The notes under the pieces: generated by a model | What the model saw: only the letters and a program-made list of their open reading frames with translations | Told to the model about the DNA's origin: nothing | Database searches by the model: none | Assembly (NCBI GenBank): GCA_965220875.1 | Contig: OZ244849.1 | Location: forward strand, 1,466,401 to 1,530,400 | DNA length: 64,000 bases | Reading direction: 5' to 3' | Source: Gammaproteobacteria bacterium | GTDB taxonomy: Bacteria; Pseudomonadota; Gammaproteobacteria; UBA4575 | Part shown: positions 1-64,000 of the stretch, piece after piece | How the letters are laid out: the number at the start of each line of letters is the position of its first letter | Position numbering within the stretch: position 1 is the first letter of the stretch | Position numbers and translations under genes: made by a program

Positions 1-237
1 ATGAGTGCGGCCACCATGGGCTTCGGGATTGCGGGGGCCGGCGTGGTGGGCTCGGTGGTGGTCCTGGCCACGCTGTTCCAGCGCATCAAGCGCAATCGCC
101 CGGAAGGCTATTACCAGCAGGGGTTTCGCATCCGCCTGCACGCGTTCGGCCTGTACCGCGCGCCCTGGGTGCTGCGAAGCGGCATCTGGGATCTCGGGAG
201 GACGGCCCATGCGCCGCTACCGGCTCGAAATCGATAA
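1..237 (+). CDS. 3' end of an upstream ICE conjugation-module membrane protein (partial, start outside the window)
   Basis: ORF open at the window start; hydrophobic GFGIAGAGVVGSVVVLATLF segment; about 68% GC matching the downstream ICE genes. Confidence 0.35.
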   Translation: MSAATMGFGIAGAGVVGSVVVLATLFQRIKRNRPEGYYQQGFRIRLHAFGLYRAPWVLRSGIWDLGRTAHAPLPARNR

Positions 238-877
238 CGTGCGCGCCCATGTGCGTTCCCTGTGGGGGGTGATCGGCATGCAGGGTCTCATCATCCTGGC
301 GCTGTGGCTGGGCTGGAGCCAGGCCCCGCATCACCTTCGCATTCACATCCCGCCGGATCTTCGCTCCGGGGCCGTGCTGGGCACGGAGGAAGTCCCTGCC
401 GCCAACGTCTACGCCTTCGCCTTCTACATCTTCCAGCAGCTCAACCGCTGGCCGGACAACGGGGCTGAGGATTACGGCCAGGCGATCTTCCGGATCGCGG
501 CCTACCTGACGCCACGTTACCGCAGCGACCTGGTTGCGGACATGGAACTGAAGGCCCGGCGCGGCGAGCTGGCCTACCGGGTCCGGGGCGTGCAGGAAGT
601 TCCGGGGCACGGCTATGAAGAGCGCCGCGTGGACATCCTTGCCTCCGGGGTCTGGATCGTGTGGCTGGACCTGGACCTGCTGGAGTCGGTGAAGGGGATG
701 ACCGTCAAGCGCACCACCATCCGTTATCCCCTGCGCGTGGTCCGCCAGGCGGTCGATCCCGAGACCAACCCATGGGGCCTGGCACTCGACGGCTATGCGG
801 GCGAGGGCCCGCAGCGCCTGGGCGATGTCGAGCGGACCACACCGGATGAATCCCCGGTTCAAGAGGAGAGTTCCTGA
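209..877 (+). CDS. Conserved ICE conjugative-transfer protein (PFL_4703-like family, ICEclc/PFGI-1-type)
   Basis: ATG at 209 (MRRYRLEIDN...); N-terminal TM helix; synteny with the downstream MPF-G gene set. Confidence 0.5.
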   Translation: MRRYRLEIDNVRAHVRSLWGVIGMQGLIILALWLGWSQAPHHLRIHIPPDLRSGAVLGTEEVPAANVYAFAFYIFQQLNRWPDNGAEDYGQAIFRIAAYLTPRYRSDLVADMELKARRGELAYRVRGVQEVPGHGYEERRVDILASGVWIVWLDLDLLESVKGMTVKRTTIRYPLRVVRQAVDPETNPWGLALDGYAGEGPQRLGDVERTTPDESPVQEESS

Positions 878-1692
878 TGCCTGACTTGCCTTTACCGTCC
901 CCTAAAAAAGCATGGCTGTTCGCCTTGCTGTGGTGTCTTTCAGCCGCGATCCATGCAGGCGCCGACCTGTCTGTACAGGATACTCCCGAACAGATCACTT
1001 GGCGCAAGGCTCCCATCGGGATCCTGCTGGTGGCAGGCGAGGAGCGCCTGGTGCATTTTCCGGACTCGGTGCGCCTCGGCCTGCCCCGATCCCTGGCCTC
1101 TATCCTGCAGGTCCAGAGCATTCACGGCACGCTGTACCTGCAGGCCGGCGAGCCCTTCGAGGCGACCCGGATCCTGGCCTACACGCAGCCCGAGGGACCG
1201 ATCTACGTGCTGGACATCGAGGCGGTGGCCGCGGGCGCAAGCCTGCATGCGCTGCCGGATATCGAGGTGGTCCACGAGCCTGTACAGGCGGAGCTGCCTG
1301 AAGTACAGGGGGAGGGCGGGCGCGCCTCGCCCTGGGGCTATGTCGCCCTGACGCGCTTTGCCGCCCAGAGCCTGTATGCACCTGAGCGCCTGGTCCCGGG
1401 GCAGCCTGGCGTGGTGGCCGTCCCGGTGGATCCCGAGCTGGTCGACCTGGTGCGCGCCGGTCCTCCCGTCCAGGCCATCCCGGTCGCGGCCTGGAAGGCC
1501 GGGCCGTATTACGTGACGGCCGTGCAGCTGACCAATCTCGCACCCCGTCCCGTCGTGCTGGACCCCAGGGTCCTGCAGGGTGCCTGGCGGGCCGCCACGT
1601 TCCAGCACAACCTCCTGATGCCGCAAGGCCACGAGGCCGATACCACGACCGTGTACCTGGTGTCCACGCGGCCCTTCGAGGCCGCACGCTGA
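877..1692 (+). CDS. Conserved exported ICE conjugative-transfer protein (TIGR03749-like)
   Basis: Signal peptide MPDLPLPSPKKAWLFALLWCLSAAIHA; start overlaps the upstream stop; conserved position before the coiled-coil protein and lipoprotein. Confidence 0.55.
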   Translation: MPDLPLPSPKKAWLFALLWCLSAAIHAGADLSVQDTPEQITWRKAPIGILLVAGEERLVHFPDSVRLGLPRSLASILQVQSIHGTLYLQAGEPFEATRILAYTQPEGPIYVLDIEAVAAGASLHALPDIEVVHEPVQAELPEVQGEGGRASPWGYVALTRFAAQSLYAPERLVPGQPGVVAVPVDPELVDLVRAGPPVQAIPVAAWKAGPYYVTAVQLTNLAPRPVVLDPRVLQGAWRAATFQHNLLMPQGHEADTTTVYLVSTRPFEAAR

Positions 1693-1710
1693 CCGGGGAG
1701 GGTATCCGTC

Positions 1711-3114
1711 ATGGCGAGACTCACCCGCAACCGCCTGCTGCCTCTTCTGGCCGGCATCCTTGTCGTGGCGGCCGTGGTTATCGGGATCCGGTCCTGCACC
1801 TCCGGTGAGGAGCCGGCCTTGCTGCTCGATGCCGTGCCCCGGGCCTCGGCCCCGGATGCGGACACGCCTGCCGACACCATCAAGACCCTGACGGCCAATG
1901 TAAGCGGCATGACCTCGCAGCTCAATGCGCTGCGCCAGGACAATGCCGCGCTCAGGCAGGAAAACCGCGAGCTCATCGAAGACCGGACGCAGATCGAGGA
2001 CTCCGTCGTCTCGAGATTGCAGGACATGCTGGATGCCAGGCAGGCTGATCCCGACGATCCTGAAACGATTTCCGCACTCGCCGCCCTGGGCGAACGTCTC
2101 GACGCCCTGGCCAGCCGGTTCGAAGCGGCAGACCCCGCCATGCCGCACACCGGGTATCCCGTGGGCCAAGGCCTTGAGACACCGCATCCCCGCGAGGGTG
2201 ACCGGGAGCCGCCGGTCTGGATCGAACCCCTGGAGCACGGGGCGGGGCCGGCTGATGTGGCCGCACCTCCCGGTCGCGCCTGGTCTGCCCTGGAGCGTGC
2301 CCGCCCGGCCCTGGAACCCGTGATGGAGCATGCCCGTGAGGCGGTCGAGACCGAGGTAGCGGTCTACACCGTGCCGCGCAATGCGACCCTGATCGGGTCG
2401 GTGGGCATGACCGCGCTGGTCGGGCGCGTGCCCATCCAGGGGCAGGTGCAGGACCCGATGCCGTTCAAGGTGATCACCGGCCCGGAGAACCTGGCGACCA
2501 ACGGGCTTCGCATTCCGGGAGTCGAGGGCATGATCTGGAGCGGCACGGCGATCGGCGACTGGACGCTGTCGTGCGTGAGCGGACAGCTGGAGTCGGTCAC
2601 CTTCGTGTTCGAGGACGGCACCATCCGCACCCTGTCCAGCGATGATCCCCGCTCGGTGGGTTTCGGGGGCGGCGGCAATACAAAACCCCTGGGCTGGATC
2701 TCGGATGCCTACGGGGTTCCGTGCGTCAGCGGCGAGCGCAAGACCAATGCGACGGCCTTCCTGGCGCAGCGTATCGGGGTGATGGCCATGGAAGCGGCCG
2801 GACAGGCCGTGGCCCAGGCCGAGACCACCACCCTGGTCAACGACTCCGGGGTGACCTCCAGCGTGGTCTCCGGGGAGACCGGCAAGTACGTGCTCGGCAA
2901 GGCGGCCAGCCGCGGCAGCGAGGAACTCGCCCAGTGGCTGCGCGAGCGCCAGGCGCAGAGCTTCGATGCCGTGTTCGTCCCGGCCGGGGTCGAGCTTGCG
3001 ATCCATGTCGACCATGCCCTCTCCATCGATTTTCAACCCGACGGCAGGAAACTTCATCATGAAACGAATCTTTTGTACAAAAACGCTGCTTCTGTTGGCA
3101 GTGGTCTTGACTAG
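1711..3114 (+). CDS. Conserved ICE conjugative-transfer protein with N-terminal TM anchor and coiled coil (TIGR03752-like)
   Basis: 467 aa; TM LLPLLAGILVVAAVVIGI; coiled-coil LNALRQDNAALRQENRELIEDRTQIED; synteny. Confidence 0.55.
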   Translation: MARLTRNRLLPLLAGILVVAAVVIGIRSCTSGEEPALLLDAVPRASAPDADTPADTIKTLTANVSGMTSQLNALRQDNAALRQENRELIEDRTQIEDSVVSRLQDMLDARQADPDDPETISALAALGERLDALASRFEAADPAMPHTGYPVGQGLETPHPREGDREPPVWIEPLEHGAGPADVAAPPGRAWSALERARPALEPVMEHAREAVETEVAVYTVPRNATLIGSVGMTALVGRVPIQGQVQDPMPFKVITGPENLATNGLRIPGVEGMIWSGTAIGDWTLSCVSGQLESVTFVFEDGTIRTLSSDDPRSVGFGGGGNTKPLGWISDAYGVPCVSGERKTNATAFLAQRIGVMAMEAAGQAVAQAETTTLVNDSGVTSSVVSGETGKYVLGKAASRGSEELAQWLRERQAQSFDAVFVPAGVELAIHVDHALSIDFQPDGRKLHHETNLLYKNAASVGSGLD

Positions 3115-3529
3115 CCTGGCCGGCTGCGCCACCACCAAGGAATCGGTGTTGCCGCAGGACGGCCCCACCATGAAAGCCATCTACGACCGGCACATGAGCG
3201 GCCTGCAGCGCGCCGGTCCCCGGGCCGATATGCGCGGCGCGCCGCTGGCGCAGGCCGGCATTGCCCATTACCACGGTTTCGTGCGCGAGGCGGCGAGCGA
3301 ACTCGAGACCCGGTTTCCGCGCCTGCCCAATCCCACCCTGGTGATGTACGTCTATCCCCACCTGTCCGGACCGCAGCGCAGCCCGGTGCCCGGCTACGTC
3401 ACGACGTTCCCGTTCTATGAACGCATCGAGTATGCCCTGCCCGGGGAGGTGCAGGGGGCCGCTGCAAGTCCACAGGCCCCGCCGCCGGTCGCTTCTCCTC
3501 CAGTCGAAATGCAGGAGCAGCTGTATTGA
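3059..3529 (+). CDS. ICE conjugal-transfer lipoprotein (TIGR03751-like)
   Basis: ATG at 3059; lipobox LAVVLTSLAGC; immediately upstream of the VirB4-like ATPase as in ICEclc-type elements. Confidence 0.6.
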   Translation: MKRIFCTKTLLLLAVVLTSLAGCATTKESVLPQDGPTMKAIYDRHMSGLQRAGPRADMRGAPLAQAGIAHYHGFVREAASELETRFPRLPNPTLVMYVYPHLSGPQRSPVPGYVTTFPFYERIEYALPGEVQGAAASPQAPPPVASPPVEMQEQLY

Positions 3530-6225
3530 GCTTCAATCCTTTCAGGGTGACCAAAGACCCGCCCCTGGCTACCTCATCCGTGCGGCAGCGCTATGCTCGC
3601 CCGCCCTCGTTCACCGACCTGCTGCCCTGGATGGAGTACCTGCCTGGATCGCAGGCCTTCGTGCTGGAGGACGGCGTCAGTCTCGGCGCACTGTTCGAGA
3701 TCGAGCCGGCTGGCTGCGAGGCACGCACGCCGGCGTTCATGAGCGGGCTTCGCGATGCGATCCAGACGGCCCTTTGCGAGGCCCTCCCGGAGCACGACGA
3801 GGCCCCCTGGGTGCTGCAGGTCTACGTGCAGGACGAGCCGAGCCTGGCGCGGTTCAGCCGGCAGCTGGATCACTATCCCGCACCGCCCATCCGTGCCTCG
3901 GAGTACTCAAGACAGTACCAGGCGGGGATGGACGCGCACCTGCAGGCCATCTCGAGGCCGGGCGGGCTGTTTACGGATGCCGCGGTGACCGGCGCTCCCT
4001 GGCGCGGCCAGGTGCGGCGCGTGCGCGCGGTGCTGTACCGCCGTCTTGCGCAGCGCGCCCGGGCGCCTTCTAGCGAGGAGGTGGAGGAAGCGCTGGGAGA
4101 TGTCGCCACCAAGTGGATCGCCGCCCTGGAATCCTGCGGCATCCGGGCCGTGCGGGCGAACGGGCAGGCGTTTTACGAGTGGCTGGCGAACTGGTTCAAC
4201 CCGAACCCGGCCCTGGAGGGGGATTCCGGGCCGCTGCTGGAGCTCGCCCCGTACCCGGGGGATGATAACCTTCCGTTCGGGCATGACCTTGGCGAGCAGC
4301 TGGTGCTGTCGATGCCGCGCTCGGACGCCGGTACGGCCACCTGGTATTTCGATGAACTCCCGCATACCGTCGTGAGCGTCCAGCACCTGCGCCGGGCTCC
4401 GCAGATCGGCCACTTCACGGCCGAGCTGCCGGGCGGGGACCAGGTCTTCTCGCTGTTCGACCGCCTGCCGGAGCACACCGTCATGGCCCTGACCCTGGTG
4501 CTTCGGCCCCAGGACGCCACCCGCAATCATATCGCGCGCATCCGGCGGGCCTCGGTCGGGGATTCGGCGGAGGCCACGCTGACCCGCGAGGATGCCGAGC
4601 AGGTGGAACGGGAGATGGCCCGCAGCAACAAGCTGTACCCGGCCAGCCTGGCCTTCTACGTGCGTGCCGACGATGAAAAGGCCCTGCGGGCCCACCTGAA
4701 CCAGCTCCATGCGCTGCTGCTGCCCAACGGCCTGCAGCCCATCACCCGGGAAGGGGACCTGCTGGCCCTCGACAGCTACCTCCGCAACCTGCCGATGGCC
4801 CACGACGTGGCCCTGGACAAGGGCCGGCGGCGCTCGCGCCTGGTCTTCTCGCGCCACCTGGCCAACCTGATGCCGTTTTACGGCCGCTCGCGCGGCACGG
4901 GCCACCCGGGACTCGTGTTCTTCAACCGCGGCGCCGAGCCGCTGGTGTTCGACCCCCTGCACCGCGAGGACCGCAAGAAGAACGCGCACATGCTGATCCT
5001 CGGCCCGACCGGGGCCGGCAAGTCGGCCCTGCTGGTGTACCTGCTCGAGCAGATGATGGCCCGCCACCGCCCCCGCATCTTCATCATCGAGGCCGGGGGA
5101 TCCTTCTCGCTGCTGGGCCAGCATTTTGCCCACCATGGCCTGTCGGTCCATGCGGTCACGCTCAAGCCGGAGGTCGACATCAGCCTGCCGCCCTTTGCCG
5201 ATGCGCAGCACCTGGCCGGACACCGTCATGGACCCCCGCCACCAGGGACCGATGATGCGGCTCCGGCCGGGCCTTCAGGGGAGGCGGGCGCCGGGCGCGA
5301 CCTTCTCGGCGAGATGGAGATTGCCGCCCGGGTCATGATTACCGGAGGGGATGCGGCAGAGGATGCCCTCATGAGCCGTGCCGACCGCCTGCTGATCCGC
5401 AACGCGATCTTCCTGGCCGCGAAAACCGTACGCGAAGCCGGGCGGGACCAGGTCATCACGCAGGATGTCGTGGATGCGTTCGCGGTGATCGCGGGCGATA
5501 CAAAACTGCCCGAGCCCCGGCGCCTGCGCGCCCTGGAGATGGGCGACGGCATGGCGCTGTTCTGCTCAGGGCTCGCCGGGCACTTTTTCAACCGGCCCGG
5601 TACCCCCTGGCCCGAGGCCGATGTCACGATCCTGGAAATGGGCATCCTGGCGAGGGAGGGCTACGAGGACCAGCTGACCGTGGCGTATCTGTCCATCATG
5701 AGCCACATCAACGACCTGGTGGAACGCCACCAGAGCGATGAACGGCCCACGCTGGTCGTGACCGACGAGGGGCACATCATCACCACCAACCCCCTGCTGG
5801 CCCGCTACGTGGTGAAGATTACCAAGATGTGGAGAAAGCTCGGCGCCTGGTTCTGGATTGCGACCCAGAACCTGGAGGACTTCCCCGATGCGAGCCGCAG
5901 GATGCTCAACATGATGGAGTGGTGGCTGTGCCTGGTCATGCCGAAGGAAGAGGTCGAGCAGATCGCACGGTTCCGGGAGCTCAGCGAGGAGCAGCGCAGC
6001 CTTTTGCTGTCTGCGCGCAAGGAGCCGGGCAAGTACGTCGAGGGAGTAGTGCTGTCGGACAACCTGGAGGCGCTGTTTCGAAACGTGCCGCCGCCGCTGA
6101 CGCTGGCGCTCGCCATGACCGAGAAACACGAGAAGGCCGAGCGCGCACGGATCATGCGTGAACAGGGATGCACGGAGCTGGAAGCCGCGTACGCGGTGGC
6201 CGAACGGATCGCGAAGGGCCGTTGA
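3526..6225 (+). CDS. traC: Conjugative transfer ATPase, VirB4/TraC-like (PFL_4706-type)
   Basis: 899 aa; Walker A GPTGAGKS; Walker B-like LVVTDEGH; the size and gene context are typical of MPF-G ICE ATPases. Confidence 0.8.
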   Translation: MSFNPFRVTKDPPLATSSVRQRYARPPSFTDLLPWMEYLPGSQAFVLEDGVSLGALFEIEPAGCEARTPAFMSGLRDAIQTALCEALPEHDEAPWVLQVYVQDEPSLARFSRQLDHYPAPPIRASEYSRQYQAGMDAHLQAISRPGGLFTDAAVTGAPWRGQVRRVRAVLYRRLAQRARAPSSEEVEEALGDVATKWIAALESCGIRAVRANGQAFYEWLANWFNPNPALEGDSGPLLELAPYPGDDNLPFGHDLGEQLVLSMPRSDAGTATWYFDELPHTVVSVQHLRRAPQIGHFTAELPGGDQVFSLFDRLPEHTVMALTLVLRPQDATRNHIARIRRASVGDSAEATLTREDAEQVEREMARSNKLYPASLAFYVRADDEKALRAHLNQLHALLLPNGLQPITREGDLLALDSYLRNLPMAHDVALDKGRRRSRLVFSRHLANLMPFYGRSRGTGHPGLVFFNRGAEPLVFDPLHREDRKKNAHMLILGPTGAGKSALLVYLLEQMMARHRPRIFIIEAGGSFSLLGQHFAHHGLSVHAVTLKPEVDISLPPFADAQHLAGHRHGPPPPGTDDAAPAGPSGEAGAGRDLLGEMEIAARVMITGGDAAEDALMSRADRLLIRNAIFLAAKTVREAGRDQVITQDVVDAFAVIAGDTKLPEPRRLRALEMGDGMALFCSGLAGHFFNRPGTPWPEADVTILEMGILAREGYEDQLTVAYLSIMSHINDLVERHQSDERPTLVVTDEGHIITTNPLLARYVVKITKMWRKLGAWFWIATQNLEDFPDASRRMLNMMEWWLCLVMPKEEVEQIARFRELSEEQRSLLLSARKEPGKYVEGVVLSDNLEALFRNVPPPLTLALAMTEKHEKAERARIMREQGCTELEAAYAVAERIAKGR

Positions 6226-6701
6226 TGGTGTACAGCCCGGACAGCGCGAGGGGCAGGGCCGTACCGGGGTGCGTGCTCACCGCATTCCTGGTGTTGTTAC
6301 TGGCACTGGTTCTGGTTCCAGGCAAGCCTGTGCGGGCCGGGGAGGCCCCGCGCATCGAGGTCTTCGTGACCGAAGAATTCCTGCCGCTTGCCGCCACGCA
6401 GGGGGCCACGGTCTACGTGATCGACGGCATCAGCCAGCTGCAGGTCGGGCTCTCCCGGGAACTGCCCGGGGACCCCAGGGCAGCCAGGGCGCTGGTCCTT
6501 GAGCGCTTTGCACGCATGGAGGCAGGGTCTGGCAGGCAGCTGGAGAATGCGGCACAGGGACTGGCGCGTGCCATGCACTACGGCATCGACCGCTACCCTG
6601 CGATCGTCTTCGACGGGCAGGCCGTGGTGTATGGCATTCCCGACATCGCTGCGGCCAGCCGGTTCTACCGCGAGTGGCAAAAGGCGCAGGCCCGCCCATG
6701 A
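6225..6701 (+). CDS. Exported ICE protein (TIGR03757-like)
   Basis: ATG overlaps the traC stop (TGATG); signal peptide LTAFLVLLLALVLVPGKPVRA. Confidence 0.5.
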   Translation: MVYSPDSARGRAVPGCVLTAFLVLLLALVLVPGKPVRAGEAPRIEVFVTEEFLPLAATQGATVYVIDGISQLQVGLSRELPGDPRAARALVLERFARMEAGSGRQLENAAQGLARAMHYGIDRYPAIVFDGQAVVYGIPDIAAASRFYREWQKAQARP

Positions 6702-7717
6702 AAACGCTGCACTGCCTCCTGCTGATCGTGCTGTTGTGGCTGCCTCCCGTGGCCCATGCGGGGTCGATCACCACCTCGCAGATCGTTGCGCGAACCAGTG
6801 ATGCGGCCCTGGCCTGCATGCGCTGGATGCCGGTCGGGGTGTGTTTCTGGCTGCGCTGCTCGCTCTCTGGCTGCAGGGTCAAGAGTTCGCTCAAGGTGGG
6901 TCATTACCAGCCGGATGCGGTCATCAGCAGCTACAACGAGCTGGGCGGCAATCCCTGGGTGGAGATTCGCAGTGCGCTAGGCCTTGTGCAGCGCAGCGCG
7001 GCCAGCGGGCTGCTTGGCAGCCTGCTGAACGTGCCAGCCGGCAGTGCCGGCAACCGCACCGAGGGCGGGCGGGGGAGCCGGGATCACCGCAACCTGGTGT
7101 TCCGGGAGGTGGACGTGATCGGCCATCCCCTGCAGTCCCTGTCCGGACTCGTCGCCACCGCCGGTTACCTGTGCCGTGCACAGACCCGGTCCTACTTTCC
7201 CTATTTCCAGTCAGTGCTCGATGCGCTCGCCTGGCGCACGGGGGCCGTGGAGATGCTTTACCCCGCAAGCCTGGCGCCCGGGCTTCGCGAGATCGGGTCC
7301 TGGCCGGCGCAGAGCTGGGGCAGCGTCTATCCACGCACCGGCTGGGTCATCCAGGCCGAGGAGCCCAAGGCGGCGGCCATTGTCGCACAGCGTGCCGCAG
7401 ATATCGTTACCCGCACGCACCAGCCCCACGTCTACGTGCCGATGACCGGCAGGTCCGGCTCCGGACAGAAGGTCTGGCGGCCCGGCCCCCTGCTTGAAGA
7501 CGACCCCGACACCGGGGAATGGCAGATGCTCCTCCCGAAGCCGGAGTCGGATTGCGGCCGGTTCGGGACGAATGACCTGGCCAGTGTTTCCGGCTGGGGC
7601 GGCGGGCGCATCGATCCCGGGGGAGATTATGTGTGGACCCTGTGGCGGCCCTACAGCTGCTGTCGCGATCGCGGCTCCTTCCTGTTCGAGATCAGCTGGA
7701 CACGGTACCCGCCATGA
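6698..7717 (+). CDS. Exported ICE protein (PFL_4710-like, TIGR03756)
   Basis: ATG 6698; signal peptide MKTLHCLLLIVLLWLPPVAHA; cysteine-rich; stop overlaps the next start (ATGA). Confidence 0.5.
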   Translation: MKTLHCLLLIVLLWLPPVAHAGSITTSQIVARTSDAALACMRWMPVGVCFWLRCSLSGCRVKSSLKVGHYQPDAVISSYNELGGNPWVEIRSALGLVQRSAASGLLGSLLNVPAGSAGNRTEGGRGSRDHRNLVFREVDVIGHPLQSLSGLVATAGYLCRAQTRSYFPYFQSVLDALAWRTGAVEMLYPASLAPGLREIGSWPAQSWGSVYPRTGWVIQAEEPKAAAIVAQRAADIVTRTHQPHVYVPMTGRSGSGQKVWRPGPLLEDDPDTGEWQMLLPKPESDCGRFGTNDLASVSGWGGGRIDPGGDYVWTLWRPYSCCRDRGSFLFEISWTRYPP

Positions 7718-9054
7718 ACACCTCGTACTTCCCCCGGATTCTTCTGTCGTGTGCGCTCATCATGATCAGCCAAGGAGCGGGCGCCGTAAAGGGGCCGACC
7801 GAGGACAGCCTGTGGTACTACGAGATCGGGGGCGCGCAGCCGGTCTCGACCCCGCTCAACCCCTCGGTGGTCTCGGTCACGCTCGGCGGGTCCGCGCAGT
7901 TGGGGCTGGGCTACAGTTGCGGCAAGTTCGATCCGGTGGCGGCGGTCACGAATACGCTCAACGAGATCGGTGCCGGTGCAGACCGCATGATGGATGCGAT
8001 GACGGTGGCGGCCACCAGTGCCATCGCCGCGCTGCCTGCGCTGATCCTGCAGCGCGCCAACCCGGGGCTCTACGACCTGTTCCAGAACGCCCTGATCAAG
8101 GCCGAGGAAACGCTGAGGCTGGCCACCAAGTCCTGTGAGCAGATGGAGGCGGAGATCGCCCAGGGCAAGAATCCCTATGCCGACCTGGTGGTACTGTCCA
8201 AGGGCAACGACTGGAAGGTGCAGATGGGCATCCCCGGCAACGATGCCGTCAGCGCCAAGATCTCGGTGGAGACCGCCAGCGGCGACAACGGGGTCCCCTG
8301 GATTGGCGGCCAGGCCGGCGGCAGCGGCCAGCCGGTGCTGGAGTTCACCGGGGATATCGTCGAGGCCGGCTACAACATCCAGATGAACCGGGCCGTGACG
8401 GACACGAGTCCCATACCGGCGTCCTCCTCCGCACGGCTGTCCGAGCTCTGGGCAACGCCCGCGCTGGCCCGGGACTGGGCGGTGGACGTGGTGGGCGAGA
8501 ACATCGTGACCACCTGCGACACCTGCCGCAAGGACAGCATCCCGGGCACGGGCCTGTTGCCGAGGCTGTTCGAGGAGTCCGCAACCGTCACTACAGACAT
8601 CCAGGCCCTGGTGCAGGGCACGGCCCCGCCCACCCTGGCCAATCTCGAGAAGGTCCGGGCGCCCAGTATCGCCATGACCCGGCAGGTGATCGAGGCCATC
8701 CGCGAGATGCCGGCCTCCGAGCAGGGCCTGATCATGAACCGCCTGGTGTCCGAGATCAGCACGGCGCGCACGGTGGAGAAGGCCCTCCATGTCCGCAGGC
8801 TCCTGCTGTCCGGCCGGCAGGTGCCCGAGGTCTACGCCACGCAGGTCGCCCGCGAGCATGCGGACCAGGCCATCGCGGAACTCGACCGCGAGATTGAGAA
8901 CCTGCTGTTCGAGACCCGCGTGCGAAAGGAGATCGTATCCGGCACCGTCACCACCCTGCTCGAGCGTGCCGCAGCGAGACGGCAGGGCTCGCTCACCGCC
9001 CCCGAGGTGCCGACGCTGGATCCCCATCCGTTGGGGGGCGGGCGTGTCCGGTAG
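7714..9054 (+). CDS. Exported ICE protein (PFL_4711-like, TIGR03755)
   Basis: ATG 7714 (MNTSYFPRILLSCALIMISQGAGA signal peptide); 446 aa; synteny. Confidence 0.5.
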   Translation: MNTSYFPRILLSCALIMISQGAGAVKGPTEDSLWYYEIGGAQPVSTPLNPSVVSVTLGGSAQLGLGYSCGKFDPVAAVTNTLNEIGAGADRMMDAMTVAATSAIAALPALILQRANPGLYDLFQNALIKAEETLRLATKSCEQMEAEIAQGKNPYADLVVLSKGNDWKVQMGIPGNDAVSAKISVETASGDNGVPWIGGQAGGSGQPVLEFTGDIVEAGYNIQMNRAVTDTSPIPASSSARLSELWATPALARDWAVDVVGENIVTTCDTCRKDSIPGTGLLPRLFEESATVTTDIQALVQGTAPPTLANLEKVRAPSIAMTRQVIEAIREMPASEQGLIMNRLVSEISTARTVEKALHVRRLLLSGRQVPEVYATQVAREHADQAIAELDREIENLLFETRVRKEIVSGTVTTLLERAAARRQGSLTAPEVPTLDPHPLGGGRVR

Positions 9055-9418
9055 CCCCCGGCTCCGGCGAAAGGGTCTGGTGTTTTTCACCGCCATCGCC
9101 GTACTGCTGACGGCAGGGTCTGGTTTTTTGCTCATGCACCGCCTGCAGCTCGAATCCGTGCAGTCCATCCGACAGGGCATGCAGGCCTGGAAGCCCGTCC
9201 TGGGGGCCGTGCGCGGGGCCGTGATCCTCTTGGTGGCGCTGGGCTGGAATCGCCTGCTCGCAGTGCTCGCCGGCACAGGCATGCTCCATCCTGCCAGGGC
9301 AGGGCAACTCGCTGCGCTGCGCTGGCGCATCGTGGCCTGGATGGTGATGCTGGAACTGGTGCTGGGGCAGGGCGTGCTGGTGCGCATCATGCAACTTGCA
9401 ACCGGGGCGGCATCATGA
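9044..9418 (+). CDS. Small integral membrane ICE protein
   Basis: GTG 9044; about 124 aa with three predicted TM helices; stop overlaps the traG start. Confidence 0.4.
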   Translation: MSGSPRLRRKGLVFFTAIAVLLTAGSGFLLMHRLQLESVQSIRQGMQAWKPVLGAVRGAVILLVALGWNRLLAVLAGTGMLHPARAGQLAALRWRIVAWMVMLELVLGQGVLVRIMQLATGAAS

Positions 9419-10980
9419 GTGTCGACAGTTATCTTGAGCTTTTCACCACCCTGTTCGGCTGGACCTTCTACGGCATCCTGTGGGACGTGCTGGCCAGCAC
9501 CGGCATCGTCTACCTGCCGTTCCTGGGAATCCTGGTCGATCACTGGCGTGAGCCGGCACAGGGTGCGCAGATGGAGCTTGCCAGCGGCCTGTCGCTGCGG
9601 CGCATGGAGATCGAGCTGTTCATCGCACTGCTGGTGGTGGTCCTTGCCGGACAGCCTGCCGCTCTGACGCCGCTGAATGCCTCAACCCTGTCCTACACGC
9701 CGCCGCCCACCCTCCAGAATCCAACCCCGGCCACGGCCACCGTGGCCTCGTCACAGAGCACCTACGGCACGACCGGCTTTACCGGCACGGTGGCGACCGT
9801 CAACGTGCCGGTCTGGTGGTACGGGGTGATCGCGCTGAGTTCCGGCCTCAATCACGCCATCGTCGAGGGCCTGCCAAGCGTCTCGGACATGCGCACCTAC
9901 GAGCAGCAGGCGCGCCTCGCCACCATTGCCGACCCGCGCCTGCGCCAGGAAGTCAGCGACTTTTTCAGCCAGTGCTACATCCCGGCACGCTCCAGGTACC
10001 GGGCCCGAAGGCCGGACACGCCCGCCATCCAGAACATCCTCGCCACCTACGGCACCGATGATCCGGACTGGATGGGATCCCATGTGTATCGCTACACCCC
10101 GGGGTATTACGATACGCTGCGCCCGGTGCACGCGGTCACGGGCTGGGCGTACAACACCGCCCGGGACACCGAGTACGACCCAAGCGCACCGCCTGCCTGG
10201 GGCAAGCCGACCTGCAAGCAGTGGTGGGAGGACTCGGGAATTGGGCTTCGGGGAAAACTGGTCAATGAGGCGGACGCCACGTCTGCCGGGTTCTCCGGCC
10301 TGGTGGTGGCCATTGCCCCGACACTGGCCAGCGAGCAGCAAAACGATGCCGTGGCCAGGACCGTGCTCACCAACGCACCACCGTCCTGGTCGAGCAACGA
10401 GCTTCTTGTAAACAACGCGTCCGGCCCGGGACTGGTCAGCTCCGCAGGCTCCACCATCAAGAGCGGGCTTGCGGCAGGCGGCATCATTACGGCCTCGGCC
10501 CTGTTCTCGGTCATGATGACCGCCGTGCTCCAGGCCCTGCCCATGATGCAGGCGATCATCCTGCTGGGTATCTATGCGCTACTGCCGCTGCTGGTGGTGT
10601 TGTCCCGGTATTCCATCTCCATGCTGGTCGTCGGGGCCGTGGCGGTCTTTACCGTCAAGTTCTGGAGCGTTCTGTGGTACCTGGCGATGTGGGTGGACCA
10701 GAACCTGATCCTCTCCATGTACCCGGACGTCAACTTCTTCCTGCAGGTGTTCGCCAATCCCGGCGAGCATGATTTCAAGCGCATGCTGCTGAACATGATT
10801 ACCACCAGCCTCTACCTGGGGCTGCCGCTGCTGTGGAGCATCATGATGGCCTGGGCGGGGATCCGGGCAGGGCAGTCACTGGAGCATGCGATGCAGCCGC
10901 TCAGCACCCCGGTTCATGATGCGGGCAGGCAGGGCGGGGCCTTCGGGAAGGCGACAATAGCCCGGGGCGTGAAGAGGTGA
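9415..10980 (+). CDS. traG: TraG-like conjugal transfer membrane protein (TraG N-terminal domain family)
   Basis: 521 aa polytopic membrane protein; last gene of the high-GC block; GC content drops sharply at 10981. Confidence 0.55.
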   Translation: MSVDSYLELFTTLFGWTFYGILWDVLASTGIVYLPFLGILVDHWREPAQGAQMELASGLSLRRMEIELFIALLVVVLAGQPAALTPLNASTLSYTPPPTLQNPTPATATVASSQSTYGTTGFTGTVATVNVPVWWYGVIALSSGLNHAIVEGLPSVSDMRTYEQQARLATIADPRLRQEVSDFFSQCYIPARSRYRARRPDTPAIQNILATYGTDDPDWMGSHVYRYTPGYYDTLRPVHAVTGWAYNTARDTEYDPSAPPAWGKPTCKQWWEDSGIGLRGKLVNEADATSAGFSGLVVAIAPTLASEQQNDAVARTVLTNAPPSWSSNELLVNNASGPGLVSSAGSTIKSGLAAGGIITASALFSVMMTAVLQALPMMQAIILLGIYALLPLLVVLSRYSISMLVVGAVAVFTVKFWSVLWYLAMWVDQNLILSMYPDVNFFLQVFANPGEHDFKRMLLNMITTSLYLGLPLLWSIMMAWAGIRAGQSLEHAMQPLSTPVHDAGRQGGAFGKATIARGVKR

Positions 10981-11232
10981 AGGATTTTCCTGATGGTGTT
11001 TTGGCTCCGGAACTTCCCATACCTGTAAAGTTATTCGAAATTATCAAGAGTGGTGTGGAAGCAATACTAAATTTTGTTCGTAAAGGAAGTGGACCTGAAT
11101 AGAACTGTTGATTCACAAGTTAATTTATTTTTGCGTTGGTAAAACGGGTGAAGTAATTGGCCTGAATCGGATTGATGGTCCTATTTATTTATCGATGCGA
11201 CACTAAAGCAACCAAAACAGCCTGTACAAGAT

Positions 11233-11277
11233 AGCAAGCCTCGTGCTGCCCCCCTAAACCTGGATCAAGTTTAGGGG
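11233..11277. other. Perfect 17-bp-stem hairpin (GTGCTGCCCCCCTAAAC / GTTTAGGGGGGCAGCAC)
   Basis: Palindrome seen directly in the AT-rich spacer between traG and the IS; no downstream T-run. Confidence 0.4.
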
Positions 11278-11538
11278 GGCAGCACAACACTTCAAATTGA
11301 GTGTAAGCACGTCTCTAAAGAATATTTTGCAAGACTTAAACGATCATCGCCCACTGTTAGGAGCAATTTTCTGCATACCCAAATACTAAATTCACTTTCT
11401 GTTCCCTTAGTTCTGACAAATGTTTCGTTCCCCTATCATCAGTGCCATACTATCAAGAAATTAAATCGTAATTTCAAGTTATGGGCTTGACTTGTGAGTT
11501 TAGCTGTATTATCATGCAGTTAACACAGGAGAGAAGCC

Positions 11539-12426
11539 ATGAACCTACTACAAATCTTTCACAAATTCCCGGACCAAGAGGCTTGTATCGAACATCTTGA
11601 GAAAGTGCGCTGGGGCGATCACCCATGCTGCCCGCACTGTGGCGGCATTCGGGTTGCCCACAAAGCAGATTCAGACCGTATTGGACGCTGGAATTGCCAC
11701 GATTGCAAGTCCAGCTTCAACGTGCTTTCAGGCACGATCTTCGAGAAAACCAGAGTTCCCCTACAAAAGTGGTTCATGGCAATCGGCCTGATTGTCAACG
11801 CCAAGAAAAGTCTCTCCAGTTGCCAGCTTGCCCGTGATTTGGAACTCACCTATCAGACTGCTTGGTTCATGCAGAAGCGCATCCGCGCTGAAATGGCCAG
11901 CAAGCAGAGCACCATCACCTTGCAGGGTATCATCGAGGCTGACGAAACCTACGTAGGCGGCAAGCCTCGCAAGTTCAATCGCCGTAAGGACGATGATAAC
12001 CAGAAGCCCAATGGCAGAGGCCGTGCCACCAAGAAAACGCCTGTAATCGGGGCTGTGGAGCGTGGCGGCAAGGTAGTTGCCCGCGTAGCTTCAGACCTGA
12101 CAGGCCGAGGCGTACTCAAGTTCATCAAGGACACTGTAGACACTGCTGGATCGGTGTTGATCACCGATGAGTACCGCTCCTACAGGACCGTACGCAAGAC
12201 GATTCCACACTCGGTTATCAATCACAGCAAAGCCTATGCAGAGGGCGTGGTTCACACCAATACGATTGAAGGCTTTTGGGCACTGATCAAACGTTCATGG
12301 TACGGCTCGCATCACCACTACAACCGAGAGCATATCCCGCTCTATATCGCTGAAACCGCTTGGAAGTACAACCACAGGGAGGATGACAACGCATTCGGTT
12401 CATTCGTGCGCGGGTGCTTCGCATGA
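11539..12426 (+). CDS. IS1595-family DDE transposase (N-terminal zinc-ribbon; HTNTIEGFWALIKR motif)
   Basis: 295 aa; CPHCGG...CHDCK zinc ribbon; EADETYVGGK and TDEYRSY/HTNTIEGFW motifs typical of ISXO2/IS1595 transposases. Confidence 0.85.
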   Translation: MNLLQIFHKFPDQEACIEHLEKVRWGDHPCCPHCGGIRVAHKADSDRIGRWNCHDCKSSFNVLSGTIFEKTRVPLQKWFMAIGLIVNAKKSLSSCQLARDLELTYQTAWFMQKRIRAEMASKQSTITLQGIIEADETYVGGKPRKFNRRKDDDNQKPNGRGRATKKTPVIGAVERGGKVVARVASDLTGRGVLKFIKDTVDTAGSVLITDEYRSYRTVRKTIPHSVINHSKAYAEGVVHTNTIEGFWALIKRSWYGSHHHYNREHIPLYIAETAWKYNHREDDNAFGSFVRGCFA

Positions 12427-14021
12427 ATCACCTGTACTACGGGGATTGCCTGACCATCATGCAGGAAATGCCCCTTGCCAGCGTGGACCTGATCTACCTT
12501 GATCCGCCGTTCAAATCAGACAAGGACTACCACAGCATCTACAAGGATGAGACGGGCCGCCCGCTGCCAGACCAGATCGAGGCGTTCTGCGATATGTGGA
12601 CGCTCACTCCAGAGCGCGAGCGGGCCATCAGGCAAATGCCCGCCATGCTTCGGGAGACTGGCATTGATGACAGCGTGGCAGAGTTCTGGCGCATTTGGAT
12701 GAATGCACTGCGCAAGACGCAACCAGACCTGCTGGCCTACCTGTCCTATATGGTGGAGAGGCTTATTTGGATGAAGGGCCTGCTGCGTCCTGCTGGCTCG
12801 ATCTGGCTTCATTGTGATCCCGAAGCCAGCCACTACATCAAGGTCATGCTTGACGGGATATTTGGGCACAACAACTTCCGCAATGAGATTACCTGGAAGC
12901 GTACCAGCTCGCACAGCGACTCAGGGACAATGGGCTGGGTGCATGACGTTCTGCTGTACTACACCAAGGGTGAAAAGTTCACTTTCAACACCGAGCACGC
13001 ACCGCATGACAAGGACTACATAGCCTCTCACTACCGGCACAAGGATAAGGCTGGCCGGAGATTCAGAACTGATAATGTCACGGCTGGCGGCCTGACTGGT
13101 GGCGGGTATGAGTATGAATGGAACGGAGTGAAAAAATGTTGGCGTTACCCTGAACATCGAATGCAGGAGTTACATGATGCGGGCAGGTTGCGATATACGC
13201 GCACAGGCACAGCTGAATATATTCGGTACTTGGATGAATCGGATGGAGTGCCCGTATCGGATTGGTGGGGCGATATTCCGCCTGTCAATTCGCAAGCCAA
13301 GGAACGTATGGGATACAGGACACAGAAGCCACTGAAACTTCTGAAACGCATCATCGGGGTGTCCAGCAACGAGGGAGACGTGATATTTGATCCATTCTGT
13401 GGCTGCGCCACGACCTTGGAAGCAGCCCACGCAATGGAACGCAAATGGATCGGGGTTGATATTGCTATTCATGCTGTCAAACGGGTAGCCAGAATCAGGC
13501 TGCAGGACAGGCTGGGTCTGGTAGAGGGCAAGGATTTTGAAATTGATGGGGTGCCACGCGATCTAGAGGGAGCCAAGGACCTGTGGGAACGAGACAAGTA
13601 CCACTTCCAAAAATGGGCCATAGAGGAGGTGGACGGGTTTGCCACAACCAAACGCACAGCCGATGGTGGTATTGATGGGAGACTCTATTTCGGTGACGTG
13701 GACAGGGATCTGAAAAGCATGGTAATCGAGGTCAAGGGCGGCAAGAATGTGAACATTGCAGACTTGCGGGCATTGCATAGCGTCATGGAACGTGACGATG
13801 CAGAAATGGCTGGCCTGATCATCATGGAGCCACTAGGCAGCCGGAAGGCCAAAAACTTTCATAGGCTGGTTGCCGAGGCGGGTGATATGACAGTACGAAG
13901 CAGGCCGTTTCCCAGAATGCAAATACTGTCAGTGCCAGAGATACTGGCAGGCAAGCGATTTGATACCCCGTACCCGCGTGGCAAGTCGGACCTAGTTCAA
14001 CCAGATATTGGACAGTTCTAG
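12423..14021 (+). CDS. Beta-class amino (N6-A/N4-C) DNA methyltransferase with a C-terminal PD-(D/E)xK-like domain
   Basis: DPPF (motif IV) near the N-terminus and FDPFCGCATT (motif I) downstream, i.e. beta-class order; C-terminal GIDGRLYF...VIEVKGGK nuclease-like motif; start overlaps the tnp stop (ATGA). Confidence 0.75.
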   Translation: MNHLYYGDCLTIMQEMPLASVDLIYLDPPFKSDKDYHSIYKDETGRPLPDQIEAFCDMWTLTPERERAIRQMPAMLRETGIDDSVAEFWRIWMNALRKTQPDLLAYLSYMVERLIWMKGLLRPAGSIWLHCDPEASHYIKVMLDGIFGHNNFRNEITWKRTSSHSDSGTMGWVHDVLLYYTKGEKFTFNTEHAPHDKDYIASHYRHKDKAGRRFRTDNVTAGGLTGGGYEYEWNGVKKCWRYPEHRMQELHDAGRLRYTRTGTAEYIRYLDESDGVPVSDWWGDIPPVNSQAKERMGYRTQKPLKLLKRIIGVSSNEGDVIFDPFCGCATTLEAAHAMERKWIGVDIAIHAVKRVARIRLQDRLGLVEGKDFEIDGVPRDLEGAKDLWERDKYHFQKWAIEEVDGFATTKRTADGGIDGRLYFGDVDRDLKSMVIEVKGGKNVNIADLRALHSVMERDDAEMAGLIIMEPLGSRKAKNFHRLVAEAGDMTVRSRPFPRMQILSVPEILAGKRFDTPYPRGKSDLVQPDIGQF

Positions 14022-14328
14022 TTGAATCAGGTATTTTAAGCCCATAACTTGAAATTACGCAATATAATTGTGGACTTTCATCATTCCATCTTGGATTTCA
14101 GAATCCGACTGCTCTTTAGACAAGACCTCTATATTTTTAAGCACTCTGCGTCCAGTATGTTTATCTACACCCAGAGTATCCAAGGTGATATTGAAAGCAA
14201 GCATTATCCCCTTGATCGTATTTTCGCTTGTATTATCAGGAGTGGATAAATAGCTTGCCTCTTCTAGATTGGCCATATTTCTTCCTTCATCGTGAAGTTA
14301 GTTCACGCATTGATATTCAGTGATGCAT

Positions 14329-15309
14329 TTAGGACTCATTTTCATCATTGTCCGAATTGGGTTGGTTGAGAGGTGAATCAGAACGATAAGGCACTCTTCC
14401 TGCAGGATAGGTATGTGATATTTTTTCTAGATGGAGATCTTGGTCATCAAAGAAAATATGTGGCCTAAACGCTTTCAATATTTTTTCTTTTTTCACCCCT
14501 CCTAAGAAGAAAACTTCATCTACGTAGACTCCCCAATATCGGAGGGTTTTAATTACACGCATTTCCGCTGGTGCGTTTCTGGCTGTGACAATCGCGATTC
14601 GCACTGGAGAAAATTCGACACTAAAAGGAAGTCGATCTTGCAATCGAGCGAGCTTACGTAAAAGCTTTGCATATGGGCCATCTTTCATAGGTATGTCTTG
14701 CTGTGCATCTTCCACTCTTTGAAATTCTTCTAGCCCTTTTGCCTTAAATACAAGCTCACTGCTTTCATCAAACAAAACCCCATCCCCATCGAAAGCAATT
14801 CGGACTTGGCCTCCAGGAATTTCACTACTTTCAGCTGGAGGAGGTTTGACAATTGCAGCAGCACACTCCCCTTCATTAATGACCTTTTGTGCATCATGTG
14901 TATTTGTTGTCAAGAATAAATCCACATCAAATGCTTCTAAGTAATCGACTACAGATTCGCCACCCGTATATGCAAGTCTAGTTATAGGTAGGTCCAACCT
15001 CCTTATGTTGTTTAATACGCGTACACCAGTTTCAGGGCTATTTCGCGACATCACAACAACTTCTACCAGAGGCGACTCAGCATTCGGTTCGTACCCGTTA
15101 AGTTTTAAAAGTGCTTTAACTAATGGCATACCAGTTCCAGGTTCAAGAGAATCATCCTCATGCTCAAGCATAAAACTGCGGTACTCTCTAATGGCTGTAT
15201 CACGATTCTCTTCGTATTTTTGACGAAATACTGAATCTGCTTCGCTTAGGTCAAACAAAGCGGTGGCAGATATACCGATTACGAGTGTATCTGAAAGATT
15301 AGTTGGCAT
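14329..15309 (-). CDS. HAD-superfamily 5'-nucleotidase (cN-IA/PF06189-like)
   Basis: 326 aa; HAD motif I IAFDGDGVLFDES; overall resemblance to bacterial cytosolic 5'-nucleotidase family. Confidence 0.55.
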   Translation of the reverse strand: MPTNLSDTLVIGISATALFDLSEADSVFRQKYEENRDTAIREYRSFMLEHEDDSLEPGTGMPLVKALLKLNGYEPNAESPLVEVVVMSRNSPETGVRVLNNIRRLDLPITRLAYTGGESVVDYLEAFDVDLFLTTNTHDAQKVINEGECAAAIVKPPPAESSEIPGGQVRIAFDGDGVLFDESSELVFKAKGLEEFQRVEDAQQDIPMKDGPYAKLLRKLARLQDRLPFSVEFSPVRIAIVTARNAPAEMRVIKTLRYWGVYVDEVFFLGGVKKEKILKAFRPHIFFDDQDLHLEKISHTYPAGRVPYRSDSPLNQPNSDNDENES

Positions 15310-15331
15310 TTTTCATGAGGCACACCTTTAT

Positions 15332-15844
15332 TCAGGCCCTAGAGTTACGGCTGCTAGTGCGTGTTGCCGGATCATCATAATCAGGGTTTCGCTCCACATC
15401 ACCCGTGTCGTTGACGCGGAATGGACGGCCTTTGGTTAGTCGGATCATATATTTTTGCCTTTCTCTATCTTTCCGGTTACTGATTGCTTCGACGATGGTT
15501 GCAGTATCAATACTTGTGTAATCTACCTGGCCTTCTTTGTCATGGTTTTTCCCGTATCGCGGTGGAAAGTCTAGGAAAGATTGGAATACACGCATGACAC
15601 GCTCGTCATATTGATCAGGATTCTTGAGAGCAAGATCAGCCAAAGTGACAGCACCCGCCGTGCGTCCTATGTAGGAGCTTCCTCGGATATTGCTATCCAA
15701 TAGCTCGGTTCCTACAACGAACTGATCTTCCAATCGATTCCTGTCGGCTACTTTAAAGCGCTGATGGGCAGTTATGAGTGCCAAGGCGGCAACTGCGGGC
15801 AACGCCAACTGCACCAACAACTCCGTCATGTAGACACATGTCAT
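15332..15844 (-). CDS. Membrane-anchored hypothetical protein (possible partner of the 5'-nucleotidase)
   Basis: N-terminal TM LLVQLALPAVAALALITA; 22 bp upstream of the nucleotidase gene on the same strand. Confidence 0.45.
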   Translation of the reverse strand: MTCVYMTELLVQLALPAVAALALITAHQRFKVADRNRLEDQFVVGTELLDSNIRGSSYIGRTAGAVTLADLALKNPDQYDERVMRVFQSFLDFPPRYGKNHDKEGQVDYTSIDTATIVEAISNRKDRERQKYMIRLTKGRPFRVNDTGDVERNPDYDDPATRTSSRNSRA

Positions 15845-16111
15845 GGTTTAGGCATCACACTTAGTATGTGCACTGATGTGAGTTCGGCTTTTGTCATCAT
15901 GCCATTTTTACAAACGCTTTGAATCTATTTATGATAGGTGATCACCAGTTTGATAATTTTTTCGCTAGCATTCAACATGAGAGTTACCTCCTGCAGTTAT
16001 GATGAAAACTTGTATTTTTATCAGATCAGGTTGAAACTCCAAACACTAGTTGCTTTTTGGTCATTTTAGTAAACATATCAAAGGTACCCTTGAACAGAAA
16101 GAGACAGCAGT

Positions 16112-16867
16112 ATGAACCGAAAGCAATTTATAGAATCTCAGGGGGCAACCTGTAAAAACTGGTCTTGGAGCTGGTCATTCATTAATGAGACCGAGAAATT
16201 CATAATATTTGGTGCATGGGATAAATACGATAGTGGTAACAAAGCCCTGATTTTTAGTAAGGATTGGGCAATCAGCCACAAAGGCAAAAGGAGTCAAGGA
16301 TACCGACAATCACGAGAGCACATACGGCTTATTGAAGAGGAAGGCTATCAACTTAAAACTTTCCCAATGGAGTACACGGTAGCTGATGAAAATGATGAAG
16401 AGGCGCCTGCAAAAATTAAGGGATTCACTCCAGAACTCAGTCCAAAAAAGCTAATTCGCATCGAGAACAATTGGTATGCCTCGGATCAGACTTGCGGGGC
16501 ACGCTTGCCAGAAGAAATATGTCCAGATGAGGTATTTAAGGAAGGAGCATCTAGAACTGTAATCGTAAATCAATATGAACGTAGTGCCGCGGCAAGATCA
16601 AAATGCTTGGAACATCATGGGTATAAGTGCGCAGTTTGTTCATTTGACTTTGAAAATACTTACGGTGAAATCGGTAAAAGCTATATTCATGTTCACCACA
16701 CTGTTCCAATTTCAGAAATTGGGGGAGAGTATGAACTTGATCCGATAAAAGATTTGATTCCTGTGTGCCCTAATTGTCATGCAATGATTCACATTACACG
16801 CCCTGCATTGAACATAGAACAATTAAGAAATCACATAAAAAATCATAGAAATCACGGCAGTGGTTGA
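16112..16867 (+). CDS. HNH endonuclease with uncharacterised N-terminal domain
   Basis: C-terminal CAVCSF...HVHHTVPISE...CPNCHAMIH HNH/zinc motif; N-terminal about 120 aa domain recurs as a stand-alone ORF at 44150. Confidence 0.7.
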   Translation: MNRKQFIESQGATCKNWSWSWSFINETEKFIIFGAWDKYDSGNKALIFSKDWAISHKGKRSQGYRQSREHIRLIEEEGYQLKTFPMEYTVADENDEEAPAKIKGFTPELSPKKLIRIENNWYASDQTCGARLPEEICPDEVFKEGASRTVIVNQYERSAAARSKCLEHHGYKCAVCSFDFENTYGEIGKSYIHVHHTVPISEIGGEYELDPIKDLIPVCPNCHAMIHITRPALNIEQLRNHIKNHRNHGSG

Positions 16868-16952
16868 GTTTGAAATGTTCTGCATTAACGTTATGTCATC
16901 ACGGCATATCTAGCATCCAGAAACAGCTAAGTGTCATTAGGTGTAACACAAA

Positions 16953-17699
16953 TCATAACTTCTTGAAGCTCTTCCCAGAAACCTCTTCAAATTTCCTTAA
17001 CAGATTGTGGTATTGATCAACTAGTCTTTGGTCACCAAATGCTTTGGCAGCATGTACACACACAGAAATACCTCTGTAGAAATAATTCCATAGATCATCC
17101 TTGTGTTCACTATAAACTTTGCATCTTCGCATACCGCGCATGTGAAATTGACCACCTTCGTACATATCCATTATTTGGGGCGACGCTGCATGTACATATC
17201 CAGAGTAGAATTTGCCTATAGTTCGCAGCAATTCTGTTCCACTGCTTGGGTCGAATGGATCAAATGTAGAACGGGCCAAATATGCTCGAATTTTCCGTCG
17301 AGGGACCATGGGCCGCTTCTGGGTTGATTGAATCGCCGTATCAGCATCGAATTCTTCTTCAAAAAATGCATCCAAGTAATCACGATGTAATGACGATGTA
17401 TAATCTCCTTGGAGAAATCCAAATACGAGGAAAAATATGTCCTCTTGAATCTCGTCTAAAACTCTCTGTAGACAAGCTTGCTCCTGCACAAAACCATGGT
17501 TGAGCAGAAGCCGTGCTGCATCAAGGGTACTTACCATGCGGGCCAGCTTTAAGACTATCGCTTGGAGAATCGTTTTCTCTGTATAACGAAATGCACGGAA
17601 ATCACCGAATTCTGTTAACTTCGGTTCAGGAACTTGATCGGCTAACGAATTCACTGCCTGTTCCAAGTGTTTCAAAATCTGTTCGTATATCTGGTCCAT
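16953..17699 (-). CDS. Hypothetical protein
   Basis: 248 aa ORF in the low-GC island; no recognisable motifs. Confidence 0.45.
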   Translation of the reverse strand: MDQIYEQILKHLEQAVNSLADQVPEPKLTEFGDFRAFRYTEKTILQAIVLKLARMVSTLDAARLLLNHGFVQEQACLQRVLDEIQEDIFFLVFGFLQGDYTSSLHRDYLDAFFEEEFDADTAIQSTQKRPMVPRRKIRAYLARSTFDPFDPSSGTELLRTIGKFYSGYVHAASPQIMDMYEGGQFHMRGMRRCKVYSEHKDDLWNYFYRGISVCVHAAKAFGDQRLVDQYHNLLRKFEEVSGKSFKKL

Positions 17700-17885
17700 T
17701 GCTCACATAATCTTTTGGTGTCTAAAGATAAGTTGTTGACAATTAGCCTAGCTTTTATAAGCACCATCATCTGAGATTTGAAATTGAAGCGGGCCAGCAA
17801 GAATTCCGCGATACCGTTAATGATATATTTGGGAATTATATATTTAAGTTTACAAAGCATCGAAGAAAGGTGCTGATTGAAATAA

Positions 17886-18194
17886 TCAGCTAACCCAAGT
17901 TATCGATGCTTCCTTATCAGTAGCCGGGCGGGGTTTAACTATAATTGCTGCATACGATAAATCATCTCCATGAGCATGCGGCAAAAAATACCTTGCTACT
18001 ACTTCATAGATTGTTCTGTTGGCGGGGTTATTACGATCTAAGCCTTTAACTACTCCTAGGTCAACAATAAGATCACCGATTACTGGCACGGTGTTAGCTA
18101 AATGAAAGAAGTCATATTCCCATCCTATGTCTTCATAACGGCCAGTGTTTTCATTTTCTATATGCAGCCGAATTGCAATCTCTTTTTCTGACAT
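17886..18194 (-). CDS. Hypothetical protein
   Basis: 102 aa ORF; RBS-like GGAGGAGAAT upstream. Confidence 0.4.
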   Translation of the reverse strand: MSEKEIAIRLHIENENTGRYEDIGWEYDFFHLANTVPVIGDLIVDLGVVKGLDRNNPANRTIYEVVARYFLPHAHGDDLSYAAIIVKPRPATDKEASITWVS

Positions 18195-18248
18195 AACATT
18201 CTCCTCCGTTGCTGTGTCTTTGGTGTATTAACTTAGTATAATATACTA

Positions 18249-18446
18249 ATGGAACAAATGAAATTTGAAGATTTAGCTGGGGAAGAGATTATCAGAAAAG
18301 CCAACCAGTGGCTTTATACTGCATTGGGAGAACAACATCTTCCTGCAGTATTTGAACAAAAACTCATGATGGCTTACCGCAGCACTAAAGATGTTCTCAA
18401 CTCCTTAGAAGAAATCAAGAATGAGGGGATGGAGAACCTTTTATAG
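18249..18446 (+). CDS. Small hypothetical protein
   Basis: 65 aa ORF with weak RBS; convergent with and overlapping a minus-strand small ORF. Confidence 0.25.
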   Translation: MEQMKFEDLAGEEIIRKANQWLYTALGEQHLPAVFEQKLMMAYRSTKDVLNSLEEIKNEGMENLL

Positions 18447-18588
18447 CTTCTCTAATCGCTTTAAGTTCTTTAACTGCTATTTCCATTAACTTATTCGTAA
18501 TTGACACTTGAGTTACTAAACTCGTTAACGTGTTGTTAATTATTTCTGCGTTCTCAGTTTTCGGTTTGTTTAATTCCTGTTCACTCAT
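18415..18588 (-). CDS. Small hypothetical protein (57 aa)
   Basis: Strong SD AAGGGAGGATAAAATG; followed by a GCCAGACTC...GAGTCTGGC hairpin at 18633-18664. Confidence 0.3.
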   Translation of the reverse strand: MSEQELNKPKTENAEIINNTLTSLVTQVSITNKLMEIAVKELKAIREAIKGSPSPHS

Positions 18589-18850
18589 TTTATCCTCCCT
18601 TCTTAATTGGACTAAAGTCTACTACAATAAAAAGCCAGACTCCTGTTAGCAAGAGTCTGGCCTGTGCCGCGAGGCAACAACGTGGGGGTTGTATACTCGC
18701 GTTAAGGGGCAAAGGTAGGATTTAGCAAATTCAACAAATGCCCCTGTTCAGATGTTAAGTGCAGCCTCCCGAAGGAGGCTGCGATGTCTACGAGTAAAGT
18801 GGGAGCTTCAACTCGTATACAAAGGGGGTGTCTAAGCCCCTTTGTTCTTG

Positions 18851-20296
18851 TCAGTCACGAGTCGTGCCAAAAGCACCAATCACGTGACCATCTTGGAAAT
18901 GGCCGGTGAATTCACCTGTAACGCCGGATGGGTATGTAGTAGTTGCCGGTCGTGGAGGAGTAGCCGCAGTGTCAGCTACAGGACCAAAGAGCCTACCTTG
19001 CCATTCTCCTGCGGTGTCGCCGGAACCAGTAGTGGCTCCAAAGGTTCCATCGTAAGATGTATTATCAGCATTTCCATCTCTTAAGTGGGCGCGGTTTAAT
19101 GTTAAACCCCAGTCAGAAATCCTGCCATTCGCATTATGGAAATTGCTTACTGTTCCACTAATCGTGAACTGATCCCTGTCTGAGATTTCATTGGATTTGT
19201 TGACATGTGGGCCAGTGCCAGACGTACTACCGAAATGAGCAGTCAATACTACGTCAGCAGAAAATTGCCCTGTTTCTACTGGAGTGCCTGTTACCTTGCC
19301 ATCTGCAACTTCCAAATCTTTCCGAGCATAGAGTCCTGTTGCGGAACCTTCGTAAGTGGCAGTACCATCTAGGCTATCAAGATCAGTACTCGTAAATGTT
19401 CCGTCAGTTGCAGATGTGTAGGGCATGTTACCGCCTGCAAAAGTACCAACTCCATATTTCATATCACTGCCCATGGGTGTTGTCTGTACCCAATACCCAA
19501 ATGACTGATAATCTGTATCAGGTAAAGCACCTGAGATCATATGAATATCTTGAGTGTCGTCTTTCGTATTATTTGGAGTAAAAGTCAAATTTCCGCCTGC
19601 TAGGGTAATCGCTCCATTACTGGCTGCATTCAAAGTGCAAGTCGCACTACATGTATATTTACCCGACACATTATGGAACGTTCCGTTAATTGCATTATTA
19701 TTCCCACTTGCAAGGCTCCTACCAATGCTAATTCCTGATATGCGATTAGCGAGCGCAGTAGGGATAGAACCCGCAGCAATTTCTATTGTGTTATACCTTG
19801 TAGTGCCTGTGGGTGGTGCATCTCCTGTAGGTGCTGCGGCCGTTACATTTACACCTCCTACATCTATTGCTCCTACTGTATAGAATAAATCCCATGCTTG
19901 GGGTTTTGCGTCAGCAACATCAGAATAGACTGTAAGAACATCTGTCTTGTTGTCTTTAACTCGGCTGTAAACGCTCGATTTTAGAGTTCCTATACTTAGC
20001 CGAGATTCAGAGGATGCATTAAATTCTTCAGTGTTAAGAATAGTGACATCATTCATTCCCAATCTGTCACTATCTACAGTAAGCATCCCATTACGCCCAT
20101 AAGTTGTATCAGCACTTGGACGCTTACTATGGTTTAGTTCGCTTCCAGTGGGAACACCAGGCTCTCCATCCCCGTCAGGGTCAGCAATAGCTTCTGTCAA
20201 TCCTGCAATTCGCGCCAACTCTGCCTCACTAGGTCCAGGCTCCATGCAGTTTGGTGGCGTTCCGACTTGTCCTTCCGGACAAGTATCTGCCATCAT
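18851..20296 (-). CDS. TbpB/fHbp-like beta-barrel domain protein lacking a signal peptide
   Basis: 481 aa; C-terminus GEFTGHFQDGHVIGAFGTTRD resembles the handle/barrel end of Slam-type surface lipoproteins; in-frame TAG immediately upstream of the MMADT start, so no leader; Gly/Thr/Ser-rich. Confidence 0.5.
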   Translation of the reverse strand: MMADTCPEGQVGTPPNCMEPGPSEAELARIAGLTEAIADPDGDGEPGVPTGSELNHSKRPSADTTYGRNGMLTVDSDRLGMNDVTILNTEEFNASSESRLSIGTLKSSVYSRVKDNKTDVLTVYSDVADAKPQAWDLFYTVGAIDVGGVNVTAAAPTGDAPPTGTTRYNTIEIAAGSIPTALANRISGISIGRSLASGNNNAINGTFHNVSGKYTCSATCTLNAASNGAITLAGGNLTFTPNNTKDDTQDIHMISGALPDTDYQSFGYWVQTTPMGSDMKYGVGTFAGGNMPYTSATDGTFTSTDLDSLDGTATYEGSATGLYARKDLEVADGKVTGTPVETGQFSADVVLTAHFGSTSGTGPHVNKSNEISDRDQFTISGTVSNFHNANGRISDWGLTLNRAHLRDGNADNTSYDGTFGATTGSGDTAGEWQGRLFGPVADTAATPPRPATTTYPSGVTGEFTGHFQDGHVIGAFGTTRD

Positions 20297-20471
20297 CTCT
20301 TCTTCATCCTCGAAGTTTGCACGGACTTGGCTCTGAGCAAATCTATGTCTATATTGGGTAGACTAAAGACCTTTGATAGCAGCCAGGGAAACACAAACAA
20401 GCAGTTGGCATTTGCAAGTTGATGAATTACAAATTCGTAGTTACAATTATATTGTTATAGAGGGTTAGATT

Positions 20472-20762
20472 TTGCACTGGACATGGGATGAAAACAAAAA
20501 CTGCATCAACAAGCGGAAACACGGCATAGGTTTTGAGACGGCGCAGTTCGTGTTTGGTGACCCGCTGATGGTACAAAGGCAAGATCCAAACTCGGAAGAT
20601 GAACGATGGCATACCATTGGTATGATCAGCAGTGTGGTGGTGATTGTGGCACATACATGGCCCGGATCAGAACATGAAACAGGTCTGGAAGTGGGTCGTA
20701 TATTCAGTGCCCGGAAAGCCACAGCACATGAAAGGAGAGCCTATGAAGAAGGGGATTTCTAA
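20472..20762 (+). CDS. brnT: BrnT-family toxin (DUF497 ribonuclease)
   Basis: WDENKN..KHGI.FE.A N-terminal signature of BrnT. Confidence 0.7.
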   Translation: MHWTWDENKNCINKRKHGIGFETAQFVFGDPLMVQRQDPNSEDERWHTIGMISSVVVIVAHTWPGSEHETGLEVGRIFSARKATAHERRAYEEGDF

Positions 20763-21021
20763 ACAACTTACCAAAAAGCAAAAGGCAGAGATTGAAGCGC
20801 TTGCTGCGCTTCCCGATGAGAAAATTGATACAAGTGATATACCAGAGATTCTGGATTGGGCTGGAGCAAAGCGTGGTCTTCTATATCGGCCGGTCAAGCA
20901 ACAAATCACATTGAGACTGGATGCCGACGTTGTGGCTTGGTTCAAGTCGAATGTCCCAGATGGACGCAAATACCAGACCGAGATTAACCGTGTTCTTCGT
21001 GAGTATGCTCTGCGTGCCTGA
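20743..21021 (+). CDS. brnA: BrnA-family antitoxin (RHH/CopG-like)
   Basis: Overlaps the brnT stop by 20 nt; ~92 aa; C-terminal RKYQTEINRVLREYAL typical of BrnA. Confidence 0.6.
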   Translation: MKKGISKQLTKKQKAEIEALAALPDEKIDTSDIPEILDWAGAKRGLLYRPVKQQITLRLDADVVAWFKSNVPDGRKYQTEINRVLREYALRA

Positions 21022-21775
21022 AACTGCGAGTAGTGAAGTGTAGTGGTTTTGTGTGGGGCTAGGAAGTTGCAGGTGAGGGTTTTACGCTGTGGGCATCGCT
21101 CAGATATTTGATACACATGCGGCAGGTGGATCACCATTGGTCGGACGGGCCACCTCTACATGCATAAACTAGAAGCTGGTTTCGGATTCTATGCTGACAA
21201 CGACCTTGGCGGTTCAGTGAACGGACCAGGGGAAAGCAGTACGATACAGGATGTTGCTGCATATATCATGTCTGTGCTAACGAACGGAAGATACTGGGAG
21301 TACATCACGGCAACATCCGGGAATGGCTGACACGGTGCTCAAATGGGTCCTTGAAGCATCTAAACAAGAGAACTCGGAAGCAAAAATAGGTCATCCCAGC
21401 ACTGGCAGGGTAGCTTACACTCAGCCCCTGGCTTCCAAGGTCCAAACTTGGCGGCAACTTTGATTGCATCATTATCTGCAAGCTTTCGTTCTGGCTAGAA
21501 GGAATCTGGTAGCCCCGGCAAGTTTGTCAAGCAAATGCAGGCCAAGCATCCAGGACAACGAGCCGGAAGTCCAAGCACGGATTCCACGTCACTACCTGAG
21601 AACGCAGAGAGCGTGGTAGTGATGCGTGACATTCGGAGCGCAGGGCAAGGCAACACTATTATATTCGGGCTGCGAGGCTCGAATGCTCTACGAATGTCGG
21701 TACTTCTGCCAGTACAATGAAAAACAGGACTGTCTTAAAGTAATTAGAGATAGTAACTTAGGACCATCATTCGAT

Positions 21776-21943
21776 TTCTGCTAAGACGGCTAGGCTCAGT
21801 TCAGGTACACTTATACACACAAGAGAAACTACTACAGGAGTATTGTAGATTGCGGTCAGGTTTAGTTCAGATACACTCGAACAGATGAACTGCCTGACTT
21901 ATCTCCTATTGTAGATTGCGGTCGGGTTTAGTTCAGATACACT
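21776..21943 (+). CRISPR. Minimal CRISPR array: degenerate repeat, spacer, repeat, spacer, repeat (36-nt repeats ATTGTAGATTGCGGTC[A/G]GGTTTAGTTCAGATACACT, 30-nt spacers)
   Basis: Two near-identical 36-mers at 21842-21877 and 21908-21943, plus a degenerate copy ending at 21811; spacers TATACACACAAGAGAAACTACTACAGGAGT and CGAACAGATGAACTGCCTGACTTATCTCCT; repeat ends GTTGTAG.../...CTACAAT-like as in type II-C. Confidence 0.75.
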
Positions 21944-22188
21944 ATAGCCTGTATAAGCTACTGATAATAAAGGGGAGCTTAGAATATGGATAGTTGTTTT
22001 GGTGCTTGTTCTGTCGGAACACGCTTTGAACCTTGGTAGACTTGCATCCTTTCAAATTGCTTCTCCGTTATCTTTAAAATGCGTACCTCCCCCTTCGGGG
22101 GGAGTATCTTTTTTCGCATTTGTACGCTTTTGGACTTGACAAGTTAGGGTAGTCCCTGTAGTCTATAATCATAGACAAGGGGGCTGAT

Positions 22189-23095
22189 ATGAACATACTA
22201 GATATCTTCCAATCATTCAAAACACAAGAGCAGGCTATCGAATACCTTGAGCAGGTACGCTGGAAAGGCGAGCCGGTTTGTCCATACTGCAAAAGCAAAA
22301 AAACTCACCGGCATGCCAGCGGTGACAGGGCTGACACTCGTTGGCAGTGCCAAGAGTGCACACGGGCCTTTTCAGTCAAGGTAGGCACCATCTTCCACGG
22401 GACACACATTCCCTTGCAGAACTGGTTTCTGCTATTGGGCCTGATGCTGAATGCAAAGAAATCAGCCAGTGCGTGCCAACTGGCCCGTGATCTTGGAATG
22501 AGGCGGCCTACAGTATGGCGCATGATGCACAAGGTTCGCGTGGCTATGGCTAATGATCAAACACAGTCAGATTTGCTTCATGGCATCGTAGAAGCAGATG
22601 AAACCTATGTGGGCGGCAAGCCACGCAAGAGAAAAGTTAACAAAAACAACGATCTACCCCCCCCCCTCAGCCCCTAGAGGCCGTGCTACCCGTAAAACCC
22701 CGGTAATAGGTGTCGTAGAACGTCATGGTCAGGTAAGGGCAGCGACTGCTGAAAGGCGCGACCTGTCAGCCAAAGGGCTGACCCGATTTATCAAGAAACA
22801 TGTGGACCCTGAAGGCTCATGGTTAATGACTGATGAGTACCGTGCCTACCGAAGCATGGCCAAGTTCATTGACCATTCTGTTATTGCCCACACAAGAACG
22901 TATGTTGAGGGGATAGTACACACCAACACGATTGAGGGTTTTTGGGCACTGCTGAAACGTGCATGGTTCGGGTCACACCATCACTACAGCAAAAAGTACA
23001 TGGATTTGTACGTGTCCGAGGCTTGCTACAAGTACAACAGGCGTGAGCACAAGTGTTCATTTGATCACTTGTTGGGGCTCATGGTCAACGCATGA
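22189..23095 (+). pseudogene. IS1595-family transposase disrupted by a frameshift at a 10-C homopolymer
   Basis: ORFs 22189-22677 and 22598-23095 together span a full transposase (zinc ribbon ... HTNTIEGFWALLKR); frame changes at C10 tract 22657-22666. Confidence 0.8.
22657..22666 (+). repeat. Poly-C homopolymer (10 C) inside the transposase coding sequence
   Basis: Seen directly; the copy A transposase has no such tract at the corresponding position. Confidence 0.9.
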
Positions 23096-24729
23096 ACCGG
23101 CTGTACTATGGCGATAATCTTACAATCATGCAAAAGGAGATCGCCGCCCAGTCTGTTGATCTGATCTATCTTGATCCACCCTTCAATTCACAAAAGAATT
23201 ACAACCTGATTTACACACAGGCCACGGGGAAGCCTGTCCCCGCACAGGTGGAAGCCTTTTGTGATACATGGGAACTGGATGCCGAAAAGGAAGAGCTGGC
23301 AAGCAAGATGCCGGTTATCTTGAGAGCCCATGAAGTAGAGGACTATTACGTTAAATTCTGGCGGTACTGGATACTTGCATTACGCAATACCCATCCCAAA
23401 CTTCTGGCCTACCTGCTGTACATGGTGCAAAGGCTTTTGTACATGAAAATTTTATTGAAGCCTACAGGGGCTATCTATCTTCACTGCGACCCGAATGCAA
23501 GCCACTACATCAAAGTCATGATGGATGGGATATTCGGACATGGCAACTTTCGGAATGAAATTACCTGGCGGCGTGTAACTTCGGATCAGAAGGGCAGCCA
23601 ACATGACAGGAAGAGCTGGGGAAACAACGCGGATATCATTCTGTTCTACACAAGGTCCAACCAGTACAAGCTGCATGGAACGCGGCCATTGACTACAGAG
23701 GAAGCTGTTCAGAAATTTAACCAGACTGACGAAACTGGCAGGCGTTATTACGATGACAGCTCACACATATGGAGGACACCCGGCATGGGGCCTCGGCCTA
23801 ATCTGTGCTACGAATGGCGCGGATTTACAAACCCGCATCCAAGCGGGTGGAGGCTGAAGAAGGAAAGGCTTGAAGAGGAATACCAGAAAGGCAATATTGT
23901 TATCCGGCCTGATGGCAAGCTGGAGCGCAGGAAATACGAGGAAGATTATCCGGGTGCGCCAATCGGGAATATATGGACAGACATTGGCCCCGTCCCTGCC
24001 AGAAGTGGTGAACGTATAGGCTACCCTACACAGAAACCAGTGACCCTGCTCAAGCGTATTGTTAGGGCTTCTTGCCCACCTGACGGGCTTGTTTTCGACC
24101 CTTTCTGCGGATGCGGAACTACGACCTACGCAGCACAGGAAACGGGTCGCCGCTGGATTGGATGCGATATAGCGATATTGGCTATCAAGCTGATCAAATA
24201 CAATCTTGAAAAGGCATATGGATTGCACGAAGACAGGGAATTTGAAATTGACGGAATCCCGGTGAGTGTGGAAGGTGCTGTACAGCTATTCAGGAAAGAC
24301 CCGTTTCAGTTCCAGCATTGGGCTGTGGAGCGGGTGGACGGTTTCCCTACTCAAAAGAAAGTGGCAGACAAGGGCATAGACGGCAATATCTATTTTGAAA
24401 CGGATGACGGCTACAAGGACATGGTTATATCTGTGAAGGGCGGGACAGTAAGACCGACAGACATACGCGATCTGAGAGGCGTGCTGGAACGTGATACGGA
24501 CAGTGGCACAGTGATGGCGGGGTTTATATCAAACAGGGAACCTACCAAGGCTATGAAGGATGAGGCGGCCAAGGCAGGCATGTATACTTATGCAGGCCAT
24601 GATTACGAACGCATCCAGCTATTGACTACCAAACAGATACTGGAAGACAAGATGGAGTTCAGGACACCCAGTAAAATTGGTGTGAAGCAAAAGATGGGAC
24701 AGCTAAACCTTGACATCATCAGAGCGTAG
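23092..24729 (+). CDS. Beta-class DNA methyltransferase with C-terminal PD-(D/E)xK-like domain (paralog of 12423-14021)
   Basis: DPPF ... FDPFCGCGTT; C-terminal GIDGNIYF...VISVKGG; ATGA overlap with the transposase stop; roughly 55-60% identity to the copy A MTase by eye. Confidence 0.75.
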   Translation: MNRLYYGDNLTIMQKEIAAQSVDLIYLDPPFNSQKNYNLIYTQATGKPVPAQVEAFCDTWELDAEKEELASKMPVILRAHEVEDYYVKFWRYWILALRNTHPKLLAYLLYMVQRLLYMKILLKPTGAIYLHCDPNASHYIKVMMDGIFGHGNFRNEITWRRVTSDQKGSQHDRKSWGNNADIILFYTRSNQYKLHGTRPLTTEEAVQKFNQTDETGRRYYDDSSHIWRTPGMGPRPNLCYEWRGFTNPHPSGWRLKKERLEEEYQKGNIVIRPDGKLERRKYEEDYPGAPIGNIWTDIGPVPARSGERIGYPTQKPVTLLKRIVRASCPPDGLVFDPFCGCGTTTYAAQETGRRWIGCDIAILAIKLIKYNLEKAYGLHEDREFEIDGIPVSVEGAVQLFRKDPFQFQHWAVERVDGFPTQKKVADKGIDGNIYFETDDGYKDMVISVKGGTVRPTDIRDLRGVLERDTDSGTVMAGFISNREPTKAMKDEAAKAGMYTYAGHDYERIQLLTTKQILEDKMEFRTPSKIGVKQKMGQLNLDIIRA

Positions 24730-24731
24730 CA

Positions 24732-24971
24732 CTAGTATAGTCCAAAAGCGTACAAATGCGTCTTTTTTATTCTTTTGCAGTGTACTTCTGCACTTTCATC
24801 ACTGGCACAGTGTCTAGTGTAAACGGAGTACTGCAGCATTACAAAGCCGTCCGTCATTAGTCTTTTGCGAAATCTACTGTACTGGTATCGGTCAGATTTG
24901 GTTTCGGTTGGGAGGTCAAAAAGAACCATAGTCCACAAACTTCGAAATCCTCCGAAAATGATTTCAGTCAT
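24732..24971 (-). CDS. cas2: Cas2, C-terminally truncated by the IS insertion (last 9 codons and stop supplied by the IS end)
   Basis: MVLFDLPTET...RFRKRLMTDGFVMLQYSVY matches type II Cas2; the reading frame continues across the empty site into a Cas2-like C-terminus ending at 21979. Confidence 0.75.
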   Translation of the reverse strand: MTEIIFGGFRSLWTMVLFDLPTETKSDRYQYSRFRKRLMTDGFVMLQYSVYTRHCASDESAEVHCKRIKKTHLYAFGLY

Positions 24972-25855
24972 ACCAAAGCAGGAATAGTCAGCTTACCTTT
25001 ATGTGTTTCCAACACTTTGCGCAAACTAGCGCAGTAGACTGCCAGCGCACTCATGCAGGGGGTTTTGCGTTTTTTGATTAAAACTGGAGCACTGAGTACT
25101 GTAAGTAAATCATTTTTTGCATTTCTATCCAATCCATTGAATGTTTCGGCTTGTGACAATTTTGCGACACACCGATCTATCAACGGCCTTAGTGGTTCCA
25201 TTACATCATCAGCCAAACAAAAAACATTGTATTGGTTATGATGATGTATGCCGAAAGCAGGATGTAGCCCTGCACTCATGAGTGCACGAGAACATGCTGT
25301 CCGAATCAGACTGTACCCATAATTCAGAAGAATATTTACATCATTTGATCCACTCTGATCCCGTTTGAAATCTTTACCAAAAAGAGATTTGAAGTAGATT
25401 CGAGATGCTTGGGATTCATGATTAGCCGTATCATTCAGTCGCACCGTTTTTGCCAGTCGTTGCAGTCTGGCACTTGTAATCCCATGAACTGAAGTGAGCA
25501 CTGCCGACTGCGTGTAGATTTTTGCTCGAATGATTTGCTGCCAAATAATGTGATGTACTTGTTCTGGAGTTGACGCTTGCATGCGCATAATCCTGCCTTG
25601 AGTTGTATGAGCATCGAGTGGTAAAAGCAGGGAGGCAGGGAGGTGTTTTTCATCCGTGACAATGAGTGCAATGTTTTGTTTGGCACAGTGTCGAAATACG
25701 CTTTGACTGCACGTAATCTGTGGATTGTCCAGAATCAAAAAAGCGATATCATCAAAAGGAATGCTGTGTTTGCCTTCCTCATTTAGGACGATCAACTGGT
25801 TAAGACTGACTTGAAGATGTGCTTCTGAAGAAATTTCTATAGTTCTACGGATCAT
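24968..25855 (-). CDS. cas1: Cas1 (type II)
   Basis: About 295 aa from ATG 25855 (ATGA overlap with the cas9 stop); Cas1-like throughout; an upstream GTG at 25930 is an alternative start. Confidence 0.8.
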   Translation of the reverse strand: MIRRTIEISSEAHLQVSLNQLIVLNEEGKHSIPFDDIAFLILDNPQITCSQSVFRHCAKQNIALIVTDEKHLPASLLLPLDAHTTQGRIMRMQASTPEQVHHIIWQQIIRAKIYTQSAVLTSVHGITSARLQRLAKTVRLNDTANHESQASRIYFKSLFGKDFKRDQSGSNDVNILLNYGYSLIRTACSRALMSAGLHPAFGIHHHNQYNVFCLADDVMEPLRPLIDRCVAKLSQAETFNGLDRNAKNDLLTVLSAPVLIKKRKTPCMSALAVYCASLRKVLETHKGKLTIPALV

Positions 25856-28800
25856 GCTGACGATAACAACCCCAGGTTTCCTAACTCTACCTTCCTGCAG
25901 TTCAGTTTGTCCAAGGATGTAATTCGCCACATTCCCCAGTCTGATTCAGTCCCCGAGACACTATGATGGCGCAGAAAAAGGTCTATCCTCTTGTCACCAC
26001 TGCCGCTCATTTTCTGCACTCTGAAGTACGGTGTCTCTGCGTGCTCAGGTGCAAATTTATTCATATCTTTAAATATACTCATATCCTCGCAATACACCAT
26101 ATCATTGATGCATAGATCCAATTCGTAATACCACCCTTCCAACTCAGAAGGCGGCTCTTTTACTATGACCGGTTTTCCTGCACTGGCACGCTTAGCGGCC
26201 TCCAGCATTGTTATAATCTGAAATCGCCTTTCTTTGTTAGTACCCTCCTGTCCATTATGAAAGATGATCATGTGATGATTGCTGCCGGACAGGACATATG
26301 AGTTGCCTGTCTTGATATAAGATTTTGTCATCGGTCGCGCAATACGAGCTTTCAGGATAGGGGTAGAGGGATTACCTCTTTTGTCAAGCACACGAGGTGG
26401 TGTCTTATCTAGTTTCGCTTTAATTGTGCTGGATTTTTCTCCTACTAGATTATTTATTTCCAACCAGTAGAAAAGGGCATCATGAATAGATTTCTCAACT
26501 ACCCATGTACCAGTCCCTGGTGTCCAATTCCTGGAAAGTTTGGACAGGTACTCAGCTGTCAATTCCTTGCGGCAAGTCACACAAGGTGTCTGATAGATAA
26601 TTTTTGTCAGCTCTTTTCCTTTCCAACGGGGCAATGTGCGGTCAGTTGGCTTAAGTTTTTTTACTTCCGCAGCCCAATGTAACAGGACTGAGCGCAGGTC
26701 CTCATCCAGAATACAACTGCCGCCATCCCCATCTGGTTCAGCTTGTGCAATTTGCTGCACTTTTTTTAGAATATTTGACCTCATGCTCTCAATGTTCAGG
26801 CACTGGTCAAAGTACGATTTTCCATAATTAGTCTCTTCGTGCAAAGCGCCCCAGACTTTGCGTTTGATCATGTGGGATACGACAGTGGTATTCAACCGAT
26901 TACTCAAAAGACTGTGCAAGTCATGACTATCCTCCCAGCTTGTAGACAATCTCAAACGATTCTTCTTGATCCAGTCTTCTTTGGTAGTTCGATGCGGCAA
27001 AAACTTCTTATCCTGTTCCTTTTTATGGGCTTCAATCATTGACTTCAGCATGGCCCGGTCAGTAATGGCCACCACAAACGCATCCACTGCGTGATGACGA
27101 TGGTCGTGTCTCGATTTCTCAGACTTTTCTGCTTTGTCCGCACTATATTGCAAAATTTCACCTGTCTCTGTATCAATCTCTTTACCTGTTTCTATATAGA
27201 CACCAGAATCAGGTTTCCGAGGCAAAACGGAGTTCAATCCCAGTCTCCGACGAAGCTCACTTGTAGCTGCACCGTTATTAACGTCGATTGGTACTCCATA
27301 TTTTTCCAACATCTTTTTTGAAGCTGTAGCAATGTACCGGGTATCATTGAGTTGTCTATTTACGAAATCACTTTCACTTTCCGGGCAATGTGCCTTTTTA
27401 AGGAGATTGTTTCGCTTGCGGAGATTCTGATCCTTGCCAAATTTTTCCTTGGCGAACTTCTCTATATGCTGCCATCGATTCTCATTATGTCCCCAAGCTT
27501 CATAAGGTGTTTGCTTTCCTTTTTCATCATTACAACTGCGGCAACTGACAAGCGTATTCATGTAATTCTGTCTGAAACCTGTGTACGGAAGGATATGCTC
27601 AACTTCTGCTCCACCAGAAAACAGTTGACCGATACCGATCAACTTCTGGCAGTAAGGGCATTGCTCATCCTGCTCTTTCCACATCTTGTATTTTGATCGG
27701 TCATCAGGACTGATACGGCAGGCGACACCTCCTCGCACTCCCTCCAGGTTGATCCCGATACTGCCTGTTTTGTAGTGTTTCAGAATTTCCTCTTCCGCAT
27801 CCTCGTTTCGTTTCCTGTTCTGATTTTGCTGGCTTGCAATCTCAGCACGGTGCCTTTTTGAAGATTTCATCTCCCGCGCCATCTCAATACGGATAATGGC
27901 TGGCTTGCCATAATGCTTCACAATTGCATTCACTACGCGACGTATTTCATAGAGCGCTTTCTGCACGGTCGGGTTCGCTATATTCGGGACATCCTCAATT
28001 TTCAACAGGTACCCTTCGTTAGTCGCTTTCTGTATCTTAGTAATGCTTTCAATTTGTCCAATTTGTTTTACTGCTGCATAAAGGTCCATACCATCACGCA
28101 GATGAGGGAGTAATTCGTTGATAGCCTTAAGACTGTACTTACTATAGCCATCTTCCAACTGTTCGTTCACGGCAAGTCCCAAAGCACCCTTTTCATGGTC
28201 ACGATTAGGAAGATAGGAAGGAAACTTCCAATACTTAACAAGTCTGTCATACAACGTTTTTTTATTGTGCATTGTATGCAGATCTTCAACTAATTTAGTC
28301 TGCTTTTCCTTACCTAATTGCTGCCACGCTCGAATACCAATTGAATGGCTGACGGCTTGAGCCGTTCGATTCCCGATGAGGCCATTTTTCCCTGCACCGT
28401 CATCACGACTCTCGCCATAATTTAGATCCTTGACCTTCACATCTAGCGCCCTAGCAACTTCTTTCCACGAGATACGCCCTTGCCTGTTTAATCTCTCTGG
28501 ATCGTCAGCTAAGTTCGTCAACTGCTCTCGCTGCTCTGCAGTTAACGGTTTTTCACCGATCTGTATATTGTTGATGACCTGAAGGGTCCGGAATTCCTGG
28601 AATTCCAGCCGCATCACAGTTGTGCGTTTCTTTTTTGGATAGATGCTGCAGTTACCTACCGTACTCTTTTGCAATTGAAGCGGGCGTTGATCGAAAATTG
28701 CATCTTTTATCCTAGTAGATTCGTCCTCAGAAAAATGTTGAAAAGAATGTTGCTTTTCCCATATAGCATCAAATTCCCTTTCATACATTTCGCGACTGGC

Positions 28801-29595
28801 ACGAAATTCCAATTTTTCAATAACAGTTTCACCTTTATGGGGTTTGGACCTTTCAAACTGAAACAGCGTGATGCGATGAGGTGGTATTTGCTTATCCTGC
28901 GATGCCTGCCAAATAAACTGGCCAAGGGTACGGTTGCCAAGCTTTTGATCTAACTCGTCAATCGCTGCTAAAACAAGACCTGTTTCTCTTTTCTCCTCCC
29001 CACTCAGGGTGTCCTGATCATCTTTAGGCGTTATGAGGTTCAAGGACTTAATCAGTTCAACATACTTTGCGCCCCGATTGCTGAAATACCCACGTCTGCG
29101 TTGCAAATGCAGTAGCAATCTACCAAACTCGTGAGGCTCCAGTTCTTCTACCAAAGAAAAATTTCGCATGGCATAAGGAGAGCAGTACGCTTTGTCAGTA
29201 ACAGACCATGCCTTGGACCAGGGTTTGCCAAGCTTGCGTTCGGCATATCTTCGGTCGATTTTATTAAGCGCTTTTTCCGGATTTACTTGGTAGTCCTGAG
29301 GTAGCAAACCTTTATTTAGAAGTATGCTTACAAGTTTTTTACGACGTTCTTTGTAATATGCTCGACGGTTGCGGGCACCATGTGCCTCACGGCGTTTTTG
29401 ATTTTTTGGGACCCGTGTTTTGGCCTCCAGCATCTCCAAAAATATGCGAGAGTTCAAAGCGCGCAATGAAACCGGCTGATAGCCGGCATAAATTCCTTGA
29501 TGGTTGCCTTCCTCTAGCTTGCAATCTACAACTGCCCATCCAATAGAACTGGAACCCACATCTAGGCCAAGAATGTAGGAATCTTTGTTTTGCAT
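25852..29595 (-). CDS. cas9: Cas9 (type II-C-like, 1247 aa)
   Basis: RuvC-I ILGLDVGSSSIGWAVV; arginine-rich bridge helix; HNH CPYCQ...EVEHILPYTG...CRSCNDEKG; RQLNDTRYIA and HHAVDAFVVAIT RuvC motifs; no csn2 or cas4 nearby. Confidence 0.9.
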   Translation of the reverse strand: MQNKDSYILGLDVGSSSIGWAVVDCKLEEGNHQGIYAGYQPVSLRALNSRIFLEMLEAKTRVPKNQKRREAHGARNRRAYYKERRKKLVSILLNKGLLPQDYQVNPEKALNKIDRRYAERKLGKPWSKAWSVTDKAYCSPYAMRNFSLVEELEPHEFGRLLLHLQRRRGYFSNRGAKYVELIKSLNLITPKDDQDTLSGEEKRETGLVLAAIDELDQKLGNRTLGQFIWQASQDKQIPPHRITLFQFERSKPHKGETVIEKLEFRASREMYEREFDAIWEKQHSFQHFSEDESTRIKDAIFDQRPLQLQKSTVGNCSIYPKKKRTTVMRLEFQEFRTLQVINNIQIGEKPLTAEQREQLTNLADDPERLNRQGRISWKEVARALDVKVKDLNYGESRDDGAGKNGLIGNRTAQAVSHSIGIRAWQQLGKEKQTKLVEDLHTMHNKKTLYDRLVKYWKFPSYLPNRDHEKGALGLAVNEQLEDGYSKYSLKAINELLPHLRDGMDLYAAVKQIGQIESITKIQKATNEGYLLKIEDVPNIANPTVQKALYEIRRVVNAIVKHYGKPAIIRIEMAREMKSSKRHRAEIASQQNQNRKRNEDAEEEILKHYKTGSIGINLEGVRGGVACRISPDDRSKYKMWKEQDEQCPYCQKLIGIGQLFSGGAEVEHILPYTGFRQNYMNTLVSCRSCNDEKGKQTPYEAWGHNENRWQHIEKFAKEKFGKDQNLRKRNNLLKKAHCPESESDFVNRQLNDTRYIATASKKMLEKYGVPIDVNNGAATSELRRRLGLNSVLPRKPDSGVYIETGKEIDTETGEILQYSADKAEKSEKSRHDHRHHAVDAFVVAITDRAMLKSMIEAHKKEQDKKFLPHRTTKEDWIKKNRLRLSTSWEDSHDLHSLLSNRLNTTVVSHMIKRKVWGALHEETNYGKSYFDQCLNIESMRSNILKKVQQIAQAEPDGDGGSCILDEDLRSVLLHWAAEVKKLKPTDRTLPRWKGKELTKIIYQTPCVTCRKELTAEYLSKLSRNWTPGTGTWVVEKSIHDALFYWLEINNLVGEKSSTIKAKLDKTPPRVLDKRGNPSTPILKARIARPMTKSYIKTGNSYVLSGSNHHMIIFHNGQEGTNKERRFQIITMLEAAKRASAGKPVIVKEPPSELEGWYYELDLCINDMVYCEDMSIFKDMNKFAPEHAETPYFRVQKMSGSGDKRIDLFLRHHSVSGTESDWGMWRITSLDKLNCRKVELGNLGLLSSA

Positions 29596-29624
29596 TTTTT
29601 GAATTTAGGTACTAATATGTGGGG

Positions 29625-29732
29625 TACTAAATAGTGTATCTGAACTAAGCCTGCTCGTTTTTTACAACAAAATTCTAGCAGGATATGTCTTTTATGACTA
29701 AACCTTAACGCCTCTCAATGGGGCGTTTTTAG
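29625..29732 (+). ncRNA. Candidate tracrRNA (anti-repeat + intrinsic terminator), divergent from cas9
   Basis: 29633-29668 AGTGTATCTGAACTAAGCCTGCTCGTTTTTTACAAC is complementary over about 30 of 36 positions (including G-U pairs) to the CRISPR repeat; hairpin CGCCTC-TCAAT-GGGGCG followed by TTTTT at 29709-29730. Confidence 0.6.
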
Positions 29733-30979
29733 TTTTAGGCAACTTGAATTTTAGAGGCCACCCTTTTTGGTACCGCATTGAGTACGAATCTGGCGGACTA
29801 TGCAGCCTTCAATGCCACATAATTACTGGACGTGATTATCCCCTGAAAACAAGTACAACTGTATTATGTGATTTTGCGATCATCCGAGGATAGCCGATGA
29901 CAGCGAGTTTCGCACCTACTTCTGTATTGAACAAGTACTGTGATTTGTGGGTCACTTGTAATCCTGCGCGTGGTGAGTAAGTCTATACTCAGTATGGGTG
30001 TTATGAGCATGATTCCCTGTTCATGCAAGCCCTAGGTAAAAAGGCACCCGAAAATACATTTTCATTCCTTGGGATACAGGCCATCGCTACTGGATAGTAG
30101 AGGCCAAGTCTACCTATCGTAGCTTTTCTCTAAGCCTTGGGAGAGGCACAAGACTACTCTGACAAAGTGAATCAACTTGGAGTTGGGCTCAGCAAGATTT
30201 GCCACTGAAATTGCAGGCACGATCAGTCTTTTTATGTAACTATTGCTTATTGGAATGGTAAAGAATGGCTTGAAGTTGCCATCAATAATTACGAAACCAC
30301 AGGCTTTCATACTCTAGACCAGTGCCTGAACATTCTGGACAGGAACAGCAACATTCTACCTCTTTTCGATGATGAGCCAGACAGGTTCTTGCGTAATGTA
30401 AACGCTATAAATCAGACCTTGCATGACAATGAAGTGCCAGCAAGAACAGGGCAAGCGTTATGGCAGCTCTATTGCTAGCAGTAGTGCAAGACGGGAAATT
30501 TACGTATCCATGCTAAGCTTAAGATTACTAATTCCGTAGTCAAATCAGGTGTACAGGCAGCTTGAATTGTCAGCCACTCTGCTGCTTGTATTGATCACTT
30601 CCTTACCGTCTTGGGCTGAAACTCTAAGGGATTTGCCCGAGTTAATACTCGTCTGATACGGCGGAAAATACTGGACTGTACATGTCCTGAGAGGACAGTA
30701 GTGGCTATCGCACCCAGACTGGCAAACGCCCTATTGCATCAACACAGAAGGCTGTTGCCATTGCTTCAGACCGAAATGATGAACGGGGCTCTTATTTCTT
30801 TTGATCACCTAGCAGGACTCACCGCTAAAGGTGGTGAATATGTGCGGAATCCTAAGAGCTTGCTTTGGTCTAAAGCGTTGCGAGAACTGAGAGATCAAGG
30901 CATTAGTAGTAACGACAGCAACGTTGATTGAGTATATCCCTGTCTTGATTTCTAAACTCTTAGACGTCAAATAAAAATT

Positions 30980-31432
30980 TTGGAACCTTTAGATATAATC
31001 CCCTTTGAAAACAACAAAGGAGTAACAAAAATAATGATAGCTAACTGGAAAAATGTACTGCTGCGAAAAATGGTTTTGCAGATATGCTCAATTTACGGAG
31101 ACGGCCATGCGTTCCTTGGTGAGAGCTTCTGTGAAGATGAGTTCGGAATGGTGAAGTCACAGACAGGCAGGGAGGGGATAGACGGGTATATTCGGCATTT
31201 GGCAGTTCAGGTAAAGCTTAAGTGGGTTACTCAAGAAAACCTGTCCAGTCGGTATGTCACCATAAAACCTGATGCGGGCTTTGACGTATTGATTGTCTGT
31301 AAAAACGGCGCCGAGGGCGATGTAGAGTTGTTTGGTGCATGGGAAAAGCAACAAGTAGAAGCTGTCAGAAAGCCTAATACCAACAGGATAAACCTCAAGG
31401 ACCTCGCACAGCTTAATTGCTTTCAGTTATAG
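30980..31432 (+). CDS. Hypothetical protein, PD-(D/E)xK-like (paralog of 40957-41376)
   Basis: 150 aa; GESFCEDEFGMVKSQTG...DGYIRHLAVQVKLKW...DVLIVCKNG motif block shared with the 40957 ORF. Confidence 0.5.
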   Translation: MEPLDIIPFENNKGVTKIMIANWKNVLLRKMVLQICSIYGDGHAFLGESFCEDEFGMVKSQTGREGIDGYIRHLAVQVKLKWVTQENLSSRYVTIKPDAGFDVLIVCKNGAEGDVELFGAWEKQQVEAVRKPNTNRINLKDLAQLNCFQL

Positions 31433-31471
31433 GATTCGCCATGAAAGATAATTCATATCCTCTGTACATTG

Positions 31472-31798
31472 CTAAGCGTCGCTTTGATGCGTTATTTGAG
31501 GCAATGGTCGTCCGAGGCCGGTCACCAGATCGTCGAAAATCGAACCCGGCTGTTCGCGACGGTTGTAGCGGTAGTTGAACTCTTTCATGTGCTTCCAAAG
31601 GTGCTGCTTCGAAACGTGTACATGCGTCCCCCGAATTGAAAACTTTAAACGCGACCAGAAAGTTTCAATCGAATTAACATGAACATCACTCCTTGCAATA
31701 CATGCATGGTTAAGTGGTGATAGGTGTTCTGAGCTGTACTGTAGCGGTTTGTCCGATGACGATGAAATCACCGCCGAGTATTGCCGGACCATGCACAC
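31472..31798 (-). pseudogene. IS1595-family transposase C-terminal fragment
   Basis: HVNSIETFWSRLKFSIRGTHVHVSK...YRYNRR matches the transposase C-terminus; the N-terminal half is missing where high-GC DNA begins. Confidence 0.7.
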
Positions 31799-31969
31799 AA
31801 TGGACAGGGCCTGTGTGCTAGTCTAAATCTGGTTGTTTATCCATTGAGGTTTGACAGGTGAGACCGTAGACTTTGTCATGACTTGCTCGCATGCCAGCCT
31901 GTGTAGAAGGTTATCGCGTTCATGCATCTGGCACGAGCTACATCATCCCAGTACTTTTCGGGAAAGCCG

Positions 31970-33151
31970 ATGCTGACATTTACAGAGGAACTCTTGCTCA
32001 TGCTGGGGGATGAGGAGGGCCTGTTTCTTCCCGTCAAGGAACATGCCTTTGAATGTGCACTGGCCGGTGCCATCCTGATGGATCTTGCCTTCGCATTTCG
32101 TATTGACACAGACCTGCAGGCACTCGTGGTCACCGACCCCACCCCTACGGGCAATCCCATGCTCGATTATGTGCTGGCAAAGATTGTTGCCCGCACGGAC
32201 ATTACAGACACCCCGACCTGGATCCGGGTCTTGGCCACCGAGGATGCCGCAGTGATTCGTGAGCAGGCCCTGGATGGCCTAGTGGGGCACCGCATCCTGA
32301 AAAGGCAGCACAACCGCTTTCTGGGGGTGTTTCGCTCCACCTGCTATCCCACCCTGGATGACCGGCCCGTGCAGGCGATCAAGTCACGCATCGAGGCAGT
32401 CGTCTCCGATGACATTCCGGACCCGCGGGACGTGGCCCTGATCTCCCTGGTGGACGCCTGCCAGATTCTCCCTGACCTGTTTCCCAAGTGGGAGGCGGAA
32501 CGCACCAACTCCCGGCTTGATCTGTTGCGCAGGATGGACCTGATCGGTCGCGAGCTCACCGGCACCATCACCGAAATCCAGAGCCGGATCATCCGTGCGG
32601 CACGCGCCCAGGCAGAACGCTTCAGGAAGACCCTACTAAGCCTGGCTGCGGTGGGCAGCGCGGCCACGATCGCAACCCTGCTGGTGCCGAGTATCGGGGT
32701 TCCGGACCGCTGGGGTCCTTCGCTCCCCGGGCTGCTCTGGTTCGACGGGTTCTGGAAGCAGTTCAGCGGCTACCTGCTGCTTGCACTCAGCATGGCCGGG
32801 CTGACAGTCGCGGTCACAATCAAGAAGCAGCTGCTGGCCTGGGTCTCGGGTTCACATCGCTGGAGGCTTTCCCACATCGTACTCGGCCTCGGCTGTGTAT
32901 TCATCCTCTTCATGCACACGGGATTTCGCCTGGGCAGCAATCTGAATGCCGCGCTGATGGGCAGTTACCTCACCGTGCTGCTGTCGGGCACGCTGGTCGG
33001 CGTGGTGGTCGGGGCAGCGCCGCGACTCAAGCAGATGGGCCTGCACAGGATCGGCCCGGCCCGGCGCACCCTGCTTTGGGTCCATGCCCTGGCGACTTGC
33101 CTGCTGCCGGCCCTGCTCATCGTTCACGTACTGTCCGTGTATCTCTACTAG
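31970..33151 (+). CDS. GPP34/GOLPH3-like domain protein with C-terminal multi-TM domain
   Basis: MLTFTEELLLMLGDEEG N-terminus resembles GPP34-family proteins; 4-5 C-terminal TM helices; about 65% GC. Confidence 0.5.
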   Translation: MLTFTEELLLMLGDEEGLFLPVKEHAFECALAGAILMDLAFAFRIDTDLQALVVTDPTPTGNPMLDYVLAKIVARTDITDTPTWIRVLATEDAAVIREQALDGLVGHRILKRQHNRFLGVFRSTCYPTLDDRPVQAIKSRIEAVVSDDIPDPRDVALISLVDACQILPDLFPKWEAERTNSRLDLLRRMDLIGRELTGTITEIQSRIIRAARAQAERFRKTLLSLAAVGSAATIATLLVPSIGVPDRWGPSLPGLLWFDGFWKQFSGYLLLALSMAGLTVAVTIKKQLLAWVSGSHRWRLSHIVLGLGCVFILFMHTGFRLGSNLNAALMGSYLTVLLSGTLVGVVVGAAPRLKQMGLHRIGPARRTLLWVHALATCLLPALLIVHVLSVYLY

Positions 33152-33161
33152 GAAGCATCGC

Positions 33162-34634
33162 ATGGTTCGCAGGCTCATGCAGGCTGTGCTGGTGATGACC
33201 CTGCTGGGTGCCGCGTACGTGATCGTGACGATGACTATCGCCGGAGACCGGCGCCTGCTGCTGAGCGGCCAGACCACCGGTGCCCACCACCAGCTGGAGA
33301 TGGCTTGCGAGACCTGTCATGGCAACTCCGCATTCGCCGGCGAGCAGGCTGCAGTAAAGGTGCTGAACCGGAATTGCAGGAAGTGCCACGAGGATGAACT
33401 GAAGGTGGCCAAGGACAGCCACTCGCGCAAGCGCTTTCGCAACCCGCGCATGGCGGAGTACTGGGGTATTCTCGATGCGCGGCGTTGCACTACCTGTCAT
33501 ATCGAGCACCGCCCGGAGATCACGCGAGCCAGTGCAGTCACGGTCCCGATGGACTTTTGCGTGGCCTGCCACTCGCAAGGCGAGCAGGACATCCGAACGA
33601 CCCGCGCCAGTCATGCCGGGCTGGACTTTGCCACCTGCGCATCGGCAGGTTGTCACAACTTCCACGACAACCGTGCACTCTTCGAGGACTTCCTGCTTGC
33701 TCATGCCGGCCAGTCCGAGCCTGAACGACCCGTTGTGCATGGGTTGTCTGCACGTTACTTAGCCCGGCCAGTGTCGGTCGACGAGGCCCTGGGACGAGGG
33801 GATGCCATTGCACCGCCTGCAGCACTTGCCGAACCGGGCGCACTGGATCACTGGGTGGATTCCGGCCATGCTCAGGCCGGGATCAACTGCACGAGCTGTC
33901 ATGTGCCCAAGCCTGTCAGGGATGCGCTGAACGTCGAGGCGTTGACACACTGGATCGATGTGCCGGAGACGGGGGTGTGCATGGAGTGCCACAAGCCGCA
34001 GGCTCGTACGTTTGTCCGGGGGCGCCACGGCATGCGCCAGCATCCCCGCATCGCAAAACCCAGGGATGCGGGCCGGGGGCTCACCCGGGTCGTACCTGCA
34101 TGGATGAGTCGCTGGCTCAACGACCCGGCCCTGCCCGTTGTGATGACCGTGGGTGAGGCGCGCCTGCCGATGCGCGCCGATGCAGACCCCTCCACGACAC
34201 TCAATTGCAGTACCTGTCACCGCGCACATGCCCTCGATACGGTACGTGCAGCGGCGGAGGCCTGTGCCTCCTGTCACGATGATGCGCATACTCGCAACTA
34301 TTTTGAAAGCCCACACTATGTGCTGTGGCAGCTGGAGCAGGTAGGCGGGGCACCGCCCGGTAGTGGTGTCAGTTGTGCAAGCTGTCACATGCCGAAGCTC
34401 GAACACCGCAGGCAGGTGCTTACCACCCACAACCAGAATGACAACCTGCGGCCCAACGAAAAAATGATACGGTCAGTTTGCCTGGACTGTCACAGCCTCG
34501 GCTTCTCACTGAATGCACTTGCCGATGTCGAACTCATCCGGCAGAACTTTACAGGCAAACCCAAGGTCCACGTACAAAGCATCGACTGGGCCATTGCACG
34601 CAGCCTGTCAAAGCCCGGTACGCCGGAGGACTGA
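33162..34634 (+). CDS. Multiheme cytochrome c (at least 10 CxxCH motifs)
   Basis: CETCH, CRKCH, CTTCH, CVACH, CTSCH, CMECH, CSTCH, CASCH x2, CLDCH plus CASAGCH; N-terminal TM anchor; RBS GGAAG upstream. Confidence 0.8.
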   Translation: MVRRLMQAVLVMTLLGAAYVIVTMTIAGDRRLLLSGQTTGAHHQLEMACETCHGNSAFAGEQAAVKVLNRNCRKCHEDELKVAKDSHSRKRFRNPRMAEYWGILDARRCTTCHIEHRPEITRASAVTVPMDFCVACHSQGEQDIRTTRASHAGLDFATCASAGCHNFHDNRALFEDFLLAHAGQSEPERPVVHGLSARYLARPVSVDEALGRGDAIAPPAALAEPGALDHWVDSGHAQAGINCTSCHVPKPVRDALNVEALTHWIDVPETGVCMECHKPQARTFVRGRHGMRQHPRIAKPRDAGRGLTRVVPAWMSRWLNDPALPVVMTVGEARLPMRADADPSTTLNCSTCHRAHALDTVRAAAEACASCHDDAHTRNYFESPHYVLWQLEQVGGAPPGSGVSCASCHMPKLEHRRQVLTTHNQNDNLRPNEKMIRSVCLDCHSLGFSLNALADVELIRQNFTGKPKVHVQSIDWAIARSLSKPGTPED

Positions 34635-34767
34635 TGGATGGTCGTACTCTGTGCGCTATTTGAAATTGCACGGCAATTTCAGTAATAATGTATCTTCAGT
34701 AGCAGACAGGGAATGGTAGATCACGAAGAAAATTGCAGCGCTGGCCGGGTTTTTATGGGGGATTGGT

Positions 34768-35286
34768 GTGGCTATGACAGCTGTTGCAGCCTCCGAAGGC
34801 ATACCCTACGCGAAGGTCGCCGACATGCTCTACCAGGTGATGTCGGCCAACCGCGAGGTCTACACCCGTGTCGTGGTCCAGCGTCTTACCGTGGATGAGA
34901 AAATCCTGACTGCATCGGAGCACTTCGAGGATGATGCAGCTCTGCCCCTGCCGTCACAGATGTTTCGATTTGTGGCCGAGGAAGTGTTGGACAACACGGA
35001 AGACTTCTCCTATTCACTGCTGTCCCTGCACCCGATTAACAAGAAAAACGGGCCTGCCACGGAGTTGGAGCGACAGGGGCTTGAACATGTTGCCAATGCA
35101 CCAGGAGAAAACTTTTACGGCGAAGAGGAACTCGGTGGTGAGCGCTATTTCAGTGCTGTGTATCCTGATTATGCGGTCGTTGAAGCTTGTGTCCAGTGCC
35201 ACAACAACCACAAGGATTCCCCGCGCAAGGATCTCAGCGAAGGTGAAGTCATGGGGGGTGTAGTCATTCGTATTCCTATGGACTGA
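34768..35286 (+). CDS. DUF3365-like c-type heme protein (CVQCHNNH)
   Basis: Single C-terminal CxxCH; the frame stays open upstream to 34720 encoding a signal-peptide-like KKIAALAGFLWGIGVAMTAVAA without an ATG, so the true start is uncertain. Confidence 0.55.
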   Translation: MAMTAVAASEGIPYAKVADMLYQVMSANREVYTRVVVQRLTVDEKILTASEHFEDDAALPLPSQMFRFVAEEVLDNTEDFSYSLLSLHPINKKNGPATELERQGLEHVANAPGENFYGEEELGGERYFSAVYPDYAVVEACVQCHNNHKDSPRKDLSEGEVMGGVVIRIPMD

Positions 35287-35545
35287 CGGGTATATCTGAT
35301 TAGTCTGTAATAATCCACAGGACTCATCGGAGTCTCACACTCCCTCTAGAACTGCAGTGACCGCTGGGATCAATATAAGTACACACCAGCCAGCAAGTAA
35401 CAGTCTGCGGCCCACCGAGTCATCTAGGCTTACACGAAACACTACCAGACAATCTTCCGCAGCCGAAATTCCAATGAAACATGTGGTCGCCCTGCCCTAA
35501 AGACGTTCGCAGGCTCATTGCCAAGCCAGTCGAGGCAACTCTCCC

Positions 35546-38500
35546 ATGAGGAGGTTTCCAGCAGTCCGACATTATTGCTGTAAAACACACTTTTTTGAGG
35601 TGTATACCTGGAAGGGTTTGTGTGTCCTGACGGTTCTTGGCCTAGCTACCCTGTCCATGGCCGGTAGCGATGCCTTTGCGGCTGCCGTGTGCAGCAACAC
35701 ACCTGGCGCAGGGAATCATATTCAATGTGAAGAACCAGCAACATCGACCAGCGATATAGATATTGATGCGGTGGGTGTCGATATCGACTTGACTGGGAGT
35801 GGCGTCTCCACTGCGGGGGTGCAAGCTGTGCATACAGGCAGCGGGGATGTGGATATCAGCATCAGCGGTGCGACAACCAACATGATGACCACTCCATCAA
35901 TGATCGACACGACAGGAAGCAATACTTTCGGTGTCCGTGGCACGCTGGTCGGCGAAGGCACCCTCACTTTCTCACTGGAAGATACCGAAATCCGAACACA
36001 GGGTACTGGCTCCATAGGACTGGGGGCCCGGCATATGGGCAACGGCCATCTCAAAGTGGACTTGAGGAACGGTGTCGTGATCGATACCCAGGGAGGCGGC
36101 AGCGCAATCGGTGTCAGGATGGTGCAGCAGAATACCGCTGCAAACCAAATGAACGACGTCACCTTTCTGGCCGAGGAAATTTCCGTTACTACTGCAGGGA
36201 GCCGAGGGTACGGCCTTTTTGCCACTCGAGAGGGCGGTCCCGGCAATATCCACATGACGGTCAGGGACAGTACGGTCATGACCCAAGGTAACATGGGGTT
36301 AGGCGTATTTGGCCAGCATTCCGGTACAGGCGACACAACGATCACCCTGGTCTGTACGGACTCCCCTGCAGTTCGCTGTGAGATCACGACCCCGGGGACC
36401 CAGGGACACGGCGTGCAAAGCTGGCATCATGCTAGCTCCAGCGGCGACATCCGGATCAAGGTACAGGGCAACTACGACATCCGAGCGGGGAGCACAGCTA
36501 CCAACAACGCCTACGGCATATACGGGCTGCATCAGGGTACCGGAAATATCGATATCGACCTGCAGGGCGGTGCCATCACCACCACCGGGGCTTCTTCCCA
36601 CGGCATTCATGGGTGAAAATTCACAGGAGCCCGGGGCAATGTCGACATCGACGTGCAGGGTGGTTCCATCACCACGGCAGGAACAGCTGCCCACGGCGCC
36701 TATGGGGCGCACCAGGGTACCGGAAATATCGATATCGACCTGCAGGGCGGTGCCATCACCACGGCAGGAACCACTTCCTACGGCGTCTACGGCTTGCATA
36801 CTGGATCCGGCAACATCAACCTCGCTACGGAAGGCGGTCATGGAGTTACCACACAAGGCTCCAATGGGCACGGCATCGTGGCCCTTCATTTGGGGAGAGC
36901 GACATCGGGACGCAATATCGACATCACGGTGGGCAGTCCGACCCGGCTGGGTGGTTTTATCAGGACAAGCGGCACAGGTGCCCGGGGTGTGCATGTAGGT
37001 GGCCTCAGCAATGGCGCACCGATCCGCGTGGCGGCCCGCGGTGCCGATGGCTTTTTGCAGCAGACGGTGCGGGTCAACCGGTCGATCACCAGCGCGGCCG
37101 AGGGGGTGTACCTGGCCGGGGGCGGCAAGGTCATCATCGGCCCTTCGGGCAGCATCGACTCGGACCTGGACATCGCCATCCTGGCCACCGGCACGGTCCC
37201 GGAAGATACCAGTGACATGAACAACGTGATCCCGGCTATCCCGCCCAAGCTGAGGGTGGACCTGAACCCCAGCGGGCAGCGCATGACAGGAGAGGACGGC
37301 TGGCTGGCCCAGGCCCTGGGCGGGGGCTGGATTCTCAACGAAGGTGGCGAGACCACGATTGCGGTCCACAATGTGGTGCTGCATGAGGGGGCGACGGGCG
37401 TCGTCCCCGGTGCGGTGGCCCGCAACGGTGCCTGGAACGTCACGATGCTGTCGGATGGGGTGACGGTGGCCCGCAGCACGGACCCGTTCACCGCCAGCAT
37501 GCGCACCGCAAATGTCTTCGCCGATCGCGATTTCTCTGAAGATGACTTCATGGAGCAGGTGCTCGCCTGCCTGGCAGGCCAGACCGGAACGCCCCCCAAC
37601 TGCATGGACCCTGATCCAGAACCCGATCCTGATCCTGAACCCGAACCAGAGCCCATGCCAGAACCCGATCCTGATCCTGAACCCGATCCTGATCCTGAAC
37701 CCGAACCAGAGCCCATGCCAGAACCCGATCCTGATCCTGAACCCGATCCTGATCCTGAACCCGAACCAGAGCCCATGCCAGAACCCGATCCTGATCCTGA
37801 ACCCGAACCAGAGCCTTCTGGCTCGGTGCTGATGGAGGACTATGCACCCCGTGCCGCCCTCTACGAGGCCCTGCCGAGCTTCCTGCTCGGCCTGCATACC
37901 GACCGCTGGCCGGGCCACCCCCCCTCGGCACCTGTCTGGATGGCCCTGTCAGGGACTACAGGAGACCAGGACTTTGATAACTCTACCGTAGACGTAGAGT
38001 TCGATACCGAACACCAGGTTTTTCAACTGGGGACTACCTTTGTACAGGACCCGCACTGGACCCTGCAGGCCACCCTGCACCATGTATCCGGTTCTGCGGA
38101 TGTCTCTTCTCCCGTACAGGGCGGAGACATTGATGCCGAAGGCCAAGGGATATCCCTTGCAACCCAATGGACCCGTGGTGGAGGTACCTATGCGAGGGGG
38201 AGGGTCGCCTGGACTGAATATGAGCTGGACATTGACTCCGAGGAAGTCGGGCGTCTGGTCTCTTCGCTGGATGCCGAGCGTCTTGCGATACAGCTTGAGG
38301 CTGGCCATCGGATGCCTTGGGGCGCCCGGGTTCACTGGACCCCGCATATCCGTCTTTCGCATACCCAAGTATCCATTGACCGCTTTACCGACCGTGTCGG
38401 GGCTCGGGTATCCTTTTCGGATGAGGAGCGTTCCAGTGCAGCCCTTGGCATCATGACCGATACCACGCGAAGTGCAGGGGGCGGTGAGCTTTCAATACGG

Positions 38501-38722
38501 GGGGCACTGCACCTGAAACATTACATCAGTGGTACGGACACCACCGCAAAGGTCTCCGGGATGAACCTTCGAGCCCGCACGCAGGACAATGAGGTGCTGC
38601 TGGACCTGGGGGCCAGGTGGCAGAAGGATCCGTGGATACTGGATGCAGCACTGTCTGTCCAGGAGGCAGGTTCCGGGAATCATGCGTACTCAGGTTCAAT
38701 CCATATCGGGATGCAGTTCTAG
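35546..38722 (+). pseudogene. Autotransporter (type Va) with repetitive passenger, interrupted by an in-frame TGA at 36614-36616
   Basis: Signal peptide; [18 protein letters not shown]-type passenger repeats continue in the same frame across the TGA; C-terminal beta-barrel ending ...IHIGMQF. Confidence 0.7.
37609..37815 (+). repeat. Three perfect 60-bp tandem repeats (37621-37800) encoding a [14 protein letters not shown] linker
   Basis: Sequence lines 37621, 37681 and 37741 are identical 60-mers. Confidence 0.95.
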
Positions 38723-39079
38723 GGGAAGTAGAATCCCAGTGACCCGTGAGGGTGGGCGGGGCCTGGATGCCGATCTCTTCGCTTTGTAATCGTAAGTTAT
38801 CTAACCTCAAGACCATCCTCCGATGATTCCAAACACCTACTACAGACCCATGTCTCATTGGAGAATACTGAAACTTGAAGCGCTTGTGCAGGCATGTTAG
38901 GGGAACTACATATGTGGCACACAATATGCCAGTCTACGCATAGATCCTGACATGGCAACGAAGCACGATAACCAAGTGGGGAGCCATCAAGGGTCGGCCT
39001 TCAGTAACGGGGCAGCTGGACGTGGAGGTGGCGACGTCAGTCGGCCTGTGAAGAGTCAAATGGATACCAAGTATATAGT

Positions 39080-39566
39080 TACCAGAAAACCCGCTGGATG
39101 GTGATGTAGAAGCGGATGAAACCTATATCGGAGGCAAGGCTTCTGGTGGCAAGCGTGGAGCGGTGCTCCCAACAAGTCTATCGCTTTCGGAATGCTGGAC
39201 CGGGATGGGGATGTAATGACCGAGGTTGTCCCGAATGTTAAGAAGAACACCCTTCAACCGATTATTGCTGCTAACGTCAAAAAGGGCAGCACGGTGCATA
39301 CTGATGAGCTTCGCTCCTATAAGGGACTGGACAAGGCTGGGTATGAGCGCAAGCGAGTTAACCACGGAACCGGGCAACACGTGAAAGACGATTGCCACGT
39401 CAACAGCATTGAAGGCTTTTGGGCCAGGTTGAAACTGTCTATTCGCGGTACACATATCCATGTCTCTAAGAAGTGCCTTCGGAAGTATCTGAAGGAGTTT
39501 GAGTTTCGCTACAACTATCGGAACAAGCCTGAGCAGATGTTTCCTGACTTGCTTTCTTCCCTATAG
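39080..39566 (+). pseudogene. IS1595-family transposase remnant (frameshifted, lacking the N-terminal third)
   Basis: EADETYIGGK motif at about 39100 then frameshift; ORF 39192-39566 carries HVNSIEGFWARLKLSIRGTHIHVSK; closely related to the 31472 fragment. Confidence 0.75.
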
Positions 39567-39911
39567 CAGCAGCTTCCAGTGCTGGCAGGGAACGTCCATC
39601 TGATACAGATGGATGTTCCCTGCAGAAACGCGCCAGCAAGCCAAATCGGCGTGCTTCTTCCAGACTGATAATATTTACCAACTGACATTGTTATCGTTCC
39701 TCTATTGCTTGCATTTTATACTTCACACATGTAATACTTTGTATGATCTCTTCATACTTCACAAGTAACTCGTTAACGGTCTAGCTTGGGTCCGCATTGA
39801 GGAGATCACTCTTCATATAAGTACTCTCATTTTAAGGCTCTGGGATTGAGCCTTTCTTTTTGGATTTACATACAATCAAAATCATCCATATCACACTCAG
39901 TAAATAAGATT

Positions 39912-40583
39912 TCATTTATCAACTCTAGATAATTTACGGGCAGCATCTAAATCCCCTCTCATTACATATCGCCTTAAGTTATTTAGATAGTTGTACCATT
40001 GAATAAGATCATCTCGATTCTTTGGGCAATTAGGTATTTGAATATCAAAATCTAGTAAAGCACTCTCCAAGGAAGCAATTTGCTTCATAAAATCGTGATT
40101 AAAAACAAGGCCACCAGTAAGCATCGAATCAGCCATATCAAGAGTTTCTTCTACTAAAAATTCGATATCAACATCACTAAATTTGGTTTTTGGCAATGTC
40201 TTTACTATTCGACGATAAACCCAAGGAGGTGCAGTAAAAATAAACCATACGAAAAATCCTGTGACAAATATAACTAGAATTAAGGGTGTAAATGCTGCTT
40301 GAACCTCGGGAGGGTCTTGCCAGATAAAATTCCCTTCCCTAGCAGCTGCTATTGCAGTTCCGTCAACAAGCTCAGTGACTTCAATCCCTATTCGTCGCCC
40401 ATCGTCATCGGTAGCTTCACAATCAGGTGGATCGTTACCTTGTCCTCGCAACTTGAACGAATGAAAGGGCATCTTCCCTAGCCTTTCAAGTTCCTCGTTG
40501 AATGTCAGGATCACGCCGATTTCGTTTTCCTCCTTCTTATTTGACAAAGCAAAGTAGGACGCATGCCGTCGTATACCATCCAA
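39912..40583 (-). CDS. Hypothetical protein with one TM segment
   Basis: 223 aa ORF; central hydrophobic LILVIFVTGFFVWFIF. Confidence 0.4.
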   Translation of the reverse strand: MDGIRRHASYFALSNKKEENEIGVILTFNEELERLGKMPFHSFKLRGQGNDPPDCEATDDDGRRIGIEVTELVDGTAIAAAREGNFIWQDPPEVQAAFTPLILVIFVTGFFVWFIFTAPPWVYRRIVKTLPKTKFSDVDIEFLVEETLDMADSMLTGGLVFNHDFMKQIASLESALLDFDIQIPNCPKNRDDLIQWYNYLNNLRRYVMRGDLDAARKLSRVDK

Positions 40584-40956
40584 AAGCTGAATGGCTCCTT
40601 GGCGCGATCACCAAGGCTTGGGTGCTGTCTATCAGGGGGATGGGATGCCGGCATCTTCAATCACCGCTCAAGGTATATACGGACAGCAGTCTCAACTGTC
40701 GACATCGTTCCTCCTCCAAGCTCGGTCTTGCTGATCCGGAATCCGCGCAGGGTACGGAGCACTATGCGCCGTGTTCTCGGTGCTGTTGATCGTGTAGGTT
40801 ATCTCTTAGCCTTCCTCGATGATTTCAGCCCTGCCGTGATTGAAATACGCGATGCGACCATCAAATGAGCCCCGCTCCGGGGGTTCGTGCAGAGGACTAC
40901 AGCTGTTAATAACGCATCAAAGCGATGCTTGACTACACTTCTCTGAACTTTAGTGT

Positions 40957-41376
40957 TCATAGTAGCGGGTAACAGGCAAACTGTTTCAGGTATTTCAACT
41001 TCACCTCGTTTGGAGGCGTGCTCTTCTTCCTGGCAGCTTCTACATGCTTTTTCTCCCAAGCACCAAACAGTTCCACATCACCTTTCTGGCCATCGATACA
41101 GACAATCAATAAGTCATAGTCCGCATCGGGTTTTATAGTGACATACCTGTCGTCTTTGTTTTTACTGTAGTGCCACTTGAACTTAACCTGAACGGCCAAG
41201 TCTCCAATGTGCCCATCTACATCCTTCTTGCCTTGTGCAGTTCTCACCATGCCAAACCTGTCTTCACAAAAACTCTCACCAAGAAACTCGTACACGCCAT
41301 CATAACGGGAAGGCATAGAACCCAATATCTGCAAAAGAACCTTGCGTACCCACGCGTTTTGCCAGCTGGCAATCAC
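40957..41376 (-). CDS. Hypothetical protein, PD-(D/E)xK-like (paralog of 30980-31432)
   Basis: Shared GESFCEDRFGMV...DGHIGDLAVQVKFKW...DLLIVCIDG motifs. Confidence 0.5.
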   Translation of the reverse strand: MIASWQNAWVRKVLLQILGSMPSRYDGVYEFLGESFCEDRFGMVRTAQGKKDVDGHIGDLAVQVKFKWHYSKNKDDRYVTIKPDADYDLLIVCIDGQKGDVELFGAWEKKHVEAARKKSTPPNEVKLKYLKQFACYPLL

Positions 41377-41741
41377 TTTTTGTCCTTCGCCTTGGTGTGC
41401 TCGGTTTTCACACCTGTAATGGGCAAGCCTGCAATGACGCCCCCCGTGAATCCGCCTGGAATTACGATCACACCATTTCCCTCCAGCCCTATATGGCGTG
41501 AGAGACCGTCTTTCCCGTAGTGATGACTGGTAATCTGCAAGTCGCCTTCAATGCGAATCCCGTGTTGATTAATGTGTTCTATTTTCTCATCAAGACCGGC
41601 AATTCGCTTCTTGTACCTGTGCCCTAACATCAAGATGCCTAGCACAGCACCAGCCCCAAGACATGCAGCCCAAACAAGGTGCAATACCCAGTGCTCGATG
41701 AAACCCTGTACCAGCCAAGTGATCGTTGCTTCGATTACCAT
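41373..41741 (-). CDS. Small membrane-anchored protein, translationally coupled to 40957-41376
   Basis: 122 aa; N-terminal TM helices; stop overlaps the downstream start. Confidence 0.4.
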   Translation of the reverse strand: MVIEATITWLVQGFIEHWVLHLVWAACLGAGAVLGILMLGHRYKKRIAGLDEKIEHINQHGIRIEGDLQITSHHYGKDGLSRHIGLEGNGVIVIPGGFTGGVIAGLPITGVKTEHTKAKDKK

Positions 41742-41917
41742 TGAAATATACTAGTCTAGTCACGTACAGTGTCAACGGAAATAACGCGATATAATCCCCC
41801 AAATTTTCAAACCAGAAGCACATTTGAATTTATGAACCTGTTCCTTGATGAGGTCGCAGATCGCACGTTTTTTGAGCAAGGTCGCTGGGGAGGCAAGCGA
41901 GTAAAAGGGAAGATTGA

Positions 41918-42460
41918 ATGAAGTCAAACAAAAGCTACACAACAATAACCGGTGCATCGGGAGAGTATTACGTTCTAAGCCAATTACTTCGGCGTGGATG
42001 GATAGCAGCATTGGCTCCTGATGGTGCTCCCAACATGGATATTCTTGTAACAAACGTTGAAAGCGAGAAAGTCTGTGCCATTCAAGTCAAGACTGCACGG
42101 CTGATAACGAGCAAGAACGGCTGGCACATGAGCCACAAGCACGAGACGATAATCAGTGACAAGCTGTTTTATGCTTTCGTCGATATTGGAGAGGAAGTAT
42201 CTGCTCCAATCGTCTCCTACATTCTGCCATCGCAGGTGGTTGCAGACTGTATCCGTAGTTGCCATGAAGTGTGGATGGATACTCCCGGCCGGGGTGGACA
42301 GCCCCACAAGGAAGTTGAGATGAGAATGCTCTTTCCAGACCACGCTTTCATCAAGCCAATAACCGACCAAGGAAAAACCATCATTGACCAGTATCGGGCT
42401 GGCTGGCTGGAACCCTATCGTGAAAACTGGGGTATACTGGGCTTGCCTGCGGTTAGATGA
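41918..42460 (+). CDS. Hypothetical protein, possible PD-(D/E)xK nuclease fold
   Basis: GEYYVLSQLLRRGW...DGAPNMDILV...EKVCAIQVKT resembles an E...D...(E/Q)xK arrangement; RBS AAGGGAAGATTGAATG. Confidence 0.4.
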   Translation: MKSNKSYTTITGASGEYYVLSQLLRRGWIAALAPDGAPNMDILVTNVESEKVCAIQVKTARLITSKNGWHMSHKHETIISDKLFYAFVDIGEEVSAPIVSYILPSQVVADCIRSCHEVWMDTPGRGGQPHKEVEMRMLFPDHAFIKPITDQGKTIIDQYRAGWLEPYRENWGILGLPAVR

Positions 42461-42850
42461 ACCATATAGCGTGCGTGTCAATAGGAAATAACGTATAGTC
42501 AACAAAAGGTTGTACACATTCACCCACAAGCAATGCAATACAGGAGTGCATTGTGGCCAACAAGAAAGCGAACGGCAGTGGCGATCTTCTAACCAGAGCC
42601 ATGAAACAGGTATTCAGCGAGGTTTTCGGCGAAAAGGTCGAACCTGTCATGAATGAAACGGGATCCATTGAGGGCCGACTCAATGATCGCATCGATACCA
42701 CCAATGAAAACATGCAATCCCAATCTGCTGAATAGAAAAGAAAATCAGCAAGATAATCGAGGTGGCACGTTAGACCAGTTCCTGGTATGGCTGGCGGCTG
42801 CGGGGTGCTACTCCCTTGACCCGAGAGCCACGATAGCGCTTCGTAGCGGC

Positions 42851-43782
42851 TAGCTTATCAACTCCCTGTACATCAACCGCTTGCCCACCATACCCGCTGC
42901 CACATTCTGCATCTGTTCCATGGTGTCGGATTCCCGAACGTTGTAGCGTCCTGAAAATTCATCGACATACCTGTCCAAGTGCTTCTCGCTCATGTGGTGG
43001 TACGTGCCGTGTAACCACACTTGAGTAAAGCCCAGAATGACTCGATGCCATTGGTGTGAGCCTGATCCTTGACGTACTGGCTGACTGAATGCTTGACGGT
43101 TTCATGCCTGTGAGGGATGCCCTGATAGCACTTGTGTTCATCGGTGTAGACGATGCTGTCAGGCTCGACACGGCTGTTAACGAAGTTATGCAAAGTCTGC
43201 TTGTCCGTGCTGGTGATCTTTGAAGCACTGACCTTACGGGTAGCACGATCCCCACTACAATGGACTTGCTGACTCCACTCATCCAGCTTTCAGCTTTTTG
43301 CCGGAATGCTTGTTGCGCTCTTTGCCACCCATGTAGGTCTCGTCAATCTCCACAGACCCTATGAAAGCATCCAGTCCGGTATCGCCCCAAGCCTTGTGCA
43401 ATCTATGCAGCATGAAACAAGCCGTCCTTTGCGTGACTTTCAGGTCACGATGCAGTTTCGTGCCGCTAACGCCCTTGAAGTTGGTTACATGCAGATACAG
43501 GGCAAAAGCCCACTTGCGAAGTGGCAGCCGTGAACTTTGCAGGGTGGTTCCAGTGCGAACGCTGAAGTAGTTATAATAATCATTACAGAAGTAGGGCATG
43601 GTCTTGTGCTCGGCTTCCACTGTCTTGGTACTGCCACAGCGACCACAGCATCGTTCTTGTGGCCAGTAAATGCTCTCGAACCATTTAATGGCAGATTCCT
43701 CATCGGGAAATATCTCTCCCAACTCAAGTAAGGAAATGCCCTCTCTGTGTGATTTTCCGGGTGCTTTCTTCTTTGTTTTCAT
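42851..43782 (-). pseudogene. IS1595-family transposase, frameshifted
   Basis: N-terminus MKTKKKAPG...CGRCGSTKT zinc ribbon...EIDETYMGGK; C-terminus continues in another frame (HTNGIESFWALLK ... HGTYHHMSEKHLDRYVDEFSGRYN). Confidence 0.75.
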
Positions 43783-43919
43783 ATCGAGTACGTGACACCG
43801 AACGTCAGCAGTAAACCTGATAGGTCTTCCATGCCAGGGCTTCTGTGGTTTGTGTTGTAGCGAAATTAATGTCCAATAAACTGGACTAAAGTTTCTAACA
43901 TTATTTACATATCGCAGCC

Positions 43920-44123
43920 ATGAAACTACAGGAATATCTTGAAGAGGCCGGGGTTTCAATCTCCAGGTTTGCTGAAAAGGTTGGCATCTCACGTCAGCTC
44001 GTGCACAAGTGGCTGAGAGGCAAAGAACCTCTGCTGCGTTATGCGCTGATTGTTGAGGATTTGACCGACGGCAAGGTCGACTGCAGGTCCTGGGGCAAGC
44101 CATCCGAAGAGCAAAATCTCTAA
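43920..44123 (+). CDS. Small HTH DNA-binding protein (Cro/YdaS-like)
   Basis: VSISRFAEKVGISRQLVHKWLRG helix-turn-helix. Confidence 0.5.
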   Translation: MKLQEYLEEAGVSISRFAEKVGISRQLVHKWLRGKEPLLRYALIVEDLTDGKVDCRSWGKPSEEQNL

Positions 44124-44149
44124 TTTTCCAGAATTTCCCACGCCTCGCA

Positions 44150-44521
44150 ATGAGTCGTAAGCAATTTATAGAATCACAGGGGGCAACCTGTAAAAACTGG
44201 TTCTGGAGTTGGTCATTCATCAATGAAGCCAAGAAATTCATCATATTTGGCATGTGGGATACAAGGGACGAGAGTGGCGAAATTTTGTGCGAGAGTTGGG
44301 TAATCAGCCACAAAGGCAAAAGGAGTCATGGGTACCCGCAGTCACGGGAGCATATCCGGCTTATCGAGGAGGAGGGCTACCTGCTCAAGACTTTCCCCAT
44401 GGAATACACGACTGCAGACGAAAACGATCCAGAGGCCCCCGCAAAAATCAAAGGATTCACCCCGGAACTCAGCGACAAAAAGCTGATTCGGGACGAAAAC
44501 TGCTGGTTTGCTTCGGACTAG
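44150..44521 (+). CDS. Stand-alone copy of the N-terminal domain of the 16112 HNH protein (HNH domain absent)
   Basis: About 80% identical by eye to residues 1-123 of the 16112 ORF (MSRKQFIESQGATCKNWFWSWSFINE...). Confidence 0.55.
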   Translation: MSRKQFIESQGATCKNWFWSWSFINEAKKFIIFGMWDTRDESGEILCESWVISHKGKRSHGYPQSREHIRLIEEEGYLLKTFPMEYTTADENDPEAPAKIKGFTPELSDKKLIRDENCWFASD

Positions 44522-44705
44522 AAATATGGGTGTACTTACCAGAAGAAATACATCTGGAGGAATTTTCCAAGCAGGATGTAACATATGAAATTACTTTGGC
44601 TAACAGGTTGAAGCATCTGGCCGGGGCTGCGCCCGTCCCGGGTGACCCCGGTATTCGCCTTGGGCAAAATCTTTCTAGCTCTCTCGAAGCAAGTATGGGA
44701 AATGT

Positions 44706-45328
44706 TTGGAGGGATACTTGGCCTTGTCTTTTGGGCAGTACTGCACCAAGTGCGGATGCACAGGTCGTATTACGAAGCAGAAGAACTATCGTAAGGGCTA
44801 TTGGCGCGGAGACTGCTGCAGCTTCATCAACTGCTTCACTGGAACGCCTCTTGAGCATAACAGGGTGAAGGACAGCAAAAGTGGATTTATGCTGCTCACC
44901 AGTTGATGGTGGCTCGCAAGGTCATTTCTGCCTTACAACTCAAGTACGAGTTGAAAGTCAGCTACCCTACTGCCTGGTACATGCTGCATCGGCTTCGTAT
45001 CATGTGTGGCACTGATCTTGAGGCTCTTCGTGGTGAGGTGGAAATGGATGCCACTTATCTTGGTGGACTGGAAAAGAACAAGCATTCAAGCGATAAGCTG
45101 AAAGCAGGCCGGGGAACGGTTGGGAAGCAATCTGCCAAAGAGTATGTCAATGGTATGGCTCATACCAATGGTATTGAGTCAGTCTGGTCTACGATCAAAA
45201 GAGGCTTCAATGGAATCTATCACCACTGGAGCAAGAAACATTGCCAGAAACATGTTGATGAGTTTACATTCAGACTGAACACGCCAGCAATCCATGAAAA
45301 AGCTGTTGCTGCCCACTCAAACATTTAA
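44706..45328 (+). pseudogene. Degenerate IS1595-family transposase (zinc-ribbon fragment + internally deleted C-terminal fragment)
   Basis: CTKCGCTG zinc-ribbon ORF 44706-44906, then LHRLRIMCG...ATYLGG...AHTNGIESVWSTIKRGFNGIYHH in 44903-45328. Confidence 0.65.
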
Positions 45329-45423
45329 GCGTACTATTCTACCCTGTTAAGTATGTCAAAGGGAACAACGCGAAACTAAAAGAAGTGTAATGACTTGAAC
45401 CAAAGCAAGGAATTAAACAAACC

Positions 45424-46260
45424 ATGAGACAATACACACTTGCGTTATACGTACTCCTTCTTACAGGTTGCATGGGAGGTGGAGGATCCGGTGATGTTCC
45501 CATTCCTCCACCTGAATACTATGCGATACAGGATTATGAACGGATTGCCACGAATGCCAATCTCTTGCTTTCCACAGACAGAATCAATTGGATACCAGAC
45601 CAAGCAGAACCGGAACGTGTATCCGTAGAATGTCTGGGCATGTACTGTTCGGTAGGCTATTCAGCTTTCATACATTCAGACAAGGTTATCGGCCTGAGCG
45701 TGGATGATCTTTCGGTACTATCCACTGTTCAAGGAATCAATACGGGAGTCGTGGAGTTCAGCAGCCCATGGTCCAACCTGCACAGCTATGGCGGTTGGAT
45801 GAAACACAGTTTCTTTGCTTCAACCGCTGTCATGTGGGTGAACGACCTAGACCCCGATCAGGGAGTGGTCCAGGCATACGGCACGGTGACCGGAAACTCA
45901 ATGTCCACCAATCCCACGATGGAGGCGACCTGGACAGGTTTTGTTACCGCAAAAGACCATAATGTTGCAACCGACCTGACATCAGTTGTAACAGGCGATG
46001 CCCGTATCTCTGTCAGCATTGATGAGCAGGTATTGGTGGACGTTCACTTGACGGATATGGTCAATGATATGACCAGCCAAAGCTACACTGACATGATTTA
46101 TGAAGGCATGCCAGCAACCGATGATCAGTTTGGCCGTTACCATGCAGATGATGACAAGGTATCCGGCGTGTTTTACGGCCCGAACCACGAGGAAGTAGGC
46201 GGAGTGTTTGACCATCCAGAAGGACTGGCTGGGGCTTACGGAGGAAAGAGAAAAGATTAA
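45424..46260 (+). CDS. Surface lipoprotein with TbpB/fHbp-like C-terminal beta-barrel
   Basis: Lipobox LLLTGCMGGGGSG; C-terminus SGVFYGPNHEEVGGVFDHPEGLAGAYGGKRKD. Confidence 0.6.
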   Translation: MRQYTLALYVLLLTGCMGGGGSGDVPIPPPEYYAIQDYERIATNANLLLSTDRINWIPDQAEPERVSVECLGMYCSVGYSAFIHSDKVIGLSVDDLSVLSTVQGINTGVVEFSSPWSNLHSYGGWMKHSFFASTAVMWVNDLDPDQGVVQAYGTVTGNSMSTNPTMEATWTGFVTAKDHNVATDLTSVVTGDARISVSIDEQVLVDVHLTDMVNDMTSQSYTDMIYEGMPATDDQFGRYHADDDKVSGVFYGPNHEEVGGVFDHPEGLAGAYGGKRKD

Positions 46261-46714
46261 ACAGTCTGTCAAACATGCCTTATGGTGGGGTAAGGTGACC
46301 CCATGCTCCCGGCAGCATGCTGACTTAAACGGGTGACTGCAAACCGAAAGAAGATATACCAGTTCCTCCCATGACCAAAAAGAACCTGAATCGCAGATTC
46401 AGGATGCGTTTAGATCGAAAGGGGAAACCTGTAATGGAAGAAGTGTAATAAGAGGGGTTTGTAAACTAATCTTTATAATTCCCTTCAGTTTGGTGCCCTC
46501 AATCTCACCAGTGGCGATCTTGGCAACTGTGACTGCACACCCAACTGCATCCGCCGGACGCTTTATCCGTTGGAATCTCGATCCGTATTGTGTAGCATTT
46601 GTATTTTCAGGGAGGTGGTATTGTATTACACTATTACACCCCTCTCTTTATCAATGATGAATAGCTGCTAGGCGTTACGGACAGATCTGCAGCCGGACAA
46701 TTGGGGGGAATGCT

Positions 46715-47839
46715 ATGAAGACGAATCAAACGAAGCGAAGAAGTTCCCGGTACGGGGTGGTTGGCTGGACAGCCGGTGCCGTGCTGGCGTGTCTGACCGG
46801 TCTGCCCGGGGTCGCGACAGGTGCCGAATCGGTCACGGTGGTTTCCTGGGGCGGCTCCTATGCCAGGGCCTGGGAGAAGGCGATTCTTGAGCCCTTCACG
46901 GCCGAGACGGGTGTCGAAGTGCGCCTGGAGAGTTTCAACGGCGGCCTGGCCCAGGTCAGGGCGCAGGTCGAGACGGGCAACGTGCACTGGGACATCGTGG
47001 ATCTTGAGCTTGCGGACCTTGTGCGCGGATGTGACGAGAACCTGCTCGAGCTTGTCGACATAGACCAGTTGCCCCCGGCCCCCGACGGCACCCCGGCACG
47101 GGAGGACTACTACGAGGGGACGTATTCGGACTGCGGGGGCAGCGGGATTTTCTACTCGACGATCTATGCCTATAACACCAAGAGTTTTCCGGGCGAGAAG
47201 CCGACCACCATCGAGGACTATTTCGATCTCGGGAAGTTTCCGGGTCGGCGCGGCATGCGCCGCACTCCCGGGGTGAACCTGGAGTTCGCGCTCATGGCGG
47301 ACGGGGTTCCTCCGGGCGAGGTGTACGAGGTGCTCGACACGCCGGAGGGCCTGGACCGTGCCTTTCGCAAGCTGGACACGATCAAGGAGCATATTGTCTG
47401 GTGGGAGGCTGGTGCCCAGCCGCCGCAGATGCTGGCCGACCAGGAGGTGGTGATGAGCACGGCCTACAACGGCAGGATCTTCAACGCCCAGGTGATCGAG
47501 AACCAGCCGCTGGTGATCGTCTGGGATGGCCAGGTGCTCGATTACAGCCAGATTGCGATCGTCGCCGGGACGCCCAACATGGAAACGGCAAGGGAATTCC
47601 TGCAGTATGCTTCCCGGGTGGAGTCGATGGCGGCGATCGGGCGTTACATTGCGTACAGTCCGACCCGCCGTTCGGGCGTGAGCCTTTTTCCCAAGCATGC
47701 GGAGACGGGTGTGGAGATGCGTCCGCACATGCCGAGTGCGCCGGAGAACCTGAAGCGAGCGTTGCGCAACGACTGGGAGTGGTGGAGCGATAACGCGGAG
47801 GAAGTGCACGAGCGGTTTAGCGCGTGGCTCAATCGCTGA
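46715..47839 (+). CDS. ABC transporter periplasmic substrate-binding protein (PotD/family-1 solute-binding-like)
   Basis: Signal peptide; 374 aa; general family-1 SBP features; about 60% GC. Confidence 0.5.
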   Translation: MKTNQTKRRSSRYGVVGWTAGAVLACLTGLPGVATGAESVTVVSWGGSYARAWEKAILEPFTAETGVEVRLESFNGGLAQVRAQVETGNVHWDIVDLELADLVRGCDENLLELVDIDQLPPAPDGTPAREDYYEGTYSDCGGSGIFYSTIYAYNTKSFPGEKPTTIEDYFDLGKFPGRRGMRRTPGVNLEFALMADGVPPGEVYEVLDTPEGLDRAFRKLDTIKEHIVWWEAGAQPPQMLADQEVVMSTAYNGRIFNAQVIENQPLVIVWDGQVLDYSQIAIVAGTPNMETAREFLQYASRVESMAAIGRYIAYSPTRRSGVSLFPKHAETGVEMRPHMPSAPENLKRALRNDWEWWSDNAEEVHERFSAWLNR

Positions 47840-47939
47840 GGGGTGCCAGGATTCGTGCGGCAGTTCGAACGCTGCTATGGTTAACAAGATCGAAGATGGG
47901 CCAAGTTGGGTGGCCTGCCCACATTTGAGGATAGCTGAG

Positions 47940-49361
47940 ATGAAACTACAAGCATGCAGACAGGTTTTCTGGGTCATTTTTTTGCTGCTCTTTTTTCTGC
48001 CCGTGGCGGCTGAGGAAACCGCCTCTGATGAGAATGAGGCCCTGCGCCAGCATATTGAGCACCTGGAGCAGGAGTTGGCGAAGGCCCGGGAAAAGCTTGC
48101 CGAGGTGGAATCCCAGAAAGAAGGCGGTGCACAACCGGTTGTGCTCGAGGAGCCGGCTGAACCAGAACAACGCCCGGTCCGGATCGGCGGCGCCCTGGGC
48201 ATACACTACGCATACGGCGATTATGAACATGACGGCTCCTTTGCACGCCGCAACGAAGACCTGGGAGACGTGGATCTTGATATCTTCCGCCTGAACGCCG
48301 ATATCGAGTCCGGCAACCTCATCGGCAGAATCGAGTACCGGTGGTATGACCCGTACAGCATGATGCACACTGCGTGGCTGGGATACGATTCGGAGCGTTA
48401 CGGCACGTTCAAGGCGGGTATCGTTCGCGTTCCCTTCGGTCCGGGACCGTGGGGAGTGTCCACCAGCTGGTTCTTTGACCAGCATTATTACGTCGGGCTT
48501 TCCGATGACATGGACCTGGGTATCCGATGGACCAAGTCCTTTGGAGACCTGACCGTCGATCTTGCCTACTACGTCGAGGACGAAGGGGAGTGGGACGGAA
48601 CCAGTCGTGATAGCTCACGCTACAGCTATGACCTAGTGACGTGGGATGAGCAGACCTACTATGAGGGTGAGCTGGACTCAGAGGGTGTGGCCCGGTCAGA
48701 GGGTGACGTCAAGTGGGGCGAAGGGGAAAACGGGTTTGAGGAAGACGGTCAATTGAACCTGCGGGTACTCTACGCGACGGAAAACCTCGGAACCCTGGGA
48801 GCCTCCTTTCAATACGGCTGGCTGAAGGGGAAAAACGTGGACGACAGTGGCGCAGACCATTACGCGATCTCCGCCCACGCCGAGAATTCGTTTGGGAATT
48901 TCACGCTTGCATCACAGATTTCCTACTACAAGTACGACATTACCGACGACACCCCGTGGGGAACCGGCGACCTGATCCCCATGGGGGCGTTCAACTTTGC
49001 CTGGCCCGTGGCATCCGAGGGCTGGGTACCCGCCTTATCCCTTCGATACAACGGCATCGACACGTCAGGCATCCCGTGGCTTGAAAGCGTTATGCCCTAC
49101 CTCGAGTGGAGCTCCATCCTGAAAGAGCGAAGCGATTTCAATGACAGCACCCTGTGGACACTGGGCGCCCTGTGGTACTGGGGCAACCTGTATATCTATA
49201 CCGATCTTGGGATCTCCGACGGCAATTATTTCGTCGGTGACAAGGGTGACAGCTACAGCAACATCTATGATGGCGTCGGCGACTTCGGTGCCAGCGGCAA
49301 TGACCGGTGGAAGAAGCGATTCAACATCAACGCCCGGTATTACTTCAGCCTGTTCAACTAG
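47940..49361 (+). CDS. Outer-membrane beta-barrel protein
   Basis: Signal peptide MKLQACRQVFWVIFLLLFFLPVAA; alternating amphipathic strands rich in Y/W/G; C-terminal ...YYFSLFN. Confidence 0.5.
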   Translation: MKLQACRQVFWVIFLLLFFLPVAAEETASDENEALRQHIEHLEQELAKAREKLAEVESQKEGGAQPVVLEEPAEPEQRPVRIGGALGIHYAYGDYEHDGSFARRNEDLGDVDLDIFRLNADIESGNLIGRIEYRWYDPYSMMHTAWLGYDSERYGTFKAGIVRVPFGPGPWGVSTSWFFDQHYYVGLSDDMDLGIRWTKSFGDLTVDLAYYVEDEGEWDGTSRDSSRYSYDLVTWDEQTYYEGELDSEGVARSEGDVKWGEGENGFEEDGQLNLRVLYATENLGTLGASFQYGWLKGKNVDDSGADHYAISAHAENSFGNFTLASQISYYKYDITDDTPWGTGDLIPMGAFNFAWPVASEGWVPALSLRYNGIDTSGIPWLESVMPYLEWSSILKERSDFNDSTLWTLGALWYWGNLYIYTDLGISDGNYFVGDKGDSYSNIYDGVGDFGASGNDRWKKRFNINARYYFSLFN

Positions 49362-50358
49362 CCTGTGAACGAATTTTCTACCGCCGATTAAGGTCCCGAT
49401 GGCTGTTCACCATATAATGACAATGGCTAGCTTTTTGATAGGGAATTATGTAGTAAAACCTGCAAGGGATTTCGGTGGAGTTGTCTTTTGACCATATAGT
49501 TTGCATACCTATTTCTAAGTTTCTTTGATGTACCCACAAATCGCTGATGAGTTATGGGGAAATTCGAAAAACTCTTGACCCGCATTCTTCAAGGGAGGTC
49601 TGATACTGAGATACCCTTTGCTGACTTATGTAACCTTCCTGAACGGCTTGGGTTTTAAACAAGGATTCGGGGTAGTCACCATATGTTCAGGAAAGCAGGC
49701 CTTAAATAGATTATTAATCTGCAGCAAACAGGTAGGAAAGCAAAACCTTGCCCGGTATGCCAGGGGACAGGTGGACTGGCAGTTCACAACCAAAGACACG
49801 CGACTGAAACTGAAACGATTCTACCCGACACTTGGGGTATGACAGGACACTAGTGACATTCACAGGATTCCAAGATCCTTACAGCATTGGTTTAGTCGGG
49901 GAGGAACAAACAGGCCGGTCCGCACGTGTTTGTACGCATCGCCGTTGTCGGGGAGGCCTTCAGTATCCGTGTCCTTTTCAGGCCCAGGGTATAATGGGAG
50001 GGACTCGGCTTTGCCTTTGCGACAACATGGGAAAAACTGGCAACGGGTTTCCATGACCATAACATCAACCATGTTCTTGAGTGGATTGAAAATCAGACCG
50101 GGCTCTTTGTCAGCTAATACCTGCGGGTAACGCTGAAGCCTGTCAAAGAGCCCGGCTAGACAGCACCGTGGATAAGCAGTTATCATTGACTTGGCAGTGA
50201 TGCCCTCGCGTCTTCACACAGGCTTCACAATCTCCTGCTAGACTAGCAACCAGTTCACCTGTCAGTACAAAAAACTGATCCACGTCTCCATGTCGTCAGG
50301 CTCCATGTACGGCCCGGCACGAAACGACGATGGTCCTTGACAAGCCGGAGTTTCCTTC

Positions 50359-51597
50359 ATGTCGCCTGTAAGCCCAATACTCAATCTGCTCCTGATCGTG
50401 CTCTGCGCGCTTGCTGCCCTGTTCTTTATGCGTTCGAAAATGGCCAAGGGGGACTCTTGGCACGCGACTCTCACCCCTCTTTCCTCGATCATCGGCAGCG
50501 GGTTTCTCATCATGGCCCCCTTGCTGGCAAGCATCGTGGGTCCTCTCGCCCCGGTGGCGATCCTCGGAATCGTCCTTCTGGCCTATACGATCGGTCATGT
50601 CATCCGGTTCAATATCCTTCATGTCGAGCCGCATCTCGCCGATGGGCGACTCTATCGGGGCACGCGCGAGATTGAGTATCTTAGCAACGTCGTCCTCGCC
50701 GTTGCGTACGTCATCGCGGTTGCCTTCTACCTGTCCCTGCTGTCGAGCTTTCTGCTTGCCTATGCTGGTATTGACGACCCGCGCTTGGAACGCGGGCTGA
50801 CGACGGTTATGATTGCTTTCATCGTCAGCGTCGGATATCTCAAGGGGTTGGCAGGGCTGGAACGCCTGGAAAGCGTCTCGATCACGATCCAGCTCTGCGT
50901 GATCGTCTCTCTCGTCACTGGTCTTGCGATCTTTGGTTTCGGGTTCTTGCCCGGCAGGGAAATCCATCTCGACTATCCGCAAAGGGATGTATTCACGCAG
51001 CTTCAGATGCTTGCCGGGGCTCTTCTCGTGGTGCAGGGATTCGAGACTTCGCGCTTCCTCGGAGAAAAGTACAGCCGGCAGATCCGAGTGACGAGCATGA
51101 GGAATGCCCAGATCATCTCCGGGATCATCTACATCGTTACTGTCATCCTGCTGATGCCGGTGGTGCAGGACATGGACTTGGTCCATATCAGGCTGTCCGA
51201 GATCATCGATGCCATGGCGCCGGTGGCCCTGATCCTGCCGGTCATGCTGATGATTGCGGCACTGACGAGCCAGTTCAGTGCTGCAGTGGCTGACATGGGT
51301 GGCGGTGGTGGCTTGCTGCAGGAGAACAGTCACGGCCGGCTCTCGGCTAGGATGGGCTATGTCACGGTTGCAGTTGCCGCAATCCTGCTGGTCTGGGCTG
51401 TCGACCTGCTGGAGATTGTCGCACTCGCGTCCAGAGCTTTTGCAGCCTACTACTTCCTGCAGACGCTACTTGCTCTTGTTTATAATTTCAGGGATTCCCC
51501 GCCGCATTCGAGACTGAGGCTGATCGACGAATGCCTGTTCTTTGCGCTCGCCCTTGTCCTTGCATATATCATCGTATTCTCGATCCCCGCGAAATGA
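50359..51597 (+). CDS. Polytopic integral membrane protein (about 11 TM helices), function unknown
   Basis: 412 aa, hydrophobic throughout; GGGGG loop. Confidence 0.55.
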   Translation: MSPVSPILNLLLIVLCALAALFFMRSKMAKGDSWHATLTPLSSIIGSGFLIMAPLLASIVGPLAPVAILGIVLLAYTIGHVIRFNILHVEPHLADGRLYRGTREIEYLSNVVLAVAYVIAVAFYLSLLSSFLLAYAGIDDPRLERGLTTVMIAFIVSVGYLKGLAGLERLESVSITIQLCVIVSLVTGLAIFGFGFLPGREIHLDYPQRDVFTQLQMLAGALLVVQGFETSRFLGEKYSRQIRVTSMRNAQIISGIIYIVTVILLMPVVQDMDLVHIRLSEIIDAMAPVALILPVMLMIAALTSQFSAAVADMGGGGGLLQENSHGRLSARMGYVTVAVAAILLVWAVDLLEIVALASRAFAAYYFLQTLLALVYNFRDSPPHSRLRLIDECLFFALALVLAYIIVFSIPAK

Positions 51598-51700
51598 CCA
51601 GTCGACAAACCGGATGGGCGGAGGATACGGGCACGCACGAGGTGACGGTACACTTGCCCCGGAACAAATTACCTGTGCCCAGAAAGGACCCGCTGCACAA

Positions 51701-51777
51701 TGGTCGGAGTGAGAGGATTTGAACCTCCGACCACCGCAACCCCATTGCGGTGCTCTACCAAGCTGCGCTATTCCCCG
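51701..51777 (-). tRNA. tRNA-Pro (anticodon GGG) with two mismatches at the base of the acceptor stem
   Basis: Reverse complement CGGGGAAUAGCGCAGCUUGGUAGAGCACCGCAAUGGGGUUGCGGUGGUCGGAGGUUCAAAUCCUCUCACUCCGACCA has the general tRNA-Pro cloverleaf layout; anticodon loop AUGGGGU; positions 6-7 do not pair with 66-67. Confidence 0.6.
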
Positions 51778-52249
51778 TTACCAAGTGTGCACTTGATACA
51801 CGGGAGAATCTTAGCAAAGTGTGGATGATGCGCCGCTGCCATGATTCAGGTCAATGGCAGTGCAGGGTTCAGTGTACTGCAGAAGCCCCCTGCCTAGACA
51901 ACTTCAGGACCAGCCTGTCAGACAGCCTCTTGAGCCTGCCATTGCTCAGTATCAGGATGTTATCACCCTTTTGCAAATCTCCTACCAGCAGCGTAATGAT
52001 CCCATTTGGGTAACGCTAAGGGACAACGCGCGATGTCGATCTTTATAAGAAATTTACCCTGAGCTTCGCTGTCACACTGCTGTAGACTGTTAGTGGAGCA
52101 GGTAGCCAATCTATAGTTCATGCGGGGTTCAGCCTGTAAACCGGTCGGCTATCTTATTAATTTTGTAAGCCATGAAACGACATGGCAAGTTGATTGAAAT
52201 CAATTTAGGGTGTTCAAAAGATAACTGGAGAATAATTTTACGAAATTGT

Positions 52250-52561
52250 TTATTCGACAGAATTTGGCACAGGCACATGGGGTGGCTTACATACAAACCA
52301 GACGGAGTTTTCTGAAACTTTCTCTAGATCAACGCTGAATTTATGTGGGTTCAACCAGTTGCCACACATGACTACTATCTCTCTCTCCCATGCATTGATA
52401 TTGGTAGTTGTGGCAGAGCCTTGTAATTCTATGCGATAAATATTTCCACCAAGCTTTTCAACGCTCTTCACAGTGGCGGCAGATGGTGGGGGTGTGAGCC
52501 AAGATAATTGTTGACATCCTGACAAGGCGAAAGCAATCAATACCAGGATTATTTTCTTCAT
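52250..52561 (-). CDS. Small lipoprotein
   Basis: MKKIILVLIAFALSGC lipobox. Confidence 0.5.
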   Translation of the reverse strand: MKKIILVLIAFALSGCQQLSWLTPPPSAATVKSVEKLGGNIYRIELQGSATTTNINAWEREIVVMCGNWLNPHKFSVDLEKVSENSVWFVCKPPHVPVPNSVE

Positions 52562-52912
52562 GTCTTTCCTCTATTTATCCAACGAGGTCGTCGAGGGCTC
52601 GGACCGGCGAGTCAGTTTTTTACGAACGTGCCTCATGCGAAAGTGGCCTGCTGGGTTGCTGCAGGTTGACAGTGAATCGACCCATAAAAATTCAGCTTGA
52701 GTTGCACTTGGGTGCCTGAAAATCTTTCCATACCTGCCTCCGGTCAAATTTCCCTTTCTATGGGAGGCAGATATAATACACACCTGCTGCTCGTTCGAGC
52801 AAACGGGTGGTTCAAGAACCAGAAGCCAGCATTCGTGTTCTGGCTTCTCGGTTTCTGAGATTATATTACCTTGTCGAGCCTGTTTATTTCAAACGGATAT
52901 ACTACCTCTCAT

Positions 52913-53758
52913 TCAATCTCGCTTGCCTCCGTATGCGCCCTGCAACCCCTGGGGGTGATCGAATACCCCGCCTACCTCCTCGTGGTCAGGACCGTAGAAC
53001 GCACCCGATAACCGGTTATTGTCGGCGTGATAGCGGCTGAATTGCCCTTCCTCTACCGTCATGTTCTCAAAAATCATATCGGTATAAGCCTGTCCGGTGG
53101 TGACATTGGACATGCCCGTCAAATGCACATCCGCCAATACCTGTTCGCCGATACTCACGGATATGCTGGCACCTCCCGTCACGACAGATTCGAGATCGTT
53201 TGCAATATTGTGATCCCTTGCCGTGGCAAAGCCTGTCCAGGTGGCCTCCACCTCGGGATTGGTATTCGTTGTATTCCCGGCTATGGTGCCGTAGGTTTGG
53301 ATGACCCCCTGGTCCGGGTCGATGTCAGCCCTCCAAAGCACTACTGTCGATGCAAAGAAACTGTACTCCATCCAGCCTCCGTAGCTGTGAAGATAAGCGA
53401 AGTTGTCGACGTAACGTTCTATTGCCGTATTGATGCCGTTGGTATCCGGCAGTAACGTGAGTTCTTCAGGCAGTAGGCGGAAAACCTTGTTTGCACGCAG
53501 GAAAGCCGAGTAGCCTACCGAACAATACAGGCCCTTGCATTCCACGGAAACACGTTCAGGCTCTGTTTGACCAGGCACCCAGTTGATTCTGTCCGTGGAA
53601 AGCAGAAGATTGGCGTTCGAGGCGATCCGCTCATAGTCCTGGATCGCAACGTATTCAGGTGGAGGAATGGGGATGTCACTGGACCCACTACCACCCATGC
53701 AGCCGACGACCAGTACACACAGTGCGAGCATGATGCAGAATTTTATGCCCGGTTCCAT
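52913..53758 (-). CDS. Surface lipoprotein with TbpB/fHbp-like C-terminal beta-barrel (paralog of 45424-46260)
   Basis: Lipobox LALCVLVVGCMGGSG; C-terminus SGAFYGPDHEEVGGVFDHPQGLQGAYGGKRD; collinear with the 45424 protein. Confidence 0.6.
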   Translation of the reverse strand: MEPGIKFCIMLALCVLVVGCMGGSGSSDIPIPPPEYVAIQDYERIASNANLLLSTDRINWVPGQTEPERVSVECKGLYCSVGYSAFLRANKVFRLLPEELTLLPDTNGINTAIERYVDNFAYLHSYGGWMEYSFFASTVVLWRADIDPDQGVIQTYGTIAGNTTNTNPEVEATWTGFATARDHNIANDLESVVTGGASISVSIGEQVLADVHLTGMSNVTTGQAYTDMIFENMTVEEGQFSRYHADNNRLSGAFYGPDHEEVGGVFDHPQGLQGAYGGKRD

Positions 53759-54602
53759 TCTCTTCTTGTTGTTTGTCACGAGATCACTAAACCTACGTTC
53801 TACTTCTCCGATGGTGATACCACTGCACACAAGAGAGACGCAGGACGTAGTGCAATGGCCTTGCGTTGCGAAATCAAGGAGGATTTCACAATATAACTCG
53901 ACTAATGTGCAGGCAGTATATCATACGGGGCACGATTGAATATAATCCCCTTGTATATGGCAGATGGCAGCCATCAATGTATGAGAGCTACTATATAAAC
54001 ATGAACTTGCAAGGGGACTTTGGAGATCATGCAGTGCATAAGGATGGATGGGGGCATATGCCCGCAGATCGCCTGTATCTCTGGGCGTTCATTCTCTATC
54101 ACCCTGCAGTCGAACAGGCAAGATATCCGAGTTATCACACGGTGAACGGATGCTGCAGGTACTGCAAGGCATGCCACATAGAACAGGTGGTATAGCAGTT
54201 TCAGGGACTGCAACGGGCGGTAATCTGGCCTAGACGGCTGATGATCCGGTAATAGATTCTCATATGATGGCATTCATGGGCCCTTGATACAAAGGAACTC
54301 CGAGTTGTATTATTAGGATGGAAATTTTCTCTATCTGCCATGCTACTTTATGGAATCCGGTTTCAAGCACTAGAGGTCCGATGGGACTGGCTGCAATCCT
54401 GCAGTCCTGGCACCAGCACCGTCGGTGCCCCTGAGGCCCGGCTGCCGCCAGGTCACCTCCTTTCTGTGCATGTGCCTGGCGGTGACTGGCTCCTTGTTTT
54501 TTTGGGCTCAACCATTCAACATGCATCAGTACATCCACCTTTAACTGCGGCAACGAATACAGTTATACTGCTTGACACAGCATTCAAGTGTTAAGAAAGG
54601 AT

Positions 54603-55052
54603 ATGGAGAATATAAGCGAAGAGACAAGACAGATTCTCAAGGATACAGAACATGTCTTTTGGGGCCAGCAGCTGGAAGTCTCCCGCCGCATGTATGAAAT
54701 CTTGTTTGAAAAATATCCGGAGACAAAAACACTTTTTAAACAATTCAAATCTCATCAGCCCAACATGTTTTCCGGAGCCTTGATGGCGTGCATGCTGAGC
54801 TTGGATGACCCGGAAGTGCTGTTAAGTTTTCGGGTGGGCATTGCACGTAGCCATGTCAAGGCAGGAGTAAAAGAAGAACACTACCCGATGATGGCGGATG
54901 CGTTGATCCGTGCCATGCGGGAGTTGCTCAGTGACCGGATGGATGAGAAAGCTATCCGTGCATGGGAAAGATGGTTTGATTTTCTTGCTGTCCTGTTGAT
55001 CGAAAGGGAACGGGAGCACTACCAGAAGGTTAAACCGTTGTTTCCCGAGTAG
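54603..55052 (+). CDS. Single-domain bacterial globin
   Basis: About 150 aa; resembles bacterial single-domain globins, with a proximal-His region HYPMMADALIRAMREL. Confidence 0.55.
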   Translation: MENISEETRQILKDTEHVFWGQQLEVSRRMYEILFEKYPETKTLFKQFKSHQPNMFSGALMACMLSLDDPEVLLSFRVGIARSHVKAGVKEEHYPMMADALIRAMRELLSDRMDEKAIRAWERWFDFLAVLLIEREREHYQKVKPLFPE

Positions 55053-55432
55053 GTTAAACACCACATCTTGTGGAGCAGGTTCTTGTGTGTCTACAGTCCG
55101 TTCCACTCAGGCATGCTTCCTTGTGGCGGATTTGAAGGGAACGGACAAACCCTTCGCATCATTACCCACCTGGAGTCTTATCACGAAGAACATGGAATGA
55201 ACCTGACCCAGCGCGCTGGGTCTTGTCAAGTATCCGGCGCTACCATGATGTAGTGGACTGGCGTTCCTATCCCAAAGAATCTGATGTCTACAAAAAAACC
55301 AAGGAGCAAGGCTGTACTGATGAGGAAGCCATAGGCAAGGCTAAAGCAGCCAGCAGCACCAGTCTGTCTTCCTCGTTATTTGTTGTAGACGATTAAAAAC
55401 TGCCGAAGTGTTATCTCGACACGGAGCATGAT

Positions 55433-56175
55433 TTGGTTGTCAACTGGGTTGCTCGTGATATAGGCGACTGGGAGCACATAGCGTTTGTTGAAAAGACTGA
55501 AGAAAGGGAGTTGAATGGAAAGACGACGTGCAAATCCCTGGACTCTTCAATTATGGAAATGGCTGATGATATTGCATATGGCATCCATGATCTTGAGGAT
55601 GCTGTAAGTCTCAGGTTTGTTAACAAACAACTGTTTGAAGAAGAGGTCAGAAAATTTCTTTTGAAGCCGCTTCTGTCCGAGCATTTTGGATCGTTGGACA
55701 ATGATGCATATGGTCGTTGGCTGAGCCTTCTTTTTTCAAGCGAAACTTTCGGCGTAAAAAAGTCATAGGGCAGCTTGTGAGTTACTGCCTGCAGAATGTA
55801 TATCTTGATCATGTGAATGAAAATGGGTTTTCATGTTCAATGTTTCGTTTTCAAGCCAAATTGAAAAAACCGGCAAAAGATCTTCCGGAGAAACTGAAAG
55901 GCCTTGTACGCAGGCATGTGATCCGCCAGACACCGGTACAGCAGCTGGAGTTCAAGCATCAGAAAATCATTACTGAGTTGTTTTATGCGTTTGCCACGGA
56001 CCCGGAGCGTCTGTTGGAGCGCCAGCACTATGAAAAGACAACCCGGGCAGGGGGTCCTGTGCCCACCGAACGAGTGATCTGTGATTACATTGCTGGGATG
56101 ACAGATGAATCTGCCACAAGGCGGTATCAGCAGCTCTTTGAGCCACGGATAGGCTCTGTCTTTGACAGGTTGTGA
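55433..56175 (+). pseudogene. dgt: dGTP triphosphohydrolase (Dgt-like) C-terminal remnant, frameshifted
   Basis: MADDIAYGIHDLEDAV and C-terminal ERVICDYIAGMTDESATRRYQQLF motifs across two frames; N-terminal HD region absent. Confidence 0.6.
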
Positions 56176-56190
56176 TGGCATTCTCCTGAA

Positions 56191-56853
56191 ATGTCTAATA
56201 TGCAAACTCTCACAACAAAACAACAACGTATATTTCAGTGGATCAACGATGAACTTGAGCTCCCGGTTTATGCCGATGTATTTAAAAGTGCTGTCTTTAG
56301 TTTAAACCTGAAATCCTTTGGGTATATAACGTTCGTGGCTCATGCGGGCAGAGATATCATGAACGGCCTAGCCCACGAGTACAAAGGAGGGCAGCGAAAG
56401 CAGGTTGACTATACGAAAGATGCGGACAGCCTTGCAGAAGTTTGGAATGGCAAGTGGGGAGGGTCAGCCGGGTCTCTTGATAGCAAAGAACCTCTCGCTT
56501 GGGAAATACCTAATGAGGTATGCAAAAAGGTAAAGGCACTGATTGATAACCACAAAGCTGAGCGAAAAAGAAGTGAATTTACTGATCGGCTCTTCTTTGC
56601 CACGTTTCTCGATTATGATGATATTGAAAATATCCCAAAGAATTATGAAGCGGAGTGGAAGAAGACGAAACAGTGGTTCCTGAAACATATACATATTCGG
56701 AGAGACGAGTATAAGCCAGAAGTGAAAGAGGAGATTGTCAAGCATTTTCAAATTTTAGAGACATATCTTTATACTGCTGCCTTGCAGCCGATTCGAGCAA
56801 ATACAAGAACTAGATGGAATCCTGGAACAAGCCAACAGATGACGAGGTACTAA
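56191..56853 (+). CDS. Hypothetical protein
   Basis: 220 aa ORF, low GC. Confidence 0.45.
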   Translation: MSNMQTLTTKQQRIFQWINDELELPVYADVFKSAVFSLNLKSFGYITFVAHAGRDIMNGLAHEYKGGQRKQVDYTKDADSLAEVWNGKWGGSAGSLDSKEPLAWEIPNEVCKKVKALIDNHKAERKRSEFTDRLFFATFLDYDDIENIPKNYEAEWKKTKQWFLKHIHIRRDEYKPEVKEEIVKHFQILETYLYTAALQPIRANTRTRWNPGTSQQMTRY

Positions 56854-57719
56854 AAGCTCTTGAATCCATAAAAACGGACAAGAGCCGCCAGTATTTCTTT
56901 TCAAAACTAAAGAATCCACTCTGGATCAAGCCGCTTGAGGAAAAAGGATTCTTCAGAAATCCTCCTGTGCCCCAGAAAACGCCGGATGGATACATCCACC
57001 CGTTTGGGCCTGAACTTCAATATCTGAAGAATGTTGCCGGTGAAGATCCAGATCAAGTGGTAAGTGTTGTTTCTGGCATTGATTTAACGGATAACCTTCG
57101 ACTGATCCAGGATGTAATCGATATTGTGCTCAATGTCGAAGCATCGATTTCAACCCAGCTCAAATCCAAAATAATTGATTACGTTCGGTGTCAAAGTTTT
57201 ATCACAATCTTCCATTTGGACGATGTGCTTCGTCATTGGGCTGATGATGGCCAAACTGAACCAGCCTTGGAGCTGGCTGCAGCACTTATTAGATTTAAAG
57301 CAGATCCGCAGGCCGGTCGTCCACAACCACTCTTCAGGACATGGGAGTACCAGGAGATCTTGGAAAAGGGTGTTCAAGCTTTGGCGGACTCTGAGCCGTA
57401 TCAAACTGCTCGAGTACTGATTAAAGCCGTAGGAAATATGATTTACCAAAGGTTTGATCAAACCCAGCTTGAAAGGCTTGGAGAAAGAGATTATTCAAAT
57501 GCTTGGTGTGTACGCGTATTTGAAACAGACAAGGAATATAAAAGTTCAGATGAATGTCTTGTTCATGCGTTAACCCATGCCTGTGAAAGGGTATTTGAGA
57601 AAACACCGGAGTTGGCATCTAAGCTGGAAAAAATATTAAGAGACCAGCGGTGGCACATCTTCACACGCATTCGCCACCATCTTTTCTCACTGCATCCAAA
57701 CAAAGAAACTGAACCCTGA
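56814..57719 (+). CDS. Hypothetical protein
   Basis: 301 aa ORF overlapping the upstream gene by 40 nt. Confidence 0.45.
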   Translation: MESWNKPTDDEVLKALESIKTDKSRQYFFSKLKNPLWIKPLEEKGFFRNPPVPQKTPDGYIHPFGPELQYLKNVAGEDPDQVVSVVSGIDLTDNLRLIQDVIDIVLNVEASISTQLKSKIIDYVRCQSFITIFHLDDVLRHWADDGQTEPALELAAALIRFKADPQAGRPQPLFRTWEYQEILEKGVQALADSEPYQTARVLIKAVGNMIYQRFDQTQLERLGERDYSNAWCVRVFETDKEYKSSDECLVHALTHACERVFEKTPELASKLEKILRDQRWHIFTRIRHHLFSLHPNKETEP

Positions 57720-57728
57720 ATTCGGGAG

Positions 57729-58700
57729 ATGATTCTCTCACATGAAGATTACAGTAAGTGGCCGTACCACTTTGAGTTTCAACGCATGACCTGCTCTTCA
57801 TGTGAAGCGTTTGGTGAAGATTTTCTCACTGTCGATGACAGAGAAAGGATATTTGAAGCTATTTTGAGCGGACCCTCCAAGCAGGATTTCCAGGAGCAGG
57901 CTGGGGACAAATTTACTGAAGAACTTTTCGAGGGTAGAAAATCCCGTTTCCACACGATGCAGCTAAGACCATTTGGTTCTGTGCTTTTTGGGAAATATCT
58001 GGACTACTTCCAGGAATTGGAAAACAAGAGCCGCGAAACAATCAAGGACATTGACTACCCACCTTACATGCCTGAAGGCTTTGTCCGGGTAGGGGAGTGT
58101 AGTCCAAAGTCAAACGAGGAATTGAAGCAGATGAAAGACGGGGAGATTCTTTCATACATCAATAACTGGCAAGATGCTCATTATGACTCTGAAACATTTT
58201 CAAGACATATAAGTATTTCAGGGTTTGCCGACGAATTTCAATCAGTCTTTAAAGAAGCGATTATCCCTGACAGTGAACGTCTGCGTTTCTGGGTCGCGAA
58301 CAGGAGCAAAATCAAAAGACCTATTTATATTCAGGCAATAATTTCTGCTATACGCAAAGATGTAGAACTAAAAAATTTTGAAGAGCTCAGCTGTTGGTTC
58401 AAGCTCTGTGAGTGGGTTCTACGTCATCAAGATCACCTAAGGGAAGAAGGTACCGATTATAGTGATGAGTCGGTAGAGAACCCGGGTTGGAACAGTTCAA
58501 GACGAGCAGTGGGCGATTTTATCGAAAGCTGCCTGAAGGATGGGGTCGATGTCCCTCTCTGTGCCCGCGAAGACATCGCCGCTTTATTGGACATGCTTTG
58601 CACTCAATATGATTGGCGGCTGGATGAGAACAAGCCTGTATTTCAGGATTTGGATGAACCGCTTACCGAGGAAATTAATGGGGATTATATACCTAAGTAA
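57729..58700 (+). CDS. Hypothetical protein
   Basis: 323 aa ORF, same strand, 9-bp spacing from the previous ORF. Confidence 0.45.
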   Translation: MILSHEDYSKWPYHFEFQRMTCSSCEAFGEDFLTVDDRERIFEAILSGPSKQDFQEQAGDKFTEELFEGRKSRFHTMQLRPFGSVLFGKYLDYFQELENKSRETIKDIDYPPYMPEGFVRVGECSPKSNEELKQMKDGEILSYINNWQDAHYDSETFSRHISISGFADEFQSVFKEAIIPDSERLRFWVANRSKIKRPIYIQAIISAIRKDVELKNFEELSCWFKLCEWVLRHQDHLREEGTDYSDESVENPGWNSSRRAVGDFIESCLKDGVDVPLCAREDIAALLDMLCTQYDWRLDENKPVFQDLDEPLTEEINGDYIPK

Positions 58701-58830
58701 CTGAGATTGTTGATTTTTGTTCGTTACTGTAATATAATTATTTACATTATAGTAACGTTAAAAAGTAAGGAAAATGAGTACGAAAGCACCAAAAGCACCA
58801 GGAAAATCATACAGAGAAGGTATTTCACTT

Positions 58831-59718
58831 ATGAAGGCTATGGACATGTTTCCAGATGATGAAACAGCCAGAAAGTAGTTTGAAGAAACTCGATGGCCTG
58901 ACGGAAATGTGCATTGTCATAAGTGCGGTTCTACCAATGTACAGTGTGGAACCAAGCATCCTACCATGACGCACAGATGCAGGGATTGTGGCAAGTTCTT
59001 TTCTGTGAAGTCTGGAACTGTAATGCAAGGTTCCAAGTTAGGTTATCGTGTTTGGGCCATTGCCATATTCCTGCTGACTACCAACCTCAAGAGTGTATCC
59101 AGTTTGAAGCTGCATCGTGATCTGGACATTACCCAAAAAACAGCTTGGCACCTTGCACACAGACTTAGGAAAGGCTGGCAGAGTGGACAAGGTTCATTTT
59201 CTGGTCCTGTGGAATTTGATGAAGCCTATATCGGAGGCAAGGAGCGAAACAAGCATGCAAACAAGAAGCTGAGGGCTAGCAGAGGTGGAGTCGGCAAGTC
59301 AGTTGTTGTGGGCATCAAGGACAGGGAAACCAACAAGATCAGCGCAAGACTGGTAGGCGACACGACTATGGAAACACTACATGACTTTGTGCTGAGTCAC
59401 ACTTGCGTCAATGCTTCCATCTACACGGATGACCATCGCTCTTATCAAGGCTTGCCGAATCACGAAGTGGTTAAGCATTCGGTCAGTGAGTATGTACGGG
59501 ATCAGGCGCATGTGAACGGGATTGAATCCTTCTGGGCACTGCTGAAAAGAGGCTATCACGGCACATTTCATCACATGTCAGAAAAGCACCTGGACAGATA
59601 CGTTGGTGAGTTCTCAGGTCGGTATAACCAAAGGGACTACGACACCATTGATCAGATGAAGTTGATCGTCAGAGGCCTTGAAGGAAAAAGCCTCAAGTAT
59701 CGGGAACTGGTGAACTAA
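58831..59718 (+). pseudogene. IS1595-family transposase with an in-frame TAG at codon 16 (58876-58878); otherwise intact
   Basis: MKAMDMFPDDETARK-TAG-FEETRWPDGNVHCHKCGS zinc ribbon ... EFDEAYIGGK ... HVNGIESFWALLKRGYHGTFHH; GTG at 58909 could re-initiate. Confidence 0.75.
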
Positions 59719-59850
59719 GATGAACTGGGTAGACGCAAGGTACAAGTGCACTCCCCAGCATTATCTTGAAAAGTTGGTAAAAACTGTCAGAAAGGATGTC
59801 GCTGCTTTCAACAAACTTCCTGGCGATAAAAAGGTATTCAAGTCGAAGAT

Positions 59851-60147
59851 GTGACCTCCGGGGTACAGGTTTACCAAGGCAAGTATGTCTACAATATGCA
59901 AAACAGGATTCTGGTTAAGGACGAGGAGCTGTCTTACGATTATGTGGAGTTAGTGCTGCAAGACTCAAATCTGATTGCTCACAGAGCCGAGCAGTGGAGT
60001 TTTGAAATCAAGACCCAATGGAACGAGCAAAAGCTGGAATGTGATTTGTATATTGAAGAAGGGAATGTGCTTTACATTTCCATGCTAAACACCCATCATT
60101 CTCCTGTCTCCATAGCTAAAGTAACCCAATGTCGGGTCTCTTGCTAA
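59851..60147 (+). CDS. Hypothetical protein
   Basis: 98 aa ORF. Confidence 0.35.
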   Translation: MTSGVQVYQGKYVYNMQNRILVKDEELSYDYVELVLQDSNLIAHRAEQWSFEIKTQWNEQKLECDLYIEEGNVLYISMLNTHHSPVSIAKVTQCRVSC

Positions 60148-60184
60148 ATACAATAACCTTTGGGTAAATAGGCAGAACATCTTC

Positions 60185-60812
60185 ATGAACAGGTTAATAC
60201 TTTTTCTCGTATTACTGCTCAGTACAGGGGTAAGTGCAGAAATCGATCTCACAAAGCCATCCTATAACTATGTCAGTCTGGAGTATGAAGTCGCCGATGA
60301 CCATGATGGGTCAAACGCAGTAACTTACGGATTCTGTTTCGAACCTGTAAAAGACCATGACTGGTTTCATATCTTCGGAGGTTGGCAGGAAGGAAACCTT
60401 GACCTTTCAATGGGCGTCAGGGCAAAGCGTGAAGGTTATCTTGTTGGCGGCGGGTTCAAGCACTACCTGAATGAGCGCAGCACAGTCCACGCCAGAATAG
60501 GTTACGTGGATTCAACGACAAGGATAAGAGGGGTTAGGATTCCCACACCTGGGGGGGGGGGTGATTGAACTGCCTACCTTGAGTGTTTCAGCTGTAGGTA
60601 AATATATTGAACTGGGAGCCAGAACTGTTCTGAAACCCAAATGGGAACTGATCAGTTTTGCCAGCTATGTAGACGCTGGCGGGTTCATCCGGCGATTTAT
60701 CTGGACGACACTGGAATATCGTGTTCTGGATAACCTTGGGCTTAACATTAGTGCAAGGGTTCAAGATGGAGAAGGCGATGCTGTGATCTATGCCATGAGA
60801 TATCATTTTTAA
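60185..60812 (+). CDS. Small outer-membrane beta-barrel protein, out of frame at an 11-G homopolymer (phase OFF as sequenced)
   Basis: Signal peptide MNRLILFLVLLLSTGVSA; ORFs 60185-60568 and 60561-60812 join into one about 209-aa protein ending ...YAMRYHF if the G tract were 10 nt. Confidence 0.65.
60551..60561 (+). repeat. Poly-G homopolymer (11 G) within the OMP coding sequence
   Basis: Seen directly. Confidence 0.9.
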
Positions 60813-61033
60813 CAGTGATTGGAGGCAAGATGTGAAAAAGAAAAGAATCATCAAACTGAAACACCTCAGCTACCAGCCGAAAAAGGCCGAGTTGGAAAAG
60901 AAAATTAGGATCAAGGCAACACCAGAGGAATTTGCGAAAGCCTTGATGCAGGATGTTGAAATCAAGTACGAGGAATGAGGGGTGGTTCGTTACTTAGGTA
61001 TATAATCCCCCAATTAATAATACAAGAAGCCGG

Positions 61034-61735
61034 GTGCTGGAAAGCTTGGTCAAGTTTGGTTATTGGGTACGTAACAAAACTAAAAACCAACAGGCAGAAA
61101 CACCAGAAGTTTTTGACATTCTGAACAAAAGGCTTGCTCCAGCATCTGACTACCCACTGACCGTGCCTGAATATGCCATCCTTGGGAGATGGTTTGGCCA
61201 TATATGGGAATTGGATCAAAATTGGACGACAGAGCATAAAAAATATTTTTCCCCACAGCAGACTATGCAGGCCTGAAAGGCAGCTTTCGAAAATTACTTG
61301 AGGTGCTTTCATCCCCGTGAACCAATCTTTGATACAGTAAAAAGTGAGTTTGTATTTGCACTTAAGAATCTCGGTAAATTTGAAGTGGGTCACGACCAAA
61401 GAGACGAACTGAAGAACTCCTTAAGCAAACACTTATTTTCATATTATCTTTGGGAAGCATACCCGCTGAAAGGGAGCAGTAGCTTGCTGGAGAAATTTTA
61501 CGAAAGTACTGAGGAAAACAAGACTCACTGGGCTGATTTGTTTGGTCATGTGGGCCGTATATTGAAAAACAACGAACAACTGGATAGTGGTATTAAGCAA
61601 AGAATCATCGAGTACTTTGATTGGCGCCTGGAAAAGAAAGATAAATCCGAGCTTAAAGAATTTACTTTTTGGCTTGAAGCTAGGTGCCTTGAAAATTTGA
61701 TTGGGTTCAGGGATGTAACAGCGATCCAACGATAA
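61034..61735 (+). CDS. Hypothetical protein; two same-frame ORFs separated by a TGA at 61274-61276
   Basis: ORFs 61034-61276 and 61298-61735 share a frame. Confidence 0.3.
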
Positions 61736-62016
61736 CGATGATTTGGGCAACTCTATAGATTGCTTACATGACGTCACTGGGTATGATAGGAATAAACAAT
61801 GGGAAAAAACATTGAGTTATGTTATTGCGCGCCCGCTGGATAAGTCATATAATATGGCAATAAGCTATTCGTGTTAGAGAATGCGAGAGCTGACTCCTAA
61901 TACAAGCCCATAAGGAAGAAGTACAGGTTCATAAGGAAGGAGGCAGAAATGGCTACAAAAAATCCATCATCACCCAGAAAGAAACCTTCCAAATCCAAGG
62001 CTCAGGCGCTTCTTCG

Positions 62017-63540
62017 TTGACAGCTGAAGAAAAGCTGGCCAGGAGGAAGCTGAGTGCGCTTCAGCGCGGAATACATCGAATCGGTGCGGAGGACACTACT
62101 CCATGCTCGGTTTCAGTGGTGGGGATAGGCAAAACAGGCGCAGACGTCATTGCACAGATTTTAAGAGAGAAAGCAGAACGTCAGGTCGAATCCGACAGTG
62201 CCCCGTTGAATGTGCTCGCCGTGGACATTGGTGACCAGGATCTCCATCAGCTACGTGAACTTGCTGACAAGCTGCCCGGGGATGCTGCAAATGTTGAAAC
62301 GGTGGCGCTTGAAGTCCCTGAGCGGGATGAACTTTTCAACAGTTTGCGCAGAATGCGTGAATTTCTAAAACTCGAATATCCCCGATACTACTGGAATCCA
62401 AACTACGAGCCCTGGCTGCCTTCCGGCATCAGCTTGTCCAAGGAAGGGGAACACTTTCAGCGTTCGGTATCAAAAGCCATTTATGCAAAAAGCTACTATG
62501 ACGGCACACGTCCGATGCGTGATGCGATGAAGCGTTTTGCCGAGAATGTCGACAATCTGCCAGGCCAATCCGTGGTGGCTGTAGTGTTCGGTCTCGGCGG
62601 CGGTACGGGCAGCGGGATCATGGTCGACATGGCACGTCATCTTTCGAATGTCTGCTTTGGCAGGCGTGCACTGGTGGTTGGCGTTGCAATTTTGCCCTGC
62701 GAAGGCGATGATGAAGCCCATCGAGGCAGTCATTTGTTCCCTGCCTTGAATGAGCTGGACTGCATGGGCGATGAGGAAAAGAACAAGGGTGTGGTGTCCG
62801 TCTGGGGTGACCTGTACCGGAATCCGTTTACGGGTGGTGTGATTGTCGTTCCTCAGAAGGCGGTTTGGGAGACAACTCGTGACTTGGAAGAAACCCATGC
62901 GCGAATGGACCGGGAAATTTCGGCATTTTTGACACACAACAATGGTATAGATCTTTGGGAAACACTCAGGATGCTGAACTGGGTAGGCGCTCCACCAACA
63001 CAGCATGCTGCGGCTCGAACTCCATATGGCAACCGGTGGGCGCATGTACTGGGATTTGCTGATACCGAGGGGGACCTGCAGGCGAGTGATGATATGGCCG
63101 GTCGCCTGGGAATTCGCGACACGTATAAGCCGGAGTTCTTGGAAGTACGGGCGGCTGACCCGGAAGATGATAGGGCTTCCAAGGCTGCCCAGGCTTTAGG
63201 CAAGTCGTTTTCGCCGGTGGCAGAACCCGCGATTGCTGCTTCGGCCGGACTGGGCCCGACGTCCATGCAGTTCGTCCTGCCCTGCATAAACAAGTTGGAT
63301 TTTGATTTGTTTTTCGAATCGCGCCAGGCCTATGACCAGAACGAGTGGGAACAGAAGCTGGCATGTCATGCGTGGCTGGTGGACTTGGGCGTCATGCTTT
63401 GCGAGCCGGCTATCCGGTTTAACGGCATGGCGGGAGAATGCCTGTGGGGTTGCGCCTGCTGGGTGGTCGTACCCTATGACCAGATTCGCGGACCGGATCT
63501 TGAACAAAATGTAAAAACCGCAGCAGCTGAGGCAGGCTAA
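62017..63540 (+). CDS. Tubulin/FtsZ-superfamily GTPase (divergent; GGGTGSG signature)
   Basis: 507 aa; VVGIGKTGADVIAQI glycine-rich N-terminal loop; VVFGLGGGTGSGIMVD matches the tubulin T4 signature [SAG]GGTG[SA]G. Confidence 0.6.
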   Translation: MTAEEKLARRKLSALQRGIHRIGAEDTTPCSVSVVGIGKTGADVIAQILREKAERQVESDSAPLNVLAVDIGDQDLHQLRELADKLPGDAANVETVALEVPERDELFNSLRRMREFLKLEYPRYYWNPNYEPWLPSGISLSKEGEHFQRSVSKAIYAKSYYDGTRPMRDAMKRFAENVDNLPGQSVVAVVFGLGGGTGSGIMVDMARHLSNVCFGRRALVVGVAILPCEGDDEAHRGSHLFPALNELDCMGDEEKNKGVVSVWGDLYRNPFTGGVIVVPQKAVWETTRDLEETHARMDREISAFLTHNNGIDLWETLRMLNWVGAPPTQHAAARTPYGNRWAHVLGFADTEGDLQASDDMAGRLGIRDTYKPEFLEVRAADPEDDRASKAAQALGKSFSPVAEPAIAASAGLGPTSMQFVLPCINKLDFDLFFESRQAYDQNEWEQKLACHAWLVDLGVMLCEPAIRFNGMAGECLWGCACWVVVPYDQIRGPDLEQNVKTAAAEAG

Positions 63541-63584
63541 CAGGTGCCATCAGCGAAAGCGCTTGTAAAAAGGTTACTAGAGCG

Positions 63585-63911
63585 ATGCCACTAGATTGGG
63601 CACTAGTGAAAAAGAGATACAAAGACGGGATGGAGGTGCCTACCGTTGCGGGAGGCAAGACCCTGACCGTTACGGGGTGTGATGACGAGGCGATTTATAT
63701 AGAGAATCCGATTTGGAAGGCACAGTTGAGCAGAAATAATCTTGAGGAAGGAGTCAGGCTGATTGAAGAAGGTGTGATTGATAAAGACCCCGGATTATTC
63801 GTAGAAGATTACCGGGTCTACGTAACAGATGAACGCTCAACGTCAGCTGCGCATATTCTATACGATTTGGGTTTTCTTGATGAAGACACGGGCTTTACAC
63901 CAAGATGCTGA
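63585..63911 (+). CDS. Hypothetical protein
   Basis: 108 aa ORF downstream of the tubulin-like gene. Confidence 0.35.
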   Translation: MPLDWALVKKRYKDGMEVPTVAGGKTLTVTGCDDEAIYIENPIWKAQLSRNNLEEGVRLIEEGVIDKDPGLFVEDYRVYVTDERSTSAAHILYDLGFLDEDTGFTPRC

Positions 63912-64000
63912 ATCTTGCTCATTTTCGACGTAAGGCATTCAGTAGTTTCCAAAAATTGCTTAATCCGATTTTAAGCATACAAAATGTTTGCTAAAAAGCA

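Follow-up and report, generated by a model that had tools for sequence, protein, structure and literature searches.

The plus-strand segment 29626-29730 very probably encodes the tracrRNA of a type II-C CRISPR-Cas9 system. Its complementarity to the CRISPR repeat, uniqueness, conservation, co-variation, strand, promoter box and terminator can be read at the sequence level, and we infer that the RNA is expressed, processed by RNase III and bound by Cas9, and likewise where cas9 transcription might start. A tracrRNA is a kind of RNA that is already known; the Cas9 lineage to which this one belongs, from uncultured marine Gammaproteobacteria, is little studied. Throughout the text, "the window" is the whole 64-kb stretch of DNA that was analysed, and the features under discussion are listed in Table 1.

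Table 1. Coordinates, within the window, of the predicted tracrRNA gene, the cas genes, the CRISPR array and the insertion in cas2.
Feature	Position	Strand	Remarks
CRISPR array, crRNA sense	21776..21943	+	Sole array in the window; two 30-nt spacers
Parts of the array	degenerate repeat 21776-21811; spacer 21812-21841; repeat 21842-21877; spacer 21878-21907; repeat 21908-21943	+	
cas2, 3' part	21982..22114	-	Severed by the insertion
IS1595-family transposase	22189-22677 and 22598-23095		Two overlapping frames, in the insertion
IS passenger gene	23092-24729		545-aa DNA methylase fused to a restriction-endonuclease-like domain
cas2, 5' part	24761..24971	-	Codons 1 to ~71
cas1	24968..25930	-	Type II subtype; TIGR03639 cas1_NMENI, E = 1.5e-84
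cas9	25852..29595	-	1247 aa; divergent from the tracrRNA gene
Predicted sigma-70 promoter of the tracrRNA	29590..29618	+	-35 TTGCAT (29590-29595), 17-nt spacer, -10 TAATAT (29613-29618)
Predicted primary tracrRNA	29626..29730	+	~105 nt; with promoter and terminator; nhmmer homologues in 23 related loci
Anti-repeat AGTGTATCTGAACTAAGCCTGCTCGTTTTTTACAAC	29633-29668	+	Pairs with the entire 36-nt CRISPR repeat
Hairpin S1, predicted for the free tracrRNA	29650..29682	+	CCUGCU (29650-29655) with AGCAGG (29677-29682); UUUU (29660-29663) with AAAA (29669-29672)
Nexus-like stem-loop, predicted for the crRNA-bound state	29680..29705	+	AGG (29680-29682) with CCU (29703-29705), around GUC (29687-29689) with GAC (29696-29698)
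Intrinsic terminator AACGCCUC-UCAAU-GGGGCGUU, then UUUUU	29707..29730	+	Hairpin 29707-29727, 8 pairs; U-run 29726-29730

The cas9 product matches TIGR01865 (E = 6e-156) and contains RuvC_III, HNH_4 and Cas9_a domains; catalytic-type residues are invariant in the alignment of the family. The closest solved structures are type II-C Cas9s (8jtj, 7.5e-44; 6jdq, 1.5e-33; phmmer), to which the protein appears, by sequence, to be only distantly related. Neither csn2 nor cas4 is present among the ORFs of the window, the cas content being limited to cas9, cas1 and cas2, and the system is therefore classified as type II-C; the sequence families into which Cas9 and Cas1 fall are likewise those of type II-C. 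The called genes of nine related loci include cas9, cas1 and, where called, cas2, with no match to a csn2 or cas4 family. An in-frame TAA four codons upstream and a RuvC-I motif at residue 7 define the cas9 start codon (ATG, 29595-29593, minus strand), and with it a gap of 37 nt between ATG and anti-repeat. A preliminary description of this DNA had rightly noted how close the two lie, and gave the distance as 38 bp.

The anti-repeat forms 32 pairs with the 36 positions of the array repeat ATTGTAGATTGCGGTCAGGTTTAGTTCAGATACACT, 28 of them Watson-Crick and four G-U; what stays unpaired is a U.U/U.U internal loop, at positions 9-10 of the repeat, and one mismatch each at positions 1 and 15. This bears out the earlier claim that the anti-repeat covers the full repeat with about 30 of 36 pairs, G-U included. 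The bulge described there is also present, although in the guide-proximal third of the duplex and not at its centre. Co-folding of repeat with anti-repeat, which had been proposed as a check, gives a stable duplex of -45.4 kcal/mol, as compared with -12.1 +/- 3.1 in 2000 shuffles (z = -10.8); in the opposite orientation the value is -35.9. Except for the antisense of the array itself, there is no second partner for the repeat on either strand of the 64-kb window. An anti-repeat upstream of cas9 is the usual arrangement in types II-A and II-C (PMC3737331). Rfam gives no match in 29596-29732 at E values up to 10 (scan of 21000-31000), and tracrRNA sequences are too diverse for curated covariance-model matching (PMC3737331).

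Homologues of this Cas9, at 43-94% identity, are found only in assemblies of uncultured Gammaproteobacteria, some of them labelled Arenicellales or Oxydemutatoraceae; 15 genome loci and nine metagenome-assembly loci were compared. An nhmmer search with the window element recovers a homologue at 23 of the 24 related cas9 loci, and the last (L012) was aligned by eye. The element and cas9 are nearly always found on opposite strands, with the ATG 32-55 nt away from the element; in L003, L005, L006 and L012 the distance is 100-180 nt. There are two exceptions in placement, L010, where the element is located between cas2 and the array, and L008, where it is located beyond the array. L010 possesses a full tracrRNA gene at 15136-15041 and, upstream of cas9, a relic anti-repeat (9957-9922) without a scaffold. 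In L008 the tracrRNA gene occupies 16839-16940, and cas9 appears to be disrupted.

Wider searches added little. A metagenome scan with the Cas9 alignment found no relatives. The 11 matches (L016-L026) to the tracrRNA core CTGCTYGTTTTTTACAACAAAA in a metagenome scan represent one unrelated sequence without the scaffold, mostly from gut, and were rejected as chance. A tblastn search of plasmids returned only Cas9 homologues of 30% identity or less, which at that identity are useless for co-variation. One more distant locus, L036, encodes a 1307-aa Cas9 homologue (5001-8924; 37% identity), beside which cas1 and cas2 are not called; a repeated sequence begins approximately 270 nt after cas9, within a called 202-aa ORF, and inspection by eye of the region upstream of cas9 reveals no recognisable tracrRNA-like element.

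The predicted tracrRNA gene has the features of a transcription unit of its own, with a promoter and an intrinsic terminator on the anti-repeat strand. Transcription is predicted to start at about 29624-29626, some 7 nt 5' of the anti-repeat. The -35 hexamer is complementary to cas9 codons 1-2 (ATG CAA), and the promoter therefore sits on the cas9 translation start. A TANNNT box ending 8-22 nt 5' of the anti-repeat is found at 22 of the 23 homologous loci (1000 shuffles: mean 11.1, maximum 19), and at nine loci the box is TGn-extended (shuffles: mean 1.1, maximum 5). TTGCAT, as read by eye, occurs 17-18 nt 5' of the -10 box in at least eight lineages. By consensus this is a weak -35 sequence, and because it matches TTGACA at only three of six positions the promoter is missing from our consensus promoter scan.

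At the other end of the gene the hairpin followed by UUUUU, to which the preliminary description had drawn attention, is located about 100 nt past the start of the anti-repeat, where the RNA had been expected to end; the hairpin proves to be longer than was described, at eight pairs. Four of the eight show compensatory changes. Several properties favour the plus strand as the one that is read. The U-run follows the hairpin on this strand only; a U-G pair in the hairpin, which on the other strand would be a C.A mismatch, is kept in 22 of 24 sequences; and the hairpin has an energy of -12.2 on the plus strand versus -8.7 on the minus strand. The whole tracrRNA folds at -27.0 kcal/mol (z = -4.06), compared with -19.9 for the opposite strand. 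Together with the duplex energies given above, these sequence-based comparisons support a plus-strand RNA.

This bears directly on another reading of the region, which we judge very improbable: that it does nothing more than supply the 5' leader of the cas9 mRNA, transcribed from the minus strand, that its repeat-like part regulates cas9 or belongs to its promoter, and that no small RNA is made. It is true that cas9 needs a promoter and that its ATG is only 37 nt away from the anti-repeat, that the complement of the anti-repeat contains TACACT (29638-29633) aimed at cas9, that the minus strand has a consensus promoter match at 29700-29672, and that L010 retains a relic anti-repeat upstream of cas9 with its full tracrRNA gene elsewhere. 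However, the U-run, the U-G pairs and the energies favour the plus strand, on which the -10 box is kept at 22 of 23 loci; the minus-strand match loses its key A in most relatives; and the elements of L010 and L008 are complete, with scaffold and terminator, away from cas9. A leader function for cas9 may exist alongside the tracrRNA, rather than instead of it.

As to how cas9 itself is transcribed, three promoter candidates can be named: TACACT (29638-29633) in the complement of the anti-repeat, which is present at every locus by construction; TGcTAGAAT (29680-29672), which is part of the minus-strand consensus match 29700-29672; and TAAATT, just 5' of the ATG. The second was rejected, the key A of its -10 box being lost in most relatives (ATTCCA or ATTCAA for ATTCTA). 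A leaderless cas9 mRNA arising from TAAATT, 6 nt 5' of the ATG, was also rejected, as the window and L001 have the motif and L027 and others do not. On grounds of geometry, any cas9 promoter must overlap either the tracrRNA promoter or the tracrRNA gene. That the complement of the anti-repeat, with the -10 box of the repeat, acts as the cas9 promoter is a possibility. If this is true, transcription of cas9 and of the tracrRNA would be tied through one overlapping, mutually exclusive pair of promoters.

The preliminary description had arrived at overlapping promoters by another route, from the lack of an obvious Shine-Dalgarno sequence at cas9. The observation is sound: no GGAG-like motif precedes cas9 in the window, and a Shine-Dalgarno sequence is absent from nine of nine relatives with called starts. 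The conclusion does not follow from it, since the majority of the other window genes that were checked likewise lack a recognisable Shine-Dalgarno sequence, and its absence at cas9 is therefore uninformative about promoters. What can be retained is that the predicted tracrRNA promoter covers the cas9 start codon; its overlap with the cas9 promoter is a matter of geometry only. The IS transposase is a clear exception among the window genes, with the Shine-Dalgarno sequence AAGGGGG.

Conservation and co-variation also separate the tracrRNA from a decaying, functionless inverted copy of the CRISPR repeat. Solo repeat-like relics do occur among the related loci (L010, L003), and in the window the array is nearly gone and cas2 is broken; nevertheless we find a relic hardly credible, in view of the following. 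The whole 105-nt unit, beyond its repeat-like part, is conserved down to approximately 43% Cas9 identity. The anti-repeat of each locus tracks its own repeat, with compensatory changes, relative to the window, at 14 repeat positions (8, 15, 19, 21-25, 27, 28, 30, 33, 35 and 36) across 10 relatives; the U.U/U.U loop and the mismatch at position 1 are unchanged in all relatives compared. Even the closest relative (L001; 94% Cas9 identity) differs at repeat position 22, and the change is matched on both partners. The hairpins carry compensatory changes as well: in the 24-sequence alignment, seven pairs of the stem-loop and terminator are changed on both sides, a count reached by none of 500 shuffles, slid controls giving at most three.

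Scarcely tenable is the notion of a regulatory guide-like RNA, of the scaRNA or long-tracrRNA type, which would steer Cas9 to gene repression instead of serving as the general crRNA partner: such RNAs are encoded beside cas9 in types II-A and II-B (PMC10120712), and AGCAGG with its flank resembles a sense repeat and pairs with the anti-repeat, but the window holds no other anti-repeat to serve as the real tracrRNA, no sense repeat-like segment lies 5' of the anti-repeat (29501-30300), and the repeat-like piece, being 3' of the anti-repeat, makes no guide position available.

Downstream of the anti-repeat, the predicted tracrRNA has a structured 3' scaffold in which co-variation backs the stem-loop and the terminator. 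The nexus-like stem begins 11 nt past the anti-repeat, and folding without the anti-repeat predicts its helix for 22 of the 24 homologues. In the inner stem-loop (GUC with GAC), each of the three pairs shows compensatory changes. The outer helix is paired in 82% of cases, with one compensatory change, from A-U to G-C (GGG:CCC in L010), and is not placed in the RNAalifold consensus; it is thus a weakly supported element of the scaffold.

In the free RNA a different structure is predicted. Hairpin S1, the CCUGCU strand of which lies within the anti-repeat, encloses the guide-proximal part of the anti-repeat, and it is found both in the minimum-energy fold (z = -4.06) and in the RNAalifold consensus. 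Pairing is retained in 89% of the alignment cells, and the changes are mainly one-sided, from C-G to U-G, which on the other strand would be mismatches. In every lineage tested the S1 segment exceeds its shuffles in stability (z = -2.5 to -4.6), and it occurs with different helix sequences in L006, L012, L009, L010 and the 28%-identity locus L014. In L012 and L006 the helix is formed by AACAUU with AAUGUU, AACAUU being an insertion at the bulge of the anti-repeat. S1 is also retained in L010 and L008, in which the element does not adjoin cas9, and it is therefore a property of the tracrRNA and not of the cas9 leader. The support for S1 comes mainly from conserved sequence and one-sided changes, with few compensatory pairs; the hairpin is probably real. 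In co-folding, at least 18 nt of bound repeat opens S1, and 16 nt or less leaves it closed.

The bulge insertions deserve a separate description. They are located exactly at the bulge of the anti-repeat (AACAUU in L012, approximately 5 nt in L006) and have no partner in the repeat; each is complementary to a matching downstream insertion (AAUGUU), so that the free tracrRNA would have a longer hairpin.

These predictions lead us to propose, as a tentative and testable hypothesis that we consider rather less likely than its alternatives, that crRNA operates the tracrRNA of this Cas9 lineage as a switch. While the tracrRNA is unbound, S1 would hide the guide-proximal half of the anti-repeat together with the 5' strand of the nexus-like stem, and the 5' half of the anti-repeat would stay single-stranded and act as a toehold. 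Pairing with at least 18 nt of a genuine repeat would then displace S1, releasing AGG (29680-29682) to pair with CCU (29703-29705) and so building the scaffold that Cas9 would recognise. Cas9 would thereby load only tracrRNA already carrying a crRNA, short chance complementarity to cellular RNAs being insufficient. Refolding of a tracrRNA triggered by crRNA would, if real, be a new layer of control on the loading of Cas9.

The array of the window is 7.7 kb from the tracrRNA gene, not adjacent to it, because of the mobile element inserted in cas2. In related loci the arrays directly follow cas2 and comprise 6-131 repeats with the same termini and a degenerate repeat at the cas2-distal end. For instance, L001 has 29 repeats and 28 spacers, as compared with two repeats, a degenerate one and two spacers in the window. 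Neither of the two spacers matches elsewhere in the window. Since the anti-repeat is on the plus strand, crRNAs should be read from the plus strand, toward cas2 and opposite to the cas operon. The preliminary description had suggested this direction by analogy with Neisseria, and it is upheld by the strand of the anti-repeat and by the published arrangement: the arrays of N. meningitidis and C. jejuni have been found by experiment to be transcribed opposite to the cas operon (PMC3737331).

In type II-C systems crRNAs begin at promoters embedded in the repeats (PMC12477760; PMC5965381). The -10-like box TACACT closes each repeat of the window and is preceded, at 16 nt, by TTGCGG. Across the 13 arrays of relatives that were compared, the repeats have TACAAT, TATAAT or TATAAC as their 3' ends, most of them likewise with TTGCGG at this distance. 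Every repeat thus carries at its 3' end a box of the sort used in Neisseria-type crRNA biogenesis, and by analogy with Neisseria the crRNA transcripts probably start at the promoter-like box within each repeat.

Taken as a tracrRNA, the element would function as follows. It would be transcribed from approximately 7 nt 5' of the anti-repeat to the hairpin and U-run at 29707-29730, and its anti-repeat would pair with each repeat in plus-strand transcripts of the array, giving a duplex in which the U.U/U.U internal loop separates a 7-bp guide-proximal stem from a long distal stem. The nexus-like stem-loop and the terminator hairpin would form the scaffold bound by the 1247-aa Cas9. With cas2 split and two spacers left, the local system is damaged, and the tracrRNA may at present have little to do.

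The damage to cas2 is evident by comparison with L001. The gene is interrupted by an insertion of 2646 bp (22115-24760), whose terminal inverted repeats of 22 bp (CGCATTTGTACGCTTTTGGACT) are perfect and whose target duplication measures 8 bp (TCTTTTTT); this IS1595-family insertion looks recent. The 5' open frame of cas2 continues for eight codons into the inserted element, to a stop at 24732. If 22107-24760, which comprises the insertion and one copy of the duplication, is deleted in silico, the result is a 112-aa Cas2 that can be aligned over its full length with the proteins of the relatives. With cas2 split, spacer acquisition is probably disabled and the adaptation module probably inactive; cas9, the tracrRNA gene and the two spacers appear to be intact.

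A G+C-rich hairpin with a T-run, antisense in cas2, is located at 22086-22114 on the plus strand, and L001 has a similar hairpin and T-run. We considered it as a terminator between the array and cas2 and rejected it, as it is within the coding sequence of cas2 (LPPKGE) and the insertion breaks it up. It might keep array transcripts from entering cas2, or be a by-product of the codons.

The system has much in common with that of N. meningitidis. Both consist of a cas9-cas1-cas2 operon only, with a cas1 of the NMENI subtype, and both have 36-nt repeats and 30-nt spacers; the termini of the strain 8013 repeat GTTGTAGCTCCCTTTCTCATTTCGCAGTGCTACAAT, GTTGTAG...TACAAT (PMC12477760), resemble ATTGTAG...TACACT of the window. 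In both, the array is opposite to the cas operon, with a degenerate repeat at its transcriptional start (PMC3737331), and a -10-like box is found at the 3' end of each repeat, transcription from within the repeats being predicted from sequence in our case. The sizes of the primary tracrRNAs are also close, approximately 105 nt (predicted) and 110 nt (PMC3737331), respectively. In contrast, the window Cas9 is distant from that of N. meningitidis (1.5e-33 to 6jdq by phmmer) and about 165 aa longer, and the tracrRNA sequences are unrelated. The nexus-like stem of the window tracrRNA begins 11 nt after the anti-repeat, and a hairpin that hides the anti-repeat is predicted. We know of no description of such a hairpin for the N. 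meningitidis tracrRNA.

As in the type II-A system of S. pyogenes, the tracrRNA gene is located upstream of cas9 on the opposite strand, and the control regions of the two genes are intertwined; in the window, unlike S. pyogenes, the -35 hexamer of the tracrRNA is directly on the cas9 start codon. S. pyogenes differs further in its subtype, with csn2, and in having an array that is read in the direction of the cas genes (PMC3737331). In its long-form tracrRNA a repeat-like segment precedes the anti-repeat on the 5' side, and this RNA represses the cas9 promoter (PMC10120712); no such segment is found on the same strand 5' of the anti-repeat in 29501-30300 of the window. L003 has a solo, crRNA-sense repeat-like sequence (9903-9868) that is identical to the L003 repeat at 29 of 36 positions; it lies approximately 50 nt upstream of the anti-repeat, on the same strand, and recalls the long-form tracrRNA of S. 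pyogenes, a natural single guide.

The best match among solved structures (7.5e-44) is to a protein which, like that of PDB 8uza, we take to be GeoCas9, the Cas9 of Geobacillus stearothermophilus (8jtj). The guides share a type II-C layout, in which a duplex is followed by at least two hairpins. The match spans only approximately residues 250-760, and the guide RNA sequences are unrelated.

The tracrRNA described here would supply the missing RNA component for a distinct clade of type II-C Cas9s of approximately 1240 aa, all from assemblies of uncultured Gammaproteobacteria and with at most weak similarity to any solved Cas9. The repeat, anti-repeat, bulge, scaffold and terminator are defined and have been cross-checked in 24 loci, which makes it possible to design a single-guide RNA and to test the enzyme. 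The findings would also extend the Neisseria-type layout to another lineage, including an array read toward cas2, promoter-like boxes within the repeats and a compact, divergent tracrRNA-cas9 pair.

Some other features of the window may be mentioned. A stretch of approximately 10.8 kb beside the array (10983-21775) has no counterpart in L001. Within it are a second fusion gene of the methylase/endonuclease-like kind (12414-14021; 45% identity to the IS passenger), genes for a 5'-nucleotidase (14329-15309) and an HNH protein (16112-16867), and several ORFs for which Pfam gives no match. The ORF at 31922-33151 has a Golgi phosphoprotein 3 (GPP34) domain (E = 2.6e-39), a match that is unexpected in a bacterial genome because the Pfam name denotes a eukaryotic Golgi protein family; it may be relevant to a host-associated lifestyle. 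Tandem repeats with units of 87 nt and of 18/60 nt (coding repeats of the Pro-Asp-Pro-Glu type) are found at 36509-36808 and 37589-37816, the former being located inside a large ORF that starts at 35546.

Follow-up and report, generated by a model that had tools for sequence, protein, structure and literature searches.

Results

Organization of the locus

The window (the whole stretch of DNA analysed here, 64,000 nucleotides of contig OZ244849.1 from a gammaproteobacterium) contains a high-GC block of about 7 kb with genes for a GPP34-like membrane protein, a multihaem cytochrome c, a Tll0287-like protein and an autotransporter (Table 1). On each side of this block is a fragment of an IS1595-family transposase. 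The two fragments are on opposite strands, and the 5'-truncated ends of both face the block (31.9-38.7 kb), giving a mirror orientation. Beyond each fragment are passenger genes and a single outer repeat. The left element (tIS-L) extends from 29831 to ~31700 and the right element (tIS-R) from 39085 to 41788, tIS standing for transporter IS.

Table 1. Features of the block and the two flanking elements, in window coordinates. L numbers designate loci used for comparison.
Feature	Coordinates	Strand	Remarks
tIS-L outer terminal inverted-repeat-like end	29831..29859	+	CGTGATTATCCCCTGAAAACAAGTACAAC; 4/19 mismatches to consensus, degenerate -35 box
Passenger gene X, 132 aa	31034..31432	+	Possible nuclease-like motif; family n=9 in 5.8 billion proteins
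Left transposase stump C	31472..31700	-	IS1595 homology ~31514-31690 only, residues ~227-285 of ~285
Native upstream region of GPP34-like gene	31705..31921	+	Aligns with L012 8516-8805; from ~31844 also with L011 and L013
GPP34-like/membrane protein	31922-33151	+	Pfam
Multihaem cytochrome c	33084-34634	+	Pfam
Tll0287-like protein	34768-35286	+	Pfam
Autotransporter 3'-end vestige	35339..35356		Orientation as in L011/L013; left arm of 18-nt inverted repeat with 38712-38729
Autotransporter gene	35546..38722	+	Pfam PF03797; one in-frame TGA at 36614; inverted relative to L011/L013
340-bp spacer, autotransporter terminator to right stump	38745..39084		Similar only to same-species contigs L001, L002
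Right transposase stump R	39085..39566	+	Residues 126-285; one frameshift near 39140-39165
Z', frameshifted copy of small ORF Z	39466..39688	-	65% identity to L004 Z
Passenger gene Y, 223 aa	39912..40583	-	No family match; identical in L001-L003
Passenger gene X', 139 aa	40957..41376	-	56% identical to X
Small membrane protein passenger gene, 122 aa	41373..41741	-	Position corresponds to the 172-aa membrane protein in the L004 element
tIS-R outer terminal inverted repeat	41770..41788	-	CGCGTTATTTCCGTTGACA; built-in -35 box; 29 nt before ATG of 122-aa ORF

Both junctions recur in independent metagenome contigs with 99.8-99.95% identity. One contig (L091) corresponds to 30210-32276 of the window, and two others, L001 and L002, reach 38763 and 38781. 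These two contigs are from the same species as the window (99.8% identity). The species is also contained in the KELL22 metagenome samples and in SRR33343647. We considered their ends as a possible structural variant and dropped the idea as mere fragmentation; L091 ends within a gene.

Two divergent transposase stumps

The open reading frame at 31472-31798 (minus strand) matches Pfam family PF12762 (DDE_Tnp_IS1595) at positions 103-153 of 153 (E 3.5e-11), and that at 39192-39566 (plus strand) matches positions 44-153 (E 4.1e-32). The zinc ribbon PF12760, found in window copies A, B and D and in a full-length transposase from another genome (L004), is absent from both stumps, which are truncated at residues ~227 (left) and 126 (right). 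The matches, the strands and the block-facing truncated ends bear out the original prediction that the fragments are 5'-truncated, mutually inverted pieces of IS1595-family transposases.

The right stump begins at ENPLDGDVEADETY, the first catalytic Asp. It is 79% identical to the L004 transposase gene in nucleotide sequence and 81-82% in amino acid sequence, and the homology stops exactly at 39085. The left stump is 62.5% identical to residues 230-285 of the L004 transposase, has lost its original stop, leaving a 13-aa tail, and meets native DNA at ~31690-31710. The N-terminal third of the 31472-31798 frame runs antisense to native sequence in front of the GPP34-like gene, a region common to L012, so this frame is not transposase over its whole length, as had been assumed. 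A weak tblastn alignment had extended the transposase homology to ~31894, and was dropped because 31705-31800 aligns with the native DNA of L012. The left element has no Z gene.

The two stumps share only their last 56-65 residues, at 58-63% amino acid identity. At the nucleotide level, blastn with a word size of 11 gave no match between them at E<1e-5, and a word size of 7 gave 71.9% identity over 89 nt. The right stump is much nearer to the full-length L004 transposase than to the left stump. The C-terminal halves had been described as near-identical, and a lack of nucleotide relatedness had been named as evidence against the proposed IS-driven assembly; the relatedness that we find is weak. 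Judged by their ~60% amino acid identity, the stumps are from different IS1595 lineages.

Passenger genes and outer ends

Of its two repeats, each window element has only the outer one, on the passenger side (29831-29849 in tIS-L, 41770-41788 in tIS-R); the one beside the transposase is deleted. With the inner ends gone, neither element has a readable target duplication of its own. The 19-nt consensus for the left end, CGCGATTATCCCCTTGACA, was built from ~20 related elements, and we estimate the chance expectation for such matches in the window at ~0.17. In layout, the tIS-R outer repeat matches the one at 9391-9419 of L004. How far tIS-L reaches outward is less certain than for tIS-R, as the tIS-L repeat is degenerate and the 1.2 kb between that repeat and X contains no clear gene. 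The two outer repeats differ, and their outer flanks, TTACTGGA (29823-29830) and ATATAATC (41789-41796), show no target-site duplication around 29831-41788.

X and X' are homologous and inverted relative to each other (31111-31372 versus 41287-41026, 72.7% nucleotide match). The X of L004 is nearest to the left X, and the L004 transposase to the right stump. X contains the motif LGESFCED..VDG..QVKFKW, and a fold search gave weak, merely suggestive matches to NhoI/Eco15I nucleases (E 0.02). A scan of JGI metagenome data with the X-family alignment gave no relatives, and PADLOC, Pfam and NCBIfam gave no match for X, Y or Z. The 3' half of Z' is antisense to the 3' end of the transposase gene.

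IS1595 loci and GC transitions

There are five further IS1595-family loci in the window: A (11539-12426), B (22189-23095), D (43737-42853), E (44703-45280) and G (58822-59718). The expectation of more copies therefore held, and the family is unusually dense in this region, with seven loci from several lineages in 53 kb. No pair among the seven exceeds ~72% nucleotide identity, and thus no locus is a recent copy of another. It had also been proposed that IS1595 copies mark every GC transition. They do so at four places (near 10.9-11.5, 14.0, 31.7 and 38.7-39.1 kb), but there is no IS1595 sequence within ~1 kb of five others (~46.4, 49.4, 50, 51.8 and 61.9 kb). As a separate observation, an IS1595 element with a methyltransferase-nuclease fusion has split cas2 of a type II-C CRISPR-Cas locus.

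A resident operon between variable flanks

The GPP34-like/cytochrome/Tll0287-like trio is present in essentially all of the 80 loci fetched, from Alpha- and Gammaproteobacteria. From 31922 to 35286 it is 86-88% identical in nucleotide sequence to loci L011 and L013 of sister genomes (for L011, 86% over 31900-34642 and 88% over 34670-35292), and no IS1595 matches were found in L011-L016. Exact-sequence look-ups for Cas9 and for the Tll0287-like and GPP34-like proteins gave no match. The GC content of the same genes is 0.62-0.66 in L011 and L020, compared with 0.59-0.60 for the window block and 0.44-0.46 for the two tISs.

In L011, a gene at 8042-8633 lies ~100 bp from the GPP34-like gene. It corresponds to window positions 20442-21033 with 88% identity, a value like that of the block itself (86-88%), and the window has ~10.7 kb extra (~21034-31700) at that spot. 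We read this difference as an island in the window; the left neighbours in other relatives differ, so no outgroup fixes insertion here versus deletion in L011.

Judged by its orthology and synteny with IS-free sister loci, the block at 31.7-38.7 kb is resident and not the cargo that the original prediction took it for: L011 and L013 have it in the orthologous place, at 79-88% nucleotide identity. In these related genomes no IS sequences accompany the block, a finding that goes largely against the proposed IS-driven assembly. The low-GC flanks appear to be the variable, acquired parts, with a CRISPR-Cas/methylase island on the left and an X'/Y/IS-rich island on the right, because the block in L011, without an IS, directly adjoins a gene that the window has 10.7 kb further to the left.

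Next to the right stump, the autotransporter gene aligns with L011 16198-13179 on the opposite strand (79% nucleotide identity). The vestige of its 3' end includes a 13-nt exact match to L013, CTCTAGAACTGCA, at the same relative position, and the inverted segment of 3.4 kb, 35357-38711, is bounded by the 18-nt inverted repeat. Among all fetched loci, the spacer between this gene and the right stump has no similarity beyond L001 and L002.

Intact relatives

The L004 element, at 9391-11433, is bounded by inverted repeats of 29 nt that are 83% complementary, with a duplication of 8 bp, TAGTCTTT. Its repeats enclose a membrane protein gene, X, Z and a gene for a transposase of 285 aa, which has a score of 237 bits against NCBIfam NF033547. 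Repeats of this type, with perfect 8-bp duplications but differing passenger genes, were also seen in at least nine other relatives from metagenomes. Two terminal inverted repeats were found in L004, tIS-A and tIS-B, and tIS-B has the 8-bp target duplication TCTTTTTT. X, Z and the outer repeat are common to L004 and the window elements and are in the same order, which places the passenger genes between the IS ends.

Z is a protein of ~73 aa that begins MSRGKYLSLEEARKKGxLDRFCKEHPS. No inverted repeats or duplications were found immediately around the transposase and Z genes. A domesticated, non-IS gene pair was considered for this unit and rejected when the second repeat turned up beyond the passenger genes. 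X homologues adjoin IS1595 sequence in four of seven contexts. The idea that X is merely a preferred target for IS insertion was rejected, since X in L004 sits within the repeats and duplication.

An intact member of this group is 1.7-2.8 kb long, with terminal inverted repeats of ~25-29 nt and an inward-facing promoter in each. The transposase would be driven from one repeat and the passenger operon from the other, and insertion produces an 8-bp target duplication. The passenger operon ends in the conserved small ORF Z, convergent with the transposase gene and overlapping its 3' end. There is some possibility that these elements form an apparently unannotated subgroup of IS1595 tISs in which Z is a fixed junction for passenger swaps, a promoter is carried in the repeat, and the operon is translationally coupled to Z.

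Discussion

We think it likely that the two stumps are the transposase-proximal remains of two different, independently acquired IS1595-family tISs that flank a resident operon. An X-carrying element lies left of the operon, and a mirror-oriented element with the membrane protein gene, X', Y and Z' lies on its right. Both have lost the transposase-side inverted repeat and the zinc-ribbon/DNA-binding N-terminus, together with part of the catalytic domain in the right element and most of it in the left. These losses were probably ordinary deletions that started inside the IS and ran toward the operon on either side. In the opposite direction they would have taken out passenger genes, which may have been selected against. 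Under this model the shared operon-facing truncation is a coincidence, explained by this putative selection only. In all relatives, the high GC would belong to the operon itself.

The geometry had suggested either a decayed composite transposon or repeated IS-mediated deletions, and deletions beside IS copies are the likeliest origin of the truncations. A decayed composite, in which two copies of one IS1595 captured and moved the block and later lost their inner ends to erosion, would account for inverted elements with their transposase ends inward, intact-looking outer repeats outward at 29831 and 41788, and homologous passengers X and X' on either side. However, the transposases are only ~60% and X and X' 56% identical, the outer repeats differ, and the outer flanks show no duplication. 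L011, L013 and L012 have an orthologous, syntenic block with no IS. The left neighbour gene of L011 is also present in the window, with the island between it and the block, and both gene (88%) and block (86-88%) are similarly identical to L011. We therefore regard a composite transposon as extremely unlikely.

The inverted autotransporter raises a different possibility, that one event (inversion or recombination of two inverted elements, or a transposase-mediated inversion from the right element) made both truncations and the present gene order. The inversion relative to L011 and L013 is beside the right stump, a 3'-end vestige remains behind the Tll0287-like gene, and an inverted repeat surrounds the 3.4 kb. 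Yet the arms of that repeat are not IS sequence, the right arm is 356 bp from the stump, and there is no IS1595 sequence at the other breakpoint. The stumps are too divergent for homologous recombination and are broken at unequal positions (residue ~227 versus 126). A single rearrangement thus seems unlikely. It is very unlikely that the stumps, or the chimeric 108-aa and 124-aa reading frames, have been domesticated to regulate the passenger operons or related intact elements. The 124-aa frame is intact, 81% identical to the L004 protein and identical in two other metagenome contigs, but those contigs are from the same species (99.8% identity) and hence uninformative about selection. The right stump is frameshifted just past the first catalytic Asp, its partner Z' also has a frameshift, and the left frame is chimeric, with an N-terminus antisense to native intergenic DNA.

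With two independently acquired tISs as the preferred reading, the locus can be compared with known systems. Tn10 and Tn5 are composite (compound) transposons. The window shares with them inverted IS-derived modules around a gene block, with terminal repeats facing outward. In contrast, the modules here come from two different ISs, no target duplication flanks the unit, the block is resident and both transposase genes are destroyed. Neither element can transpose alone, and the two would not make a working composite transposon; intact copies may lie elsewhere in the source genome.

In genomes that are small or reduced, IS pseudogenes occur where islands meet the core. The truncated, frameshifted transposases beside variable islands, within a dense IS family, show no essential difference from these. 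The arrangement is ordinary genome decay of that category.

Passenger genes are known from IS1595-family tISs such as ISNha5 (Siguier, Gagnevin & Chandler 2009, as cited in PMC11891212). L004, tIS-B and the approximately nine metagenomic relatives resemble them in having a zinc ribbon and DDE transposase (NF033547, PF12760, PF12762), terminal inverted repeats, an 8-bp duplication, and passengers unrelated to transposition between the repeats. The two window copies differ from them as one-ended, dead remnants, and the passenger set (membrane protein, X, Y, Z) differs in having no match in Pfam, NCBIfam or PADLOC.

These findings correct a plausible-looking misreading: the high-GC segment is resident, the low-GC flanks appear to be imported, and the IS fragments are dead and not transposon arms. 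They are a caution for GC-based calls of 'cargo' in this gammaproteobacterial lineage, which has mosaic genomes of roughly 2 Mb and is represented by metagenome-assembled genomes only. A well-delimited IS1595 tIS group, in which the cargo is interchangeable and a small ORF is conserved, may merit a short follow-up, as may the cas2 knock-out. If such a group exists, and if Z ties cargo expression to transposase control, or if cargoes such as the small membrane proteins and the nuclease-like X act in defence or addiction, these elements would be a modular, cargo-exchanging IS platform.

Two different transporter ISs flank the high-GC block

The transposase remnants on either side of the 31.9-38.7 kb high-GC block both match the IS1595 catalytic domain (Pfam PF12762). 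They lie on opposite strands, and each lacks its 5' part on the side toward the block, in agreement with the original prediction; neither has the zinc ribbon. The prediction also described the C-terminal halves of the remnants as near-identical. However, their amino-acid identity is 58-63% over the last 56-65 residues, standard blastn gives no match between them, and blastn with a 7-nt word gives 71.9% over 89 nt. No pair among the seven IS1595 loci of the window exceeds about 72% nucleotide identity.

Coordinates of features in the window and of the intact relative at locus L004
Feature	Position	Strand	Description
tIS-A	11467-14059		Intact; perfect 22-nt inverted repeats
A	11539-12426		IS1595 locus, intact
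tIS-B	22115-24760		30-nt inverted repeats, 8-bp duplication TCTTTTTT, frameshifted transposase
B	22189-23095		IS1595 locus, frameshifted
tIS-L	29831-~31700		Outer repeat, X, 59 transposase codons; Z lost
tIS-L outer end	29831-29849		CGTGATTATCCCCTGAAAA; more degenerate than tIS-R end
X	31034-31432		56% identical to X'
Left transposase ORF	31472-31798	-	PF12762 positions 103-153 of 153, E 3.5e-11
Three-gene cluster	31922-35286		GPP34-like domain fused to multi-pass membrane domain; multihaem cytochrome c; Tll0287-like protein
Autotransporter	35546-38722		Inverted relative to the two closest genomes (L011, L013); single in-frame TGA at 36614
tIS-R	39085-41788		Transposase residues 126-285, frameshifted Z', Y, X', membrane protein, outer repeat
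Right transposase ORF	39192-39566	+	PF12762 positions 44-153, E 4.1e-32
Z'	39466-39688	-	Frameshifted
X'	40957-41376		56% identical to X
tIS-R outer end	41788-41770	-	CGCGTTATTTCCGTTGACA; 29 nt before ATG of 122-aa membrane-protein ORF
D	43737-42853		IS1595-family, degenerate
E	44703-45280		IS1595 locus, degenerate
G	58822-59718		IS1595-family
L004 element	L004 9391-11433		2,043 bp; 29-nt inverted repeats (83% complementary), 8-bp duplication TAGTCTTT
Z	L004 10387-10611; also L094-L116		About 73 aa, MSRGKYLSLEEARKKGxLDRFCKEHPS...

The extent of each remnant was judged against the transposase of L004, a locus with an intact relative. That protein is full-length (285 aa; NCBIfam NF033547, 237 bits) and lies beside a homologue of X, the small ORF adjoining the left remnant. 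The right remnant corresponds to residues 126-285 (79% nucleotide and 81-82% amino-acid identity, one frameshift), with homology ending exactly at 39085, and the left remnant only to residues 230-285 (62.5% identity, 31681-31514). The N-terminal third of the 108-aa left ORF was rejected as transposase: 31705-31921 aligns instead with native DNA upstream of the GPP34-like gene in the related locus L012, and in L011 and L013 from about 31844. The left junction is therefore at about 31690-31710, and the two remnants have different breakpoints. Both junctions recur in metagenome contigs assembled independently from the same species and thus are not assembly artefacts.

The L004 element contains a 172-aa membrane protein, the X homologue, a 74-aa ORF (Z) and a convergent transposase, and each of its repeats carries an inward-pointing TTGACA/TATAAG promoter-like pair. 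Among 64 metagenomic relatives of the L004 transposase, conservation starts at CGCGATTATMMMCTTGACA on the transposase side, some 65 nt ahead of the transposase ATG, and exactly at the Z ATG on the passenger side. The genes beyond Z vary between elements and either overlap Z or stop 0-13 nt short of its start; the second inverted repeat lies past these variable genes, giving elements of 1.7-2.8 kb, nine of which have perfect 8-bp duplications. Transporter ISs of this format are already known from the IS1595 family (Siguier et al. 2009, summarised in PMC11891212).

Because matching outer ends are found in the window, the two fragments are the transposase-side stumps of longer elements, tIS-L and tIS-R, which are pseudogenised IS1595-family transporter ISs. 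These two different elements mirror each other on the two sides of a resident operon. Both have lost the transposase-side repeat and the N-terminal domain, and tIS-R is also frameshifted in the transposase and in Z'.

The block is resident DNA

The original prediction took the block to be cargo assembled by IS1595. When genomes were scanned with the cytochrome, 80 loci were recovered, and in essentially all of them, from Alpha- and Gammaproteobacteria, the GPP34-like, cytochrome and Tll0287-like genes occur together in conserved order. Since gene order is conserved across about 80 genomes, the cluster is probably a functional redox module. In L011, L020 and L076 the trio is split by short stretches of inserted DNA (0.9-6.6 kb), some of which carry IS1595 or methylase genes.

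The loci nearest to the block come from gammaproteobacterial metagenome-assembled genomes about 2 Mb in size. Identity to L011 (OZ244850.1) is 86% for window 31900-34642 and 88% for 34670-35292. The L011 autotransporter, 79% identical, is on the opposite strand, and L013 repeats this pattern. No IS1595 sequence was found within the 20 kb fetched for L011-L016. The GC content of the operon is 0.62-0.66 in L011 and L020; in the window it is 0.59-0.60 for the block and 0.44-0.46 for tIS-L and tIS-R. Given the orthologous IS-free loci and similar operon GC in relatives, the block is resident, orthologous DNA, not cargo, and it is the low-GC flanks that vary. In L011, a gene 88% identical to window 20442-21033 sits about 100 bp from the GPP34-like gene, so the window has about 10.7 kb extra relative to L011 (about 21034 to 31700), containing a mini CRISPR array, tIS-B, cas1, cas9 and tIS-L. 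On the right, a TbpB-like gene (52913-53830) matches L011 19827-20777, and the 14 kb between is largely unshared.

The inverted 3.4 kb with the autotransporter has an 18-nt inverted repeat on either side (35339-35356 and 38712-38729). The right arm encodes the last autotransporter codons (MQF and stop). The left arm remains from the former orientation, and a 13-nt exact trace of the autotransporter 3' end persists after the Tll0287-like gene. The inversion occurred in the lineage of the window. Neither arm is IS sequence, and between the inversion and the right stump lie 340 bp of unassigned DNA; we treat the inversion as an event separate from the truncations.

Origin of the truncated pair

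The geometry had been likened to a decayed composite transposon, which is defined by two copies of one IS, a duplication flanking the unit, and cargo foreign to the site. None of these three features is found: the ISs differ, the block is resident, and the outer 8 nt (TTACTGGA and ATATAATC) do not match, which speaks directly against the unit having moved as a whole. The descriptive part of the earlier interpretation is retained and the remainder is not. Instead, tIS-L and tIS-R appear to be separate insertions, as suggested by transposases and X genes only 56-63% identical between them, and by a right transposase far nearer that of L004 than the left one is, whereas the L004 X is nearer the left X. 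The inner end of each would subsequently have been deleted. The operon-facing loss in both may be chance, with a prior of about 1 in 4; another possibility is that such elements tolerate deletions only beyond the passenger genes, on the transposase side.

Passenger genes

Homology between X and X' is the source of an inverted 72.7% match (31111-31372 and 41287-41026). The X family is very rare: 5.8 billion proteins yielded nine members (clusters), and JGI metagenomes yielded none. Its members share an invariant motif, LGESFCED...VDG...QVKFKW, of the D...QxK type. For the AlphaFold model of X (pLDDT 70), the top PDB matches are to NhoI and Eco15I-N, two small methyl-directed nucleases, at a weak, non-significant E of 0.02.

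Z is on the passenger side throughout this group of transporter ISs. Z overlaps the transposase 3' end in antisense with its own 3' half, and the variable cargo genes upstream are translationally coupled to Z. In the part outside the transposase ORF, Z sequences differ pairwise by a mean of 0.26, 0.25 and 0.56 at the first, second and third codon positions, a pattern showing that Z is a real coding gene; codon 2 encodes serine as both TCN and AGC. All 166 clusters of the family are either unnamed or labelled 'hypothetical', and the family has no match in Pfam, NCBIfam or PADLOC. The start of Z is the start of conservation between elements, which places Z at the fixed point of cargo variation.

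IS1595 elements across the window

A tblastn scan found five IS1595 loci (A, B, D, E and G) beyond the two remnants. The predicted presence of IS1595 at every GC transition holds at about 10.9-11.5, 14.0, 31.7 and 38.7-39.1 kb, but not at 46.4, 49.4, 50, 51.8 and 61.9 kb. The 295-aa transposase of tIS-A is overlapped by a 535-aa N6/N4 methyltransferase-Mrr-like fusion. A 67%-GC integrative conjugative element (ICE) ends about 490 bp away from tIS-A, its TraG_N gene terminating at 10980. The absence of a target duplication around tIS-A is compatible with rearrangement at the ICE edge.

tIS-B, with a 545-aa methyltransferase/restriction-nuclease-like fusion as passenger, disrupts cas2 of a type II-C CRISPR-Cas locus (21775-29595). 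Deleting tIS-B and one duplication copy restores a 99-aa Cas2 ORF. The CRISPR array at this locus is short, with just 2-3 repeats of 36-37 nt at a period of 66. At 42853-45372, the degenerate copies D (-) and E (+) are arranged back to back with about 1 kb between them, and the right inverted repeat of E is still recognisable (45354-45372). An ORF at 43279-44319 is the N-terminal part of D with a fused N-terminal extension, which has a 77% nucleotide match to an HNH-endonuclease gene region (16112-16519).

The IS1595 family has clearly been active in this region and has shaped it, although not by assembling the high-GC block as cargo. The remnants of tIS-L and tIS-R are ordinary IS decay at borders between island and core.

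What the first reader, a model, noticed from the sequence alone, without database searches (positions are those of the whole stretch)
60185..60812. Outer-membrane protein gene interrupted by an 11-G tract: likely slipped-strand phase variation (currently OFF)
A signal-peptide-bearing beta-barrel protein of about 209 aa, ending in the OMP-typical ...YAMRYHF, is split into two overlapping ORFs at GGGGGGGGGGG (60551-60561). With 10 G the frames fuse as PGGGVIELPTLSV. Homopolymer-driven ON/OFF switching of surface proteins is typical of host-adapted Gram-negatives. It fits the TbpB/fHbp-like lipoproteins elsewhere in the window.
Basis: partly seen in the sequence, partly recalled or inferred. Interest (0 to 1): 0.55.

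Follow-up and report, generated by a model that had tools for sequence, protein, structure and literature searches.

The report
Poly-G switch in IS-borne membrane protein
A gene for a small outer-membrane barrel protein, carried inside a jumping-gene element in a probable sponge-symbiont genome, is switched off by a run of 11 G's whose length varies between strains, and relatives of this gene in other sponge bacteria carry similar variable G or C runs in both on and off states.

Summary
An 11-G run (60551-60561) splits a 208-aa outer-membrane protein gene (60185-60812). A run of 7, 10 or 13 G restores the frame. The fused protein has full-length in-frame homologs and models confidently as a 10-stranded barrel, with the run at the tip of the longest loop.

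A 99.5%-identical metagenome copy has 8 G, also out of frame, so the run is hypermutable. The protein family is very small and is found in sponge-associated MAGs and metagenomes. Its genes are about 40-fold enriched for G/C runs of 9 or more, at five or more different sites. Near-identical alleles differ only in run length, with both in-frame and out-of-frame states (9/12/13 C; 10/11 G).

Both halves of the window gene show purifying selection, and 49 of 51 family-invariant residues are kept.

Slipped-strand ON/OFF switching, currently OFF, is therefore the best explanation (confidence about 0.6).

Caveats:
- The gene is a passenger in a 2.3-kb IS1595-family element whose transposase carries a stop codon.
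- Both known alleles of this locus are OFF.
- The sister allele shows decay.

Incipient pseudogenisation (0.25) and a homopolymer miscall (0.08) remain open. The mechanism is known, but the protein family and the sponge-symbiont setting are new.

The parts
60185..60568 (+). 5' part of the OMP gene as it now reads (ORF1, 127 aa): signal peptide plus strands 1-5, ending in a stop just after the G run
   Evidence: Homologs align over residues 1-121. The model shows strands E29-37, 44-52, 61-73, 79-96 and 99-114.
60551..60561 (+). 11-G homopolymer, the proposed slipped-strand switch. 7, 10 or 13 G would be in frame (ON); 11 G is OFF.
   Evidence: The allele in L001/L002 has 8 G. In the in-frame form the run encodes Gly123-125, at the tip of the hairpin loop between strands 5 and 6.
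60562..60812 (+). 3' part of the OMP gene in the +1 frame: strands 6-10 and the C-terminal ...RYHF
   Evidence: dN/dS is 0.13 against the L003 homolog. 21 of 23 family-invariant residues downstream of the run are kept.
58680..58701 (+). Left terminal inverted repeat of the IS1595-family element that carries the OMP gene
   Evidence: Perfect 22-nt inverted repeat with 60989-61010, with no other copy in the window
58774..59718 (+). IS1595/ISXO2-type transposase gene, interrupted by an in-frame TAG at 58876-58878. The longest open part is 58909-59718.
   Evidence: PF12762 hit at E 1.7e-37. The stop was read from the sequence.
59851..60147 (+). 98-aa ORF of unknown function between the transposase and OMP genes, inside the element
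   Evidence: No Pfam hit. The same ORF is present in L001/L002.
60832..60978 (+). 48-aa ORF of unknown function between the OMP gene and the right inverted repeat
   Evidence: It was also called as a gene in L001.
60989..61010 (-). Right terminal inverted repeat of the element
58672..58679 (.). Left copy of the 8-bp target-site duplication (AAATTAAT). The right copy is 61011-61018 (CAATTAAT, 7 of 8 identical).
   Evidence: Removing 58680-61018 restores one 402-aa reading frame.
57729..58679 (+). 5' part of the host gene that the element inserted into. It continues at 61019-61276.

Best explanation
The locus encodes a secreted 10-stranded outer-membrane beta-barrel of 208 aa whose expression is gated by an 11-G run in the codons for the tip of its longest, most variable loop. 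During replication the run gains or loses G's by slipped-strand mispairing. Lengths of 7, 10 or 13 G give the full barrel with 2, 3 or 4 glycines in the loop (ON). Other lengths, including the present 11 G, end translation after strand 5, so no barrel can form (OFF). The gene belongs to a small family seen only in sponge-associated MAGs and metagenomes. In that family G or C runs have arisen at several positions, mostly in the signal-peptide leader, and alleles differ in run length between ON and OFF. This copy travels as a passenger in an IS1595-family element within the cargo of a conjugative island. Shown here: the run, the frame logic, the length polymorphism, the barrel model, the family-wide enrichment and ON/OFF alleles, and the IS boundaries. 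Inferred: that switching is reversible and frequent in living populations, that the loop is surface-exposed, and that variation is favoured by fluctuating selection on a surface protein such as phage attack or host recognition.
Against: Both alleles known for this locus (11 G and 8 G) are OFF and in the same frame. The L001 allele also carries F61L and W153L at conserved positions, plus a 1.2-kb deletion next door, as expected if the gene has been silent for some time in that lineage. The carrier element looks dead, because its transposase has an in-frame TAG, and the gene it inserted into has a further in-frame stop. Other family members are plainly decaying: a nonsense codon in L003, a non-homopolymer frameshift in L010, and deletion remnants in L025-L031. 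The enrichment statistic counts related genes, so the runs are not fully independent. No read-level data were available, so within-population heterogeneity was not shown.
Confidence: 0.6

Rival explanations
1. Incipient pseudogene. The frameshift is effectively permanent, and the OMP gene is one more decaying passenger of a dead IS in a degrading island. The G run is only the mutational weak point where the inactivating lesion happened to fall.
For: The transposase of the same element has an in-frame TAG. The interrupted host gene has an extra stop. The sister allele is also OFF and carries F61L and W153L, plus a 1.2-kb deletion mediated by a 9-bp direct repeat next door. Other family members show nonsense codons, other frameshifts and deletions.
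Against: The window copy keeps 49 of 51 invariant residues, and the downstream half has dN/dS 0.13, so any inactivation is very recent. An 11-nt run can revert at high rate. The family-wide recurrence of runs, with both ON and OFF alleles, is not expected from random decay.
Confidence: 0.25
2. Sequencing or assembly miscall of a long homopolymer. The true run is 10 G and the gene is simply intact.
For: The window comes from a 2.045-Mb contig, probably a long-read assembly. Both homopolymers of 10 or more in the window cause frameshifts that a single deletion would repair: the OMP gene and the IS1595 transposase at 22657-22666.
Against: An independent metagenome sample, assembled twice (L001 from ENA and L002 from Logan), gives 8 G, which is also out of frame. 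Long genes elsewhere in the window are intact: TraC 899 aa, Cas9 1247 aa, an autotransporter 689 aa that contains a C7 run. There is therefore no general indel problem. OFF-frame runs recur in family genes from MEGAHIT, SPAdes and long-read assemblies.
Confidence: 0.08
3. Non-heritable rescue. The DNA stays at 11 G, but RNA polymerase slippage or a +1 ribosomal slip on the G run yields a fraction of full-length protein. This would be constitutive low expression rather than ON/OFF switching. It is not exclusive of the best explanation.
For: Homopolymers allow perfect re-pairing after a slip. Rescue of frameshifted genes at long homopolymers by polymerase infidelity is known for poly(A) runs in insect endosymbionts (from memory, not tested here). 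The downstream half is well conserved.
Against: No stimulatory element follows the run, and the zero-frame stop lies two codons after it. From memory, slippage is documented mainly for A/T runs. The DNA-level length differences between alleles already account for the variation.
Confidence: 0.07

Closest known systems
Neisseria meningitidis OpcA (Opc), a 10-stranded outer-membrane adhesin with phase-variable expression
   Different: Sequence identity is only 9% and there is no Pfam hit, so homology is not shown. The OpcA run lies in the promoter and tunes transcription. Here the run is inside the coding sequence and acts by frameshift.
Coding-region contingency loci of host-adapted bacteria (poly-G/C runs in Campylobacter, Helicobacter, Haemophilus and Neisseria surface genes; repeats in the Opa signal-peptide region)
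   Same: A simple repeat inside a surface-protein ORF, with length changes that move the gene in and out of frame. In this family most runs lie in the signal-peptide leader, as in Opa (established knowledge, from memory).
   Different: The hosts are uncultured sponge-associated bacteria of several phyla, not animal pathogens. Switching rates and phenotype are untested. The window's run is mid-gene in a loop, not in the leader.
Listeria monocytogenes inlA 5' poly(A) tract and homopolymeric tracts as general gene inactivators (Orsi et al. 2010, PMC2831843)
   Same: A homopolymer in a surface-protein gene that frameshifts recurrently and reverts about 1000-fold faster than the point-mutation rate.
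   Different: Those are A/T runs of up to about 7 nt. Here the runs are G/C and 7-13 nt long.
Small outer-membrane barrel families: OMP_b-brl (PF13505) and Ax21/OmpO (TIGR04273)
   Same: Similar size, signal peptide and C-terminal aromatic residue. There is a weak TIGR04273 match (E 4e-5), and precomputed PF13505 hits on the relatives P0005 and P0008.
   Different: The window protein has no Pfam hit. The TIGR04273 score is 23.7 bits against a cut-off of 250. The model has 10 strands.
IS1595-family transporter insertion sequences (IS with passenger genes; Siguier et al. 2009, cited in PMC3129680)
   Same: A DDE_Tnp_IS1595 transposase, short terminal inverted repeats, an 8-bp target duplication, and extra genes unrelated to transposition between the repeats.
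   Different: I know of no described example with an outer-membrane protein passenger (no literature search was made for one). This copy's transposase is interrupted by a stop codon.

Membership tests
Slipped-strand (simple-sequence) phase-variable contingency locus | A simple sequence repeat within the ORF or promoter of the gene | tested here: met
   11 G at 60551-60561 inside the ORF. Shuffles give 0.15 such 10-mers per window.
Slipped-strand (simple-sequence) phase-variable contingency locus | Repeat number differs between closely related strains or populations | tested here: met
   11 G in the window against 8 G in the 99.5%-identical L001/L002. Only two alleles are known.
Slipped-strand (simple-sequence) phase-variable contingency locus | Observed repeat-number variants include both in-frame (ON) and out-of-frame (OFF) states | tested here: inconclusive
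   At this locus both alleles are OFF. In homologs both states occur for the same gene: 12 or 9 C OFF against 13 C ON, and 11 G OFF against 10 G ON.
Slipped-strand (simple-sequence) phase-variable contingency locus | High-frequency, reversible switching within a clonal population | not testable with these tools
   This needs raw reads or culture and reporter assays.
Slipped-strand (simple-sequence) phase-variable contingency locus | The gene product is surface-exposed or mediates interaction with host or phage | tested here: inconclusive
   A signal peptide and a 10-stranded barrel model support outer-membrane location. Exposure of the loop and any interaction are inferred.
Outer-membrane beta-barrel protein (fold class) | N-terminal signal peptide, an even number of antiparallel transmembrane strands that close a barrel, and a C-terminal aromatic residue | tested here: met
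Pfam OMP_b-brl (PF13505) / NCBIfam Ax21-OmpO (TIGR04273) | Score above the curated cut-off of the family model | tested here: not met
   No Pfam hit even at E 10. TIGR04273 scores 23.7 bits against a cut-off of 250. Only faint precomputed PF13505 hits exist on some relatives.
OpcA family | Sequence homology to OpcA | tested here: not met
IS1595-family insertion sequence with passenger genes | DDE transposase of the IS1595/ISXO2 type | tested here: met
   PF12762 hit at E 1.7e-37 on 58909-59718. The gene carries an in-frame TAG at 58876-58878.
IS1595-family insertion sequence with passenger genes | Terminal inverted repeats that bound the unit, flanked by a target-site duplication | tested here: met
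   Perfect 22-nt inverted repeats at 58680-58701 and 60989-61010. The 8-bp flanks match at 7 of 8 positions. Excising the element plus one duplicate restores a 402-aa host reading frame.
IS1595-family insertion sequence with passenger genes | Additional non-transposition genes located between the inverted repeats | tested here: met
   The OMP gene and two small ORFs lie between the transposase gene and the right repeat.

The most novel reading that the evidence does not exclude
A previously undescribed 10-stranded outer-membrane protein family, confined to sponge-associated bacteria of several phyla (Gammaproteobacteria, Acidobacteriota, Nitrospirota, Dadabacteria and others), is a shared contingency gene. 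G or C runs have arisen independently at five or more sites and flip the protein ON and OFF in natural populations. The gene moves between lineages on IS1595 transporter elements and conjugative islands. That would mean sponge symbionts use pathogen-style stochastic surface variation, presumably against phage or host phagocyte recognition.
Probability: 0.4. Interest if true: 0.7.

Novelty: new member of a known kind. Interest (0 to 1): 0.55.

Why it matters
Homopolymer-driven phase variation is textbook biology for pathogens. Three full-text searches found no report of it for uncultured symbionts of marine sponges (one search listed none in its 15 best of 54 papers; one search found no paper). 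If the family-wide pattern holds, it marks one small surface protein as being under fluctuating selection across unrelated sponge symbionts. That gives a concrete handle on how these bacteria escape phage or host recognition, and it can be tested directly from existing metagenomic reads. It also shows an outer-membrane protein travelling as cargo of an IS1595-family element. That offers a route for the cross-phylum spread of the family. For genome annotation, split genes of this family should not be written off automatically as pseudogenes or assembly errors.

Tried and rejected
- Megablast of the locus against plasmids found no match.
- Pfam on the fused protein found no family.
- Exact-product look-ups of the window's ORF1 and ORF2 found no contig on record, so the source record name was not obtained. 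Cluster look-up showed only that the window comes from a 2.045-Mb contig.
- Two JGI metagenome scans, one by protein pattern and one by the exact DNA flank of the run, found nothing. No further alleles of this locus were obtained.
- The search for close relatives of the frameshifted IS1595 transposase was meant to test whether its 10-C run also varies. The best hit was only 70% identical, so the test was not possible.
- The many 106-aa members of the P0009 cluster were suspected to be mid-gene run frameshifts like the window's. They are deletion remnants that abut a methyltransferase gene.
- The promoter and terminator scan around the gene gave counts no higher than shuffles.
- Programmed ribosomal frameshifting was considered and rejected. 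No stimulatory stop or structure sits at the run, and the zero-frame stop is two codons downstream.
- The idea that ORF1 alone is functional was rejected. It holds only 5 of the 10 strands.

Full report
**1. Observation**

- The sequence holds exactly 11 G at 60551-60561.
- ORF1 (60185-60568, 127 aa) ends ...TPGGGGD*. ORF2 (60561-60812, 83 aa) is in the +1 frame and ends ...AMRYHF*.
- Removing one G or adding two gives a single 208-aa ORF that reads ...RIPTPGGGVIELPTLSV.... By the same arithmetic 7 G also fuses the frames.
- The window has only two homopolymers of 8 or more.
- Shuffles give 0.15 G/C 10-mers per window. The local GC is about 43-45%.
The only correction is 208 aa rather than 209.

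**2. The gene is real and encodes a barrel**

- A word-indexed search of 5.8 billion protein clusters found 5 relatives, and a profile search found 18.
- An exhaustive HMM search of 1.84 billion representatives found 6 at E<=1e-30 and 20 at E<=1e-10, followed by a tail of distant proteins of about 200 aa.
- Full-length relatives (210-243 aa, about 40% identical) align straight across the run, which falls in an indel-rich, Pro/Gly-rich segment.
- AlphaFold2 with a 17-sequence alignment gave mean pLDDT 87.7 and pTM 0.77, with ten long strands. Gly123-125 lie in the coil at the tip of a small hairpin (118-120 and 126-128) in the 17-residue connection between strands 5 and 6.
- Foldseek hits are outer-membrane barrels.
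- There is no Pfam hit, and only a far sub-threshold Ax21/OmpO hit.
- I infer that the 5-6 loop faces outward. This follows from the general rule that both termini of such barrels are periplasmic.

**3. The run is hypermutable**

- The metagenome scaffold L001, and an independent assembly of what is probably the same sample (L002), are 99.5% identical to the window over 1.8 kb.
- The differences are four substitutions, one 1-nt indel elsewhere, and the run, which is 8 G instead of 11.
- Both lengths are out of frame.

**4. The window copy is otherwise undamaged**

- Against the 66%-identical homolog in L003, dN/dS is 0.17 upstream and 0.13 downstream of the run.
- The window protein keeps 49 of 51 positions that are invariant in the other members. 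The two exceptions are conservative.
- By contrast, both substitutions that fall in the L001 OMP gene change conserved residues (F61L and the invariant W153L). L001 has also lost 1.2 kb next door between 9-bp direct repeats.

**5. Evidence from the protein family**

Genome hits are all MAGs:
- "Candidatus Poriferihabitaceae"
- Nitrospira SB0677
- Dadabacteria
- Acidobacteria
- Thermoanaerobaculia
- several "jk18x" Gammaproteobacteria and Alphaproteobacteria

The jk18x names are those used for the Caribbean Ircinia sponge MAGs of Kelly et al. 2022 (PMC9531527). Most metagenome hits carry the KELL22-1 label. I read that label as the same study, which is an inference.

Many members carry long G or C runs. 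Most lie between the start codon and the hydrophobic core, or at the end, of the signal peptide.

| Locus | Run | State | Notes |
|---|---|---|---|
| L003 | 13 C | OFF | |
| L005 | 12 C | OFF | |
| L017 | 13 C | ON | |
| L009 | 10 G | not settled | run in the leader; no ATG in frame |
| L013 | 9 C and 9 G | 9 C OFF | 9 G in frame |
| L018/L019 | 9 G | OFF | |
| L020 | 11 G | OFF | |
| L021 | 9 G | ON | |
| L022 | 10 G | ON | |
| L023 | 11 G | OFF | |
| L024 | 7 G | ON | |
| L006 | 7 C | OFF from its first ATG | |

- G/C runs of 9 or more number 12 in 15.6 kb of family genes against 4 in 215 kb of flanking DNA, binomial p about 1e-11.
- The genes are related, so these runs are not independent events. 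They do occupy at least five different positions.
- Orthologs differ in state. L005 and L017 are 92% identical in DNA and syntenic, yet OFF and ON.
- Members of the same 90% clusters show the L005-type gene with 9 C, 12 C and 13 C, and the L020-type gene with 11 G (OFF) or, in P0337, an in-frame form consistent with 10 G.
- GGG is only 18% of Gly codons in these genes.
- This is the signature of contingency loci.

**6. Context**

- The window starts in conjugative-transfer genes at 67% GC: TraC at 3526-6225 and TraG_N at 9415-10980.
- It continues as a low-GC mosaic that contains:
  - three IS1595-type transposases
  - two DNA methylases
  - a Cas9
  - an autotransporter
  - a GPP34-like protein
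  - a globin
  - a tubulin-like protein
- The OMP gene itself lies inside a 2,331-bp element bounded by perfect 22-nt inverted repeats at 58680-58701 and 60989-61010, which are unique in the window.
- 8-bp flanks match at 7 of 8 positions. Deleting the element and one flank copy restores a 402-aa host reading frame. The unit therefore transposed as a whole, as a transporter IS of the kind described for the IS1595 family (PMC3129680).
- Its transposase gene, which starts at the ATG at 58774, has an in-frame TAG at 58876-58878.

**7. Interpretation**

The best explanation is a slipped-strand ON/OFF switch that is now OFF (confidence 0.6). The run, the frame logic, the polymorphism and the family pattern are shown. 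Reversibility, rate, surface exposure and the selective agent are inferred.

Rivals:
- **Incipient pseudogene in a dead IS (0.25).** The transposase stop, the decay of the L001 allele, and other decayed family members (L003 nonsense codon, L010 frameshift, L025-L031 deletion remnants) support it. The intact state of the window copy weakens it.
- **Homopolymer miscall (0.08).** Both runs of 10 or more in the window cause frameshifts that a single deletion would repair. However, the independent 8-G allele is also out of frame, and the long genes in the window are intact.
- **Slippage rescue without DNA change (0.07).**

**8. Comparison and novelty**

- The mechanism is that of classical contingency loci, such as OpcA with its promoter poly-C run (PMC3447861) and inlA with its poly(A) run (PMC2831843).
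- The protein family is uncharacterised and matches no curated model.
- Full-text searches on sponge symbionts and phase variation turned up no report (none among the 15 best of 54 papers; no paper).
- I file this as a new member of a known kind, with moderate interest.

Noticed in passing
window 22657-22666 (within 22189-23095): The only other long homopolymer in the window is a 10-C run. It frameshifts an IS1595-family transposase gene in a variable linker, and 9 C would restore a 301-aa protein that aligns end to end with homologs of about 297-301 aa. It may be a second hypermutable run, or a hint of homopolymer miscalls.
   Followed up: partly
window 11467-14059 and 22115-24760: Two more IS1595-family elements are bounded by inverted repeats (22 nt perfect; 30 nt at 90%). 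Each carries an N6/N4 DNA methylase gene, one also with an Mrr-like nuclease domain, directly after the transposase gene. These would be transporter IS with methylase passengers.
   Followed up: partly
window 58876-58878: There is an in-frame TAG (where relatives appear to have Trp) in the N-terminal helix of the transposase of the OMP-carrying element, so this IS copy is probably immobile.
   Followed up: partly
window 57729-58679 + 61019-61276 (+61298-61735): The host gene hit by the IS has no Pfam match. Once restored, it reads through 402 aa, then meets a TGA, and then continues in the same frame for another 145 aa. It looks like a pseudogene with two lesions.
   Followed up: partly
window 1-11000 versus 11000-64000: There is a sharp composition break. 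F-type conjugation genes (TraC, TraG_N) sit at 67% GC, followed by 50 kb of mosaic DNA at 40-63% GC. This looks like a conjugative island with heterogeneous cargo. A tRNA-Pro lies at 51701-51777.
   Followed up: partly
window 25852-29595 (-): A 1247-aa Cas9 (RuvC_III, Cas9 alpha-helical lobe, HNH) lies in the low-GC cargo. No search for a CRISPR array was made.
   Followed up: no
window 31922-33151 and 62017-63540: Two eukaryote-like or unusual proteins are present: a GPP34 (Golgi phosphoprotein 3) domain protein at E 2.6e-39, and a tubulin/FtsZ-like protein (Tubulin_2).
   Followed up: no
L003 9917-9929 and 10469-10471: The closest full homolog (66% identity) sits between hflKC and hflX-hfq in a high-GC genome. 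It has a 13-C run in its signal-peptide leader (OFF) and a TAA where other members have Tyr. A cluster mate (P0338) has the Tyr codon.
   Followed up: yes
L021 2963-2971 and 3177-3185; L013 5630-5638: Further 9-nt G or C runs lie in intergenic DNA next to the family gene. In L021 one lies 56 nt upstream of a large Big/PKD/Calx-beta surface-protein gene. More phase-variable surface genes may exist in these symbionts.
   Followed up: no
L025-L031 (gene at 1501-1821 in L025): In several Ircinia gammaproteobacterial contigs only the C-terminal 106 aa of the family gene survive. The remnant lies 128 bp after a CMAS/sterol-methyltransferase-like gene and before a TonB-dependent receptor gene. It is a conserved deletion remnant.
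   Followed up: partly
L013 versus L021: The mature parts are 98.5% identical, but the sequence upstream of the G run is unrelated, with a different leader and an extra 9-C run in L013. This suggests recombination at or near the run.
   Followed up: partly
L010 about 6060-6075: The Thermoanaerobaculia copy is frameshifted at a site that is not a homopolymer (...GLTWASAS... in place of ...GLTLGFSF...). It is either ordinary decay or an assembly error.
   Followed up: no

Follow-up and report, generated by a model that had tools for sequence, protein, structure and literature searches.

Near its 3′ end, the forward strand of the window (the whole 64,000-nucleotide stretch of DNA that was analysed) carries a TTG-start open reading frame of 507 codons, as given by the open reading frame listing and its translation, followed by a small gene encoding an acidic protein of 108 amino acids and 12.2 kDa (Table 1). 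Translation also places a 23-codon frame, MATKNPSSPRKKPSKSKAQALLR and its stop codon, directly ahead of the TTG start. The initial annotation had treated this basic 23-residue peptide as an open reading frame in its own right; comparison with relatives showed it instead to be the N-terminus of the longer gene. The homologue P0001, which is 95% identical to the window protein, is 530 amino acids long with the N-terminus MATKNPSPPSKGPSKSKASGTSSLTAEEK, and nucleotide alignment with the nearest relative, L003, revealed that one T is missing from the window at approximately position 62001 (AAGGCTTCAGG in L003, AAGGC-TCAGG in the window). Because of these two observations, the true gene, as judged by these sequences, is 61949..63540, which would encode 530 amino acids if repaired and which is split in the window by a one-nucleotide frameshift. 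The missing T may reflect a mistake in the assembly or a genuine mutation. Programmed frameshifting at 62001 was rejected on inspection, there being no slippery site and a simple extra T in L003. The end coordinate originally given for the 23-residue frame was one base short.

The stop codon of the short frame (TGA, 62018-62020) overlaps the TTG start at 62017, and if translation restarts at this TTG, the frameshift would cost only a lineage-specific N-terminal tail, which begins at 61949 and is basic and rich in Lys, Ser, Pro, Ala and Thr (N-termini of P0001-P0005 and P0018 compared). A strong Shine-Dalgarno sequence, GGAGG (61939-61943), can be read ahead of the ATG at 61949; it lies on the second copy of a 21-nt tandem duplication of the leader (TACAAGCCCATAAGGAAGAAG and TACAGGTTCATAAGGAAGGAG) found by repeat search, of which the L003 leader has a single copy, as indicated by overlapping HSPs. 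An adaptor gene or centromere repeats had been proposed as something to look for nearby; the only repeat in 60800-62100 was this two-copy duplication, and the neighbouring genes had no matches to DNA-binding domains. Promoters, terminators and centromere-like repeats near the gene did not exceed chance, and Rfam detected no riboswitch or other RNA near the gene in the window or in the related loci L001 and L002. In L002, a cobalamin riboswitch precedes cbiMNQO only.

The product of the small downstream gene is 93% and 69% identical to that of the gene following the tubulin-like gene in L001 and L002, respectively. Positions 61685-64000 of the window align with 9690-11984 of L003 at 93.4% nucleotide identity, and the second tubulin-like gene (B gene) of L003 starts at 11994; by synteny, the corresponding anhB-like paralogue is expected to start at approximately 64010, about 10 nt past the end of the window, and the operon would run off the window end. 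Upstream of 61685 the window no longer matches its relative and contains IS1595 and DNA of low GC content, in place of a region that holds a UrtA-like ABC transporter in L003; the conjugation genes TraC and TraG and IS elements lie upstream. Synteny begins only at 61685, and the upstream mobile DNA is therefore a separate insertion. The initial annotation had placed the gene among hypothetical genes in an accessory region, which is correct for the DNA upstream of 61685 but not downstream, where a conserved operon partner is found. Relatives bear the gene on chromosomes of 2-6 Mb, and the closest relatives of the host include sponge symbionts. PADLOC returned no defence-system match for the gene or its partner; weak Dsr1 matches correspond to separate upstream open reading frames.

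Table 1 Features at the anhA-like locus, with the evidence for each
Feature	Position	Strand	Basis
21-nt tandem duplication of the leader	61901..61942	+	Repeat search, comparison with L003
True 5′ end of the anhA-like gene, out of frame in the window	61949..62020	+	Translation, homologue N-termini, alignment with L003
Main body of the anhA-like gene, tubulin/FtsZ fold	62017..63540	+	Pfam, homologues, conservation, fold, identity to RHA1
anhE-like gene, predicted cobalt metallochaperone partner	63585..63911	+	Identity to relatives and RHA1, survey of loci
Intergenic spacer ahead of the predicted anhB-like paralogue	63912..64000	+	Synteny with L003

The gene encodes a protein of the tubulin/FtsZ fold

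Membership of the tubulin/FtsZ superfamily, as first proposed, was upheld by Pfam, with the window protein scoring above the curated cut-offs of both Tubulin_2 (E=1.5e-11, 44.6 bits, cut-off 27) and Tubulin PF00091 (E=2.6e-8, 34.8 bits, cut-off 33). The 507-residue frame and the two glycine-rich loops described with it are present: VVGIGKTGADV lies at residues 34-44, with the T1-like GIGKTGAD at 36-43, and VVFGLGGGTGSGIMVD at residues 189-204, with the T4 loop GGGTGSG at 194-200. The predicted model superposes on tubulins over approximately 290-330 residues, the C-terminal domain included, and comprises a Rossmann-like GTPase domain, helix H7 and a C-terminal activation domain, the C-terminal part being mixed alpha/beta. 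The gene really does encode a tubulin/FtsZ-fold protein. A plain sequence search of the PDB gave only marginal matches to CetZ, FtsZ and tubulin (E of at least 0.036), and the family profile gave zero matches there.

Conservation analysis was applied to the family, for which 838 homologues of the window protein were found. The claim that GGGTGSG marks the tubulin form of the loop did not survive, as the same motif occurs in CetZ and its first positions vary within the family (ADGTGSG, GDSVGNG, AGGVGSG and others); T4 is moderately conserved overall, and only its ...GxG end and the glycines of T1 are near-invariant in these two loops. A T7-like DLWE with the invariant E315 lies at the expected T7 position, as mapped by inspection. 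The most invariant segments of the family, ahead of the GTPase loops, are a family-specific insert at residues 117-135 (LKLEYPRYYWNPNYEPWLP), with its near-invariant YYWNPNYEPW element, and a C-terminal segment at residues 470-487 (GMAGECLWGCACWVVVPY), in which C475, C479 and C481 form a Cys-x3-Cys-x-Cys motif (CLWGCAC).

The gene belongs to a conserved metabolic operon

A survey of 78 related loci from Gammaproteobacteria, Alphaproteobacteria, Cyanobacteria, Actinomycetes and Paenibacillus showed that the tubulin-like gene is followed by an AnhE-like gene of approximately 100 codons in all but one (77/78), and then nearly always by a tubulin-like paralogue; pairs of tubulin-like paralogues occur in 67 loci and sets of three in seven. 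The usual companions encode a GTPase of the COG0523/CobW group, cobalt transporters, and either a formamidase or an aliphatic amidase. When counts were restricted to loci spanning 15 kb or more (n = 53), 43 had an amidase and 41 had CobW or a cobalt transporter, both being missing from only three; about 10 of the 53 have the operon with no amidase within 10 kb. The amidases are equivalog-level matches to AmiE (710 bits, cut-off 427) and FmdA (692 bits, cut-off 500). A plasmid locus of Brucella anthropi adds an AmiC-like binder, an ANTAR (AmiR-like) regulator, CbtA/CbtB and a MoxR/VWA pair. The VWA partner in such loci resembles NorD/CbbO and comes with a CbbQ/NorQ ATPase. Pairing of CbbQ/NorQ with NorD/CbbO is known for metalloenzyme maturation. 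The gene context is metabolic, not cytoskeletal; the amidase, CobW and cobalt-transporter context comes from the relatives, the window itself showing the A and E genes only.

Relationship to the acetonitrile hydratase of Rhodococcus jostii RHA1

The window protein is 44% identical over 95% coverage (E=4e-150, 427 bits) to WP_011600030.1/ABH00363.1, encoded on pRHL2 of R. jostii RHA1. It is closer to this A protein than to the RHA1 B paralogue (34% identity, 82 gaps, 275 bits), to which the B gene product of L003 corresponds (48% identity to the 568-residue RHA1 protein). Along its entire length, the small downstream product shows 42% identity to the RHA1 protein of 99 amino acids (E=7e-33). 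Gene order at the pRHL2 locus is MarR, AmiC-like binder, aliphatic amidase, the genes for the proteins of 514, 99 and 568 amino acids (computed masses of 55.8, 11.09 and 63.0 kDa), HTH and Ni/Co transporter. AnhA, AnhE and AnhB have reportedly been described from R. jostii RHA1; AnhE is said to have a mass of 11.1 kDa, in agreement with the 11.09 kDa computed for the 99-residue product, and the acetonitrile hydratase (ANHase) is said to have no significant identity to known nitrile hydratases (NHases). RHA1_ro10170, ro10171 and ro10172 (ABH00363-5) fit anhA, anhE and anhB in organism, unique gene order, and cobalt and amidase context. None of the public databases and sources names the proteins of these three genes Anh, a literature search for the locus tags ro10169-ro10172 gave zero matches, and in the searchable literature no paper ties ANHase or nitrile hydratase to the tubulin superfamily. 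No solved structures were found for AnhA, AnhB or AnhE.

The RHA1 ANHase is a cobalt-containing NHase that acts on small aliphatic nitriles; its gene order, alpha-AnhE-beta, is unique, and AnhE is a cobalt metallochaperone required for the enzyme (PMC3511329, PMC3680314, PMC7193024). According to secondary literature, the purified enzyme has AnhA as its alpha and AnhB as its beta subunit (PMC3511329, PMC7193024, PMC3680314); its metal content is one Co, two Cu and one Zn (PMC3766881). The nitriles used by RHA1 are acetonitrile, acrylonitrile, propionitrile and butyronitrile (PMC6941271). RHA1 has exactly one plasmid-borne amidase, and one paper's table gives it one NHase, with location unstated. 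RHA1 AnhA keeps both the insert and the Cys motif, and RHA1 AnhB has neither, a distribution which fits the reported single Co per enzyme. A link to the orphan nitrile hydratase of an Aplysina sponge (PMC3766881; subunits of 26 and 72 kDa) was considered and rejected, its five de-novo peptides being unmatched in the window and 80 loci.

Discussion

The gene most probably encodes the alpha subunit, AnhA, of a nitrile hydratase of the cobalt-dependent ANHase type (probability approximately 0.8), on account of the orthology with RHA1, the gene order, the amidase and cobalt context, and the pattern of conservation. Since identity to the characterised RHA1 enzyme is 44%, the RHA1 substrate range may not be transferable to the window organism, and the window gene, being frameshifted, could be inactive. 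In the proposed mechanism, AnhA and its AnhB paralogue, both of the tubulin/FtsZ fold, would assemble into a heteromeric enzyme for nitrile hydration (R-CN + H2O -> R-CONH2), with the AnhE-like protein, encoded between A and B, delivering cobalt during maturation. Metal would be supplied, as the related loci suggest, by a COG0523/CobW GTPase, by CbtA/CbtB, CbiMNQO or NiCoT importers and sometimes by a MoxR/VWA pair; AmiE or FmdA would turn the amide into acid and ammonia, and UrtA/AmiC-like amide-binding proteins would serve in transport or regulation. The predicted catalytic metal site would comprise the YYWNPNYEPW insert together with the Cys-x3-Cys-x-Cys motif of the C-terminal segment, the latter reminiscent of the Cys-x2-Cys-x-Cys cobalt 'claw' of classical NHases. 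By analogy, A and B may pair like the alpha/beta-tubulin dimer, and a nucleotide, if AnhA binds one, would probably be structural or regulatory. A bolder version is tentative and, in our estimate, unlikely: AnhA/AnhB would be the first catalytic, non-cytomotive tubulin/FtsZ branch, a heterodimeric metalloenzyme in which GTP is bound and hydrolysed across the A-B interface, via the pocket and the T7-like glutamate, so as to control, with AnhE and CobW, the insertion of cobalt or to power filament assembly, its cobalt 'claw' having converged with that of classical NHases.

Four alternatives were weighed against the AnhA reading. The best placed, although improbable, is a decaying pseudogene, in which an operon broken by the neighbouring insertion and the frameshift would be nonfunctional. 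The deletion relative to L003 is what such decay would leave, as is the replacement of the upstream synteny, including the UrtA-like ABC transporter, by IS1595 and low-GC DNA. However, the 507-codon frame is intact and 97% identical at the protein level to its counterpart in the relative, the anhE-like gene downstream is also intact, and the lost tail is wholly missing from cyanobacterial and actinobacterial orthologues anyway; the TTGA stop/start overlap permits reinitiation, and single-base indels are frequent assembly errors.

Another role, in place of nitrile hydration itself, would be GTP-dependent scaffolding or maturation of some other operon enzyme, such as delivery of cobalt or another metal to the amidase. 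It would account for the retained nucleotide-binding fold and for co-occurrence with the metallochaperone-type CobW, with MoxR/VWA and with the AnhE-like protein, and no enzyme of the operon but the amidase carries a database name. Amidases of the AmiE type, however, are Cys-Glu-Lys hydrolases that work without metal, and in about 10/53 of the longer loci the operon has no amidase within 10 kb. Secondary literature has AnhA and AnhB as enzyme subunits and AnhE as the chaperone, and the near-invariant Cys motif and insert resemble an active site more than a chaperone surface, which together make this alternative quite improbable.

The chances are slimmer again for a non-catalytic, membrane-remodelling homologue of the FtsZl1 type (Makarova and Koonin 2010), which would act at the membrane with VWA proteins and GTPases. 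The RHA1 orthologues ro10170 and ro10172 do appear in the FtsZl1 list (Additional file 1 of that study), the Tubulin_2 model matched by the window protein was built around the FtsZl1 group, and some loci hold a MoxR/VWA pair and a G3E GTPase. The VWA partner, however, is of the NorD/CbbO type, with the CbbQ/NorQ ATPase of a metalloenzyme-maturation pairing. FtsZl1 hallmarks (a size of approximately 1000 amino acids, a coiled-coil C-terminus, OmpA or membrane-protein neighbours, an unrecognisable T6-H7 region) are missing, the model aligns with tubulins into the C-terminal domain, and membrane remodelling was itself only a context-based prediction.

Least probable of all is the suggestion of the initial annotation, a TubZ/PhuZ-like segregation filament, which as a cytomotive polymer would move plasmid, phage or ICE DNA by GTP-dependent assembly, via an adaptor on centromere repeats: the fold with intact T1/T4-type glycine loops, TraC, TraG and IS elements upstream, and the fact that all superfamily members characterised earlier form filaments (Makarova and Koonin) are outweighed by a non-significant match to TubZ/PhuZ (PHROG PhuZ E=0.34), by the lack of an iteron array or TubR-like gene nearby, by mobile DNA that was inserted separately beyond the limit of synteny, by a chromosomal operon in relatives that stands beside amidase, CobW and cobalt genes, by partners that are a tubulin-like paralogue and an acidic protein of 11-12 kDa, not a DNA-binding protein, and by RHA1 orthologues that probably correspond to subunits of a purified enzyme.

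To enzymology, ANHase is a cobalt nitrile hydratase "with no similarity to known NHases", its structure unsolved; to the cytoskeleton field and the databases, the same proteins are "tubulin-like" or "FtsZl1" hypothetical proteins, and these two lines of work seem never to have met. If the AnhA reading is true, a heteromeric metalloenzyme has been built from the tubulin/FtsZ fold, hundreds of genes called "tubulin-like" in cyanobacteria, sponge symbionts, actinomycetes and rhizobia need re-annotation as subunits of nitrile or related C-N hydratases, and genome scans should avoid reading such genes as cytoskeletal or partition elements. It would also suggest that sponge-symbiont-related Gammaproteobacteria scavenge nitrogen from nitriles or amides, and provide a second scaffold, evolved independently, for nitrile hydration of industrial relevance.

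Comparison with known systems

The locus differs from TubZ/PhuZ systems in having no adaptor, centromere, or plasmid or phage partition context and no significant profile match. With the heterodimeric tubulins (alpha/beta-tubulin, BtubA/BtubB, Asgard AtubA/B) and CetZ/FtsZ, the protein shares the glycine-rich T1 and T4 loops and the invariant acidic residue of the T7-like DLWE, and, as in btubA/btubB, paralogous genes stand side by side; unlike these, the AnhA-like family has a similarity below the detection limit of plain searches, approximately 180 family-specific residues, a T4 that is only moderately conserved, and a metabolic operon. The FtsZl1/Tubulin_2 proteins are linked to it by the Tubulin_2 match and by the listing of the RHA1 orthologues (Makarova and Koonin 2010), whereas the window protein is about half as big (507-530 amino acids), has no coiled coil and a recognisable C-terminal tubulin-type domain, and belongs to a different, tightly conserved neighbourhood, and its RHA1-type subgroup probably has a documented enzymatic function.

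Classical NHases would share the reaction, as judged from the RHA1 enzyme, and cobalt dependence, together with two subunits, a dedicated small activator, a nearby amidase and a three-cysteine motif ending in Cys-x-Cys, the Cys-x3-Cys-x-Cys found here being analogous to C(T/S)LCSC. The window protein, in contrast, has no Pfam NHase match even at E<=1 and an unrelated (tubulin/FtsZ) fold; ANHase subunits are paralogues of 56-63 kDa rather than unrelated chains of approximately 23-26 kDa, and additional Cu and Zn are reported in the RHA1 enzyme.

In comparison with the RHA1 ANHase itself, the window host is a sponge-symbiont-related Gammaproteobacterium, with a chromosomal gene in place of one on a linear plasmid and with an extra basic N-terminal tail; the B subunit of its lineage retains the Cys motif and insert that RHA1 AnhB lacks, and cobalt is handled through CobW and CbtA/CbtB-type genes rather than NiCoT. 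The two systems are alike in full-length homology of all three proteins (A 44%, E 42% and, via the nearest relative, B 48%), in the large-small-large gene order, in having an aliphatic amidase, an amide-binding protein and a cobalt or nickel transporter as companions, and in the near-invariant insert and Cys motif of the A subunit.

Tubulin/FtsZ fold of the window protein

The 507-codon ORF of the initial annotation is present, carrying VVGIGKTGADV at residues 34-44 and VVFGLGGGTGSGIMVD at residues 189-204, and its placement in the tubulin/FtsZ superfamily was borne out by two Pfam profiles scoring above their cut-offs, Tubulin_2 (E=1.5e-11, 44.6 bits, cut-off 27) and Tubulin PF00091 (E=2.6e-8, 34.8 bits, cut-off 33). 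That the protein belongs to the superfamily, its C-terminal activation domain included, is well supported because the AlphaFold2 model built from a 40-sequence family alignment was confident (mean pLDDT 88.2, pTM 0.91) and the best 50 Foldseek PDB matches were all FtsZ, CetZ, alpha/beta/gamma-tubulin, OdinTubulin, BtubA or TubZ, each with a probability of 1.00. At the sequence level the family is isolated: phmmer against the PDB returned only E-values of at least 0.059, the family profile had no PDB match, and 1.84 billion representatives, exhaustively scanned, yielded only 164 clusters at E<=1e-3. The GGGTGSG motif had been read as diagnostic of tubulin; it is present, but is also carried by CetZ and so lacks that meaning, and within the family the loop differs in its first positions. 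Proteins of ~875-916 aa (P0186, P0189, P0205, P0209 and similar homologues) share only residues ~31-305 with the window protein (Tubulin_2, ~30% identity), have long, unrelated C-terminal regions, and may be true FtsZl1-type relatives.

A frameshift separates the N-terminal tail

The gene observation is real, but the boundaries given for it have to be revised. P0001, the closest homologue at 95% identity, has a length of 530 aa (507 + 23), and its N-terminus (MATKNPSPPSKGPSKSKASGTSSLTAEEK) is the 23-aa peptide joined to the main ORF. Nucleotide alignment with the nearest related locus, L003 (OZ242278.1, a gammaproteobacterial MAG chromosome of 2.1 Mb; identity to the window 97% for protein and 93% for nucleotides), showed that the window has lost one T at ~62001 (AAGGCTTCAGG to AAGGC-TCAGG). 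Given these two comparisons, the short basic ORF exists as annotated but is not a separate gene; it is evidently the gene's own basic N-terminal tail, severed by a 1-nt frameshift that either arose in the assembly or is a genuine mutation. Pseudogenisation is a possibility with weak support, and a functional core protein may be made despite the frameshift because the short ORF's stop codon overlaps the TTG start of the main ORF (TTGA). The tail is missing in cyanobacterial and actinobacterial orthologues; a basic tail of ~20-35 aa, rich in Lys, Ala, Ser, Thr and Pro, occurs only in the gammaproteobacterial MAG clade nearest the window (P0001-P0005, P0018, P0023, P0037). The leader (61901-61942) contains a 21-nt tandem duplication that includes the ribosome-binding region and is single-copy in L003.

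Probable orthology with the acetonitrile hydratase of Rhodococcus jostii RHA1

In PMC3511329, PMC3680314 and PMC7193024, the RHA1 acetonitrile hydratase (ANHase) is described as a cobalt nitrile hydratase (NHase) of small aliphatic nitriles, with structural genes in the unique order alpha, AnhE, beta, AnhE being a cobalt metallochaperone; PMC3766881 gives its metal content as 1 Co, 2 Cu and 1 Zn. Growth of RHA1 is supported by acetonitrile, acrylonitrile, propionitrile and butyronitrile (PMC6941271), and the strain has a single plasmid-borne amidase. A tblastn search of plasmids located a homologue of the window protein on RHA1 plasmid pRHL2 (44.5% identity, 95% coverage, E=1e-120), in the order MarR, substrate-binding protein, aliphatic amidase, "tubulin-like" 514 aa, hypothetical 99 aa, hypothetical 568 aa, HTH, nickel/cobalt transporter. 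The 514-, 99- and 568-aa proteins have calculated masses of 55.8, 11.09 and 63.0 kDa. AnhE is reportedly 11.1 kDa, and ANHase is said to share no significant identity with characterised NHases, both of which fit. The window protein scored 427 bits against RHA1 A and 275 bits, with 82 gaps, against RHA1 B, which assigns it as an A-type orthologue; the small ORF downstream is 42% identical to the 99-aa protein over its full length, and the B gene product of the nearest relative is 48% identical to the 568-aa protein. Through these orthologues, the window gene is identified, with a probability of roughly 0.8, as encoding the AnhA-type subunit of an ANHase-type nitrile hydratase, and it adds to an enzyme family that is known but has been poorly annotated.

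Operon context across relatives

A gammaproteobacterial and a cyanobacterial genome share the order tubulin-like gene, 108-aa gene, ~555-aa gene and CobW/COG0523 GTPase, with cobalt-transport genes nearby. The 108-aa gene is present in the window (93% and 69% identical to the two copies), and the ~555-aa protein, with a weak tubulin-like match (Tubulin E=1.4e-4), is, at 41% identity, clearly paralogous to the window protein. Scanning species-representative genomes yielded 78 loci, whose hosts are sponge-symbiont and other Gammaproteobacteria, Alphaproteobacteria, Cyanobacteria, many Actinomycetes, Paenibacillus and Caballeronia; tblastn placed the small gene in 77 of the 78, and while 67 loci carry two tubulin-like paralogues, 7 carry three. 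Of the 53 loci that span 15 kb or more, 43 have an amidase, 41 CobW or a cobalt transporter and 31 a UrtA/AmiC-like binding protein, amidase and cobalt genes both being missing in only 3. The amidases were recognised at equivalog level as aliphatic amidase AmiE (710 bits, cut-off 427) and formamidase FmdA (692 bits, cut-off 500). On a Brucella anthropi plasmid the order is AmiC-like binder, ANTAR regulator, GTPase, CbtB, CbtA, tubulin-like, 108 aa, 564 aa, MoxR ATPase, NorD-like VWA. Judged by gene content, these loci are organised as catabolic operons for nitriles or amides that include a cobalt-dependent enzyme, and not as cytoskeletal or partition modules.

In a supplementary table, Makarova and Koonin (2010) classed RHA1_ro10170 and ro10172, which flank a single pRHL2 gene, as "FtsZl1" hypothetical proteins; they proposed membrane remodelling for this family and noted that every characterised superfamily member forms filaments. 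Such a membrane role is less likely than a subunit of the hydratase, as is a pure chaperone role.

Some loci carry further genes. A third, shorter Tubulin_2 paralogue of ~420-463 aa (L003 16271-17533, L001 18632-20023; also L004, L005, L007 and L008) lies a few genes 3' of CobW, where a peroxiredoxin gene and a 2Fe-2S ferredoxin-like gene precede it; over the GTPase domain it shares 29% identity with the window protein, and it has no YYWNPNY insert. In some Alphaproteobacteria the B gene is immediately followed by genes for a CbbQ/NorQ-type MoxR ATPase and a NorD-like VWA protein (L083, Brucella anthropi p3; L077; L082, a Shinella plasmid), which suggests an extra maturation machine; in Shinella plasmids B is reduced to a C-terminal fragment and the pair is kept.

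Mobile DNA and other genes of the window

The plasmid or phage segregation filament suggested by the initial annotation is not supported: neither TubZ/PhuZ-specific similarity nor, at the locus, a DNA-binding adaptor gene, iterons or centromere repeats were found, relatives' copies are chromosomal and in a metabolic setting, and the mobile-looking upstream DNA (IS1595, Dsr1-like fragments; GC 44% versus 55% in the tubulin-like gene) stops at 61685, the point from which the window is syntenic with L003. An IS1595 transposase follows the Dsr1-like ORF pair, which looks like a split or truncated defence-sirtuin-like gene, and this ~7-kb stretch (44% GC versus 52% for the whole window) occupies the place of a UrtA-like ABC transporter upstream of the operon in L003. 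A large share of the window has the appearance of an integrated mobile element. The window's Cas1 and Cas9 genes form a type II CRISPR-Cas module; no array was found in 20000-32000 by a tandem-repeat finder, a tool unsuited to CRISPR arrays.

Features of the window
Feature	Coordinates	Strand	Details
TraC	3526-6225		conjugative-element gene
TraG N-terminal region	9415-10980		conjugative-element gene
IS1595 transposase	11539-12426		
N6/N4 DNA methylase	12414-14021		
N6/N4 DNA methylase	23092-24729		fused to inactive restriction-endonuclease domain
Cas1	24968-25930	-	Pfam Cas_Cas1, 6.6e-32
Cas9	25852-29595	-	1247 aa; RuvC_III, Cas9 alpha-helical lobe, HNH domains
Bacterial GPP34 (Golgi phosphoprotein 3-like) domain protein	31922-33151		
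Multihaem cytochrome c	33084-34634		
Autotransporter	36653-38722		
tRNA gene	51704-51777	-	
Dsr1-like ORF pair	56814-58700, 58909-59718		301 aa + 323 aa; PADLOC Dsr1 middle and C-terminal parts, 7e-8 and 3e-5
23-codon ORF	61949-62020		MATKNPSSPRKKPSKSKAQALLR, then stop; strong Shine-Dalgarno GGAGG at 61939-61943
Main ORF, anhA-like	62017-63540	+	TTG start, 507 aa
Small ORF, AnhE-like	63585-63911		108-aa gene

Proposed mechanism and comparison with known systems

Published accounts describe RHA1 ANHase as a cobalt-dependent A+B enzyme, matured by AnhE, that converts small nitriles to amides. The remaining roles are operon logic from gene content: metal would be supplied by cobalt import, CobW and AnhE, plus MoxR/VWA in some loci, the amide would be consumed by AmiE or FmdA, and amides would be bound by the UrtA/AmiC-like proteins. 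The two most invariant stretches of the family are an insert, LKLEYPRYYWNPNYEPWLP (residues 117-135), and a C-terminal motif, GMAGECLWGCACWVVVPY (residues 470-487; C475, C479 and C481), and the T4 loop is only moderately conserved; the active site may lie in these two family-specific additions to the tubulin fold. RHA1 AnhA keeps both and RHA1 AnhB has neither, a loss that would fit one cobalt per enzyme, whereas A and B alike carry them in the window's lineage and in most others. The 3' end of the A gene (63317-63491) shares 75% DNA identity with that of the L003 B gene (13408-13582), which reflects either an extremely conserved Cys-motif region or its gene conversion between the paralogues. 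It is plausible that a nucleotide is bound and that A and B meet at a tubulin-like interface, since the T1 glycines are invariant and an invariant Glu (E315, in a DLWE segment) lies where tubulins hold the T7 catalytic residue.

The ANHase enzyme is already known, and its tubulin homology is implicit in databases, where the RHA1 proteins are named "tubulin-like" or "hypothetical"; in a 2023 phylogeny, Tubulin_2 proteins serve solely as outgroup. No mention of ANHase together with tubulin was found in the searchable literature, and the connection appears not to have been drawn previously, at least in the open literature. The main interest of the gene is that it would reveal, within the tubulin/FtsZ superfamily, a catalytic branch seemingly unrecognised by either field. 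Classical NHases bind cobalt or iron at a Cys-x2-Cys-x-Cys site, which the Cys-x3-Cys-x-Cys motif of the window family resembles; as the window protein has no NHase Pfam match, this likeness would be a convergent solution.
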